From Pecten maximus (lineage: Eukaryota): a stretch of 64,000 nucleotides of DNA. The notes below the pieces were generated by a model. It was not told the DNA's origin and searched no databases. It worked only from the letters and a program-made list of their open reading frames with translations. The translations under genes and the position numbers were made by a program. The stretch covers positions 50,592,001-50,656,000 of the forward strand of contig NC_047016.1 in the NCBI RefSeq assembly GCF_902652985.1, given 5' to 3'. This document shows, piece by piece, positions 1 to 64,000 of the stretch. The first letter of the stretch is position 1, and each line of letters begins with the position of its first letter.

Positions 1-124
1 TAACTAACAATAAAAAAGCTGGGAAGTAACTGACAGGCACTTGTTTCCTATGCATATGCCTAGTTGTCTTTCGGCATGTTATTGTTTACAATGTAAATCA
101 AGTGCCTGTGACGTAAGCCTAACG

Positions 125-1153
125 TAAAGGGTCATCTATACAGCAGAATGATGTTGAATTTCAAACACGAATAAATACCTAAAGATTTACATAAAAAATG
201 TCATGTAATATACCAAAATGTTTGTTTGGACATGTAGCTTCCTACAATCATCAATAATTTGCTATAGATGCTACCAGTTTCTTCTATAGAGTAACTTTGT
301 GGTAAGATGTAGCATGGAATAATTCTAAGTCACGCAAATGATCAAACCTGAAAAATAGCCATGCTGTTATGTTCACAAGTGTCTATAGCACAGGGTAGGA
401 GCATTTGTTTTACCGGATTTTATTGTATGTACGTATAAACACTTATTTTGTTTTGACCTTGAAATGCAAATGGCGGCTGAGAATAACATTACACAAATAT
501 GGCTTAAAGGAGGCATTTCATTTAACAACAATATTCCTATATTGTACTTTTAAGACATCTTATCAAAGTAACATGGACATTTTAAAGTCAGTTTGTTAAA
601 CTGGTGAGTTTGCAGTCTTTTTCAGAAATAGGCATATTTTACCCCAAACTCAACGGTTGAACATTTTTCATAAAAGCAGTCTTCTTGCCACTTCAAGAAT
701 TCTTTATTTTGTCTAATAAGAGCATTTTTGATGTTTTAGATACCTCCTTTTATGCCGTATGTATGTGATATCATTCATGACCGCCATTTGCTATTCAAGG
801 TCAAAATAAAAACAGCGTTTATACATAAAATAACGTCAAAGCTGGTCAAACCAATGCTCCTATTTTGTGCTTTAGACACTCGTGAGCAAAACGACATGGC
901 AAGTTTGTGTGATATATGGGATACAAATGAATTAATTATGTCCCCATGAAACATGCATTTTTCTTACGTTTTGTTGAAATTTACAAACAGCTTAGCAAAT
1001 TACATGTCAAAAGCAAGTCCCACGGTTTGCCATGATACATGTACATACTAAAAGTTCATCATATCACTTCTGTGACATTGCACCATAATATGGATTTATA
1101 GGCCTGCAAAATATCAATGTTTTGACTGGTTTTGCCGTTTAGATGCCCCTTAA
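125..1153. mobile_element. Old, internally palindromic non-autonomous DNA transposon (Kolobok-like termini)
   Basis: Ends TAAAGGGTCATCTA / TAGATGCCCCTTAA are inverted. 449-517 is approximately the reverse complement of 742-806. A diverged homologous copy lies at ~15480-17470. Confidence 0.55.
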
Positions 1154-1398
1154 CACATTTCCATAACCAAACAGAATGCTTGTTTAAATTTACCGCGGCT
1201 GGCACAACATGGCTACTCAAGGGGAAAATCTGCTATCAGTATGCATAAAAAATACCGGGGCCGTCGATAGGGTGCTCGAATACATAAAGTAAGTGTATTT
1301 AATAGCTGTATTCGGTGATCTGATGAAGCGTACCTCTTGATTAACCCGTGGACTTCGTATTTAAAGCTATGTCCATTAGCTTTTTTAGCGCGTGCAAT

Positions 1399-1555
1399 CA
1401 CAGGCGTCTGAAGTTCTGACAGTAAACTGAGATATAATACCATAGAAAAAATAAGAGTATCATCTAATATTTTTCTTTTTTTTATAGTAGATGATACTCT
1501 TATTTTTTCTATGGTATTATATCTCAGTTTACTGTCAGAACTTCAGACGCCTGTG
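1399..1555. mobile_element. Palindromic MITE with CACAGG termini and 7-bp TSD (P/Galileo-like)
   Basis: CACAGGCGTCTGAAG...CTTCAGACGCCTGTG with ~67-bp perfect arms. TSD GTGCAAT at 1392-1398 and 1556-1562. Confidence 0.85.
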
Positions 1556-2185
1556 GTGCAATCTGTCATACCCTAGGGTGTGACAGATTGCACGTGCTCA
1601 CTTTCTTCACCGGAAGTACTACCGGAACTACTTTTTTTGTTTACATTACGTCGTCTGCTACGTCAACAAACAAATTGTGTACACAATAATACAAAAATCC
1701 CCAGTCTCTAAACAACTACAGACAACTGAACAGTTTCCAAAAAACAAAAAATGTCTGCCATTCTTTCAAATACAAATGAATCCCCCAACTGTAGGCCTAC
1801 AACTGAAACTGAGAGCACAAGTGCGCCTAGTCCGAATTTTCTGACGATGTTACCACGTAGATACGTCAGAACTTCTTACATACAGAAAATGAGCAATTTT
1901 TCCGACCTACCCTCAGGTCGGCGTTTGAACAACATTTACTCCATTTCCCCTCAATCTGACACATAAAAGGTATACATCAATTAAAAGGTAAGATAAAATT
2001 CTATTAGCTTACATACATATATTACTCACTGGTCATTGTTCACTAAATATATCCGTCCGCATACTTTGCCATCTCGTTTTCAGAGAACTTCAAAGCTACC
2101 ACCATAGCTAATCACGTGACCCAAATCTCGTCACCGAAATTTACGATATTCTGAAAGATCATACCCAATTTTGACAAACTATAAG

Positions 2186-2315
2186 CACAGGCGTCTGAAG
2201 TTCTGACAGTAAACAGAGATATAATACCATATAAAAAATAAGAATATCTACAATTTTTTATATGGTATTATATCTCAGTTTACCCAGTTTACTGTCAGAA
2301 CTTCAGACGCCTGTG
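2186..2315. mobile_element. Second copy of the CACAGGCG palindromic MITE
   Basis: Same terminal sequence as 1399-1555. No TSD; the flanks are inverted duplicates instead. Confidence 0.85.
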
Positions 2316-2941
2316 CTTATAGTTTGTCAAAATTGGGTATGATCTTTCAGAATATCGTAAATTTCGGTGAAAATGTCAAATAAAGATTTTTTTGTTAAAA
2401 TTAGGAAAATGGATGGCTGATAGACTTTTTGATAGAAATTTTATGATGATATATATATGAGAAAAAAACTCGTTATGTTTGTATGTACTCTAGGAGAGGG
2501 ACATTCCACCCATTTGATCACAAAATGTGGTAAAACCACAGGAAAAAGTCTTATTATCTATTTTAAAAAGATAATCATTTCTTAGGAATCTGTGTAGTTT
2601 ATAGATAAATATACATCGTGAAGTATTTTAAAAGTACTTCGGCAGTATTATATGCATGCGCCCTATTATATCCTATCCTGTCCGATCCTGCCCTATTCTG
2701 CCCGATTCTGTAAATTGTCTTACAGCTGTAAGTTTATTGTGTGATGCACGAGATTTGTCTCCCTTTTAACACAGTAAGACCCTTTGTTCGTTTCCATCTT
2801 GACCATAATTTAGTTATATTACCTTTTCGCAATTGTTATAACATGAATATTGTTTAAATTACAAATGATCGGATTTTATCCCGTTCCTGTCCGATCCTGT
2901 TCAATCCTGTAAATTGTCGAACCCTCTAGTATAACAACAAC

Positions 2942-3395
2942 ATGGCGGCGAAAAGACCTAGAGATGTCATCGACGAAGATGATTTACCAAGTTGTTCAGT
3001 GCCAAAACAACCCAAATGTCGTATTGATCTGTGTGCTTCTCCCGATGGTCATATTTACGACACTTTAAAGCCTAATTCTAATCGGGCTTACGAGTGTCTC
3101 TCAGCACTGACTCCGTTGGTTGATCACCTATCAAACCCAAACACGTTCATGAAACTAATTCCCTGGAAGATTATCAATACCAATGCTGATGACGGTGCTT
3201 CGTTTGCAGATGCATATTGCAGTGTTGATTTGTACCCGGATGCATATTCTATTGCTCTCATTTTTCATAAGGGTCTAGAAATCCTGCTTGACTACATCAT
3301 AGACAACAGAAAACCTGTAGACGAAATGCAAGCACACTCGTTGGACGTTTTACTTCATTTCCTCGACCAAAATTACTTTACAAAGCCATGGTCAG
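2942..3395 (+). CDS. Exon 1 of an uncharacterised ~422-aa protein with a putative PD-(D/E)xK nuclease fold
   Basis: ATG in ACAAACATGG context; open frame to a phase-1 donor TCAG|GTATA at 3395. Confidence 0.7.
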
Positions 3396-3510
3396 GTATA
3401 GTATGGTCTTGTTACTGTTCTGGGATGGGCCTTGATCCATAATACTCCGTGTTTTTGTTGACTGTATAGTAATGGCGGCTGTAACAACTGTGTTATATTA
3501 TTAGCACACG

Positions 3511-3707
3511 TAGCCCGAGTTTCCTCTGGCCCTGACACCGGTGTCAGGACCAGAGGTACTCCTATAACATAAAAGGCTGCTGGTCGGGTATTTTTCTATC
3601 GGATATAATTTTGCCGACTGTGACGGCGCCTGTCAAAAGTATCTTGCCGTGTAAAACCTCTACAACATTGTTGGAGTAGCCTCGTAGGCCAGAGGAAACT
3701 CGGTCTA
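3511..3707. mobile_element. Short MITE with TAG...CTA termini
   Basis: TAGCCCGAGTTTCCTCTGGCC versus GGCCAGAGGAAACTCGGTCTA inverted repeats; no clean TSD. Confidence 0.5.
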
Positions 3708-4867
3708 GTATATATGCACTCGATTGCATGTAACTATGGATGTTGATAACCAGATACAAATGCTTATGGATACACCTATCAGTGTAGAGCATATCATAGT
3801 TTAATTTAATGCAATCAACTGTGTAGTACAATCGACCATAGATATTTGTCGATGTAGTGGCCTTAAAAATCATCTTATCTTCTCACTCACCATATATAAT
3901 TTAATCTTGCTTGTAGACAGCTTTTCAATTGGCTTAAAATTCACGCACACTGTCCCACGTCTCATTTCAAAAATCTTCTGGATTTATTATGAAGGTATTA
4001 CGGAATTGACCTTTGTGTGCAAGGTTGGTAAAAGTTGTGCATGTACCAATGGAAATTTAAAACTGTTCTTGTCACAAGATCAAGGGTCAAATATGATATC
4101 CTTTGTTGCGTTTATCAAACTAATAAAACTTACATTTTCACTGCAGCGATGAGCAGTAAAAGTATATGGACCTAAGCAACAGGGTTTTCAATAAAAATAT
4201 TTGTAAAAGGCTACAAATGAATAGCAACAGGTATACATGTATCTGAGGATTACGATAATATGTTTTTAGACATTTTTTAAAAAGTGAATTAAGTCATTTG
4301 AACCGGCCAAAACACCATTCTAACCGGTCAATTTGGCCGGCGACCGGTTCTAAATGAAAACACTGAAGCAATGCATGACATTGATATTTCAGTGGTAACA
4401 TCTGTAGGTGGTTGGGATTCAAATTTATACAAATGATGGGGCTGGCCCCTCAGGCCCTTTTATCAAACTAATAAAACTTACATTTTCACTGCAGCGATGA
4501 GCAGTAAAAGTATAAGATTTTGCAGTGAAAATATAAGATTTTGCAAAGAAAATATAAGTTTATAGCAATGAAAATATAAGTTTTTCGTTTTTCACCAATC
4601 AGAGCGAACCATTGTATTCACTCAATGAAACTTTCAGATTTCAATATCCTCTATTTATCTTGTATAGTTACTATATACTGGCCAGTTATATTTACACAAC
4701 ACTGTTAAAGTTTTATAAGAACAAACTTGACAAACATTTGACAATATTGATATTAACGACTTCTTCTCTGGACCTAAGCTATTTCAGTGGTAACATCTGT
4801 AGTTGGTTGGGATTCAAATTAATACAAATGATGGGGCTGACCCCCCCCCCATTTTTTAAAACAATAA

Positions 4868-5668
4868 CAGGGGACGACATTAACTTTTTTCTGCACTTGT
4901 CCCTTTGGACAAGTAACATTTATATTCACTTGTCCGAATGGAATTATCACTTGTCCCACTTGAAAATTTTCAATTAAGTTAAATGATGTTTTTCAATGTC
5001 TGTGTGTCATGCAGTAAAATGATAACATTGCAATGACAACTATATTACTGATATTTATATGTGTTTTGTCCAAGTTACATAATCAAGAAGAAAAAAAATG
5101 CTACTGGCTGCCTATTTTCGATTTAGAGAAACTAAACTAGTCATATAAGAATAGAAATAAACTGACTAAAACATGAACATAAGTGTAGAAATGCAATAGT
5201 GCATAAATATCTAAAATACTATATATTTGCTAAATCTTGCAATAAATAGCAAGCCTGCATCTGTTGCCACTTTAGTCCTTCAAATGAACTTGCAATTTCT
5301 TTGTACGCTTTTATTCATATTCCTTTTTTTTTCAATATGCATGTTCAATTCAAAGAAGCCAATGGGACTGATTGAATATTTTTGAAAAACACAGAAAGTT
5401 TAGATATCATCTGCATAGTGTTCCGAATTAAACTATTTTCGTTATGAACATTTGAGTCACTTCCAATGTACACTATCCATGTTTTTGTTTCTTTTTTATC
5501 ATAAGTATAAGGTGACCCTGGTGAATGTTGATTTCAGAATATAAATAAACAACATGAAGACATTATATGTTACTTGTCCCATCGGACAAGTGTTTTGATA
5601 CTTTCACTTGTCCGACAGCAATTTAGTCTGGTACCGGACAAGCGGACAAGCCTTAATGTCGACCCCTG
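4868..5668. mobile_element. hAT-like MITE in intron 1
   Basis: CAGGGGACGACATTAA / TTAATGTCGACCCCTG termini with repeated subterminal CTTGTCC/GGACAAG motifs; TSD unclear. Confidence 0.55.
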
Positions 5669-6033
5669 AATAAAGATCAAGAGATGAACACAGTCCTGAT
5701 GTAAAAAATAAGCCCAGGGGTCTTTCCCCACCCCCAAAGGACTTAATAGATTTCTTTAAACACAATCATGTTGAGTCTTGACATCGTTTCTAGATAATAT
5801 CTTTGAAGCAGTTGAGATCTTTACCCCATAATTATACATGATTATACAATGTAGCATTGTTAGACATTAACAAATATAACATGACCATTATTTTTATGTT
5901 TGCTCAAATAAACAAGGTGAGCAATACAGGCCCTCTGGGCCTCTTGTTTTTGATTTATCTCCATAACATGAAAACTATGTTAAATTCTTGTGAAAATGTT
6001 TGTGAATCTTGCACCTCTGGTTTTGTATTGTAG

Positions 6034-6231
6034 GTAATTTAATGGAGACCTTAAACAGGAAGTCAGAAACCGATGTTACTGTATTCTTGGCGAATCATTT
6101 TTTCGGAAAACTATCTCTTACTCCAAAATTTGTCATTAACGGGCAATCAAAAGGAACACAAGATGGAATTGGCTGCTCCTGTTCCACAGATGGCTGCAAA
6201 ATGACAGGTGTCTTTGGAGATACAGGCATTG
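6034..6231 (+). CDS. Exon 2 of the putative PD-(D/E)xK protein
   Basis: Acceptor TTGTAG| and donor ATTG|GTAAGC, phases 1/1. Encodes GNLMETLNRKSETDV...CSCSTDGC...FGDTGIG. Confidence 0.75.
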
Positions 6232-7357
6232 GTAAGCAATTTCATGTAAGATTCATTTTCAGCTCACCTGGTGGTCTGAAGGCCATGGTGTCCAGGTGCC
6301 ATGAGACAGTTGTGGTCATGATAAAGGCACAGATAAATCATATAGTGAACAGAATTGCATTTTGATGAAAGATTTTTGTAAAGTGATAAAATAAAAATAA
6401 TTACTAATTTTTCCTTGGTTTTTGTTTAATTAAACTTTTTAGAAATAAAAAGAAACAGTTATGATATCATATGTATTATGACATATTGATAATTAAGATA
6501 GACTAATTAAACAAATCATTGAAATGCACATATATTTCTGAGGGCCAGTGGACAGCCTTAGGCTGACTTTGTTTGACATCTCTTAGGATGAAAATAGAAA
6601 ACAGCTCTGATGAAAAGTTGGAGGCTAGCCTCTTCAGACACAGACACCGAAAAGGAAGCTACAAAGATAAAGATCTTAAGATCTTAAAGGGGGAGGGGGT
6701 GCTGTACATGCAAATCCATACCCCTCCATATTATTATATACACACATGGAGAAAATTCTGAAATCTAGAATATCTCTGAAGCATTCTGAACAACACATTT
6801 CAGTATGATGATATTAGATGTATCTGACACTTAGCCAGTTAGGGCTTTTCCAGTAAAACATCTACCCCACCCCAGGACTCCAGGTCTGGTTAAGGGGTAC
6901 CACCTATAGAATTTATTTAGTAAATTACAAAGAGGTAATGGGAAGGAAATCCAGCCATGGATAGAAGTGATATATTGTAGAGTCCTGGGGTCGGGTAGAT
7001 ATTTTAATGGAATAATTGTTCTTAGCTGGTTTAATTCTGAAGTTGAATATTTTTAACAATTTTAAAGATCTCCATATTAAAATGTACTTAGCTTGATAAT
7101 TTAACCAATTTTAAAAATCTTCATACTAAAATGTGCATAGCTTGATAATTTTACTAATTTTAAATATCTCCATATCAAAATGTAATTAGCTTGTGAAAAG
7201 ATGAGCAATGAAGGCCCATTGGGTCTCTTGTTCCTTGCTTTGTACTTTGTACATGTACCTAGCTGAATAGTTGATAAATTGTGACGAGGATTAATCAGCT
7301 GGTTTCTATGTACAGTACAGGTAGAGTTGATGTTCTCAAATTTTACATTCATTATAG

Positions 7358-7974
7358 GAAATCCAGAAGTTTGGCATGGGAACTTTGATGTTCTACTTAA
7401 CCATACAGATACTGCCCTGAAGATATCTATTGAAGAAGATGAGAAAAATGATCATGACGACAGTCCTAGAAAAAATGTTTTTGAGGTCAAAAGACGGACA
7501 TCAAATATTTGTGAAAATGACCAGATTTTTGCGGAGACTATAGTCTTTTCATTTCTTCAGAAACAACTACATCCTTACAGGAAACACCATTTGTATCCTT
7601 GTATAGCTGTGAACAATGAAAATTTGGTTGTGTACTTTTATGACTCCCAGCATGACGTACTGCTTGTGAGCTCACCAGAGCCATTGTTTGATCAGAAAAC
7701 AGGCCACTTTCAGCTAGCTACCATATTTTTATCATGGTTGGTAGTAAATCATAAATGTTTATGTAATGGCCTTTCTTTTGACATGACAGGTAAAAAATCA
7801 GGATTCTTTGAGTGCAGGAAAATAGAAGTGTTTAGGGTAGGTCTGCATTGTGGTCCAGTAGTCTCCCCTGTCAAGTCCAGCAGAAAATACAACAAGGTGA
7901 AGGAACCTGGTAAAGAAATTGAGCATCTTAATAATAGAAGGTTACATGCTATGACATGTAAAAACAATGAGTAA
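7358..7974 (+). CDS. Exon 3 of the putative PD-(D/E)xK protein
   Basis: Acceptor ATTATAG| in phase 1. Encodes WHGNFDV...FEVK...DQIFAETIVFSF...YFYDSQHDVLL; stop TAA at 7972-7974. The three exons total 1269 nt, in frame. Confidence 0.75.
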
Positions 7975-8797
7975 AGTGGACACTTCAAAGCAAAGTCACA
8001 GTTTCACCAAATGCAGATTTCATAATTTTACTCAGAGGTTGTAGATTTGAGTCCTAATGACATTAGTGTGCTTGTAATTCATACCGTAGTGACTGATCTG
8101 GCAATATGCTGGTATTGGGTTGCTGTGATCATCATCAAAGCACTCAAAATTGCCGATGTCTTTTTCAGACTTACAAGGTGTTTCTAATATAAATACAATA
8201 ACAAATCTCATTGAATAATTCATAAGTGTTAACAGATAAATTGTTATATTTGTATACTGTGCAGCATGCTTCAATGAAAAATAAAAATTATTGATGACAA
8301 TGATAGGAACCTTATTCTTTTACAGACCTCAAGAGACATGTGTAACAGTTAACTTACCTTGTACCTTTTATTATTTACTGGACTAAACTTTCTAGTTGGC
8401 GTGGATATGGTAAGGATGTAAAAACGTTGTGAGGAATATTTCCATGTGAATGCCGAAAAATGTTGAAAATTTGATGACCAGCCCTCATTCAACAGTGAGT
8501 GATAACTCATTAGCTCACCTCTGAAGGGCAGGTGAGTTTATGCCCTGGTGCTGCGTCAGTTGTCCACTCAGTGTCAACTTTTAAACAACTTCTTCTTGAT
8601 AAGTTGATAACAAAGTTGGCCTTAACTAACTCAAATTATTGATGGCCTTAAAACAATACAAAAAATGCAATAGCAAAGAGGCCCGGAGATCTGACATTTG
8701 GCATATAACATACTCGGGTGACTGGCTATCAAGTGTGTTGAAATGAATGACCTTGATCCACTTTCAAAGTCAAAAGGGTCAAATATGGTAAGAACAT

Positions 8798-9257
8798 TAT
8801 AGGGAACAACCAACCAATTGAAAAAATATATTTTTGAAACGGTCCCTGTGTATAGAACGTTGAGCCAAGGATAACATGTCTGGCAGCCACTGATTGGCCA
8901 GTATGTTATGAAGTGAGAAAATAGATATGTAGCCTGATAGGTAACTATCAATAAGAAATGTTGATATAAATTTCTTAAGTCCGATTGGTTTTTTTCCCAA
9001 AAGTTCACGTAATAATAGTAAACAGGTAAACATTTAAGATTTTTGAGAATTTTTACTGCGAAATTCACCTATTTTCAAAATGGCTACCCTGGAGAAAATT
9101 TGAGCTGAAGGACCCAACTTTTTTTTTTGATTAGGTGTTATATCAGACCCTAAACTTTTGTTATAAACCATAATCGTCATATTCAATTCAAGAATTTGAA
9201 TGAAATAATCCAAAACGTTAACACTAAGGTCTATGGGAAAACAATTGGTTGGTTGGT
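8798..9257 (+). repeat. 460-bp direct repeat, copy A
   Basis: Near-identical to 10142-10601 (one visible substitution). Internal ends are inverted: CCAACCAATTG / CAATTGGTTGG. Confidence 0.9.
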
Positions 9258-9544
9258 CTCTACATATAGCTACCGCATATGACATTTTGTGCCATCTAGC
9301 GTCCCTGGAAACCAGATGATGGGACCGACTAGCACATTTTCGGACGGGATTCTCATCTTGGAGGCATTGTAGCAGAATTTAGAGAGAAATTGAGATTCAG
9401 TGGGGATTGATGATGAAAATATGACACATGTAGTGTTACAAGGAGGACCATAGACCGGACAGATACGGACATACATTATATATTTCAATTGTAGCGGTAT
9501 ATATCGTGGCTCGGGGTACGGTGGTATGCTGGTTGTACTGCTGG

Positions 9545-9720
9545 CACTAACCCGGTTCAATGTGTGGGTGTGTGTCTGGTTGTTCTGTTGTCACTACCCC
9601 GATTCGGTATTCGGTGATATGTTTGGTTGTTCTGTTGTCACTACCCCAGTTCAGTGTCTGGTGATATATCTGGTTATTTTTTGTTGTCACTTGCCCGGTT
9701 CCGTGTTCTGTGTCTGTGTT
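9545..9720. repeat. Degenerate ~47-bp tandem repeat
   Basis: Recurrent GGTTGTTCTGTTGTCACTACCCC units, about 4 copies. Confidence 0.65.
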
Positions 9721-10141
9721 TCGACTGTTTTATCTAAATAATGGCTCCACTCCTAATTTTTTTTCTCGTTCAACCTTTTTTTCTTCATTTTTTACAAAAA
9801 GACCAGAAATTAGGGGGTGGAGGAGATAACATTGAGTTATCTCCCCCTGATCTTTATTCTATATCTTATTTGTTTATATTTCTGAGTAGCACGATTTCTA
9901 TACTTGGCTATTAACCAAAAGCCATCACTTTAAATTCAAAGCTTATCAAGATATTAAAATTTACATTTCAAAATTAACTCAATTTTAATGTGGTTTTCTC
10001 TTAAGAATTTCATATCCGGTACCAATAGAAGAATCAACCTACCAGCCTAAGACTTGCAGTCAGGCACTGCATATTTTGATAGCATATCCTATGGTTCTAT
10101 CCTGTTCCAGAAAAGTTATCTTTGAAAAATGTGAAAGATGC

Positions 10142-10601
10142 TATAGGGAACAACCAACCAATTGAAAAAATATATTTTTGAAACGGTCCCTGTGTATAGA
10201 ACGTTGAGCCAAGGATAACATGTCTGGCAGCCACTGATTGGCCAGTATGTTATGAAGTGAGAAAATAGATATGTAGCCTGATAGGTAACTATCGATAAGA
10301 AATGTTGATATAAATTTCTTAAGTCCGATTGGTTTTTTTCCCAAAAGTTCACGTAATAATAGTAAACAGGTAAACATTTAAGATTTTTGAGAATTTTTAC
10401 TGCGAAATTCACCTATTTTCAAAATGGCTACCCTGGAGAAAATTTGAGCTGAAGGACCCAACTTTTTTTTTTGATTAGGTGTTATATCAGACCCTAAACT
10501 TTTGTTATAAACCATAATCGTCATATTCAATTCAAGAATTTGAATGAAATAATCCAAAACGTTAACACTAAGGTCTATGGGAAAACAATTGGTTGGTTGG
10601 T
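10142..10601 (+). repeat. 460-bp direct repeat, copy B
   Basis: Matches 8798-9257; duplicate ORFs appear in the ORF track. Confidence 0.9.
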
Positions 10602-10932
10602 TTCTTATACAGCTCTTTGTAAATAACTATGAGACAGAGATACCTAATATAAGGTATATCGCATGTTGGGATGAAGGGCTAAAAGTTTGTTAAAATGAAT
10701 GACCTTGACCGATTTTCATGATCACAGGGATTAAATAGGCTTAAATATTTAAACAACATCTTCTTAATAACCAAAAGGGCCATATCTGATATTAGGCCTG
10801 TAGCATGCTGGTTGAACGGCTTCCAAATTTGTTCAAATGAATGATCTTGACGTACGCTCAAAGGCTTAATACAGGGGTTAAATGCTCAAATATATTAACA
10901 ACATCTTGATAACCAGGAGGCCACGAGACCTG

Positions 10933-11188
10933 GGCTGGTATTCACGAAACCATTCTCATGCTCAAGGATCATAACTGCTAAGCAACTTTAAAATTCGCTT
11001 TAATCAGTAATTATTAGTGTAAAAGAAATACCTAAATATCGAAAATAATTTCTTAACTGCAGTCTCTCCGAAATTCCTTCAAATCATTGAAAAAATATCA
11101 ATTCGGATATCAGATCAAATTTATTACCAAAAGTATTTGAGCCTGAACATAAAATGTGAATTTGAGCAGGGTTATATGAATACTAGCC
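10933..11188. mobile_element. PIF/Harbinger-like MITE
   Basis: TIR GGCTGGTATTCA / TGAATACTAGCC with 3-bp TSD CTG. Removing it restores the host repeat GAGACCTGATATTTGGCC. Confidence 0.65.
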
Positions 11189-11622
11189 CTGATATTTGGC
11201 CTGTGACATGCTGGGGTGAACAGCTAGCGTTTGTTTAAATGGATGACCTTGGCCTATTTGCAAGGACACAGGGGTCAAGTATGTTATCTGGAATGATCGG
11301 CTACCTAATTAATTTAAATGAATAAACCTAGCCTACTTTTATCTTTGAATTAGGTGGCCATCCGCTAAGTATCTGTATACATGACCTAACGGGTTCCCAT
11401 GCCATTTGCCCACCATACATCTTGCTGCCATATCGACTATAACAACATTAAAACCGCTGTTCATTGCTTAAGTACGATTCTATACGTTTTATTTTATCAT
11501 GATCATGACACAGATACTGTATGTCAAAATGTATAATTTACGCCTGTATCAATACAAATTAAACTTAATATGAACGTGTCATTATTGACGATTATAAATG
11601 ATCACTGATGAAAATACGACTC

Positions 11623-11629
11623 GGGGGGT

Positions 11630-11666
<37 letters not shown>
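11623..11666 (+). repeat. Poly-G tract
   Basis: ~43 G with a single T interruption. Confidence 0.9.
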
Positions 11667-11668
<2 letters not shown>

Positions 11669-11789
11669 ACAAGGGTTAACTTAACAAACACAAACATCCT
11701 TTGATATAGGTAAACCAATCAGTAAGTTGTAATATAAATCTGCCATCCTCCAATTCTAATTCGACGTTTATTGACTGGGTGGCTATGCA

Positions 11790-12525
11790 CGACATAATAT
11801 ATTAATTTGAAAATAGACAATAATGAATTAAATTGATAATAGACAACAATGTTTAATATAAACATAGACAATAATATATTAATTTGATAATAGACAACAA
11901 TATTTAATATGAACAAAGACAATAATATATTAATTTGATAATAGACAATAATACATTTATTTGATAATAGACAATTACATATATAAATAATATGACGGAC
12001 AATAATATAATAATAATAATTAATATAATGTATTAATTTGAAAATAGACAAAAATATATTTATTTGATTGACAATGATGTATTAATTTGATAATAGACAA
12101 TGTATTGATTTGATTGACAATAATATATTAATTTGATAATAGACAGTAATATATTGATTTGATAATAGACAATAATATATTAATTCTAGAGACAATAATG
12201 TATTAATTTGGAAATAGACAATAATATAGTAATTTGATTGACAATGATGTATTAATTTGATTGATAATAATATATTAATTTGAAAATAGACAATAATATA
12301 TTAATTTGATAATAGACAATGTATTGATTTGATTGACAATAATATATTAATTTGATAATAGACAGTAATATATTGATTTGATAATAGACAATAATATATT
12401 AATTCTAGAGACAATAATGTATTAATTTGGAAATAGACAATAATATAGTAATTTGAAATTAGACAATAATACACATTTATATCAATTTGAAAATAGACAA
12501 TTATATATTTATTTGATAATACGGA
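11790..12525. repeat. AT-rich minisatellite (~22-26-bp unit AATAGACAATAATATATTAATTTGAT)
   Basis: More than 25 degenerate copies, with an internal higher-order duplication. Confidence 0.9.
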
Positions 12526-13688
12526 CAAATGGAGACAAGAGCATGAATAATGTTTCCATTGTATTCTTTTTTTAGACTGAGACATTCACATAGTAAGTTT
12601 ATGTATTGCAATAAGCCTGTCCAACATAAAATGACAATGAATACTACCTTACAATGATACAGAGACATACTTTCATTGTATAATTTAATCGAAACGAGAC
12701 GTTCGCATGGACACGGTAAGGATTTAATTATTTTATAACAAACATATTCATTGATAAACAGATAAACATTTCGTATGACGAGTGGTTATTAATGAAAATG
12801 AACGATATCTTATAATAATAAACAAATGAGACGAACGCTGTAAAAAAAACCTCCTAGTTTTACTTAATCTGTAGGGACCTAAACGTTTCAGTTCCCATGG
12901 ATAAAGTACATACAAGTATTATCAAATGTTTTAATACCTGTCGTGCATCAATGCCAAATACAACATGCCATTTAACACGTCAATAACCGATAACCTATAT
13001 GTTAATACGGACGTAGGGAAGTACGAGACTTTCGCTTGTATCATTCTTTCTGTATGAAACAAACATGAATAAACTACCATTTTATCTATATATTCTTAGC
13101 ATGATAAAGGTTGGTATATCGTCTAGGTATGGTATTTAAACAAGAAATATCTTTTAAAAAGATAAACGGCATAGTTTTAATGCTGGTGGTTATAATGTAA
13201 AACTGCCGATGAAATAAATTAGCGAACTAATTAATGCGTTTCAGCACGGACAACAAACTTATATCAGTTTGAATCATTTTTTGGCGATAACAGGACTGCA
13301 TTTGAATCAGGAATACAATTTTATCCATGTGTCATTTGAAAAGATACATCCACTTATTCAGCTTGCATTCAATCTTAACATTGTTTCGCTTTTAACTGCA
13401 AATCTGCATTTTGCATTTACCGCTACATTGACCAATCACGTAGTTCATCTTGATCAGTAAAGTCACCTGTCGCGTCATGTCCGGGGCCAAAAGAACATTA
13501 TACGGCTATGCCGAAAAAAATGGCCACCATTTTCTTGCTTCTGTATTGTGAAGTATTGCCGGATTTAGCTAAATATAGGTCCATAGGGGTTTAGAAGGAT
13601 GTATACGCATGTGAATTTCTCTTGTGTTTTACTGTAAATGAAAGGGTGAAGATATGATGTGCAGGCTTCTTATGTTTCAGTGGTTTCA

Positions 13689-13824
13689 TTCTGCATAGCA
13701 TATTGGTACAATGTTAATCTGCATAGCATACTGGTACACTGTTATTCTGCATAGCATACTGGTACAATGTTATTCTGCATAACATACTGGTACAATATTT
13801 TTCTGCATAGCACACTGGTACAAT
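13689..13824. repeat. 28-bp tandem repeat, about 5 copies
   Basis: TTCTGCATAGCATACTGGTACAATGTTA units. Confidence 0.85.
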
Positions 13825-14021
13825 AGGCGGTCCTGCCATACGTATATGGTACATGTACAATGTATTTGAATGGACCTATTACACATATTTTTCTACAGTG
13901 CATATCATTTTATGCATTTCTGTGACGGGAAGTGTACACGCTGTCTTTATCTTTAATGATAATCATCAACACTTACCAATTATCATAAACTTATCTTATA
14001 AAATCTCCTGTATATTTTTTG

Positions 14022-14776
14022 TTAAAGGTTACTAGATGTAACTTCATCAAATCCAAATTCGAAAGCGGCCACGGCAATGGCAGTACCGTCTCGATGTATG
14101 GCAAAGTATATGAAGTGAATATCATTTTGGTCCTGCCAGGTATAGATGTCCAACATCTCACCGGCACGAGACTCCGCGAGATATGAAATATCAAGTTCTA
14201 ATAATGGGTACCAACACATGTCCCGACGATATTTATTGTAGTAACCGGATAAAGAGGCGTCTGTAGCTGTTTCCATGCAATAACGCAAATATTCCGTATT
14301 TGAAACGTGCATGTTTGAATCCATATCACTGTGGCGCACTTTTAGCTGGGTTTTGTAAGCGTATGAAGGAACATCGTTCTTGGCTTGTATGTGACCATTG
14401 TCATCATAGCTTAAAGTAGAGTTAAACTTTTCGACGTACCATTTTGGGAACGGTACTGCCCGTTTTGTTTCCGTGTCAAACAGAATTGCAGTAAAAGTAC
14501 CCTTTATAAGCATGACGCCACTTTCGTCGGTTATTTTCATGTTCATTGTCTTTGATGATTTACCTACTTTTCCAGGGGTAGCGTTCACCAAAATATTTGT
14601 GTCCATTATTTTGGAGATATCCGAGTGTAAGCGAGGAGAGAATACCAGCTTTTGTCGACCAAGGAACAAACGTCGAGTTTCATTGCCAACGTCTTTATTA
14701 TGGTAGAATCCACGTTGATTCATTATACTAATAGTTTCAGTTATCAACTTTGAGGCGTTCCAAACACTTAAGTGAC
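14022..14776 (-). CDS. Terminal exon of a double-hotdog acyl-ACP/acyl-CoA thioesterase-like protein
   Basis: RHSDMDSNMHVSNTEYLRY matches the DxNxHVNN thioesterase motif; also GKVGKSS and 'TKRAVPFP'. Acceptor CTTTTAG| at 14776 in phase 1. Confidence 0.8.
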
Positions 14777-15331
14777 CTAAAAGAAGAGAATGATATATCA
14801 CTTAACTGATAAATCCTTTTGCATGAGGACTTTATTAAGAATTAAGACAGTATATCTGTACGTAGTATTCTGTATGTATAACATAATTTCTTGCGATCCC
14901 CATCAGAAAAAAATATTCTATCAGCAGGAATATATATATTATATGCTGATTTCATTGCCCGTACACGTACATGTATTGTGTACAATGGGATTATAGTAGA
15001 TTGGTGAAACAGGACCGTTGCTAACGTTACATTGAAAATTTATAATATACAAACAAACGTAGTTTGCTGCTCATGTGATAGGCGGTTGATGTAAAGTAGA
15101 CTACAGTGTTAAGGAATTTGCGTTAAGGGAGTTATACATCATTGACCTGATCAAAGTAATATATATATATATATTAGAAGAAAAACAAAAACAAAAAAAA
15201 CTCCATTATCTGAATGTCATACATGTGACACCACGAAGTGAGCATTATTCCTAACGCAGCAATTAGAACCTTTAATACAAAAGTGTTTATAAATATAGAA
15301 TGAGTCTATTACTATGATAATATTGTCCTAC

Positions 15332-15426
15332 CTGTGCGATCTATGTAGCCCAAAGGTATTCCCCGTAGCAACACCTGGGCATGATGACTGGACACAGACA
15401 AAGCTGTTTGATGTCCACCGTTGCTG
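15332..15426 (-). CDS. Middle exon of the thioesterase-like gene
   Basis: Acceptor TTCAACAG| and donor ACAG|GTAGG. Encodes SNGGHQTALSVSSHHAQVLLRGIPLGYIDRTG and joins to HLSVW, giving a D-x-x-G-H first-hotdog motif. Confidence 0.65.
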
Positions 15427-15477
15427 CTGTTGAAATAGAGCAAGGAATAGGAATGATAAGCATTTGATAGTCAATTA

Positions 15478-17470
15478 TCAGGTCCATCTATATAATAATG
15501 TTGAATTTTAGAAAAGAACAGATATCCACAAATATGTAAACAATGTAGTCATGTAATATTTCCAAAATGCTTGTTTGAACATGTAGTTTCTCTAAATCAT
15601 CAATAATTTGCTGTATATCCGTACAGTTTCTTCTGTAGAGTTTTTTTTTTGTAAGATGCAGCATCGAACAATCATAGTCATACAAATAATCAAACCTGAA
15701 AGATAAGCATGCCGGTATGCCCACAAGTGTTTATAGAAAATAGTAGGGGCAGTTATTTGACCGGATTTTTCACTATTAAAGTCACAATCACTTTGTTTTG
15801 ACCATGAAATACAAATGACAATTGTGAATAGCATTACACAAATATGGCATAAAGGGGTGATTTCTATTTATAAACATACTGCTCCTATTGAACACCTTTA
15901 AGATGTCTGACCATAGCAAGAAGGAAGTTTTCAGTAGGATAGTTGAACTGTCACAGTGAAGGCTGTTTTTAGTAATCTGCAGCTTTTACCTGAAACTCAG
16001 CGGCAAAACAAATGTTCAGAATTGTTAATGATATCTTACAGCTGTATCTTTACTTGAAATACACCCCTTTATGCCATATTTGTGTGATATTATTCTGAAA
16101 CGGCATTTCAAGGTCAAACATGAATAAATATTTTATACGTATGAAGTTCAATTCGTTCAAATAAATGTCCCTATTCCATGATATATATACTTGTGTTCAT
16201 AAGGGTATGGCTATTTTGTACAGTATAACCATGTGATACACTTTTCGCATGTTGGGTCGAAATTTACAAACCGCTTAAAGCTAGTTAGGTGTCGACAGCA
16301 AGACAAATGGTTAACCATCATCCGTGATACATACTAACAATTAGGTAAGTTACTTGTGTTAAATTTTATATGTAGTAATTCATAGGCTTGTAAGTTATAA
16401 CTTCATTTGCTATTGAGATCACAGGGGCTTGGCACGATTTTCCAAATGATAGTCTATATATATATGTATATAGTATCAAGGGTAGTAACTACAAAGAGGG
16501 GGAAGACGAACGTATTTTAAAAAAAAAAAAATTGTCGTATTCTGCGGGTCAAAAATCTTAGTGACACATACATTACCTTAAAGATAAATGTTTTATTTTT
16601 CCAATGAGTGTTCGATGAACAAAATCGGCCAAGTATTATCCAAGTTATGACCTGACGAATTCGGAAATAGATGCTGAAATGGCTAGGTCGGAATCTCCCT
16701 GTCCGGTTGAATAGTCGCCTCGCCTCTAATGGGTACCTCAATAACCATTCAGAAATCGAAAAATCGACGCTTGCAGCGGTATACAGTAACCATAACTATG
16801 TCAATATAGGATGTCGGTTGGTTATGTTATCCGTCATGTGCCGTAGCCAATTCCATATTACATCACCGAGCTTACCGTCAGCAAAAAGAACCGCCATCTT
16901 TCCCTTCATTCGGAACGCTTCTTGGCTGTACGACCACTGTAACGACATAAACAAAGTCACGAAAGGTTAGGGAAAGATGGCGGTTCTTTTTGCTGACGGT
17001 AAGCTCGGTGATGTAATATGGAATTGGCTACGGCACATGACGGATAACATAACCAACCGACATCCTATATTGACATAGTTATGGTTACTGTATACCGCTG
17101 CAAGCGTCAATTTTTCGATTTCTGAATGGTTATTGAGGTACCCATTAGAGGCGAGGCGACTATTCAACCGGACAGGGAGATTCCGACCTAGCCATTTCAG
17201 CATCTATTTCCGAATTCGTCAGGTCATAACTTGGATAATACTTGGCCGATTTTGTTCATCGAACACTCATTGGAAAAATAAAACATTTATCTTTAAGGTA
17301 ATGTATGTGTCACTAAGATTTTTGACCCGCAGAATACGACAATTTTTTTTTTTTTAAATACGTTCGTCTTCCCCCTCTTTGTAGTTACTACCCTTGATAC
17401 TATATACATATATATATAGACTATCATTTGGAAAATCGTGCCAAGCCCCTGTGATTGAGATGACCTTTAA
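15478..17470. mobile_element. Second copy of the Kolobok-like palindromic element, interrupted near its right end
   Basis: 15560-15960 is homologous to 212-600. Ends AGGTCCATCTA / AGATGACCTTTAA. Confidence 0.55.
16420..17453. mobile_element. 1034-bp foldback element (CACAGGGG termini, 8-bp TSD)
   Basis: ~486-bp near-perfect inverted arms (16420-16905 and 16969-17453) around a 63-bp spacer. TSD ATTGAGAT at 16412-16419 and 17454-17461. Confidence 0.92.
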
Positions 17471-18843
17471 AGTTGGCGACTAAACTCTTAAAGAAATGTT
17501 TACATTTCGAGCTCTTTACAATTTTCAGACTTAATATATACCTTACAAATAATCGCGAACACAAACGGGAGAATAATGTGTATTTATGAAACATACGGGA
17601 AGTTCCCAAAAATAATGACTTTCTATGCGAAATAGTCCTATAATGCAACGGGCGGGTTATCAGTCTATACAAAATGGCGGAACGCCGAATGCGTGAGCCT
17701 GCCAAAACAGATAGATTCTGCCAAAAAGAAACGTAAAATGGACTGGAATCGGCAAACCCCGAGTATTTCCTTAGGGAATAGACTCGGAGTCCGATTTTGC
17801 CGGACGTCTACTGGATTGCTGGTTACCTTTTGAACATTGTAAACTTCTAAAATTTTATCGATGTTTTGTTGTATGCATATTGCTACATTTTAAGATTAAG
17901 TATTAACATGTATGTTTGTTTATTTTGTTCAGTAATTACGCGAATATTCTGTTAATACGTTTAAATGAAAGCAAAGTTCACGTATACTCGATATATGTGC
18001 AGTGCACGTTGTTATAGCCTCGTTCTCGACTCCGTGATAAATCTCGCGATAAAAATGTGGCGAGTTATTTTTATACACCAATGTCTCAAAGACTCCCCCT
18101 GTCAAGCGTCCAGGCCAGTGGTCATTTTTATGTTAGGAGAGCGTGAATAAGCGTCTTGGATTGTCATTAATACATGTGTGCAACTAGAATGTAAGGTTGT
18201 ATGGGAGTATGTGGCGTTAATATTGATATGGAATATTCCCAAACTAGACTTTGTAACCCCTGATATACTGAAACAAGAAATAATTATGTTCTTTGTATCA
18301 TGAACCTGGCCCGGCTTTATCTAGTCATATATGTTAATATATATTAATACTATGTGCGTGTGGTACATTCATTGTAAATATACATTTTAAGGTCTCCGAA
18401 TTAACGTTTAAATTGAAATATGAGACATAAAAACCATAGATCCTCTAGATCATTTACCCCCAATTCAGAAAACAAACATCCACAACTCGTTCTCTTTGGC
18501 GTGTGGAGTAAACGTATGATTGATATATGTTCATGCAGATTTGGCTTGATATAGTACACGAACATCCAATTTTGAGAAATATAGTATTCTTATCTAAAAA
18601 CTTCTAAAGATTATGTATCCATACTATTTCTGATAAACTCATTTGGAAGAAAATATCAATGAAAAGTCCGTTTTATATACATTTTTTATAACGCGTGTGC
18701 AGGAATTATTTAAAATCTTGTTTTGATCATCATTCGCCCCGATCACTATATGATAACACTATCTGCGTTCATATAAACGTGTACATACATTTGCGAAGTC
18801 AATATTTAGGACATCATAGTTAGATCTTTATCAGAATGCTTAC

Positions 18844-18893
18844 CGTTTTCCTTTCTGGTTTTCTAGTAGCCTCGAATCGTCAGATGAATCCAT
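18844..18893 (-). CDS. Probable first coding exon of the thioesterase-like gene
   Basis: ATG at 18893, MDSSDDSRLLENQKGK, phase-2 donor CG|GTAAGC compatible with the next exon. Total CDS 900 nt. Confidence 0.45.
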
Positions 18894-19294
18894 ATTACAG
18901 AATATCCTTGGTCAGTGCGTTATAGATGCTCATTCGCGTTAAATGTTTAAATATAATTTTATCTCGCTTCTAGCTCGTATCAACGACATACTTGTAACGT
19001 GATAACATCCGCTACGTATGGAAGGCCAACAGTGTCAAAATTTTAACATTGTATTTTGAAAATAATTATGTCAGTTCTATATTTGAATATTGCAATTATG
19101 TAGTTTCATCTACGAATATTTGATATGCGAAACTCGGCATCGGTGACTCGAGACATATAACGTGCTAGTTTCGTATTCTGAAAATCTCTTTATGATAACA
19201 GATGGCGCTGTTCAAATGTAAATGAAATCGAAAACAAGGGACATTTTGTTGGTTGTTCACAACTACTTTCACATCGTTATGTACTTTCATATAC

Positions 19295-19490
19295 ATGTAT
19301 ATATATTTCATGTATCCATTTCCTATCCCCATGGTAAATTATATAACGTATAACCCTTTTTTTACAGTGGACACAAACTCCCCGGTGGTAATTAACACCA
19401 GTGAAGTAGCTAGGACGCCCCACCCGGTTTCTCGGGAGTGGACTAAAATTCCTGTCTCCTAATGGTAAATCATGGATGAGACCTAACGTA
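19295..19490 (+). repeat. Interspersed ~190-bp repeat; inverted copy at ~54165-54390
   Basis: CTCCCCGGTGGTAATTAACACCAGTGAAGTAGCTAGG...CCCACCCGGTTTCTCGGGAGTGGACT occurs as a reverse complement at 54206-54390. Confidence 0.8.
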
Positions 19491-21454
19491 GATCTTCCAT
19501 GTCAATAATTTTTAATAAAAAAAGGCAAAAAACAAAGCCCCTAAACGACTCCCAATTTACCCTAAAAAAAAATTTAAAAAAAAATCCTAATACCGCTTTT
19601 AGATTCGAATTTTTCAACTGCCAACTAGCAAGTGAAATCTCCGAATTGTTGGGATTTTCCATAAGAAATACGAAAGAAGAGAAAATGTGAAAATGCAAAA
19701 ATGGCCGTGCTGTTTAGCTGGTCGAAGTGATTATGTTAATCTTAACCTGGTTCTAAACGGATATTCTGATAACCATAAAGAGTTTGAAATGGATATGTTG
19801 TACAAACAAATCACAAAACGAACAAGTTAAACTTAAGCAAATTCATCGGTAACTAACAATTAAAATTGTGAGGCCAGTTACTTCTAACAAAAGTTATATA
19901 TGATCAAATATCTAATGTTATCATGAACCAGATCAATGCACATGTAGAAAAAGTAGTACATTGAATGAACAACTTTAAAAACAGGAATAAAGAACTATGG
20001 AGTAGAAACGGACAGAAATGTTGTAAGGAAATTATCGCGATGTGGTTGATCAAGAAACGAGACGGACATTTAAAATACTGTCAATCAAAGAATAAAACAC
20101 AAGAAACATACACTTTTCATAAATATGACGAAGTTAACATATCATCGATGGATGGAGTTTCATTAACTTGTTAATCATATCTGTTCACGAGGTAGGTTAA
20201 AGTTAATCATATCTAGTATACTAAGTGAAACCAGTGTTTTCTTAGTCACTTTAACATTCCTGAAAATAACATGATTATCATCAGTAACCATCCTGGGATG
20301 CAGAATTACTTTGAAATATAACTGTCTTTTTGCTTCCTGCCATTTTATAAACTTGCTTTACTCCTTTGTTTCAACCCCTTGTGTAAAGCACCTATAAGTG
20401 GCTTTGGTACTGCCATTTCTTAGAATTATTGCCCTTTAAGAGAACACATGGTTACGGTATATTTTCGTTCTAATCTTGTTTCTGTCGTTTGCAGAACCAC
20501 GTAATAATTGAACAGATATAGTATAATGGACAACTAGTTTGAAAAGGCATTGTGTGTCTATATTCTAAACTGGTGTCACCATTCATTTATGTATTTCACA
20601 TTGAATCGTGGCACACGGGTTAACAGCAGACCTCGGGGACTAAGAGACTACAGCAGAGCTTAACGTACAGCAGTTGCAAATAAATGATACACAAATTTAA
20701 GGAAGACTAGTTATCAAAAACAAAGATTTCTCAATTTTAAAAATGTCGTTTTTTTCCTGTTGTGTATATATTCAAGAGTTAAAATATAAATTAAGAAATT
20801 ATACATGATGCAACTTATGCTTAGGTTTGAACAGGTTCCTTCTTGTGGGATTTTACAGCCAATTGAACTTTAATAGCACTAATACAAATAAATGTTAAGA
20901 AATAACAATCTCCGAGGATATCATTAATGTTAAACGTCGATTATCAATATGAATTAAACAGCATTTTTCTCGACAAAAACTTATATAAACGGATCATCCA
21001 TTAAGTATTTATTCCAGGTAGGTATTTAAAAAAATTAAACACTAAATGAAACTTTTAAAAGACGATAATTGACTTCATCACTAAATTAAAAGAGTGTACT
21101 GCCTGCTCCATTGATTTTGACTGAATCGACTTTAACATTAATCATCCTTTAGACTACACAGAATCATTACTTACAAATTAAACACAAAACTGACCATTTA
21201 TGACTTCGTTGTTATGCTAGTATTCTCCGTTATCTAAGGAACAATAATTCACAAAACCAACCAAGAAAACAATATTGCGAGTTTTAGTATATATGACGTC
21301 ACCACTCTTGTGTTTTAGATATTTATGTTTAGAACAAACCAAAAAAAAATCTTACTATTCAAGAATGGATTAATGATGAGTTAAAAAGAGAGGATTATTT
21401 TTCAATATATTAATTAACTTATTGTTTCGCTGGCTTTGTCGCAATAGACTTGAA

Positions 21455-22246
21455 CTATTCACGAATGAAAGAGAAAACGAAATTAGCCATAATTGGATTA
21501 AATGAAGGTATGGGGTGAATGTCTTTATTCTCGTTCCCTTCTGTTGCACCCCATTGGTCGATGAAATACACTTTAACTTGTAATTCTATGAACTCCTCAT
21601 ACAGAATCTGTCTGTATAATCTAATGATGCAGTCGAATGGTTCGGGAAAGTAGCTGAAAGTGGAAGAGTGAGGACCCTTTATCAAAAGGCTAGAATAAGG
21701 AGAACGTTTCAATAGACGCACCACAGCATGTTTGGAACTAGCTACATGCTCTCTTTACTGTTTTGGAGCAGTTCCTGCTAAATGCCCGAACCAATGTAAT
21801 ATGATGATGGATGGCGCTTTCGATTCCAGGCAAATCGTCTATCCTTGATGCAACAGACCGGAAGTTGTTTTTGTTTTGTTCATAACTATAGAAAGGAATT
21901 TCTTGTGGTGTCCAATACATCGATAAAGATTTGTTTTTATTTTCTGCTTCAGCAAATTTCTATCATGCTTTGTTCTTAATTTCATGATGTCCAACGAATA
22001 TGCGCAACTTTAACAGCGCGGCTAAAGGTAAATACCAATTCCTTGTGGTGGAGTCACCTGTCATGAGTACCGGCCAATTATTTAACTATTTGGCGTATGA
22101 TTCATACTTCCACGAGATTGTGGGTTTGCCTATTACTGGTCACCATTTACCCTCGTAAAAGTAGCCAGTCGGGCTATTTGTCTGCCACGTAAGATTACTA
22201 TCAACGTCATGATAGGATATATCCGACTCTCTTGTAGTACCAGAAC
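21455..22246 (-). pseudogene. NXPE-family (PC-esterase/SGNH) pseudogene, last exon
   Basis: Acceptor CTGCAG| at 22246. Manual translation gives SPTGYFYEGKW*, MTGDSTTRNWY, MYWTPQEIPFY, IILHWFGH, VVRLLKRSP..LIKGPH, EEF...YFIDQW...NKDIHP, with several stops and frameshifts. Confidence 0.75.
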
Positions 22247-23342
22247 CTGCAGAAAACAAAAATATTTCGAAATGTTGAACGAGATGGTTAACTACCGAAG
22301 ATTTATCCATAAACGCCTTCGATTGCTTGTAACGAATTCTGCGGACTATGCATTTATTGCTAACAACAAAAAATGCCTTACAGTCAGAATACCCTCACAA
22401 AGAACCTTACGGAAAAGTTTGTATCGTTGAAAAAAGAAGAAAAAATCAATGAAATATCCTATTTATTTTTCTAAATGTCTCATTTCACCACTGGAATAAA
22501 ATCATATTGAAGTATTTATTCGGAGCAAGATAGAATATTGAAATATATCCGTATTTCTTAAAACGTAACGTTGCCATCTGAATCTATACAGATTGACAAT
22601 CCACCTACACCATGAGCTAGCCTTGAGTCAAATTGCCGTGGCTAAGATGTTTTGTGAGGAAAGACATTTCTAGGTATAAACATACAGTAATTAGAAAAAG
22701 AAAGATAATAAAAAATAGAAGTCTTTGCTTTTCCAGAAAGTCATAATATGTCTGAAATTTTTGGTCTCTGCATCGAATATTATTTAAGCATTGAATTGTT
22801 TTTGTAAGGTATTTATTATCTATTTGAATGCCAGAGCTTTGCAAGCAAACAACATAATGTGCTTGTTGGAACCTTAAAATATACCAAAAAGTTATTTGTG
22901 GACTTTTAATCCAATTTTCAAGACGTTCAGTACTTGATAGGCCAGTCTTTGATAATTTTTTTGATTACTTATTAAACATTTCCATGAATAAAACACGTTT
23001 TCCTAGCGTGGACCAAAACAAACATTTGGTCACTTGGATTACAAACAGTGAGTACAGTGGTATTCCATGTTCTACAGGGACTACACGATTTGTTCCACAT
23101 TCAAAATTCCTTTTCAATGTAATTAAATTCTCATTGTGTAATATCGTAACAGTGACTCGTTTAATTTCAGCCGACATCGAAAGAGATATTCAATCAGATA
23201 TATACTTTTAAAGTAACGTTCAGGTTTATGACGAACCATTGGGGACTAAATCACCACATATGAAGTTAAACATATGACTGTTTTAAAAAATGTATACAGT
23301 AACAATACATATTATGTAAATTTGTTAAAAGTTAATGCAAGC

Positions 23343-25465
23343 AATCAATCATCAATCAATCAAATCTTTTATTCCTCTGTTAAGAGATTTACAAAATGAA
23401 AAGTTAATATTTACATAAAATTAGGTTGAATGTGATCAATTGAATTATTTTCTACATGTCCATGTATGAATTACATTACTATTGCTGTCACATTTAATAC
23501 TGGTACTGTTTGCAATATTGCATAAGTTACATGATGAGTTAGTTTAGGAGAAAAACATATGTGCAGCACTTCTAATGTATTTAGCACTGTCCAATAAAAA
23601 TCCCTGGTAATCCTCTATAGATTCGTATATCTCTGCTGGAATTGTTTTGCCAAGAAGAGTTCTAAGGAAATTCTCATGGTGTAAGTTGTCCAAGTAGATA
23701 AATAATTCGATGCCGTATTTATCTATTACCAGTATTGTGAATATGTCACGAAGGTCAGCTGTAGCACTACACACAGTTACAAAGTGGAGAATGGCGTCTA
23801 TGTACGATACATTACATAATTTACATCGTTGCTCCCTCCACAGGGGGGAGCATGCCACCATTTTACACACGAACTTGACAATTTGGAGGTCTTTACTAGT
23901 TTTTGGTGTATTCCATAGAATATATGGATATTCATTTGTATCATGGATGTCTCTAAATCTCAAAAAGTCTAAATCTGTCACAAGTCTGTCTTTCAGGAGG
24001 GTGTCTTCCATTGTTTTAATAGAATGTGAGACAATCCATTTCCAAGCCGTTTTAGAAGGGAAGTAGATATTTACCAAGTACTCCTGCAGGAAGTTCTGCA
24101 AGTTGTATTTGTATAAAATACACCAAATATCAGGAATAAATCCAAGCTGTTTGTTATAAGGGTTTTCAATATATTGGAACAATATTCGAAGAAGTATTTG
24201 CTTAGAAAGTGTATCTGGTTCCATGTGAATGAGCGTAGAGAGGAAGTTGAGCTTCCTTTTATCGATTTCTGACTCTAGTCTAGGAAGACCAAGCATTGAT
24301 TCACACATGTCAGATCTGGTTAATTTCCGTAAGGATTGGGATCTTTTCGCAATCGTGTGTTGTAGAACGTTCAGGTGTTGAATATCATGTTTTGACATTT
24401 TTGACCAAAATTCAGAACCATAAAGAACACTTGGTATTATAACCTTCTTGTACAATGTCGTGGTTTTTAAAGGGTTGGTCCATTTACAGTCATGTCCGAA
24501 TTTGGTTATTAGATTAAAACAGTTTCTGCCTTTAGTACGTGCATTTTCTATCGCGGACTTACTCTTGAGATCGGTAGAAATAATAATACCAACATGTTTA
24601 TATAAATTCGCGGTTTGTAAATTATGACCCATGATTGACCAATTGAAATCGATATTTCTTTTATGGTTGTTTCCGAAGATAAGAACAGTGCATTTGTCTG
24701 CATTGTATCGGAACTTCCATGTTTTCGCATAATTTGTGCAAATGTCTAATAGCGTTTGTAAGGCTGAGGGACTGGTTGCAATCAAGGCAATGTCATCTGC
24801 AAGATTGCTACAATTTATGTCGTATATCTTGGCACCAACACGGCTGTGTTCTAACTCTAAGAGAATGTCGTTTATGAAGACGAGATATAAAAAACTGGAG
24901 ACCACGCCTCCTTGTCGAATTCCGGATCTGACTGGTAGCCATCTTGATCTTGTACCATGTGTTAAAACTGCGCTATACATGTCAATATATGAATTGTTAA
25001 TTAGATTTGATAATTTTCCTCGCACACCGAATTTGAATAACTTTTGCATGAGACCACAATGCCACACAGTGTCGAATGCCTTTCGCGTGTCTAGAAAAGC
25101 TACGAATGTTTTACTGTTGTTTTCCAAATTGTAGTATATAGTTTCTCTCAAATTAAACGCAGCTGTGGAGCAGCTGAGGTTTCGTTGGAAACCTTGTTGT
25201 TGTTTACAAAGAGGGTTCGTGACACACGACAGCCAACTCTGGATTCTGTTGTTGATAAGTTTTTCTAGTAGTTTATAAAATGCAGGAAGTAATGTAATCG
25301 GGCGGTAATTGTCAGGATTATTTTTGGGTTTATGTCCTCCTTTGTAGATTGGAATGACAATGCCACATTTCCACGTTTTTGGTATAAATCCTTTGTCAAG
25401 TATGGCGTTAAAAAGTTTGAGGATACTAATAAACAATTTCCGTCCTCCATAACGTATATGTTCAT
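23343..25465 (-). mobile_element. 5'-truncated LINE (RTE-X/L2-like) with (GATT)n tail
   Basis: RT ORF, 3' UTR, and AATAAA followed by a GATT microsatellite on the minus strand at ~23343-23373. Confidence 0.85.
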
Positions 25466-25481
25466 TACAAATGTTGTACAT
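23544..25481 (-). CDS. LINE ORF2 fragment: reverse transcriptase plus C-terminal zinc-knuckle
   Basis: NYRPITL, QQGFQ, FLDTRKAFDTV, GIRQGG, LADD, YKHVGI and CKLC...H...C motifs. The endonuclease is missing and the ATG probably comes from flanking DNA. Confidence 0.9.
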   Translation of the reverse strand: MYNICNEHIRYGGRKLFISILKLFNAILDKGFIPKTWKCGIVIPIYKGGHKPKNNPDNYRPITLLPAFYKLLEKLINNRIQSWLSCVTNPLCKQQQGFQRNLSCSTAAFNLRETIYYNLENNSKTFVAFLDTRKAFDTVWHCGLMQKLFKFGVRGKLSNLINNSYIDMYSAVLTHGTRSRWLPVRSGIRQGGVVSSFLYLVFINDILLELEHSRVGAKIYDINCSNLADDIALIATSPSALQTLLDICTNYAKTWKFRYNADKCTVLIFGNNHKRNIDFNWSIMGHNLQTANLYKHVGIIISTDLKSKSAIENARTKGRNCFNLITKFGHDCKWTNPLKTTTLYKKVIIPSVLYGSEFWSKMSKHDIQHLNVLQHTIAKRSQSLRKLTRSDMCESMLGLPRLESEIDKRKLNFLSTLIHMEPDTLSKQILLRILFQYIENPYNKQLGFIPDIWCILYKYNLQNFLQEYLVNIYFPSKTAWKWIVSHSIKTMEDTLLKDRLVTDLDFLRFRDIHDTNEYPYILWNTPKTSKDLQIVKFVCKMVACSPLWREQRCKLCNVSYIDAILHFVTVCSATADLRDIFTILVIDKYGIELFIYLDNLHHENFLRTLLGKTIPAEIYESIEDYQGFLLDSAKYIRSAAHMFFS

Positions 25482-28400
25482 AAAACAAAATATAAAAAAT
25501 AAGAAATAAAGTAAATGTTTGTGTGTTTTCTGGAACTATTTTTGAAACATGTGGTTAAATGATTTAGTTGATATTAATACCAGGACCACGACGCATAAGT
25601 AAGATAGCGATTATATCTATTTACAGTATAACTCGTATACGGTTTTTATGGGAGGCGTGCCTCACATTATAGCATCAGCTAGGATTGGCTTTCATTGCGG
25701 AACCAATCGTTTGGTACCTCAAGCGGCTATCTCCGTAATCACGGGAGACAACTCGTACGGTGTCTTCTCACTTAGCCAACATTCTGAATTTTGAGGTATA
25801 CAGGTAAGGTATTTTGTTGGCCAAGTGACTCTATGTGTGAAAGGTAGAACAATAGGAGATAATTACAGGTAAGGCTATAGACTGCTTCATAAAACTTCAA
25901 ACTTTAATGAGGATATCATCGTGATCTATTTCTATTGAGTCATTTCTTATTTATTTCAATTTCAACAGACCAAAAGGTCCAATTACAGAATCGATAACAA
26001 ATTAATAAAATATATCATAAGATAAAATAAAATGCATAGTAAGAACAAATACGGTATATAAAGAGCATACACGTGTAAAATAGATTTGACGTCCTAAATA
26101 TATATCATCTAGACAATCATGTTATGAACAGTAAAAAACCTAATTCTAAAAACAAATCTCCATGTCCAACTTAAATCTTTCAAGTAAGACGCTAAAAAAC
26201 CTGTCAGAAACATGCCCAAGGTAGTTAATTTGGACACTACATTATCTTACATTAATCCGGCATTTACAGGGACACAACAGAGTTGAGCTACTCAACCTTA
26301 AAAACCGATGTGGAACTAAAAAGTTAATTTCTTCTGTGAAATAACTACAAAGTTCAATCAAACATATAAACTATATGAATTTACGTCTACATTCCAGACT
26401 AGGAAAATTGAATTGTGTACACATTTGCAAGTAAGATAGACCATTATAGTTTAATTTCGATTTAATTAGAGACGTGTATATCACGTAACAGTAATGTTTG
26501 TAAATGGCCTGCAATTACGTTTTAAAAATCCAAATATTGGCATGGCCTTACCAACCATTTATTAAACATGTAATGAAAAGTAAAAATTTTGAGTGAGCCA
26601 TACACCTAAGTCTTTAACATGTGTTTCCTTCTTAAGAGATCCACACGGCAAAAAGGAAAGTTTTGGAAAAACGTACAACAGAGGGTAAATAATTTAAATT
26701 GTGTAGGTTCAGGCGTGACATTACATTGTGTATATAGACATTTTTGGTGTCATCTCACTAACATCACCTCATCAATGGTAGTTGGAATAGCACAAACTTC
26801 TTCACAACAACATTGTTTTATTTCATTAAGAAACACATCACTGCTATAGTTTGATATAATTTTATAAGAACTGGTACGAACGGAATAGATTTCATTTGGT
26901 TTCTTTTCGTAATTTTTTTTTAATAAAATAACTGAATACGTACACACAGATTTAAGTAACAGCGATTAAAGACAATTGTACTTGTTAATACATCTATCAT
27001 TAAAATTACAATTTAAACTTGAAATTAGATATGAGGCTAGGTTTCATAATATATCTCGATTAAATAAAATTGGGTATAGTTTAAGTATTTACCGCAAACA
27101 TATAAGATTTATTATGATAAGTAGCCTACATAAATTCATTTAAATCTTTATCACATAAGTCATATTCAACTTGTCATTTTCATATTTTCTTTCATGAAAA
27201 GTAAGAACAGACTATAGATGAAACTCACTCAGGTGTACATTTTGACATGTTGGTCAGGTAATACAGATACATTTCAGAATGTTGGCTAAGTGAGAATGAA
27301 CCACTCGTACATACCGACACAATACACAACCCATTTATAGCGATAGTATATTTTGAATGTTGTGATTGTTTATTATAATTCTCATAAAATCCCCCAAAAG
27401 AAATATATATCATTTTACATCGACTTTGAATGCCACCAGAGCCTATTAATTATAACAAAACCTATCTACACATAATGTAGGCACACAAGTACTCGGTCAG
27501 TTAGTAGGCCAGGTGACAGACGGTCGAATATTTTACGCGTATCTGATTGTAAGTAAAAACCAACGACCTGCATGAATGAGAAAATAAATAAAGATGTTTT
27601 TTTATTGAAGAGATAATATTTCAACCGTCACATAATGTGTTTATATTTTTATAAGCACGCTTACGCTTGCCATGTTAAAATCGCCTATGAGATGTGACGT
27701 CAAAACCTCTCGCTTTCATTATATTTCCATTCACAGTTTTTATTTTTTTTTTTTTTTAATTTTTTTTCAGTTTCTTTTGGTTCATATATGATGTAGTTAA
27801 ACTATATATGCATTTATGAAAAATATCAAGATTTCAAATAAAGTGCTATTACACGAAAAATGTATATATTTGAGACGTCTGGTGGTAGCCTGTTATCAAA
27901 AATTCATCGCAGAGTTCCAAGTACGAGAAGGGTTGGCAACCGGTATACTCGGTACAAGTACCGTACCGACATTCGTTTTACAAAATACCGGTATTTGCAA
28001 GAATAATAACATTAAAATCTGACATAAAAAACTTGACTTAACAGTTATTTTGTTCAGTTGTTTCAATCACTTACTAAAATGATGTCGCAACTTTATCGCT
28101 ATTTTCTATATAAACATCTATCCTAGCTTTACTTGTAGTTTCGTATCCATATGTCTCATTTTTGTCGTGTGTGTTGAAAAGTCGAAATCAGAAATCAATA
28201 ACTTACAAAAGATTTAATCATCTCTTTAGATGTCATATTTTATATTTCTGTATCAAAATATGTAATTAAATCAACGATCACGTGATCCGTCTGTTCACGT
28301 CTGATCACGTGATCAATCAGTCAAAATGGCGCCTTTTTGATACGGGCTTCATCCGAAACTCTAGTGTGATGTTTGTCACTAGAGTATTTATCAACACGAA

Positions 28401-29782
28401 TTAAAGGCAAGTTGCTTACAAGTTGTTTATCTATTTGTTCACATGTCTACCTTATTTTTTCTTTAATTATATAGGACCAAACTTTGTTTACGATTAGTGA
28501 TTCAGAGCCTGATCAGACTGCATCATTAGAACGAAGTCATACCCTTCCTACACTGCTCTGAGGCAGACATATTGTCGTCCGTCGTCTAGATCTACGTTAT
28601 CGCAGCTAGTATTTCATAAAAAACCCCAGGTATCATGGGTCAGTGATAGTATGCTGAAATCCGATCGTTTATTTTATAAAGCTAACAAAACTACCTTATC
28701 TGTTAGTCGTAGTGGTCATTCCTACATTCGTGATGTTTACACCAATGTACAGAATTTGGAACTTCTGGGATAAGATTTACTGCAGTGGGTTGTGGTATAA
28801 TATTTTCAGATCTAAACGGTCCATCATTAGGGAGTACCCCAACTGGAAAGGCCTTTTATGACAATTTTTACAACTGATGGTTTTATAGGAAATCCAAACT
28901 GATGAATGAACCAGCTTGTCTTAATCTTCAGCTATAAATGTAACCTTTTAAAATTATGTTATGTAATGTACACAAAGCTGTGAAACTTTTGTTATATTAA
29001 TAAATAGCCTGAGTTTTCTCTGGTCCTGGCACCATGTCTGGTGTGGGGCCAGAGCGCACTACTATATGAAAACGTGGAATTATCCGACACCGTTTGGTGT
29101 CGCTAAGAATTTGGTGCAAATACAATAAAATCGGGAGTGACATAACACCTACCTTACATATACGGATAAATGAGATGTTCATTTACCCCAGAACACCCAT
29201 TTAGTCCCACCTAGGTGTTTTATTCCATCCGTATAGACCTTCGCTTTACGCTAGTCAAAATGTCATACTTGACTTGACGCCATATTGCTAAATATGTAGG
29301 TCGCGGTCGCCTAATTACCCTAATCAGTGCGCGATTGAGTGAAAAGGAAAAAAAATACAACAGTTATTTTTATATATTTTACCCCTTATAATTTATAAAT
29401 ACTGAATTTCTGAATTTAATTTAACAGGTTTTGGGAAATAATAAGCTTAGTTTTCTTAATTTAAACTATGCAAGAAGAAAAACACAATAAAAGCATATGT
29501 GGTCTTTACGGTCCATTGCGTTCCGATTCCGGTGGTGACAGCCAGAGTAAAATTGGGCTAATTAATAAAATAAAAAACATTTTTTGATAATCAAAATGTA
29601 TACCAATTGCATACCCTATACTACTTTTTGAAGAATATATATATGTATCATTAATATCTTCAATAAATATTAATATTCAAAAACTTTCAAAATTCATTTA
29701 TTGCTGTGAAATTGTGTAAAAATGTTTATATTGTAACCCTGGTATTAATACTAGCCGCAATATACCGCTCAGCTAGAGAGAT

Positions 29783-29856
29783 CTTCTCTTTAACTCAATT
29801 GGTTGAGTGTAAGACTAGTAAGCTAGAGGCTCCGGCTTCGATCCCTAGCGGAGGCA
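29783..29856 (+). pseudogene. tRNA-derived sequence (tRNA-Thr AGT-like pseudogene or SINE head)
   Basis: A-box-like TAACTCAATTGG, anticodon loop CTAGTAA, B-box-like GCTTCGATCC. The stems are imperfect, so it is probably not a functional tRNA. Confidence 0.55.
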
Positions 29857-29900
29857 GTGATTTAAATTTAATTAAGCATGCGCTCTGTTACACTATTTAT

Positions 29901-30003
29901 CACAGGGGCAGGGGAGGACCTACGTCACAAAAAATAATTGTTAGATAAATAATCTGACAATCATTTTTTTTTTTGTGACGTAGGTTCGCACCTACCCCCT
30001 GTG
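29901..30003. mobile_element. 103-bp palindromic MITE, CACAGGGG termini
   Basis: Imperfect arms; TSD CTATTTAT / ATATTTAT (7 of 8 match). Confidence 0.7.
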
Positions 30004-30778
30004 ATATTTATGTCGCCCAACAAGCCCCTTATTTTAGGCAAAACCCCCTTGATATAATCATCAAACTCTCTTATTGGTCATGTAAAAAGTATGACATGTA
30101 CATAAAAGGATAATTTTGAAACTGATAAGATTTATTATTTTTATTTCATTTTGTGTTTGCACTTGATTTTCTGATATATGTGAGACATTGCTTTCATGTT
30201 ATTGTTTGAAAACGAAGTAGTCATCACATGTAAAAATCTTGAATGGTTATCTTTATTTGTAAGCTATGGGTGCTTTACCAGATAATGGTAATGCTCCAAA
30301 ACAAAAGCCATAGGTTTTTCAGTAACAATAATTGAATCATTTGAGTATCTTTGAATATTGGCCTTTAAATCTTCTGTTTAAAATAGGCACAACAATCTGC
30401 GGGCTATCGCATATATGGACAGCCATTTTAGGATGAAATACCAAAAATACTAAGTACTGTTTCTTATAAGTTAAGTACTTAAGTGTACTTGTTACTTAAG
30501 TGTGTTTTTTACTGTAGGTGACAGTGTATTTCTTGGCACTTAATCAAGTGCTAAAGACATTGCGAGATTTTCATTTACCCCTACATATGTATATTATTAT
30601 TGACTCTTCCAAAAAGGAGCTCTGCGATCGTTTGGTCGACCAACGAGAGGTGTCCTATCAAATCTGTTATCAACCAATCAGATTGCTCGTATTTGAGTGT
30701 TTCGACCTAGTGATGTAAATATTATAATGGCGATATCTACTGCTATTAACAAAGTCATTGGCACTTTTAAGGCTAAAA

Positions 30779-31300
30779 AGACACAAGAGATCCCAGAGGA
30801 ATCTTGGCGCCCACCATTGAATGATCTTTATATGTTCCATGTCAGATTAATCGTCTCTCTATTTTCCCTTCCTCTTACTAATCTGTGTAAATTGAGAAAC
30901 ATCCCTCCAGTACTTTTCAAGCAAGGGGAACCTATATATGAAATTTGAGATTTAGCGATAATGACTGTCTGTCGGCCATGTTGTTTTCCGACTGATACGA
31001 AAATGCAATATGCATAACAAAGGACCAAGGGGAACCTACATATGAAATTTGAGAAAGATCCCTTCAGTACTTTCTGTAAAATAGCTATAACAATCTTCAA
31101 TTGTCAAAATACAAGATGGCTGCCTGTCCGCCATGTTTTTTTTTTCGATTGGTGTCAAAATCTAATATGCATAACTAGACACCAAGGGAAACATACATAT
31201 CAAATTTGAGAAAGATCCTTTCAGTACTTTCTGAGAAATAGCGATAACAAGAATTAATTACGGACGGACGGACCACGGACGCAGGGCGATTTGAATAGCA
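30779..31300. mobile_element. Helentron-associated (pearl/CvA/HINE-like) element with internal tandem units
   Basis: Starts ACAAGAG plus a short hairpin, has repeated AAATTTGAGAAAGATCC...CAGTACTTTCTG units, and ends in a (GGAC)n microsatellite. Confidence 0.55.
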
Positions 31301-31819
31301 AAAATACATTGTAAATGTTTAATAATAATTTAACCTGTCATGTTAAACAATATTAATAGACCCATGTGAATAACAATACTATTCTAATACACAACAGTAT
31401 AATTGACAGTTGTTTTTAGATCAGTATAATAATTAGACTTTGATAATGCAATTCAATAGTACTAGTCTGTGAACTGGACAAGTGGAAGTTTGAAACTCAA
31501 TTGGACAGTTAAGACCGTTATATTCATCAGGATGGTTAAAAGCATTATGTTTATCAGGACGGTTTAAACACTTAAGTATGAATGTTAACTACTTAAGCAG
31601 AAATTTGTTTGAAACACTTAAGTAGAAATATTTAACTATTTAAGTGGAAGCTTGTTTTAAACAATAAGTAGAAATGTTAAACAACCCCACTAAAAGTGTT
31701 GACTTTAAGCATTTAAGTGGATATGTTTAAATACTTTAGTAGAAGTTTGTTTGAAACTTCGATATGGTCAAACCATTACACTGTGTGTCCATCAGAATTG
31801 AAAACCATTTCATCTAATT

Positions 31820-32702
31820 TGTGATGTTATACGACTTTATTCCACAAAACTCCCCGGAGGAAGGTAAAAGACTACAACATATGAAAATGAAAACACAATG
31901 AGAATATGATACAGATGTACACACTGTCACTATGCAAACCATTATGTCTAACATATGCCTTTCTTTCACTGATATTCGAATACAAAACTGATTTTGAGCA
32001 ATAATCGGATATTTAACACAAATATCACTTAATAAACTGACTAGATTTCTTTGCTGGATATATATACACTATCTTTGGAGTATTCATGGATGGACAGAGT
32101 AACAACAATAGTTTAAAACACATTTATAGATATAATTAACTCAAATGACTAATAGGACGTTTTGTCCAAGGTAAGTAATAATAGGACGAATTGACCTAAT
32201 CGCTTTCTGACCAAAATACAACTATAATTCGTCTGATGTCTTATTCCTACACTGTCGCTGAGTAGAATTTACATAAGACATATTAATAAACTAATATACG
32301 AAATAATACTGACATATATAGATCCTAAACATGACTAGATGGCACGGACCATGTGCTTCACTGAATGACAGACAGTTCATATGACTGACATTTCGAACAC
32401 ACATACAGATCATATCTTTTACAGACTAATGTTGACAATCATATAATCAATGCAATAAATGTTCGATCGGCAAGAATTGATATGGACAGGGAATAAACTC
32501 ACCCTGTGGGGGACCTAAAGTTTCCTTTGACATGAAATGTGTACAGTGCCGGAGCACGCCATTGCAAACTTCCTCTAAGATTGCCAAAGGGTACGACTAA
32601 CGTCCGGACCGCAATGTCCGGATCATACTAAAGCTTGGACCGCAATGTCCGGATCATATTGTAATCAAATTAACCCTGTGATACAATAATGGTAACATAA
32701 CA
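31820..32702 (-). repeat. 3' LTR (883 bp)
   Basis: Matches 39132-40003 apart from an 11-bp insertion (ATAAGACATAT). Preceded on the minus strand by PPT TCAGGAGGGGAG (32703-32714). Confidence 0.95.
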
Positions 32703-32841
32703 CTCCCCTCCTGATATGATCTATATCACTACTTAAACACAAACAGATTGTTCAGATTTGTGACACTCAGAAAACATGAGAAATGTTCAAAGTTTCTTAT
32801 CATCAGAAATAATTTCACCTACATAACTAAAATAAACCAAG

Positions 32842-35800
32842 TCAATCAGAACTGGTAAGAAATACAACTTCGGTCACCGGGCGGACAAAATATGAGATTT
32901 TGTTGTCTCGTACAATGCGAATCTCCACTTTTCGCACAAGTTCATCGTCACTCTTGAACACACGATTTATAATTCCAAGAGGCCATTCCATGCGAGCAAC
33001 ACTACGATCTCTCATTAGCACAATGTCACCTTCTTTGAGATTTCTCTGTTGCTGTTGCCACTTGTTGCGCGACTGTAAGTTTACGAGGTACTCTCTCCGC
33101 CACTTTTTCCAAAACTCTTCTGCCAAAACTTGCACGCATTTCCATTGATGCCGATATAAGTCCTTTTGGCTGAGATGTTCACAACTAACGGATGAATTTG
33201 AAGTCTTTTGAGTGAGCAATGCAGACGGCGACAGCACGGAGGGATCTTGAGGATCGGTTGACACAGGAGTAATGGGTCTTGAATTCATGATGGCTGTTAC
33301 TTCTGCCATCAGAGTGGTAAGTATTTCGTGAGTCAGAGTTCTACCTTTCATATCCAGTAGCATGGAATCCAAGATCCTTCGAGCGGTGCCAATCATGCGC
33401 TCCCACACACCACCCATGTGGGAGGCATGTGGGGGATTGAAGCGCCAAACCGTACTGTTCTCCAATAGGAAATTGGCCAGTTTAGGTTCATCCACACTAA
33501 TCGTCTGGAATCCCATATCTTGAGTGCACCCAACAAAGTTGGTTCCATTGTCGGAGCGAAACTCTCTCACAGGTCCTCGAATTGAGATGAATCGGCGTAA
33601 AGCATTTATGAAAGAGGAAGAAGACATTTCCTCAATCACCTCTATATGTGCAGCTCTAGATACTAAACAGGTAAAAAGCACTGCCCAGCGCTTGGATTGG
33701 GATACGCCTCCTCGAGTACGTCTGGTTGTGATGTTCCAGGGTCCAAATACATCTACCCCTACATAAGTGAATGGAGCGCATGGCTCTAATCTGTCAGGAG
33801 GAAGATCGGCCATTTGTTGGTGGCTTGGTTTTCGACGAAGTCGACAGCACGTAACACAAGCATGGAGAATAGAAGAAATTAGGCGCTTGGCACCGGTCAC
33901 CCAATATCCGGCAGATCGCACAGCACCTTCTGTCAGATGCCTTCCCTGATGACGCACCACTGAATGAAAATGTTCGATAATGAGCCTAGCCACATGATGC
34001 TTTCCAGGCACTATGATAGGATTCCGATCCTCCAGCGGGAAGTTTGAGCGGTTGAGCCGACCACCAACGCGAAGAATCCCATCTTGATCCAAGATTGGCG
34101 TCAGAGCAGAGATGCTGCTCTTACTAGGCAAAGTTTTTGATTCCCTCAAACATTGTAGTTCTTCAGAGTAGACTTGCTGTTGAACATCCTGGAGTATAAA
34201 GATCCGGGATTTCTCAAGAAGATCTGTGGTGACTCTTCGGGTATGTGTAGTTGATCGATTTTTACTAGCAATTGCAAGGGACTTGAGGTTAGCAATGCCT
34301 CTTACCAATGAGTTCCACGTAGAGAAACGTTTGACTCGCTCAGCTCCTATACCCTGTGGTGCTGCACAGGAAGTTTTGAGGACTTTGACTTCTTGTCTCA
34401 CCTCAACGTCCTTGCCTGGTTGAACAAGAGGATAACCTGGAGTCTCAAGATCTGTATCCTCCCTTAGAACACTTGATCCCTGCAGCCACATACTTTCTTG
34501 TAGATCGCATGCATTTACACATCTAGTTCCTTCATCTGCAGGATTCTTTTCAGAAGAAACGTGACTCCACTGGGAAGCTTTTGTAAAGCCAAGTATCCTG
34601 TCCACACGGTTGCCGACATAGACGTAAAATCTTCGTACACGATTATGTAAATATCCCAACACGACCATACTGTCAGAGTAAAAGTGCATGTTTTCCGCGG
34701 GAATGTCCAGTTGGTCATTTATGGTGCGACCAAGATCGGTGGCCAAGACAGCAGCGCAGAGCTCTAAGCGCGGAATCGTATGTCCATGCTGTGGTGCGAC
34801 TTTCGCTTTTCCAAAGATAAAGCTTGTACCGATCTGATTATTAGTGTCTTTGGTCCGAAGGTAAGCTACAGCTGCGACAGCGTCCTTTGAGGCGTCGGAG
34901 AAGATGTGTACTTCCTTTTCTAAATCCTCGTATACTGTACCAATTACATACTGTCGAGGGATAGAACAAGTGCGGAGCTGTCCAAGGGAACTGTACCAAG
35001 ATTCCCACTCCCGACGTCGTTCCTCTGGCAGCGGTTCATCCCACTCAGAAGACAACTTAACGAGATCTCTGAAGAGCAACCTACCCCGCAGAATAACAGG
35101 AGCTGCAAATCCGATTGGGTCATAGATACCGTTGATGGTTGATAAAAGACCTCGTTTGGTGTAAGCCTTTTCAGTTACTCCTGCACTAAAGATAAATGAA
35201 TCTGAGGCCAGATTCCAAAGTAATCCCAGACTGCGCTGGACTGGTGGGCAGTCTGTTGAAAGATCGAGATCTCTGATATCTCCTGCCAAGTCCTCACGAT
35301 CAAAGGTTTCAAGTACCTCTCTTGAATTGGATGCAACTTTGTGAAGTCTTATTCCACCGTTTTCCTGTAGACACCTTTGGGTTCTCTTAATGAGTGATAC
35401 AGCGGTAGTCACATTCGGTGCGGAAGCTAGTCCGTCATCTACATAAAAATTCTGTGTAACAAAATTCCGAATGTCCTCGTCAGAATTCTCTGCTGCCTTT
35501 CTAAGACCATAGGTTGCAACTGCTGGAGACGGCGAATTCCCGAAGACATGAGCAGTCATTCGATACTCGATCAACGGCTTGGCAATAGAGTTGTCTGCGT
35601 ACCAGAAGAATCTCAGAAAATTGCGGTGTTCCTGAACTACTTTGAAGCAGTAGAACATTTGTTCTACATCCGCCATGATAGCAATAGGGTCTTTCCGAAA
35701 CCTGAGTAAAACACCCAGAAGGCTGTTAGTAAGATCTGGACCTGTCATGAGCACGCTGTTTAGCGACAGGCCATTTTCCTTAGCCGAAGAGTCAAAAACA

Positions 35801-38800
35801 CAACGAATTTTATCTGGCTTTTTAGGATGGTAAATTCCAAAGAGAGGCAAATACCAACGCTCTTCTTCATCGTCAAGATCAGAAGCAACTTCTGCGTGTC
35901 CCTTATCCAACACTTTAGACATGAACTCCATCATATGGGAACATTTCTGAGAGTCTCTTCGGAGACTTGTATCCAAGGTCCTTGCCCTTCGTAGACTCTG
36001 AGCCCTGTTGTCAGGCAGTCGCGGACGATCCGTTTTTAATGGAAGAGGAGCTTCCCACTGACCATGATCATTTTTCCTGAAGCCAGTGTCCATCACATGT
36101 AAAAACTCTTTGTCCTCCAAGGAAAGACCAGGTTTATCATCATGGGGATTCTTTACAAACAGGGGGAAGTTATCTGTCTTAGGAATGTCTTCTTTGAAGT
36201 CGAAGCAATTGGGACAAGGTTCAAATAATGAAGGACGACCATTGGCAAGGGTGTGTACCTTATTTGCAGTGATGTAGGATGTCTGGTGAACTTTACCAAG
36301 ACACACCTCACCAACAACTACCCATCCGAGCTTGAGGCGCTGCGCATATGGTCCATCTGAGGGCCCTATCCTCTGATCTATGATGTGGTGTGCTGCAGGC
36401 ATGTCACGACCTATCAACATCAGAATATCTGCGTTCCTATCGAGAGGTCGAAGGTGTTGAGAGATGTCCCGCAGATGAGAATGGAAGTGAGCCGCCTCAG
36501 GGGTAGGTATTTCATTACGGTTATTTGGGATATTGTCACATTCCAGTAAGACTGGTAGATCAAGAGCAAAATCTCCATCCATTGACTCCACAACGTATCC
36601 TTGCGCCTTCCTTCCAGAGGAGGAATTAAGTCCAGAACAAGAAGCCATGGTATATTCTGTATATTGGCTATTTTCTCCAAAGCTGTCGAAAAAGGCTGTT
36701 CTGGCTAACGACATGTTGCTTTGATCGTCTATTATGGCGTAGAGACGGATGGATTTGTCTGGCTCTCCTTTAGGATAGACTTTGACCAAAATTGTTTTAG
36801 CACATGATTTGCTGAATCCCCTGGAGTCCTTACACACTTGTGTGCAACTGCTACTAGCTTGAAGATAGTTTGGTTCTCTTCCGGGAGGTGATGAAGGACT
36901 ACACTCCCCTCCATGGACTGGTGGGGACTTCTCCGAGAGAAATTGTTCATGGAGTATTGTAGGGTGACGACTACCACCACAAATATCACACTTCACAGCT
37001 ACTTTACAGGTTTTCGCTAGGTGTTTGTCCTCACAGCATTTAAAGCAATAACCGTTCTTTTTAAGCACTTCTTTCCTTTCCAGCACAGTCTTGGCTAGGA
37101 ATAAGCGACAGTCTTTCAAGCTATGACGGGCACTTCCACCATGAATAGGACAAATATGAGCTGGAGGGACTGGTTTCTCTACATCAGTCTTCTTAGCAGA
37201 CAGCATCATTCTATTTCCGGTCCGTTTACCAACACTGTTAACCTGGGCTTTGACCTGTGTCGATTGTTGAGTGTCAAACTGCAGACCTGGATCGTTCAAT
37301 CGTTCTGTCATACCCTTCATGAAGCCAGTGAAAATGTTAAATGGTGGATAAAGGACGCCTTGGTCTTTCTTGTATCTAAACGCTGTATCCGTCCATTTCC
37401 TTTGTATGAATGCTGGAAGTTTGGCCACTATGGGGTTGATTCCAGCTGAAGAATCTAGGTAGGCCAGGGAAGTGGTGTACATGACATTCTCCTTTAAGGC
37501 TTGCATCTCAATGAGTAGGTCTGACAGTTCATACATCTTTACATTATCTTTGTATGTTAATTTGGGTAATACCTCAAGCCTTTTCTTGAAGGAATGTATA
37601 ACAAGTTCTGGAGCGCCGTAACGACTGTCAAGTCTCTCCCAAATCCTTGTGATTGCTAATCTTTCATCATGAGTGTGTGCAGCCCTGAGGCTCAAAGCTT
37701 GTTGGGTGGACTCGGGTCCTAACCATCTGATAAGAAGATCAAGTTCTTCTGTAGCAGTGACTTCAAGCTCCCTAATGAGATTCTTAAAACTATTTTTCCA
37801 CAATGTGTAACGTTGTGGTTCGTCCGAAAACTGTGTGAATCTAGACAATAATAAATCTCTTTTCATTAGAAACTTTGTGAGTTCATTGGTATCTCTGCAT
37901 GTTGGTTGGAATTCGGTGGCCTCTGGACGAAGCATGCCACATGCAGGTGAATTTGTTGGCTGAAGCATACCAGGTGACGAACTTGGTTGTTGAAGCATAC
38001 CAGGCAACAGACTTGGTTGTTGAAGCATACCAGGTGCAGGACTTGGTTGTTGAAGCATACCAGGCAACAAACTTGGTTGTTGAAGCATACCAGGTGCAGG
38101 ACTTGGTTGTTGAAGCATACCAGGCGACAGACTTGGTTGTTGAAGCACACCAGGTGACAGACTTGGTTGTTGAAGCATACCAGGCAACAAACTTGGTTGT
38201 TGAAGCATACCATGCGCCAGACTTGGTTGTTGAAGCATCCCAGGTGCAGGACTTGGTTGTTGAAGCATACCAGGCGACAGACTTGGTTGTTGAAGCACAC
38301 CAGGCGACAGACTTGGTTGTTGAAGCACACCAGGTGTAGGACTTGGTTGCATTACCTCGCGACCAACATGATCAATTGCACTATTCACAAATGCAGCTGT
38401 TCTTTCTTTTTTAGTCGACCTTATATCATAATCAACAGATCCATTCTCTTCCTCAATAAGATCATGTACTGCATCAAGCTCAGCCTCCGCCTCTTTCAAG
38501 TTTCTTTCTGACCGCAGCAATTTCAGACTCACATCAACCTCTGCTTGTTGTTTCAGAACTTGAGCCTCTTTCTTCATAAATTCTAGTTGAACCTTTGCCC
38601 TTTCATGTTTCAATCTTTGTTTCGTTAATATGTAACTTGCAGACGACTTGTGCGAGCGACTCGACTGAGATGAACATGATGAAGCTTTCGACGAATGGCA
38701 AGGTGTCTTGTGTCCAGCATTAGGTGATTTTGATTCCTCGTGTTCTATTTTAGGTGGTACATACTTCTGAGTGGCCTCTAAAGCTAAATCAATCTTTGAC

Positions 38801-39093
38801 AGAAAACTTTCACGAATAAGGCCATGAGCAGAAAGTTCCCTAGCACTGTCCATGGTACGTGTCCTATGGAGGAAATCAATGAATTGATTCGAAATATCCA
38901 AATAGACTGTCCTGCTCTTAGCTAGCTCATCTATTAAACCTTCTTCCATACTGGTCATGGTCTGACTGATTAATCCGTTAATCCTCTCTCCTTGTTTTGA
39001 CAAACTTTTGCAGAAGTCTTCTACCCTGCTTAGGAAAAGTGTTTCTCCTCCTGGTGTCAGGTTTCTGGTGCGTTGTTCATGTATTGAATCCAT
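32842..39093 (-). CDS. BEL/Pao Gag-Pol polyprotein (Gag, PR, RT, RNase H, IN), 2083 aa
   Basis: Three Cys/His knuckles, protease AIIDDQS, RT YVDD, RNase H FSDAS/IPRLELCAA/NPAD, integrase HHCC plus GVDVFGP/SDNGTNF/GGVWERM. Confidence 0.97.
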   Translation of the reverse strand: MDSIHEQRTRNLTPGGETLFLSRVEDFCKSLSKQGERINGLISQTMTSMEEGLIDELAKSRTVYLDISNQFIDFLHRTRTMDSARELSAHGLIRESFLSKIDLALEATQKYVPPKIEHEESKSPNAGHKTPCHSSKASSCSSQSSRSHKSSASYILTKQRLKHERAKVQLEFMKKEAQVLKQQAEVDVSLKLLRSERNLKEAEAELDAVHDLIEEENGSVDYDIRSTKKERTAAFVNSAIDHVGREVMQPSPTPGVLQQPSLSPGVLQQPSLSPGMLQQPSPAPGMLQQPSLAHGMLQQPSLLPGMLQQPSLSPGVLQQPSLSPGMLQQPSPAPGMLQQPSLLPGMLQQPSPAPGMLQQPSLLPGMLQQPSSSPGMLQPTNSPACGMLRPEATEFQPTCRDTNELTKFLMKRDLLLSRFTQFSDEPQRYTLWKNSFKNLIRELEVTATEELDLLIRWLGPESTQQALSLRAAHTHDERLAITRIWERLDSRYGAPELVIHSFKKRLEVLPKLTYKDNVKMYELSDLLIEMQALKENVMYTTSLAYLDSSAGINPIVAKLPAFIQRKWTDTAFRYKKDQGVLYPPFNIFTGFMKGMTERLNDPGLQFDTQQSTQVKAQVNSVGKRTGNRMMLSAKKTDVEKPVPPAHICPIHGGSARHSLKDCRLFLAKTVLERKEVLKKNGYCFKCCEDKHLAKTCKVAVKCDICGGSRHPTILHEQFLSEKSPPVHGGECSPSSPPGREPNYLQASSSCTQVCKDSRGFSKSCAKTILVKVYPKGEPDKSIRLYAIIDDQSNMSLARTAFFDSFGENSQYTEYTMASCSGLNSSSGRKAQGYVVESMDGDFALDLPVLLECDNIPNNRNEIPTPEAAHFHSHLRDISQHLRPLDRNADILMLIGRDMPAAHHIIDQRIGPSDGPYAQRLKLGWVVVGEVCLGKVHQTSYITANKVHTLANGRPSLFEPCPNCFDFKEDIPKTDNFPLFVKNPHDDKPGLSLEDKEFLHVMDTGFRKNDHGQWEAPLPLKTDRPRLPDNRAQSLRRARTLDTSLRRDSQKCSHMMEFMSKVLDKGHAEVASDLDDEEERWYLPLFGIYHPKKPDKIRCVFDSSAKENGLSLNSVLMTGPDLTNSLLGVLLRFRKDPIAIMADVEQMFYCFKVVQEHRNFLRFFWYADNSIAKPLIEYRMTAHVFGNSPSPAVATYGLRKAAENSDEDIRNFVTQNFYVDDGLASAPNVTTAVSLIKRTQRCLQENGGIRLHKVASNSREVLETFDREDLAGDIRDLDLSTDCPPVQRSLGLLWNLASDSFIFSAGVTEKAYTKRGLLSTINGIYDPIGFAAPVILRGRLLFRDLVKLSSEWDEPLPEERRREWESWYSSLGQLRTCSIPRQYVIGTVYEDLEKEVHIFSDASKDAVAAVAYLRTKDTNNQIGTSFIFGKAKVAPQHGHTIPRLELCAAVLATDLGRTINDQLDIPAENMHFYSDSMVVLGYLHNRVRRFYVYVGNRVDRILGFTKASQWSHVSSEKNPADEGTRCVNACDLQESMWLQGSSVLREDTDLETPGYPLVQPGKDVEVRQEVKVLKTSCAAPQGIGAERVKRFSTWNSLVRGIANLKSLAIASKNRSTTHTRRVTTDLLEKSRIFILQDVQQQVYSEELQCLRESKTLPSKSSISALTPILDQDGILRVGGRLNRSNFPLEDRNPIIVPGKHHVARLIIEHFHSVVRHQGRHLTEGAVRSAGYWVTGAKRLISSILHACVTCCRLRRKPSHQQMADLPPDRLEPCAPFTYVGVDVFGPWNITTRRTRGGVSQSKRWAVLFTCLVSRAAHIEVIEEMSSSSFINALRRFISIRGPVREFRSDNGTNFVGCTQDMGFQTISVDEPKLANFLLENSTVWRFNPPHASHMGGVWERMIGTARRILDSMLLDMKGRTLTHEILTTLMAEVTAIMNSRPITPVSTDPQDPSVLSPSALLTQKTSNSSVSCEHLSQKDLYRHQWKCVQVLAEEFWKKWRREYLVNLQSRNKWQQQQRNLKEGDIVLMRDRSVARMEWPLGIINRVFKSDDELVRKVEIRIVRDNKISYFVRPVTEVVFLTSSD
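37960..38350 (-). repeat. 30-bp coding minisatellite in gag (~13 copies of PGMLQQPSxx)
   Basis: ACTTGGTTGTTGAAGCATACCAGG-N6 units at exact 30-bp spacing. Confidence 0.95.
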
Positions 39094-39131
39094 CTTTACA
39101 GATCCTGAGGTCTGAGTCGCAGGTCTTTTAC

Positions 39132-40003
39132 TGTGATGTTATACGACTTTATTCCACAAAACTCCCCGGAGGAAGGTAAAAGACTACAACATATGAAAAT
39201 GAAAACACAATGAGAATATGATACAGATGTACACACTGTCACTATGCAAACCATTATGTCTAACATATGCCTTTCTTTCACTGATATTCGAATACAAAAC
39301 TGATTTTGAGCAATAATCGGATATTTAACACAAATATCACTTAATAAACTGACTAGATTTCTTTGCTGGATATATATACACTATCTTTGGAGTATTCATG
39401 GATGGACAGAGTAACAACAATAGTTTAAAACACATTTATAGATATAATTAACTCAAATGACTAATAGGACGTTTTGTCCAAGGTAAGTAATAATAGGACG
39501 AATTGACCTAATCGCTTTCTGACCAAAATACAACTATAATTCGTCTGATGTCTTATTCCTACACTGTCGCTGAGTAGAATTTACTAATAAACTAATATAC
39601 GAAATAATACTGACATATATAGATCCTAAACATGACTAGATGGCACGGACCATGTGCTTCACTGAATGACAGACAGTTCATATGACTGACATTTCGAACA
39701 CACATACAGATCATATCTTTTACAGACTAATGTTGACAATCATATAATCAATGCAATAAATGTTCGATCGGCAAGAATTGATATGGACAGGGAATAAACT
39801 CACCCTGTGGGGGACCTAAAGTTTCCTTTGACATGAAATGTGTACAGTGCCGGAGCACGCCATTGCAAACTTCCTCTAAGATTGCCAAAGGGTACGACTA
39901 ACGTCCGGACCGCAATGTCCGGATCATACTAAAGCTTGGACCGCAATGTCCGGATCATATTGTAATCAAATTAACCCTGTGATACAATAATGGTAACATA
40001 ACA
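39132..40003 (-). repeat. 5' LTR (872 bp)
   Basis: TG...CA ends; AATAAA near the LTR end (39148-39153, minus strand). Confidence 0.95.
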
Positions 40004-43000
40004 TAATTGGCTTTAAACACTTGAGAAGAAACGTTTAATTACTCAAAACCTCACTCTTGAATGTATCTATCAACAATCATGTTGATATCAGTTTAATTTC
40101 TCTTCTTGCTTTATTTCAAATATCACCTTTTCATCTGGCTAACGCCTCCCTCAGTACTTTCAGTACTTTGATTAATTATTTATTCAGTCATATCAATACC
40201 ATATCGATATAATATTAGTTTTATATAGTAATACCAACGAATCATATCATAAAAGGAATATTAAAAGCAAATAAAAATACCCAGTTAACTGTAAATAAAA
40301 TGATGTAATAATGGTGTCAATGAAAGATAAGGAACCACTCTTTTTGACGAATGGACATTTAGTACCCCGTCAAATTTCAGGTTGATTTGACCATTCCCCG
40401 AAAGAACATCTTTGGGACGAGTTGGACAGCAGTATAAGTAATAGGTCAAACCCTCTAATAGCCCAGTTGGAGTTTCTTTTAACTTCCTTGATATATATTG
40501 ATGTCAGTTAATCCTTTATAATATCACAAAGGGACGCGGATTAATATCAGTTTAAAACTTGTTTCTGAATCCCATTCAAATTATCATTTTGTATTGTATA
40601 TGTATGAAATGAATAAAATAGTTTATATTAAAGGGAGGGCTATTTTGTCTATTTGATCTCGGTACACATCATTTAAATATTCGTGAAGTTTCATTGTGTG
40701 ACCTTAATTGAATTCCTCGAGAGATTGTGAAAAAGATAAAAAAAAAAAAACAAAAAAAAAAAAACTTAAAATATAGATTAGTAATACACTAAGTGTTTGT
40801 TACAACATCGGAATCTGAGTGGTGATTTGAGCCAAAGGAAAAGTGTGGTTAATCTAACAACCAAAGTTGTGTGCTGAGAACTAGCTGGCGGTGACAAACA
40901 TCAAAAGTCGAAACACAATGGGTGATTAAGACTACCTTTGACATGTATCCTAAATATTAATTTGTTTAATGAAACCTGACACGACCGACACAAACAACAT
41001 AACCGAGATAAAATGTAGTATTTGATAGCGTGTTTGATTTAAATAGTAATTGCACAGGGATAGTCAGACCTATTATCAAAATGTATAAGCGTATATTTAT
41101 CTTGTTGTATCTATTTTAAGACGTAAAATGGCAATAAATCTGGATTTAGAAAATACAGAAATGCTAATGGACCTTAATTACCACTTACCGATTCAAAATC
41201 AGTCATGCATAACTATTAATCGATATACCTTGTATGTGCCCGACCCTTATTGCTTTCAAACCTACAGTCATCCAGTCTTAGTGTCAGGCATTTGGAGACA
41301 TTTTTAAGAACACAATGTCAAGAAACGCTACCCCGCAAGCTATTTGGGTTTTCTGATGTCTGATATTGTAAATCTTGGGGTTTTTATGGTTTTTCGAAAA
41401 CATTTTTTTAGTCCGCTTCATCAGTTACCAGGCATTTTAAATCGTATAGCACGCGGTTATACACTGGAATTTATGGTATATGTTTACTGATGTACCGTGT
41501 AATTATTCTTGTGTGTATTATTTACAGTAAAGTGTTAATGGAAATGATTCTTACTGAATATTGAGGTAAAGCTGTTATTAGTTTTGTTATTAATTTTTGA
41601 GTTTTCATGTGGTAGATGGAAATTAAATTTTACGTTGTGTAGTTGATTCTGAGCTGGGCACTTTAGGTATGGTGTGGGTCGCCATTTATATAAGCCAAAA
41701 CAACACAATGTGATTAGAGAATATAGTAAAATGACGGGAGAGATTCATTTGAAACTGCAGTTTATCAAACTTATGAGCTAAAGTTAATCTGTAATCTTGT
41801 ACCAATCAGCCGTGCGTGAGTATAAGAGTAAAATATGGGCCTTTAGTGAAGCGTTTCGGAGCAGCAGGAATAATATCTGACCGTCAAATTAGCAAACTAC
41901 TTCGAATAAATTAGCGTATGCGCAGTGGAAAAAGGCTAACCAGATTAATAAGCGCGGAAATCGGTAACATAATCATGACGTCGTCTTTTTGTGACGTTAA
42001 AAAAACGTCAACTAGTCGGCGCATTTGTGGAAGGACTGATCAACGCGATTTTGGCGTTTTCACTTGTTACCCGATAATCTCTGTACAAATAGCTAACGTC
42101 TAGTGAGTATTTTGTCAAAAACTAAACTGAATATTGCGGAAACGAGTGCCCATTTACCCTCACCACGAGGTAGGCTAACAACAAATGGCTGAAACGTACA
42201 GCTTCTATAAAACATTCGACCACGTCACTACTAAATCTGTTTCATTACACACGCTTGCCATGGGTAATTTTCCTTGCCAACTGCAGGCATACTACCGTAT
42301 ACGCAGTCAAATGAGTTACAATCCTTAAATAACATAGAGTTGCATATTTAACATTTAAATTCATTAATATACAGATATGCTAATCAACTTTGATTGTTCT
42401 TGGTGATGCAGTGTTCTGTCCCCATTTAGTTGTTGAGTGCCTCCATATCATGTTGGAACAGGTCTTTATTTAAGTTTTGATAGACATTTTCTGGAGTTGG
42501 AGCCGTTAAAAAAATGAGCTACATGTTCTAATTAACTGTCCATGATTTGTAATCCACATATATCCATATTTATAGCACCAAACTCGGCAACGACAAGACT
42601 GACATAGAAGCGTATTTTATAGAAATTGATCTTTTATTGTGCTCAAATATTTTTCCTTCTACATATTCTCTGTATTTTCTTATAACATTCGAGATAAACG
42701 CCTGTATCAATTTTTAATACTGATGTTCAAAGTAGGAATTGTTTTTATTGAGGATGATATTCTAACAAGCAAATTCAATATGTAGTTGTTTAAACACACA
42801 TACATTCTGAAAACAAAAGTCTAAATAATTGAGTATTACATGTCATGTTTTAATGTGACATCCCGAACAAGGAAAACACACATGCTTTGTCCCGCTACCA
42901 ACATGTTAAGCATTTAAATTGTACCACAAATACTCGAATTAAGATAATAATGTATGCCAACCATGTATGTGTATCCATTGAACAGAGGAAGAAAATCCCT

Positions 43001-44425
43001 ATAACTGTCAATAAAGCTGAGAATATCAATATCCGTCGTAAACAAATGGATTCGTTAACAGACATTATTAAACCAGATATGCAGAAGTACAATTTATGTC
43101 CTCAGCCAAAAAGATAATGTTCTAATCAGTTCACTGCCTGTTTATAAGCGTATTCATACTCAAAATTGCCTTGATATCAAAATGAGACATAGTAAGAAAT
43201 GTGTATTTTTCTCAACAAGTAAAAGTTATAATCTTCACATCAACACGGTTCTTAAACTCTCAAGGTAAACCGAATTTCTTCAAGTATTAAGCCCTGAAAA
43301 TTCTCAATTCGCAAGAGAGCCTATGTGTACAATACGTCTTTTTCCTATACAATTTGGTATTTATGTCATTAAATGTGCAAGAACATTTAATCAAACAATA
43401 AAGATTTAATCAATAGAAAGTGTACATGTATCTGAGAGACGAATGTGGTTATGTCCCTTAAAAGCAATGGCCCGAGGACACAATCTAATTAAAATGAGTC
43501 TTGTAATTTTCGCTCCTCTACGATACTCAGCATGATCTTTAAGCTTCACATATAGGCCGATGAAAACTGATCAATGACGTCATTAATCAACCAATGACAA
43601 AGAGTCGTATATGAGCCTTCCGCCATGGTAATAAAAAATGCTTATCCTCTGATTTAACAATATCTCGTCGACAGAGCATATTTTGTTGCCCACTGGATTT
43701 AGAAAATCGTTACAGTGAACGTTATTCCCTTTCAAACATTTTTTTCTCTCATAACACTGTTGTCCTCACTGTCTATCTCTCGTACGATTGGGGAAAAACC
43801 ATACAGGCAGCACAAATAGAAATCGTAAGCATAACTATTGGATCACAATGGCGTCACAGGCGAAATATCTTTTCTTTCAAAGCCCATGCCCTTGCAATTG
43901 AATGTCTTTTTTACAGCTGGTGTTATTTTTATTCAACGTTATAAGTGAAGCAGGGTATTAATTGCGGTTCGTCCGTCTATCTGTCCGTCGGTCTGTCACA
44001 CATCCTTTCCTTTCCTTATTCAAATTAAGAGCAATCCTTCAATATTATTGAAAAATGAAATTTTAACTTCTAAGCAAATTCCCATGCCCCCCCCCCCCCC
44101 CCCCCCCCCTCAAACAAACAAACAAAAAACAAAAACAAAACAAGAATATATAGGAAATAGCCAAGACATGATTTGGCGCTTGCTGTATCAATACCACGGC
44201 CATTGTCGGATGAGTATTACTACCTATGCAAGTCATTTTGTACCAAACTACCGAATCCGTAATGGGACGCGACGTACCAGTCAAACCCAACCGGTCCAAG
44301 TGGTGGAGGGTCGTTTGCTGAAGCGTATCAGTTGTATCCAAGATGGCGGAAGTGTTATTAAACAAAACAACAAAAACAATACTGATAGTAATGTCTACGG
44401 TGTTTTATTTTTTGCCAATTCAAAA

Positions 44426-44855
44426 GGGCGTCAATTACGGCCCACAATTCAAGAGGCGTCAATAACGGCCTAGGTAACAAAAGGCGTCAATAACGGCCAA
44501 CAAGTCAAGAGGCGGGAATAACGGTCCATACAGTAAATAAATCAGAGGCGTCAATAACGGCCAACAAGTCAAGAGGCGGCAATAACGGTCCATACAGTAA
44601 ATAAATCAGAGGCGTCAATAACGGCCAACAAGTCAAGATGCGTCAATAACGGCCCACAAGTCAAGATGCGTCAATAACGGCCCATACAGTACATAAATCA
44701 AAGGCGTCAATAACGGCCCCTATGGTACTTACATCAAAGGCGTCAATAACGGCCAACTAGTCAAGATGCGTCAATAACGGCCCATACAGTACATAAATCA
44801 AGAGGCGTCAATAACGGCCCATATGGTACATACATCAAAGGCGTCATTAACGGCC
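44426..44855. repeat. Array of 14 copies of 17-bp AGGCGTCAATAACGGCC with 11-bp or 19-20-bp linkers
   Basis: Counted directly; periods of 28 and 36-37 bp. Confidence 0.92.
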
Positions 44856-45152
44856 CAACAGGCATAAATACCTGTACAATAAAACAAATATAATGGCAAT
44901 GCAAGTTGACTGAATATTAAGACATTTGGTGATCAAGGAGTATCCAATGATCATCCCATATTGTGCCAATTTATTTAAACTTATATGTGAATGCAATATA
45001 ATATATAATTATAAGTCCTGTCACATGGCCCATGGAAATAAACTAATCTACATGGGCCACCGCCACAAGTTAGGGAGACGTAGTGGGGAACGCAGCTAAC
45101 AACTCACCCTGGCCAACAAACATAAGAACTCTGAAACAGGACTTTAACTTAA

Positions 45153-45587
45153 TTATTGAGGGAATATCCTGTCGCCCCAAAATAGGAAACGCTCAATCGC
45201 ACCCAGCATACAGTTAAGAAGTATATCATTACCTACAGAGTTGAGATGCACATTGTCTTCTTCGAATAAACCAACCCGATTCCCCTGGATACCTAGGTAT
45301 TTAAGGACCAATTCAAGGACCTGCTTAGCAACCTCCATATTAACCCTGATGAGGGAATGATTGGCAGCACATCCATTCTCCGAACCTCTCCAACTTAAAC
45401 GTGGTAGCATCCGAGACCACGCCAGTATGGTGCAAGGAAGTATCCTTGCCAAATACCTCATTTCCATACAGATATGCTCTCTTAAATTGAGTGCCCCCAC
45501 TTGTATCAGATCATTCGCTCGACAGTGTAAAATTAACTTGACTGGGTCACCTCTTGCATTTACCATATCCTGCACTTGTGAAATCAC
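45153..45587 (-). pseudogene. SGNH-hydrolase ORF of an Ngaro-like YR retrotransposon
   Basis: LILHCRAND (GxND-like), WSRMLPR and DNVHLN motifs, lying immediately downstream of the YR. Confidence 0.75.
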
Positions 45588-45699
45588 CCGAGTCCCATCT
45601 CATCCCACTTTGTTCCCGCCACCATAAGCTACAGTTCCTCCGTTGTAATCCTCTAACGAGCCTAATATTGGTCGATTAAAACTCAATTTCAAACATACA

Positions 45700-46560
45700 T
45701 TGTTCTGGTATTCTAATGTAACGTTTAAACGGGTCTGAACCCCCAACGCCCCGACAACCGAATTTCCCTTTCTGATCAGCCCTTGTTTGCTGCCTCCGTA
45801 GCAGCCCCTATTCGAAATAAATGCGTCTTATACTTGTTCCTATCAAAACCTAAGAAAACTAAGGACTTTTTCAAGACTGTACCAAACCGATACCTGGACA
45901 AAGGAGAATGATCAAAATGGCAGAAGAGGGGACAGGGATTTCTATGCCTAACTGCAATGTACTGTTCGAGATAGTGAACTGGACAAAATACTCCTTTAGA
46001 GCGAGGAATACATACATCACACCCTTTGCCGTCTTGGTCAGTTTTTGAAAGACGAAGAGCATCCTCTAGTATATTCCCTATCTTTGTATCCTTCAATGAT
46101 ACAACTTTATGAATCATGTCTGCCTTTGTGACAGTCGCTTAGCCTGAAAAAACCAAAGAAAGCTAGTAAAAATGCAGAAGAAAACAATTTTGACTCGTAA
46201 GTTGAGCTACATACCAAGGGCAATGTCCTTAAGATCCTTGACAGTATCTCGGTGGCGATAGGGGATCTCATATCCTTAGCTTTCCTCTGCCTTCTCATGC
46301 CAGCTAGCATTTTCTTAATCAGAAAATTTTCCACGAAATCGACTCCTGAATGCCCAGAACATTTAGCATGAAAATTTATACCAGCTAAATAAGTATTAAC
46401 AGATGCAGGAGACTTCCCATTATCTGCCATATACAACACAAAATTCAGAATCTGACTCAAAGGAGGGGGCCACATCCTTGGAAGGTCACTCTCTATAACA
46501 AAAGGTTTGAACTATTTAACCCTGTTTGATAGGCTTCGGCTGTGTTTTGAGAAATAGACG
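45700..46560 (-). pseudogene. Disrupted tyrosine recombinase of an Ngaro/DIRS-like element
   Basis: FLLAFFGFFRLS, SKTDQ, CPV and THLFRIGAAT motifs split over two ORFs. An RNase H tail (RFRELAPEAD) lies at ~46600-46690. Confidence 0.85.
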
Positions 46561-47699
46561 CAGAGATTAATTCATCAAACTTGCTTCGAAACTCCTCCAA
46601 ATGCCTGGGGGATAACTGCGGGGTGTTGATCGGCCTCTGGAGCCAATTCTCTGAATCTGGACTACTGAAAACGTGAAAAAAACATCTGCAAATGTCTAGC
46701 GTTGATCTCGATATCTTTTCATACAGTGCAAAACCGCGACGATATAAAACCGAAAGGTCGCTTCCGGTGCAAAACGAAAGGGCAACGGTGTTTGTGACTT
46801 GAAACTTGGCGATGGTGAGGTTACAGATACTACCACACTGAAAATATATATATCTAACGCTAATGTGGACGACGTCATTGTAACAAAGCGGGAAGTCGAG
46901 ACATTTAATTACGCGTAAATTGTTATATTCGAAGCGTATCTTTCATATATTTTTTTTCTTTTTATTATTACTTCAACTGCGATATCTGTTCACCAACTCA
47001 AGATTACGGTAGATTCAAAATGGACGCCACTTGTCATTCTTATATAAATATTCGCGAGGGATTTGAATTCGCGTTTGACTCTCCTTGCGAATTAACGCGA
47101 AAATAAATCCCACGCGAAATATAAGTGATTTACAGTAGATGCCGCCATTTTGGGAACTCGTTAGAGATTGAATTGAAACGTAGAACTTAGCTATTCAGAT
47201 TCATGGAATCTACCATTTTCAAGCATTGGATCTAAAATTGCACGATTTGACATTTTCACCATCAGGAATTTAGAACATTAATTGAATTATCTTATCAAAT
47301 TTAGCATTTCTAAGATGTGCTACATATATACAACATCTACTAGATTACCATACTAAAATGATATGTATGAATTAATTCAGTTTCTGCAACAATTCTGCTC
47401 TAATAAACGTCCTGACTGTTGGGTAAATATAAGTTATATACCACTTATGTAATACGATATTCCGGTCATTAAATTGGTTGGGAAGTTGAACTTTGATCGC
47501 TTGCTTTCGCTTTTTTTCACGTGCTTGTTCCACGTGCTGAAGCTTCTCAAACTAGATCCGTCATGTTATCAGAAATTGTAACATTTACCCCTCGCGTTGG
47601 TAGTATTCATGCTAATGCGCGAAGCGAAGGGTAATCTTGAGAAGAGAGATGTTACTTTATCAGACAAAGATATAGACAAACTGTTTGTATTAGGACTGT

Positions 47700-48130
47700 T
47701 TTCATTTAGAATCCGAGTAGAAAAAGCTTTAATGGAAGTTAAAATAAACATCGGTGGGGGAAGGGGGTACAGATAGTACCCAAGCTGAAAGTGACTTAAT
47801 GGAAGCTAAATAAGCACCAGAGGGATTACAGTTAGTGTCCGGGCTGAAAATAACATTATGGGGTTAAATAAAAATTGGAGATTTTTATCAATCATCGGAG
47901 CTGAAAGTGATTTCACAGAAGCTAAGATAAACATCGGAGGTTAACAGTCAGTACCTGAGCTAAAATAAATATCGGATGATTTCTAGTTAGTATCCGAGCT
48001 TAACGTGACTTAAAGGAAGATAAAATAAACAAAGAAATTATTACACAATAGCCGAGGTGATGGTGAGTGACTCGATTGAAGTTAAAATCAACATCGGGGA
48101 TGTACACTTAGTATCCGAGCTAGCAGTGAC
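47700..48130. repeat. Degenerate ~60-bp tandem repeat
   Basis: Recurrent GAGCTGAAAGTGACT...AAAATAAACATCGG units, about 7 copies. Confidence 0.65.
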
Positions 48131-48839
48131 CAAACGGAAATATTCCTTCAAGTTCTCTCCCTGGTTCTCTCCTACGTCATCCTTTCATTCCAAGGAATCT
48201 GAGATGGAAAGTTTGGAGTAAGTTTGCTAAAAATCAATCATGCAATTTCCGTTTTTAACGGCTTGGTACGGTATTCAGCAGTTCTGCCTTAGTTTCACTA
48301 TGTTGTATTGCATAATGTTTTGGCGCGCGCGCGCGCGCGCGTGTGTGTGCAATATTAGCTGCATTAGCTGTGTATAAATAAGTCAATGAAGCTCACGTAG
48401 TTTAAGGTTAATAACACGTGTTTGCCGCCAAATTCAGGCATGGCTCAGATAGCCTAGAAGTAGAATAACCTGATATGAAATCATATTTTCTATTTACGGA
48501 AGGCTTCTTTAGTTGAAAAAAAAGATATTAAAAAAGACTGGTTAGGCGGGGTAGCCTTTTCATTGTATGTGTAATGGTGTTATGGTACATGATTTTCATA
48601 ACTTCATGTTTGCTTGATGCATATGAAATTCAAGTTTGAAATGTTGTTGACTTGCAGTATACGCTAAATCATTTCCGCATCTTTTACACTTCTGCTAGTT
48701 GCGCATTAAGTCTTTTCATTATTGATATACCATACCTATGGAACGAGGTAGTATAGCCATAGTCATAGGTTTAATCAAACTCGCCCCAGACCTGCAGTCA
48801 ATACCCAGTATGATTCAAATCATCAGGGTCAAATGCAAC

Positions 48840-49500
48840 AGCCTTTTCGTTGCTGGGGTGGGTCAACAGGTTTACGAGACCTAGCCCGGTCACCTATAAG
48901 GTTAATCGTCTGTGACTTGTCTTGCGTTTATCCACATTTTACAGTTGCAAGAGAATTATTTTCCGACGGTGAATGTCGTTGATAACACACCTGTATCACC
49001 ATATTGGAAAAGGGTCACTAGTTTCTTGGATGACAGTTTCTTGTCCGTTAAGTACTCATCATTTGATCAGTTTTAGACATGGACAGCAACTTAGGTAAAG
49101 GAGCATTACTAGAAAAAAATGGATATTAAATCTGCCTTCCGTTTTTTTCCTATATTCCCAGGTGACTTTGCTTCGTTAGGGTTTAACATTGACAGGCATT
49201 ATTACATCGACAAATGCCTGCCGAACGGTTGCTCCGTTGCGTGTAGATATTTTGATTTTATTAAAAACATTTTTGCAGTGCCTGTGTCCTTCAGGACAGG
49301 TTTGGTGACCCTGGATAATTACTTAGACGAGTTTCTGTTTGCAGACAGGGATGGGGACAATGTTTGTACGATTTTGATGAGATGCTTTACAGATGTTTGG
49401 GAGCTAGGAATACCTATAGCGCATGTGCAGACCGTATGTCCAGTGACAAATCTGACACGTTTTCGTTTGTAAATTGAAACCGTAAAAAAGGTTCATTCGT
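48840..49500 (+). pseudogene. Decayed DIRS/Ngaro-type reverse transcriptase fragment
   Basis: DIKSAFR, YYIDKCLPNGCS, YLDEF and LGIPIA motifs. Confidence 0.75.
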
Positions 49501-50619
49501 ATTCGTACATGTCGAACGACTACTATGATGTAGCTTGAGTCACTAGTTGGTAGTTTGTGTGTCTTCTGTAATGTCAAGTGATATGCATTAAACTTGAGGC
49601 TAAAGTTATTTCCATATCTATGTAATTGAAGTTTATAGATTTTAGATATACTTTTTCAGGTTAGGCGTTAAGTGGTCACGGTAGCAGAAAGATATATGTA
49701 CATGTATATTAAATATTGTGGGCCGCTGAAAAATGGTTGGCTATATGGTTCAGATCAGTTTGATGTACATGTTGGCCCTGACTGACCCCCAGGGGCTGAT
49801 GGGCGGGGCCAAAAAGGGTCAAATTAACAGAAATTTTAAAAATCTTCTAATATAATTTACAAATTTTTACAATATACACATTTTACAAATTGATGTTTGA
49901 AATTCACATATTATTTTTAAAATGTCTTTCTAGTAATTGGATGAACATAGATAGATTTGATAATATTCTAATATTGCATAATGATAATAATCCTTTCATT
50001 TTATGAATAGATGGGTTACATATATAATAACTAGGTGTATATACTTTTTACGAATTTGACTTACATATATATCTGGGCATAAAAATAAATAATGATACTC
50101 GAATCCAACTCCAGTAAAACATAGCAGACAAATTCTATTTTCCTGTGACGTGATATTTACGTCTCTGGTATACATTTTGTACACGTGAAAGGAATGTTTG
50201 CAATATGTAACGCACGGTTAATAAAAATGATAAGCATATTTCTTACAAAATCACAAATAATTCTAAAAAAAAAACAAGTTAAAAAAAATCTATTGTGTAT
50301 ATGAAAATGTCATTAATTCTTTACAGCCTGCTACTGTCGTTGCCATGTTATACAATTGATATGTATTGTTTTACCTCTTGTTACACACTAAGTGTGTCAG
50401 AGTGAAATAAAAAAAATCTTGAATCTTGGTATTATTCATTATTTCTGAAACAGTTTGACAATCATTAACAGCTAATGCTTTTCTAATCACCTAATAGGTG
50501 AGTTGATTTACCTGTGTTCTGATTTACCCGTGTTCTTACATTGATGATATTTCTGTAACAGACTATAACTCCCTATCAACACACATTAGCCCCTATGTAA
50601 ACACCCCACCCTTATAACC

Positions 50620-51522
50620 AAGATTTCAAGATTTCAAGATTTTATTGGTTCACTCATGACATATATACATATGTAACAAGAGGTCATAAAGGGGAAAAAG
50701 AGAACTATTGGATGGACAAAGTAATCAATAGACAAATCAAGATAAATCATACAAATCATGAATTATTCTAATGTTCTTTACATACTTAAAAGCTTAATTA
50801 CTCTTTGGATAAAACGACTTACTTTACTTAACAAACCTGAATTACATATAGAGAACATTCCTTTCATTTTGTCACAATTAGGATTAATATAATAATATTT
50901 TGGTATATAAATTGCTCGTAGTGCTACAACAGAATCATTTTTACAGACATATAGATAGTGGTACTCATCACCAACACAGTTTGTACAGAGAGGACATAAC
51001 CTTTCCTCGCGAGGAACGTTATTCCATCTCCCTGTCTCTATAGGAAATTTTAAATTAGAAGTTCTAAATTTACACAAATATCTTCGGTCGTTATGATTCA
51101 ATTTCAATAGGTATGGTTCAAAATTAAACTGAGATTTATACAAAGAATATACTTGTCCTCGCGAGGAGCTATCAATTTCATTAAACCATTTTTGAACAAA
51201 TTGATCTTGAAGTCTTTGTTTAATGATTATTTTAAGATATTCTCTATTACTTGTACAAGAATGTTGAAGTAACCATATATCATTAAAACCAGTATTGTTC
51301 AATATGTCTCGTATATATAATAACCATCTAGAACTAAATACTGAATCCTGATGTAACTTGTACATTAATTTATACATTGAAGTAGATAATTTCATTTCGC
51401 CTGTTATGAGTTTATGCCAAAACATAATCATTCTTGTTTTTATTTCAATTTCTAAAGGGTACCTACCCAATTCACCATATACCATATAATTTGGCGTACT
51501 TGTGCGAACATTTAAAATGCGT
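50620..51522 (-). mobile_element. 3' fragment of a LINE (RTE-X-like) with (ATCTTGAA)n tail
   Basis: ORF 50778-51485 has VYGELGRYPL, IETGRW and CPLC...EYHYLYVC, followed by AATAAA and a repeat tail. A more decayed relative lies at ~49990-50180. Confidence 0.85.
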
Positions 51523-54500
51523 ACATGGCTTTCTTTGCTTGTTCCGATAATTTACTTCTGGCTTTTGTGAAAACACCATTATAATTTAACATTAATCCAA
51601 GATATGTATAGGAGTCTTGTATATCTAAACTCTCATTATTGAATAAAAAGTTGACGTTTCTTCGACTTTTTCTTTTTTCCAGAGTTGGTGTTCGGGGAAG
51701 ACCCCAGTGGGTGAGGGTGTGCTAGCCGCTAGGGTGCTTATCATATATGGTTGTTACATTTTAGTGATAAGTTGTAAAACTTAAGCTAATAAAAGAAACT
51801 AAAGAAACTGAAAATTGTTCCGTGTAATTTACTTACCGACCGAGATCATTCAAAAACGACTACCTGTATGTTATGCCGGAGTGATTAAATGCCATGGCTT
51901 CTAAATACACCATTTATCTATCAATTGGGCCTGATTATTAATTAAACCCATTATCGGGAGTGACAACACACGTCATCGTAATCAGTCAGGGCATTTGCGG
52001 GAGAGGTGTGAAATCTTGCCGCGGGGGTCACGACAAACACCTGTCATTTTTCATTTCATTTCAACAAATTTTATTGACAAGATGTTAATATCAATTGGAT
52101 CGAAAACAGGCAAGCCTACATAAATTCTTTCCATGGTGGATTGAGTGATCGAATATAACTGCATTTATGAATTCATATAGGATAAATGTTTTTTAAAACA
52201 AGCATCTTCTTGGACAGCCTATTGGCTGTACCAGATTAGTGGGGCAAGTTCCCTTAAAGATCTAATCAATGGGGCTGTTTCCTTTAATATTAATCAAGCA
52301 GCTTCAGGACCCAGATTTTGGGAGCATCTCAAACATCCCTATGACCTAGTTAACCACATTGTGTAGCTAGCCTGCAGCCATTTCAACAGGAACGACAACA
52401 TTTTCCCTCCCTCCCACCCAATTTACCAGATGGGTTACAGTAGTATATTTTGCTATGAACTTTAAATTTTGTTAACTGGTACCAACTTTCTGCCCAGAGT
52501 TCTCTACATTACAGACTTCAACATACCATGGCCACAGAGGGGCCTAGATGGCCACAGCCAGTAGGTACCTACTAGCTGCGATAACGTAGCTCTGGACGAC
52601 GGACGGACAATTTCTGACAGATGGTCGTCGTCAGAGCTACGATTCCCTCCCATTGCTCGTAATGTAGCAAAACAGTGAACCTCGAAAATGCTACAAATAG
52701 CGGATATCGTTTAACTTTGGAGTAATAGTTGGTATAATTAAACATTTCTAACACAATTTTACAATGTATTAGCCTACCGTCTAACCTGGAAATCTTTATT
52801 TCGCATATTCTGATATCATACTGCTTGGAGTTGTCTCCGTGATCCGCCATGTTACTTCTCGAAGAACTCTCGCGAGGATGCTGACCCAAATATGGAGCCC
52901 GTGACCATATATGGATGAAGCTACTACGATAAATAAATACATTATCAGAGATATTTAACCTCTGTTTTGTAACTCTTGTGAAGAAAGCGAATCTTACTTT
53001 GCGTAATTAAATAATTTCAGAATGAATTGACCTTCCTTACTGAGGTATATTACTCAGAATCTGTTTTTCTGTTGAAATCTTGCGGGAAACCTCATTAGCA
53101 TCAATTTATTTTGATTTCCTTATAAGGAAATTGACCTTTACACTTGTATCAAAGATAGCGGTATGTTTGAACTGATATCTCCGTGTGTCTTGCTCGTTTT
53201 GGATTTTACTATTTATTGTCAAACAATTGACGTAATGTGTAGGTTTGTGGCTTGAATATTAATAATAGATACCAGAATCATCAATTTACATGTGTTTTTT
53301 TATCCGAGAAATTTTTTACCACCGCTAATACTGCCCGATGTGAATAACATCGGAGCTTGCTACACTATCGGCAATGGGAGGGACTTCATACCCTGCCGGA
53401 CAGCAGTGTAGGCAGGGTATGAATATTCGTTCTAGGTACCTACCGGAGTCTAAAATTTACCTGTGTTTGACTTTTCTACACACAGGTATACCTGGTGTGC
53501 TTTGATATGTGAAGGATGACAAACTTTCACGAACCTTGAATTATGGGCTTGGACACCTTTTAACCAGGATGTGGCGTGACTTAAATAAATTACATAAATT
53601 CTGCAGGTAACCAGTTTACAATTTGACAGTGTTATTTGTGGTTCAAGAATATGAATACATTACATTGGTGTGTCGTGTCTGCTACAAGGAACATTTGCAC
53701 AGTTACAGACTGGATGGGTAGCTCTACATCTACGAAAAGGATATTGAATTTGATGGACCATGTGTATATGATGTATGTTGTGCATGCAAGTAATGGAACT
53801 GAACTTGACTTCCATAGATTGATTGACTTGCATAATTTATTACATTGTGGAAGAGTTAATGTTGAGTCACTGTGACTAGTGCCTATTTAACAGTATTATG
53901 TACATTCAATAATTGCCGATTCTTGTAATGCTATAACTTTGGATATTATATCTATGGTATGTATAGTTTTTGGATACTGGAGCTCGGTATGAGTGTTATT
54001 AATGTCAATTAACAATATACAGAGAATAAGTGCAAATTACCAAAGATAACACAATGAGGATGATCTAATTATGTGTAATTTGTCATAGCAGGATGGAGAT
54101 CCAGGTGGGTTGGCGGGATTCTGGGGATTCAGACTCGAAGGCGATCATTGTTGACTTCAACCCAGTTCTAGGTTAGGTCTCAAAAAAAAAAAAAAAAAAA
54201 TTGAATCCATGATTTACCATGGGGGGACAGGAATTTCAGTCCACTCCCGAGAAACCGGGTGGGGCGCCCTAGCTACTTCACTGGTGTTAATTACCACCGG
54301 GGAGTTTTTTGTCCACTGTAGAAAGGTTATATGTTATATAATTTACCCTAGGGACAGGAAATAGATACATACAATTTATATACATGTTATGGAGACCATG
54401 AAAAAATTACGGTATAAATTATTCTGGGTTGTTGTACGATTGCTCCCACTCAAAAGCTACTTTGGGGGGATGAGGCCAACCCGTGCTACCTGGGTGGCGC

Positions 54501-56714
54501 TGATGTGCCCTATATGTATTGGAGAATACAGGCGGTCAGTTTCTGAATTCTTAGGATCCTGCCAGACATCGCTATGGCCTAATATATAGCAATTTATGTA
54601 AATCTATGGATATCCTAATTTGGTAAGTGTAAAGGCGCTAGTCATAGATCAATTTTGTTCATTAATAAATAATAGTTTATCAGATTGAATTTCTTATTGT
54701 CTTGTTTTAATTACAATCTTATAAATTAATTGGTCTAAATATTTTGAAATGAAATACATAATATAAACAAAGGAATTAAACGGAAGTTACTATTTTTCTA
54801 GCAAAAGATAAACACAGAATATGTAACATAAAGCACGTAAATAGAAAAGCGGAAATGACTCTGACTCATCAGAGAGATTGGAACGTTTGAAGACACAGGT
54901 CCTTGTATGACAATAATATGTCAAAACTACTTTTTACTGCATATAAAATATTATATAACAGGGCAACAACTTAAGTGGAGTTTAATTAACGAAAAATCAA
55001 AAAAAAATGTTAACATTAAAAATAGGTACCAACGATTTGTGCATTAGTTAATATAATTTTAAAAAAATGAATAAAGACGTGTTTTTAACTATCTATGATT
55101 GGGGTCACGTATTGGATCGCCTATGCAGAACTCCAAATAAAAAATGACCATGTGATAGTATAGACAACGTGTTTATACTGTGCACATTCACGTGGAAGGC
55201 AATTTGTTACTGGCAAGACGAACACGTACACACGTGTGCGTATAATATTTTGCACGTTGTTGGGTAATAGAGAAGGAAGTGTTTGTTCATATATATAAAT
55301 ATAAGGACTCAGGACTTATTTATAAATATATTTATGGAGACTCATGATATAGGATTAAGTATTCAATATTTAGGTAAGTTTTATACGTATATTTATATTT
55401 AAATTATCTTTTGATTGACATTTACCTGCATAATGCATTGGACACACCGTACCTATGAGAGCATAGAGGCATTATACCGATGGAAAGTAAATAAACAATT
55501 AGATTTATAAAATAATCATAAAAATATGAAGATTAATGAACATGTTCTGTGGTAATTTCTTAATTAATATACATGCATATATTTAAGGAAAAATTCCTGG
55601 ATTTCAACCAGAAATTTAGTTGTTCACCATAAGCCATAGCTAGAACAAAGACGTACATTAATATTGAACATGGAGTAATACAGGATATATGAGACGATTA
55701 AATAGATATGGCATATGAGATTCATTAGATGATTTACATGCACTGTATATTTCCTTGATACATATACAGTCAAACCTCGTTAACTCGAAGTCGTCGGGAT
55801 CGTGAAAAAACTTCCGAGTTATCCGAGTCTTCCAGTAAACCGAGTTTCAAGGTAACACGCATCCTTAACAGAAACACGCCTATTTGATTTCAAATACTAA
55901 TTATAACAAAATCGTATTTATTATTTATGCTAGACACGACATTTCTAAAAAGTAAATTATATATGATACAATACTATCATATCGTTTTGAAATCAAGTAA
56001 GCCAGTATATTTGTGATTGGGAGTCGTGTCTGACATGCCATTTCTAAGTGAGTGAAAGACGAGAAGATTAATTGAGGCTTATGAAAATAAGCCAGGTTTG
56101 AATGAACAAACATAGATATACTTACCTGATTAAAATAGTTATATATATAGAAGTAGATGAAATCAGAAGTTATAGGATGTTTTAAAGATATAATGTAATG
56201 AATAACTTCTTTTAGATCTAGTATGTACACAATCAAGATACAATCCTAAATATATAGTAACCATCAGTAGAGCTCTCTGATTGGTTAAGAAAATTAGAGG
56301 GGACGCCATTGTGTTTACAGCTTCAGTAACAGAAAGACGTCTCAAATGTGTCTCAAAAAATCTTCATAATCTGGATCAAATCATAGCAATATAACATCTT
56401 AACGGTATTATTATGCAGATGGACGATATTCTGAACATGTCATAGGTTCTGTGAACGAGGATACTTCTCTAGTGTGTGAATCAAAAGGACTTGCAGTCAT
56501 AGACAACTTTCTAAACAATCCTTTGTTTACGTATGGAATATTGAACGTGAATTGTCAATAAGTCTGTCGGAACTCTAAAATAGTTAGGACCCTGGACTGA
56601 ACAGACGGAATTTATTTCCAAAGAGATGTGTTTTGTTTCCCTACCATCGCACTTAAATTGAGTTTGCGTTCGGTAGCCCAGGAAGGATTTTGAACTGTAG
56701 ATTTAGCTCCTATC

Positions 56715-58197
56715 ATGGCTAGCCGTAGATCCAGATCTACAACCAGACACAACCCATGGGACTCCTCAAACCCTGAAAATTGGACAGTGTCGCAATTAAG
56801 GACAGAATTGGAGAAAATCGGGATTATTGCGCCTAATACGGGCATCAACAAGACTGGTTTAAAAAACATGTATTTAGAAAACGCGGGATGCAGCGCGAGA
56901 AGATCAAACTCGATCATCACGAGTCAGACAAACTCCCAGCCCGAGAGCGTGGACGTGCACGAAAACGATGGTCTGATCGCTTACCCTATGCAGACTGAAC
57001 CCACGAACAATTATGGGCCCGACCCTGCAAGGACAGACGGCGGACTACATTGCGACGCGGAGGTGCGACCTGCTAACAGCACGCCAACAAGTCCGCCACT
57101 ATCGCGCAGTAATACCAGCCCACCGGAAACGGCGGATCAAACAGAAAACAACATGGCGGCGCCCAGTGCTCAAAATACGGACGTCATTCAAAGTATGCTG
57201 GCATCTATGCAGAGCATGCAACAGACCGTCATGGGTCTTCAACAAACCGTCATGACATTGATCGGGTCCCGAGACGACCAACGACGAATACAAGCGAGAC
57301 ATGACGCAACAGAATCCGGTTACAACCTATCAACAGCATACAATGTACGCCGCGATGAGACGTGATACAGAGGGAACCTCACAAACGGACAGAGTACAAG
57401 GTGGGTACACAGCTTGTGGCATATCATCTGAAAGTATTCCTCATATTGATATTGTGTCCGACGCAAATAAAAAGAACATTCTTGAGGGTCGTTACGTTAA
57501 TTTGGCCTCGCTCCTCATACCAAAATACGACACAGAACGATCAGAAGAACAACAACGTAGGGGCATATACATTAACATGAACGACAGTGAAGACCAGAGA
57601 CTAAACAAATCACTGACAATTTCGGAATTTATTACTGCTTTTGGCAAGTTTAAACGGATAATGTGTGGGAAATGCCCAGAAAGAAGAGGAGAGCTCGAGA
57701 TCTACGAGGCCCACATCATAGAAATATCCAACATATATGGCCAGAAATTCTATGACTATCATTGCCAGTTTGCCCTAAAAGCAGCCACAGCACTGAGGGA
57801 TAATAACCAGAAAGTTAATTGGGGCCTGAAAGATAATGGACTCCTGAGCATGGTGGTTGGTAACGCTAAAGTGAACGCATGTCAGTTATGTTCGTCCACA
57901 ACTCACTCCACATCATTCTGTTCCCAACAAAAGAATAGGCGGCCAGGGAAAAACTCACAGCAACAATATAACGGCTCACCACAAGGCTCGAACTCGAAGG
58001 ACACGGACAAATATGGACGTCCAAAAATAAAAATAGATGGAGTTGAAGTTTGCAATAACTTCAATGATGGGAAAAGCCACTATGATACAGGATGTCATTT
58101 CAAACACATCTGCCACACATGTAAAGCTACCAGCCATGGAGCCAAGTCGTGCCGTAAGAACTTAAATGCAAGATCCCGCAGTGACGAGGCCCAATGA
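56715..58197 (+). pseudogene. gag-like ORF1 (frameshifted) with N-terminal SAP/HeH-like helix pair and C-terminal zinc fingers
   Basis: NWTVSQLRTEL, YVNLASLL, FYDYHCQF, CQLC..H..C and CNNFN...C...HIC..C...H...C motifs. Deleting 57342-57348 joins the two ORFs. Confidence 0.8.
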
Positions 58198-58212
58198 CTA
58201 CCCCATCAACCA

Positions 58213-59858
58213 GTGGAGAAAGACAACTCCAGCAAAGCCACAACACCTATAAATATAGACAGATTGAGAAAGGAACTTGTTGAACATCCGGATCGCGAAT
58301 TTGTCAATTATTTATGTGACGGACTGACATATGGTTTCGACACAATGATATCAAATATAGAACTGACAACCAAAGTATGCAAGAACCTGAGGTCAGCTAT
58401 AAATGATGATATGACTGTGGACAAACTCGTAGAGAGCGAAGTAAGCAAAGGATTTCTGTGCGGACCATACAAACAATTGCATTTTCACTCTTGTAGAGTC
58501 AGTCCCATCGGTGTCTCCTATGGAAAGTATTCAGGGAAACCAAGGCTCATAGTAGACCTTTCGTCACCACATCAGGATGAACAACACCCTAGTGTCAACG
58601 ACTTAATTAGCAAAGAAGAATGTTCCTTATCATATGTCCGTATTGATGACGCAATAAATCTTATCCAACAACTCGGAAATGATACTACAATGTGCAAAAC
58701 AGATATATCGGACGCATTTAAGTTAATGCCTATACATCCATTACAGTGGCACTTGTACTGTATAGGTTGGAAGGGCAGCTTCTACTACTATACTAAGCTA
58801 GCTTTTGGGTGCCGGTCCAGCCCAAGGTTTTTGACAATCTTTCAACAGCCATATGCTGGATTGCTAGAAACAATTATGGCATTGACCATATTTTACATCT
58901 GTTGGATGATTTCATCACATTTGAAGAACCAGGAAAATGTGGTGACAGAAATATGTCTATGTTGTATGTCATCTTCAATGGCCTAAATATACCGATGGCT
59001 CTACATAAGACCTGCGGACCAAACACAGTGATATAATACCTAGGTATCATTCTGGACTCTCATAAAATGGAAGCTAGACTGCCGATAGACAAACTTCAGC
59101 GAGATACAGAGATACTCCGATCATTTCAGAACCGTCAGTCGTGTACAAAGAGAGAACTTCTTCAACTATTAGGTCATTTAAATTTTGCCAGTAAAGTTAT
59201 TATCCCAGGACGCAGTTTCGTATCACACATCATTAAGTTATCGACTACTGTGAAAGCCCTACACCACCATGTCAAACTGAATAGTGAATGTAGGGAGGAC
59301 ATTAGAATGTGGTTAACTTTTCTGCAATACTGGAACGGAGTAGGCATTTTTTATGATCTACAGATAACTACAACAGAGGACATCAAGTTGTACACAGATG
59401 CGTCTGGAACTAGAGGATTCGGGGGCTACCTACAGGGACAGTGGTTCTCCCAGGCATGGCCACCGAATATGCAGGATTATGTTCATAGCACGGACGAGAT
59501 ATCCATAGCTTTCAAGGAGTTGTACCCCATAGTCGTGGCAGCTATGATATGGGGACACAGATGGAAAGGCTTGCGAATCATATTTATGTGTGATAATATC
59601 GCGACCGTTGCCATTTTACATAAAGGCCGCTCGAAATCGGCGCATATCATGCCACTTATGAGGCGTCTTACTATGTGCGCAGCTAGAAATAACTTTGTGA
59701 TTATGGCTACACACGTACCTGGCAAACTTAATTTGATAGCTGACTCTCTGTCTCGTTTACAGATGGCACGGTTCCGCACACTAGCCCCAGAAGCAGACTA
59801 CATTCCTTGCCAAGTGCCACATCCGAAGGTCATCTTGTGGAACTCAGAAGAACCGTAG
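58213..59858 (+). pseudogene. RT-RNase H ORF, disrupted by a frameshift (~58820) and a stop (59034-59036)
   Basis: RLIVDLS, KTDISDAF, LAFGCRSSP, HLLDDF, YTDASG, KELYPI, CDN and ADSLSR motifs. Confidence 0.9.
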
Positions 59859-60814
59859 ACGGCTTGTGGGAGAATGCTATAGCCCCAAGTACAAGGCAAA
59901 CATACAGCACAGGTTTCAAAACCTTTCTTCAATTCCTCCTGATGTCAGGTATTATGGCTTGTGTGAACTACAGTGACATGTCTGTCACAGAGGATATGTT
60001 GATCTATTTTGTGGCCCACTGCCACAATAGCAACCTCTCTTACGCAACCATCAAGCTATACCTATGTGGAATTAGATTTATGTGCTTACAGAAAGACATA
60101 CCTTACCCTAGTAATGCTAATCTAGCCTGTATGCAGGCCGTCCTTGGAGGGGTGAAACGTGGGCGCGTGAAAACAGTTAAACCAAGATATCCAATTACAT
60201 TTAACATTCTAAGAAATATATGTGGTTATTTGCGTAAGAACTCGAACTCCTTTTGTGACCTCATGTTAGAAACTGCTTGTACAATAGCCTTTTGGGGGTT
60301 TTTGAGATGTGGCGAGTTTACGGTGAAATCCAATTTTGACTCTAACGACAATCTTTGTGTAGAGGACATGACAATCGCTAACGACTATGTACTTCTATAT
60401 CTGAAAAAGTCGAAAACGGATCCTTTCAGAGAAGGAATCATGTTGAAGCTCTTTAAAACGAACAAATTTGTATGCCCACATTGTGTATGTAGCAAGTATA
60501 TGGAAAGTCGCCAACGGCAGACGCCCTCCCCAAAAGACCCATTATTTGTGACAGTCGACGGACAACCCTTGACTAGAAAAGTTTTCATTACTAAACTGCG
60601 GCATGTACTGGAATGCTTAAATATAAACTCTGACTTGTACAATGGGCACTCCTTCCGAATAGGAGCGGCCACATCTGCAGCAGCAGTGCATATCGAGGAC
60701 CATCTTATCAAAGTGCTGGGTAGGTGGTCCTCTGACGCATATTGCAGGTACATACGAACACCACAATCCACGATCAGGGACGCTCAAATTGCACTAACTG
60801 CTACGTATCCATAG
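59807..60814 (+). CDS. Tyrosine recombinase (intact, 335 aa)
   Basis: FLRCGEF, SKTD, GHSFRIGAA, GRWSS and YCRYIR give the R-K-H-R-W-Y catalytic set. Confidence 0.93.
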   Translation: MPSATSEGHLVELRRTVDGLWENAIAPSTRQTYSTGFKTFLQFLLMSGIMACVNYSDMSVTEDMLIYFVAHCHNSNLSYATIKLYLCGIRFMCLQKDIPYPSNANLACMQAVLGGVKRGRVKTVKPRYPITFNILRNICGYLRKNSNSFCDLMLETACTIAFWGFLRCGEFTVKSNFDSNDNLCVEDMTIANDYVLLYLKKSKTDPFREGIMLKLFKTNKFVCPHCVCSKYMESRQRQTPSPKDPLFVTVDGQPLTRKVFITKLRHVLECLNINSDLYNGHSFRIGAATSAAAVHIEDHLIKVLGRWSSDAYCRYIRTPQSTIRDAQIALTATYP

Positions 60815-62157
60815 AACCGTGTTTTGGTCGACACAAAAAATTAAGTTTTTACAAACATTATTGTGGACGAGTACAGGCTACACTTAGATTCCTACTATAT
60901 TATGTATTTGCGTGTAGGACTATTTGATGGTGCAGTACAAATGTATATACAAATATATTTTATAATCTTAACATTATAATAGCATTTTTGGGGTACTCAG
61001 CTAAATCATTTACATGACATATCCGAGTTATGGCCTTGTTTTCATTCGGATACTAAGAGGGATGGCTATTCCTCATTAAAACTTTCCCAACAATACTCGT
61101 ATATTATTTATAATTTGATATTAGAGGCATTTTATAAGCTGTATGTCTCATAGCTACCCTGCCTACATCTGGTCCCAATGTGCCTGCCAGTCTGAGTAGA
61201 AGGGGTAGGGACTAATTATATAATGATAATTCAGGCTAAGGTGTTGTTCCTCCTCTGGATTAGGTTTGCAATACTATGAACGTAGTAATCTGTCACAACA
61301 AGTTTGTACAGCTACGGATCATATATTTGCATTTGTACGTAATATTGTAGTAATCTGTCGCATGGGAAACCTGCACAGCTACAATTAAATCTGTCAGCCA
61401 TATTGCAGTACTGCGGTAATCTGTCGCCGCCAGTGTTGAATTATCCGAGTTCGAATTATCCGAGTTTTTATTACTAAGAAAAAGAAGGATTTTTGCCGGG
61501 ACCGGAGTAATACTTCGAGTTGAACGGGGTTTTCGAGTTATTCGAGTTCGAGTTAACGAAGTTCGACTCTATATGCATGTACATTATACATGCGAGTGCA
61601 TAAATATATATATACATCTGTATATATATTTGATATACATGTTTACTGCTTTGGAAAGAAGGGTTCAAGTTAACTATGTTATAAAGTATAATGTTATGAA
61701 AATATGATATGAATTTTGGTCACAATAAGACAGTCGTGTTATTTTAAAATTCTTGTCAATGAAGACAATGTGTAAACACGCAAATGAAGTTATTTTTACT
61801 ATGTAAGTATCATCACACATTTGACATGTATTACCCATCTGATGTAAGAGAGCCATTATCTCTTTAATTAAACACCTGTCCAGTGGTCAGTACAGGTAAA
61901 CCTTTTTGGTTAGAATCATGAGATGTCAATTACCTATAATATCATAGCTAACGGGCCATGAAAAAAGTTCGATGTATGATTCGAATAATGAATAGGTTCG
62001 TAAGTAGCGTTATATAGTGAGGAAATCCGGGACCAAGCAAAAAGTTCGATACAGCGAGAAATTCTAATCAACGAAGTTCGAATAATCGAGGTTTGACTGT
62101 AAGTTAAGAGCATTCAAAGCTGAATTCATTAATGAGATATATACACATCAAGTGTAA

Positions 62158-63864
62158 CAGGTCGAGTCGATCGCTTTATAAGGACATAAACATAGATTTA
62201 CGTCACGGGCCTGTTATCCATAATGCATTGCGAGGTTCAGCCAATCGTCTAAATGAGATGTGATCACATGATCTCTTTTACTACACAGTTACTACGCATC
62301 AGTTTTCTAATAATGTTGCAAAAAGTGCAGTTGTTAAAAGAATATGGCTTATCAACCGGTAAAAATTGTCTAAATGATAACTTTATACATAAATTCAATA
62401 TTCTACCTTTGGAATTTGTTACTTAGATGTTAACAAAGACACAAAAATTGGTATCCAAATTCAGTCAATTTACAATGTATTCAGGAAAAATCGGGAATTG
62501 TTTGTTCATTTACTAGTTCCCGAACAGTGGTCAAAAATTGCAGTAATATTTTTTTGCTAGCTGTTTTAACTTTCTCAACTTTCATTCTTGTCACCATTCA
62601 TCTTTTACACTTTCAGGCATCACTCTCACATTCTCATCAATCATCGCAATCAATTTCTGTATCATTCTCAGTTACGTGGAATGTTCTTACTTTATTTAAG
62701 GAATATTTTTTTATTAGTTCAAAAGACCAATTGTTTAACGCTTTTAAACGTTGTGAGTTGTTGACACATTTCAATTTTACTATCATTCGACTTATTTTTT
62801 TCTATTAGAAACACCTAAAGGCCCATTGCATATCAAATTATTGAACGAGTTTAATAAATTCCATATGAAATAGCCACTCGTGTAAGATTCTCTCTATATA
62901 TAATACATGTACATACTAGGTTATCTTTTGTAATTGAGGGCTTCTCGGATTGGATTCCCTAACTTCAAAATGTCATGTCACTTTAATTTATATACGGCAA
63001 TTTCTAGTTGGAACTCCGGTATTAATTGTAAAACTGCTTAATTCTCGTGATGTGTGTGTTACGCGTGTTTGCACGATACACGCATTGATTGACACGTGTC
63101 CTAGTACAAAAATACATGTACATGTATGTGAATACATTATTGATAACGATTTCGGTGCTTATTTTCTCAGTCTTTTATAAAAACGTGAAATTCCAAAGGT
63201 GAAGTTGTTTATAATCTTGTAAACTTTACTGATACAAAATATTGAACAATATATTACATTAATGAATTACCCAGAGCAAAAAAACATATTTATGCACGCA
63301 ACACGTGCTTTTCGCATAGTAAACATGTAGTAAAAGAGATCATAGTGATCACATGGTGGCATGGATCTGCCATCACATAACGAGATAATTTTGTCAACAC
63401 AGTGAGATAAATATACCATATAGCGAGATAATAAAACGACATAGCGAGATAAAACAACCGACATAGCGAGATAATTTAATGCGTTTATGAAGTCGCTATC
63501 TCGACATCTCGCCGCATTAGATGCTACTACTGACATGTTTTTTTTTGTCAAAGTCACGTGACCTCCATTCGGAAGTTCAGCGCGCCAGTGCACACGAGGC
63601 TTGGACAGGGAAGCTGCCACCATACAAAGTACCATCGATAATCGTAACATTTGACATAGTTATCTAACATTGTAGGCCTAGGTGTTGGACCGTTCAGCTA
63701 CCCTATCCAAGCCTCGTGTGCACTGGCGCGCTGAACTTCCGAATGGAGGTCACGTGACTTTGACAAAAAAAAAAAACAACATGTCAGTCGATAATGCATT
63801 ATGGATAACAGGCCGGTGACGTAAATCTTTGTGTATGTCCTTATATAGCGATCGACTCGACCTG
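62158..63864. mobile_element. Non-autonomous TIR element with ~72-bp TIRs
   Basis: CAGGTCGAGTCGATCGCT...TCCATAATGCATT and its reverse complement at 63793-63864; apparent 5-bp TSD TGTAA. Confidence 0.7.
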
Positions 63865-64000
63865 TGTAATGGTTCTTGGCAATGCGAGTCGGTTCCGGTA
63901 AGAAATGAGCTGCAACATTTGTCAAATTAAGCGAGTATTTATGATTTGATGTGACTATGTATATACCTAAACAATGAAATTCAGCAACCATACTATATAT

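Follow-up and report, generated by a model that had tools for sequence, protein, structure and literature searches.

A BEL/Pao retrotransposon of Pecten maximus whose putative self-primer is split by a predicted intron in its LTR

Results

The window, meaning the whole 64,000-nt stretch analysed here, carries on its minus strand a young LTR retrotransposon whose two LTRs, compared pairwise, differ by one 11-nt indel only and are otherwise identical. Read from its 5' end, the element is laid out as follows.

40004..40008, minus strand: target-site duplication AATTA, with its partner at 31815-31819
39132..40003, minus strand: 5' LTR, TG...CA, 872 nt (LTR comparison)
39907..39959, minus strand: two 22-nt direct repeats, presumed part of U3 and the promoter
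39148..39153, minus strand: AATAAA polyadenylation signal
39120..39131 (39131-39120), minus strand: non-tRNA primer-binding site (PBS) GTAAAAGACCTG, adjoining the LTR
32842..39093, minus strand: single gag-pol open reading frame of 2083 aa with its ATG at 39093, encoding Cys-His boxes, protease, RT, RNase H/Pao A17 and integrase
37893..38439, minus strand: 30-nt tandem repeat in gag, in frame, encoding a QQPS-rich 10-aa repeat
32703..32716, minus strand: polypurine tract
31820..32702, minus strand: 3' LTR, 883 nt (LTR comparison)

A domain search of the 2083-aa protein finds the Pao peptidase A17 domain (PF05380, E 3e-48) at residues 1327-1490, with rve and DUF5641 downstream. Together with the gag-PR-RT-RH-IN order, LTRs, target-site duplication and polypurine tract, this domain is characteristic of BEL/Pao, and by its protein the element is a member of BEL/Pao (Belpaoviridae). 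Among the best 120 matches, the named homologues are mostly from molluscs, at 52-59% identity, with one from a shrimp and one from a priapulid. The genome holds 9 matches to the LTR of this family, of which 3 include an LTR-plus-PBS junction, and the PBS is the same in all. Stop-to-stop reading frames vary in length among copies of this family (2076, 2098 and 2118 aa). An Rfam scan of 31000-41000 gave no match at E<=1, and a search of viral_contigs gave no relative of the element. Elsewhere the window contains a frameshifted DIRS-like retrotransposon with gag-like, RT, RNase H and tyrosine-recombinase frames (56694-60814, plus strand), a 663-aa frame with RVT_1, probably a LINE (23544-25535, minus strand), an uninterrupted 259-aa frame with thioesterase domains 4HBT_2 / Acyl-ACP_TE_C (14022-14801, minus strand) and an AT-rich tandem array of a 23-26-nt repeat (11790-12534).

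The primer-binding site and its complement

As the original prediction had it, no TGG follows the 5' LTR; GTAAAAGACC comes directly after the LTR end, its complement GTCTTTTAC lies inside the LTR at 39184-39176 of the minus strand, and AATAAA is found downstream of that complement at 39153-39148. Nowhere else in this LTR does a complement of the PBS start exceed 4 nt. The PBS begins GTA and is not the 18-nt tRNA-Arg or tRNA-Gly site of the ICTV profile, which lowers that generalisation and leaves the protein-based placement in BEL/Pao standing. The further proposal that transcription starts near 39185 is not supported: this position is the end of a predicted GT-AG intron (39803-39184), and the remaining PBS finds its match in the exon bases before the donor and not in the adjacent genomic bases. 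The features in question are these.

39804..39807, minus strand: exon-1 end CAGG, which would supply the 5' portion of the self-primer, pairing with PBS nt 9-12
39184..39803, minus strand: predicted intron in the 5' LTR, 620 nt, GTGAGT...poly-Y TGTAG (splice signals, homologous intron loss)
39176..39183, minus strand: exon-2 start TCTTTTAC, which would supply the 3' portion of the self-primer, pairing with PBS nt 1-8
39162..39175, minus strand: 5-bp hairpin with a UCCG loop, directly 3' of the primer
31872..32502, minus strand: copy of the intron in the 3' LTR, 631 nt, whose inheritance would need it unspliced

TCTTTTAC begins exactly at the acceptor (39184|39183), the G that opens GTCTTTTAC being the acceptor G, and CAGG ends at the donor (39804|39803), 620 nt upstream. 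By consensus score this donor, CAGG|GTGAGT, is the best in the LTR, where it ranks first among 68 GT; CAGG also precedes one other, weaker GT, that at LTR position 28. The pyrimidine tract ending TGTAG upstream of TCTTTTAC is what we take, by consensus, to be the 3' splice site. Deleting 39803-39184 leaves CAGG|TCTTTTAC, a perfect 12-nt Watson-Crick complement of the PBS. GT(R)AGT donors, poly-Y YAG acceptors and exact removal in two related families (L024, L032; see below) are as found in spliceosomal introns. GC content falls from the upstream part of the LTR into the intron, and no TATA box is present at the expected distance from the predicted start.

In the window copy the duplex formed with 4 upstream nt comes to -16.6 kcal/mol unspliced and -21.0 kcal/mol spliced, and with 7 upstream nt to -21.0 and -22.5 kcal/mol, respectively; since a bulge and G-U pairs allow the unspliced bases to pair as well, the window by itself does not decide between the two forms. 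The originally proposed extension of the pairing by G-U pairs is accordingly present in this copy, and it is not conserved in relatives. The 86-nt region folds with a z of -2.41 (4 of 200 shuffles equally good), the 68-nt exon-2 part on its own with a z of -0.39.

Covariation among families of the same genome

We started from 60 segments of 10 kb, chosen to surround integrase matches, and reduced them, window included, to 26 elements, one per family; left out were extra copies of the same families, 9 without an LTR pair and some with interrupted or cut LTRs. Integrase identity of these families to the window element is 34-61%. Summed over the 26 families, which are related and thus partly non-independent, so that kinship inflates this and the following counts, the complement of the PBS in the element's own LTR amounts to 189, compared to a maximum of 150 in 20,000 permutations. 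The best complement of the PBS start opens at a pyrimidine-rich YAG in 20 of the 26, compared to 1.5% of LTR positions.

Under fixed rules (at least 5 pairs right after an AG, and a donor picked on intronic bases alone) the acceptor model fits 21 of 26 families, and 19 of those 21 gain 3-8 Watson-Crick pairs with their own PBS from a strong GT donor. Permuting the PBS remainders among families for 20,000 rounds gave a mean of 3.3 and a maximum of 10 extending families out of 21, versus the 19 observed, and a summed donor extension of 24 with a maximum of 48, versus 77 observed. Unspliced neighbour bases add 0-1 pair in 21/21 families. Total spliced pairing is 9-14 nt with a mode of 11 (19 families), and the spliced duplex is more stable than the unspliced one in all 19. 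As exon ends, 11 different trinucleotides occur, the majority of which depart from the AG consensus, and the 26 families have 23 distinct PBS 11-mers. These comparisons back the tRNA-independent self-pairing of the original prediction, in that PBS and LTR motif covary among related BEL elements, and they locate the further pairing at the splice donor, not beside the motif. A quick tree restricted to own-genome families is poorly resolved, with an unresolved base; in sister pairs on its starred branches (e.g. L019/L054 and L030/L017) PBS and exon end both differ.

The fixed rules miss 7 of the 26 families (L024, L032, L041, L038, L057, L051, L069). Two of these, L041 and L038, fit with one mismatch, and L057 reaches an 11-nt fit once an offset of 3 nt, identified post hoc, is allowed; the PBS of L032 has one extra base relative to its own primer, and L051 and L069 show no fit to a splice-built primer. 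A C-rich stretch lies 12-17 nt upstream of the primer 3' end in the family comparison, and CGGC and CATG are overrepresented at 40-80 nt ahead of donors, an interval picked after inspection. A hairpin 3' of the primer occurs in some families and is absent from others; those with a CCTC-TCCG-GAGG-type hairpin right after the predicted cut are L015, L023, L027, L029, L068 and that of the window (39162-39175). In L017, L029, L060 and L063 both LTR copies end in TA, not CA. No tRNA-primed BEL clade that could serve as a contrast was found in this genome.

Intron-less copies

Both LTRs of the L024 element are intron-less, joined exactly at the splice sites, and contain a contiguous 12-nt PBS complement, while GTAAGT...TTACAG introns (744, 733 and 671 nt) interrupt, at exactly the same point, the 3 other LTR copies in which the site could be read through. 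Intron length varies among the intron-bearing LTRs of this family (L142-L147; G000 C13, C17, C8, C3964), several of which have extra upstream insertions. In L032 one solo LTR has a 550-nt GTAAGT...TTGCAG intron, and one element and one 88%-identical solo LTR are without it, the loss being exact at GT/AG. Such exact GT-AG loss is the trace of a reverse-transcribed spliced RNA and indicates that the homologous intron is real; the intron-less L024 and L032 insertions further indicate that the joined form does not preclude insertion. Intron-less copies were absent from the 9 LTR matches over the acceptor region in the family of the window, from 32 matches in L022, and from 29 matches, 18 of them close, in L023.

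Elements from other animals

An RT alignment search of metagenome and genome-bin contigs returned 94 loci, evidently animal DNA, of which 78 are at least 5 kb, 41 have a terminal repeat and 14 have CA-defined LTR ends. Some BEL/Pao elements sit in bacterial genome bins (Sedimenticola, Endozoicomonas, Rubritalea and others; L234-L247), likely misbinned contigs of host animals. With the rules unchanged, the acceptor model fits 8 of the 14 and 7 of these 8 extend by 3-5 pairs to totals of 10-13 nt, a result equalled in 1 of 20,000 permutations; the one acceptor-model element that fails to extend is L203. Among the 6 of 14 without an acceptor model, L174 has a contiguous 15-nt PBS complement. Allowing, post hoc, for an offset of 1-3 nt accommodates L243, L245 and L202; L203, L240 and L241 are unexplained by the splice-built model. 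L243 and L245, whose LTR parts are 85-89% identical, differ in a coordinated way: exon end (CAC/TAA) and PBS (GTG/TTA) change together. Over all 40 elements (26 own-genome families and 14 outside), none has a TGG start after the LTR; two have TGG at nt 2-4, and there the self model still fits, at 13 and 11 nt.

Host tRNAs and RNA contigs

Complementarity of the PBS to host tRNAs could be checked in part: the best pairing to a tRNA 3' end is 2 nt or less in a sample of 8 genuine isoacceptor types. Rfam RF00005 scored 63 of ~73,000 tRNA candidates, and ARAGORN, run on 139 loci and the window, returned those 8 types and two long artefacts, with tRNA-Glu, tRNA-Gly and most others outside the sample. 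For a match internal to a tRNA, the pattern of the motif before a T-loop gave 31 matches versus 25 in a reversed control, and these are SINE-like; in the 20 SINE-like matches read, the pairing never exceeded 9 nt and no tRNA was called at the matching site. Decayed tRNA-derived, SINE-like heads (L070-L089) have an anticodon-loop region that resembles the commonest self-primer ends, ..TTTTAC and ..TTTCAC, and an origin of the self-primer from a half-tRNA is speculation.

Assembled contigs of 7 run ids, most of them only guessed to be RNA, contain no splice joint (X6 and X16, whose figures are identical, are possibly a single data set). In X7 and X2, contigs cross the 3' LTR with the intron retained, which fits a micro-exon with 3' retention and equally DNA or unspliced RNA, and is not support. 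An exon of 3-5 nt would escape detection in such contigs; a well-expressed long exon 1 should have appeared.

Discussion

At the level of sequence, these comparisons establish a split complement, covariation of both its halves with the PBS across families, and exact loss of a homologous intron. Because the complement is split by an LTR intron, in a layout common to many relatives, host splicing likely builds the primer. We consider it very probable that priming is splice-built overall, and likely, at good though slightly lower confidence, that this element would prime reverse transcription with about 11-12 nt of its own RNA assembled by host splicing from two 5'-LTR exons. As in Tf1, about 11 nt of the element's own RNA (12 nt in the window) are complementary to the PBS, here in the spliced or intron-less form only. 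That exon 1 is a cap-proximal micro-exon of a few nt we favour by a modest degree; the pairing that ends near 11 nt, the C-rich stretch, the drop in GC and the CGGC/CATG enrichment suggest that transcription begins immediately ahead of the donor.

In the proposed mechanism, transcription would start a few nt upstream of the donor, exon 1 by analogy with Tf1 probably being 3-5 nt, and the spliced leader would fold back onto the PBS, closing a loop of ~44 nt. RNase H would then cut after ...UUUAC, that is, after 39176, as in Tf1. Strong-stop DNA would copy just the 44 nt that follow the cut, and the transfer would be to the 3' R, beyond the primer. Since copying at the 5' end would never reach the sequence before the cut, splicing at that end would carry no cost, whereas the 3' copy must retain its intron; a 3' LTR that normally does so would pass the intron to both new LTRs. 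Plus-strand copying of the primer would rewrite the PBS, keeping the two matched, and occasional splicing of the 3' copy would give rise to intron-less lineages with a ready-made primer. On balance we lean towards the view that a widespread branch of animal BEL/Pao elements delegates primer synthesis to the spliceosome, with a micro-exon spliced onto exon 2 and the 3'-LTR intron retained.

Three other explanations have to be weighed. We judge it highly improbable that unspliced RNA starting near 39185-39190 self-primes in the manner of Tf1, the donor match being incidental: even though in the window copy the last 7 intron bases pair with post-PBS bases via a bulge and two G-U pairs, and the RNA contigs lack a splice joint, the unspliced extension is 0-1 nt in 21/21 families against donor-side covariation in 19/21, the intron is lost exactly in L024 and L032, and exon end and PBS change in a coupled manner between L243 and L245. 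We also count for an unspliced start that YAGT, as we take it, resembles an initiator. Alternatively, the pairing of spliced leader and PBS could be a structure or switch that masks the 5' polyadenylation signal or the PBS, with a host RNA such as a half-tRNA as the primer. Such priming would have to accommodate 23 PBS 11-mers in 26 families, each tracked by its own LTR, a diversity that would be hard for host tRNAs to serve, as well as a duplex whose end coincides with the LTR edge, the obligatory starting point of DNA synthesis, or lies only a few bases from it. It agrees with the 18-nt tRNA-Arg/Gly PBS that ICTV gives for the family (PMC8742986), with half-tRNA priming known in Copia (accessible parts of PMC6317226 and PMC10886601) and with the occurrence of GTCTTTTAC at the anticodon position of decayed tRNA-like SINE heads; the tRNA sample covers 8 genuine isoacceptor types only, yet its 3' ends pair over 2 nt at most and 0/20 SINE-like matches pair beyond 9 nt, and we give host-RNA priming a very small chance.

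The last explanation retains a splice-built primer and has it act in trans or originate in a first exon of greater length: either the other RNA of the dimer or a short LTR transcript that has been spliced would be trimmed to ...UUUAC and annealed to the PBS. Short spliced LTR transcripts are possible given an AATAAA only 22 nt past the primer, and the donor is preceded by 200 nt of LTR. Nevertheless, folding predictions for leaders with 3-30 nt of exon 1 give the cis fold as the structure of lowest energy, each family's PBS follows its own LTR, the pairing ends near 11 nt, and CGGC/CATG at 40-80 nt upstream of donors, in an interval picked after inspection, looks like a promoter at a fixed distance; we regard a primer in trans or from a longer exon as very unlikely, and prefer the cis-acting splice-built primer.

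If true, splice-built priming would extend self-priming to a third LTR superfamily, one that reference texts call tRNA-primed, and primer production by splicing would be a step we did not find in the literature and a fourth type of minus-strand priming. Splicing would act as a licensing step, only correctly initiated and spliced 5'-LTR transcripts being reverse-transcribed, and retrotransposon replication would be tied to host splicing. It would explain the LTR introns and why PBS finders overlook such elements, and would offer a natural system for the minimum length of a first exon and for an intron sequence that is removed near the 5' end of an RNA while being retained at its 3' end. The prediction of the splice-built primer is exact to the base.

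In Tf1, bases 1-11 of the transcript anneal to the PBS and are severed from base 12 by RNase H (PMC7175516), and the PBS is copied into and retained in the cDNA (PMC11042837). Self-priming is reported for Tf1/sushi, Tj1 and Tcn1 and predicted for TAR copia elements in the accessible portions of PMC6317226 and PMC4600332. A term search of the BEL/Pao surveys PMC554778, PMC6238403 and PMC3118150 found neither 'PBS' nor 'tRNA', and the accessible text of PMC3601003, PMC8220671 and PMC10886601 has nothing further on BEL priming. Literature searches, which did not extend to subscription papers, Repbase reports and supplements, turned up no BEL self-priming or splice-built primer.

Comparison with known systems

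The window element agrees with Belpaoviridae as defined by ICTV (PMC8742986) in LTRs within the 0.2-1.2 kb range, a single gag-pol reading frame, Pao A17, a polypurine tract, a 5-nt target-site duplication and an animal host. It departs from them at the PBS: the same profile, which terms replication of the family poorly understood, gives an 18-nt PBS for tRNA-Arg or tRNA-Gly, whereas TGG follows the LTR in 0/40 of our elements. With the plant Ty1/copia elements TAR (Houba, Osr-1) it shares self-priming that is predicted from complementarity, outside the chromoviruses; TAR, unlike the window element, is a Copia lineage, and an intron-split primer goes unmentioned in the accessible part of PMC6317226. 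Like the fission-yeast elements Tf1/Tf2 and Tj1 and the chromoviruses Tf1/sushi and Tcn1, as described in the available portions of PMC7175516, PMC4600332 and PMC6317226, it has no tRNA PBS, and its PBS complements RNA derived from its own LTR; a pairing of about 11 nt, a PBS beside the LTR and a hairpin in the enclosed loop are likewise those of Tf1-type elements. Unlike the Tf1-type Ty3/gypsy chromoviruses, it is a BEL/Pao element with no chromodomain match, and unlike in them the complement is split in the DNA by a putative spliceosomal intron, with the transcription start and the cleavage being predicted here.

Follow-up and report, generated by a model that had tools for sequence, protein, structure and literature searches.

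Elements of the Ngaro superfamily (order DIRS) have been described with the order A1-gag-RT/RH-YR-B1-A2-B2, without a methyltransferase and with solo A-B derivatives (available portions of PMC3783388, PMC8547959 and 10.1101/2021.08.05.455354). DIRS-1, which carries inverted repeats, has an internal complementary region (ICR) and a proposed 3' priming hairpin, and the same source, in its available part, states that it is unknown how elements of the DIRS order single out their RNA and how their reverse transcription is primed (PMC7192593). The core packaging signal of MoMuLV contains clustered UCUG elements bound by the zinc knuckle of Gag (PMC3247676, available text), and the hepadnavirus epsilon signal is a bipartite stem-loop with a central bulge (PMC8903280, available text). 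The literature that we searched contained no account of hairpin arrays or of a long-range frame such as those reported here; the original Ngaro descriptions and Repbase entries lay outside this search and may mention some of the motifs.

We analysed a window of 64,000 nt from Pecten maximus (NC_047016.1, positions 50,592,001 to 50,656,000), in which a first-pass annotation had reported repeated, covarying bulged hairpins at the 3' end of a YR retrotransposon. The element and its insertion site are laid out as follows, in window positions.

55764..56069, no strand assigned: left part of a MITE-like host (about 1.15 kb, multi-copy), in which the retrotransposon is inserted at GATTAA
56072..56367, + strand: first split direct repeat (A1), with the same sequence as the A2 of intact siblings
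56694..58197, + strand: gag-like ORF, in two frames in the window copy, with a C-terminal CCHC, CCCH, CCHC zinc-finger pattern
58198..59858, + strand: region coding for RT/RNase H, interrupted by a frame change around 58990-59040
59744..60814, + strand: tyrosine recombinase (YR) ORF of 356 aa, overlapping the RT/RNase H region
61033..61434, + strand: truncated B1 repeat, which in intact copies is about 720 nt long
61437..61573, no strand assigned: right end of the MITE-like host, starting at 61437

By structural definition this is a Ngaro-type (split-direct-repeat) YR retrotransposon, our own-genome YR tree holding no reference elements. The RT matched RVT_1 with an E value of 0.003 and the YR also gave a match, both below the Pfam cut-off; the catalytic motifs of the YR are conserved in the alignment. 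ORF layout and a Pfam scan revealed no methyltransferase, protease or DDE integrase in the element, and its RT/RNase H region leaves no room for a methyltransferase. Gag ends in CCHC-CCCH-CCHC fingers in 14 Gag ORFs (that of the window and those of 13 of 19 upstream loci); zf-CCCH scored above the Pfam cut-off in two of the seven Gags scanned, the window's own Gag giving no match. Siblings of 93-99% identity have the order A1-ORFs-B1-A2-spacer-B2. In one of them (L092) we found B1-A2-spacer-B2 (724 nt, 99.7%), with an A2 matching the A1 of L091 and of the window copy. A deletion at 61434, inside hairpin 3, removed the 3' part of the window copy, and about 600 nt of the MITE-like host are missing along with it. 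Elsewhere in the window, an ORF fragment (50778-51551, - strand) looks by eye like the C-terminal end of a non-LTR retrotransposon protein and had no Pfam match.

The following structures were found in B1.

61154..61208, + strand: stem CTACCCT/AGGGGTAG, its inner part nearly invariant and common to the sister family, with a short deletion in the window copy
61242..61265, + strand: 5' arm of a long stem enclosing the array, whose 3' arm is lost in the window copy
61281..61316, + strand: hairpin H1 with TAAT bulge
61344..61385, + strand: hairpin H2 with TAAT bulge and GAAA loop
61386..61395, + strand: TAAT-CTG module in a damaged copy on the 3' strand, by which H2 is extended
61405..61434, + strand: 5' half of hairpin H3 with a GCAG extension, cut by the deletion

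H1 and H2 lay where they had been annotated and folded as drawn, together making up the minimum-energy fold of the annotated stretch. Fold stability was unremarkable for this stretch overall (z -0.99), higher for H1 alone (z -1.8) and H2 (z -3.5), and reached z -4.3 and -6.3 for the intact enclosed array with its closing stem in two families. Two partial copies had also been noted downstream. AATCTGTC is indeed present at 61388 and 61418; the copy placed at 61417 is the 5' half of a full third hairpin, and the one at 61388 is a damaged bulge module of the 3' strand. In intact siblings each B has four hairpins, accompanied by copies of the bulge module in flipped strand orientation, all within the long closing stem, and a strand-flipped copy is retained in two families. 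The stem at 61154-61208 may form an inner pseudoknot, and it resembles one copy of the motif of the L127 family.

A two-arm pattern of the hairpin had 90 matches in the same genome (G000, 918 Mb), as against 0 for the reversed control, an excess over chance. All 90 were in B repeats of the window family or a sister family, or in two arrays grown in B remnants. The motif being part of an unrelated flanking repeat, the alternative named in the first-pass annotation, does not apply, since the MITE-like host begins at 61437 and both arrays lie within B remnants. These two arrays are minisatellites with 62- and 68-nt units, each derived from one TAAT hairpin in a dead B repeat (G000:C2:47526850-47535460 and G000:C16:21446480-21450590); hairpin arrays are thus slippage-prone, two dead copies having expanded to kilobase size. 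A model (R1) run on 69 sources found the TAAT type in the window family only, with the two window hairpins as the only significant matches; over the rest of the genome, other families with the TAAT motif are excluded by the exact two-arm pattern alone.

Covariation was assessed on nine distinct hairpins, namely four from the window family, three from the sister family, one older copy and one minisatellite unit. Eight of 14 pairs had changes on both sides, and none of 500 shuffles came up to the real set in percentage paired, number of pairs, number of cells or score (416 of 500 did so for a fifth measure), in a control that ignores the relatedness of the hairpins. The orthologous H1 of the sister family shows adjacent double changes. 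The stems therefore vary and stay paired, as had been claimed, and the outcome that the first-pass annotation named as refuting, a lack of significant covariation across family members, is not what we observed. The nearly invariant core is G-(T)AAT-CTG with CAG-C: the unpaired bulge bases are constant, while paired stems and loops turn over. Constancy of the bulges had been put too broadly, since TAAT is nearly invariant but other copies have A, G or T in place of the single C, lack this bulge altogether or carry it on the 3' side. Likewise, the GNRA loop (GAAA) is real in H2 and found in only one of the nine hairpins. Covariation and position in the B repeat both support a selected single-strand structure belonging to the YR element, and we conclude that the hairpins are a selected, family-specific array in B of a Ngaro-type retrotransposon. 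Rfam covariance models, run on 7 kb of the window and on 14 intact loci (67.5 kb), gave only chance matches far below gathering scores.

We then looked at other elements. A YR search gave 151 matches, and 40 representatives were examined. By eye, we inspected 20 own-genome families that belong to the hydrolase-less group: 15 had at least three copies of a hairpin of their own, two had two copies, and none was seen in three. The array is located in B or in the A2-B2 spacer. In L108, L109 and L115 the motif is amplified in the spacer rather than in B, so that only a transcript reading through B1 contains it. The motifs differ among families, and families related on the YR tree (own-genome YRs only) have similar ones; this agreement is shared descent and not proof of co-evolution. 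In L102/L119, two conserved half-sites stay paired, with stem-forming inserts of about 10-70 nt between them. Double-stranded transcription-factor sites were rejected because they would not tolerate such variation in half-site spacing (about 10 to 70 nt). Hairpins of the L112/L113 type, a third motif type, showed weaker covariation (1 of 500 shuffles for score, 12 of 500 for pairs, relatedness again being ignored). Copy number in B arrays ranged from 0 to 9, one family having young duplicates that are nearly identical. Arrays are present as well in the metagenome relatives L143 and L145/L146; in compact relatives on metagenome contigs the B repeats are short and hold one or two hairpins. Viral contigs gave no match with the TAAT motif or the YR alignment. 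In L103 (G000:C3891), a 7-bp hairpin with two G-U pairs is repeated in tandem more than 30 times immediately behind the YR. The YR group of the window element is without an SGNH hydrolase ORF, unlike a second YR group in the same genome (L120-L125, L135), in which an SGNH-hydrolase-like ORF, identified by eye, comes after the YR and the B boundary is also at TGG.

Arrays also occur in a young, non-autonomous passenger element (L329-L332, e.g. G000:C19:11366870-11372810) of 5.9 kb, with no ORF of more than 200 aa, present in at least 30 places. Four copies were compared: three pairwise comparisons gave 99.8% identity, and the fourth copy was 97-99% identical in two pieces. The passenger keeps the split repeats and alpha (see below) and has 27 copies of the L113-family motif in its body, though its B repeat is closest to that of the L114 family.

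Comparison of families also disclosed a long-range frame around the array, made of alpha, beta (TGG), gamma, alpha' and beta' (GCCAAA). Three of its parts in the window copy are listed here.

60985..61001, + strand: alpha (T-run, G-run, CTCA), which covaries with gamma and alpha' and is the start of 5'-truncated copies
61028..61035, + strand: beta (TGG), with the B1/B2 identity boundary at 61033
61086..61094, + strand: gamma (C-run plus A-run), the local partner of alpha

This frame is visible only by comparing families, whole-domain energies being uninformative. To 17 of 18 own-genome families, retrieved by a frame finder, we added three clear metagenome cases to make a set of 20; a crude finder had accepted 32 of 80 metagenome loci, and the three were chosen among these. 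Cognate duplexes were more stable than non-cognate ones both for alpha:gamma (-12.7 vs -9.9 kcal/mol) and for alpha:alpha' (-19.8 vs -14.9 kcal/mol; p 1e-5 in each case), in a test that G/C-run length inflates, as the alpha-down:gamma control was itself above chance (p 4e-4); another control was null (p 0.43). Beta and beta' showed no covariation over the 20 families (p 0.76), both being merely invariant. Since gamma and alpha' use the same G-run of alpha, the two partners must alternate or meet at a junction; with no beta:beta' covariation, a three-strand junction is a proposal. Alpha' is 150-350 nt inside B. B2 is without alpha and beta, and the spacer holds a near-perfect complement of alpha' (alpha2) in seven of nine families (p 2e-5), failing in L101 and L104.

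The frame coincides with boundaries of the element. In 27 of 29 repeats a TGG was located between -6 and +7 relative to the B1/B2 boundary, as compared with 7 expected, several of these rows being close kin. Eight of ten 5'-truncated copies begin within -5 to +5 of the alpha G-run (P about 7e-11 if starts were uniform); the set (L008, L009, L093, L250, L273 and L311-L314, with L008/L009 counted once) is made of short or internally deleted copies of four families. Most of them end at the B end, and several are in tandem-repeat flanks with short duplications, looking as if they were cDNA pieces captured at breaks. A C-rich tract (CCACCACC or CCCACCCACCC type, e.g. in L092 and L152; G-rich on the other strand) directly follows the A2 boundary in 17 of the 22 listed A1/A2 matches; among the misses, three are flanking repeats wrongly called A. 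At the 5' boundary of B2 the preceding base is often A in many families, giving AG in B2 as against TG in B1; this is splice-acceptor-like, with no splice joint seen. The window family and L100 have the same B ends, A starts and TGG boundary, yet different bulges. Sibling copies end at the B end (TTTAAA), and the element ends (B end/A start) are 230-460 nt from the hairpins, on account of which we rejected a recombination site within the hairpins. In ssDNA sites of the integron attC type, recombination takes place within a bulged hairpin; here copies end at the B end instead.

As to the strand on which the fold is read, in 16 of 20 families the sense strand had the larger number of confident pairs, and G-U pairs amounted to 115 of 1391 (sense) vs 72 of 1141 (antisense). 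Whole-domain energy favoured the sense strand in only 10 of 20 families, the alpha:gamma duplex was better on the antisense strand in 13 vs 4, and both strands folded equally well as DNA. A sense-strand (RNA) reading is thus only modestly supported by these predictions. Eight of 24 listed sequencing runs were examined, all as contigs, from which strand, starts and level are not readable; seven of these were only guessed to be RNA. Contigs cover B, A2 and the spacer, and those of RNA-type runs cross alpha. No splice joint or poly(A) end was present in the contigs of the eight runs.

The explanation that best fits these data, which we hold to be about as probable as not, is that the array is a set of multivalent docking sites on the element RNA for the element's own zinc-finger Gag, by which the transcript would be selected in cis for packaging. 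We infer three things here, i.e. that the structure is read at the RNA level, that Gag (not RT or a host protein) is the reader, and that packaging is the purpose. The Gag zinc fingers of a family would bind its own hairpin array, and each family could in this way pick out the full-length transcript of its own element to be packaged and reverse-transcribed; this transcript, with B twice and the spacer, would offer the most docking sites. The array lies within the long-range frame, with alpha paired to gamma or alpha', and alpha' to a second partner in the spacer. This frame shows covariation among families, and its position matches both the B boundary and cDNA-like ends; it is the frame, rather than the hairpins, that is the likely candidate for a replication signal and may mark the start of copying. 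More tentatively, and with the balance of our opinion against it, frame and docking array might together be the missing replication origin of split-direct-repeat YR retrotransposons, in the form of a switchable three-strand junction. B1 would hold the whole of this origin, and B2 a reduced form with a single perfect helix. The origin would recruit Gag/RT via the family-specific hairpins, make second-strand synthesis begin at the beta TGG and so set the B boundary, and leave intermediates ending at alpha, with the C-rich tract fixing the A boundary.

Other readings have to be weighed against docking by Gag. The array could bind a host RNA-binding protein involved in export, germ-line localisation or stability, and bulged hairpins in multiple, position-independent copies are typical of localisation signals. 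Families residing in one genome have unrelated motifs, which is better explained by element-encoded readers than by one host protein, and makes this reading improbable. About as improbable, in our estimation, is that the array is structural filler between gamma and alpha', the motif itself not being read. Any hairpin might then be duplicated, as paired inserts keep the frame closed, and the range of 0-9 copies in B, the near-identical young duplicates and the growth of minisatellites in dead copies would follow naturally. Filler does not account for bulge bases that are invariant while stems and loops turn over, for the strand-flipped module kept in two families, or for motifs amplified outside the frame too. 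A self-cleaving ribozyme, formed by the hairpins or by the frame, is very unlikely. Alpha, beta, hairpin, gamma, variable insert and beta' follow one another in an order reminiscent of the HDV-type topology, and truncated copies begin at alpha; still, Rfam gave no match, the starts are spread over -5 to +5, and RNA-type contigs run across alpha. HDV-like ribozymes have a P3 stem with an L3 loop, P1.1 directly after P2, and a conserved catalytic C in J4/2. Here the beta-gamma linker is 6-9 nt and hairpinless in L143, L146 and L184, leaving no room for P3/L3 in these three relatives, and has long hairpins elsewhere; the linker before beta' varies in length and sequence over the 20 families, with no fixed catalytic C.

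Two further readings place the hairpins in replication itself. Single-stranded cDNA might carry the same fold, with RT, Gag or YR as its reader, at the stage of second-strand synthesis or of circle formation. The intermediates of DIRS-1 include linear cDNA that is single-stranded (PMC7192593, available part), the two strands fold equally well as DNA, and antisense alpha:gamma duplexes are no worse than sense ones; the sense-strand excess of confident and G-U pairs and the distance of 230-460 nt between the hairpins and the element ends at the B end/A start speak against it, and we consider it unlikely. Alternatively, each hairpin could act as an origin in the manner of epsilon, its bulge being the template for a primer linked to protein, given the two stems round a central bulge, as in the hepadnavirus signal (PMC8903280, available text), and a DIRS primer that is stated to be unknown (PMC7192593, available part). 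The many copies per element argue against this, as does the pair formed by the window family and L100, in which bulges differ between identical ends and so do not covary with them; we give it hardly any credence. Of the functions listed in the first-pass annotation, packaging-type recognition fits best, and ribozyme and bulge-templated priming roles of the hairpins were not borne out. The arrays of about 20 co-resident families, each with its own motif, offer a ready way of testing cognate vs non-cognate Gag-RNA recognition. The conserved frame makes the open question of replication testable as well, as it gives exact spots at which to look for cDNA ends: alpha, the beta TGG and the C-rich tract after A2.

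The window element and its siblings share with Ngaro elements the split-repeat layout without a methyltransferase. In the available portions of the published descriptions, repeats are given by length and identity only, with no hairpin arrays, long-range frame or boundary motifs (PMC3783388, PMC8547959, 10.1101/2021.08.05.455354). As in DIRS-1, an internal sequence is complementary to a terminal-repeat sequence (here alpha2 in the spacer and alpha'), but the ICR pairs with the element ends whereas alpha' sits 150-350 nt inside B (PMC7192593, available part). The hairpins resemble epsilon in having two stems round a central bulge (PMC8903280, available text). Epsilon is a single 5'-proximal copy with a bulge matching a 3' acceptor, whereas here there are four copies per B, 3'-located, with a bulge unlike the element ends. 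Compared with the MoMuLV signal, the array is 3'-located, occurs twice per full-length RNA and has family-specific motifs. The MoMuLV UCUG is bound unpaired while the CUG here is predicted to be paired, and in the closest family the bulge differs and there is no UCUG (PMC3247676, available text). What the two have in common, as far as the available text of that paper goes, is several short stem-loop motifs, a zinc-knuckle Gag and alternative pairings (PMC3247676).
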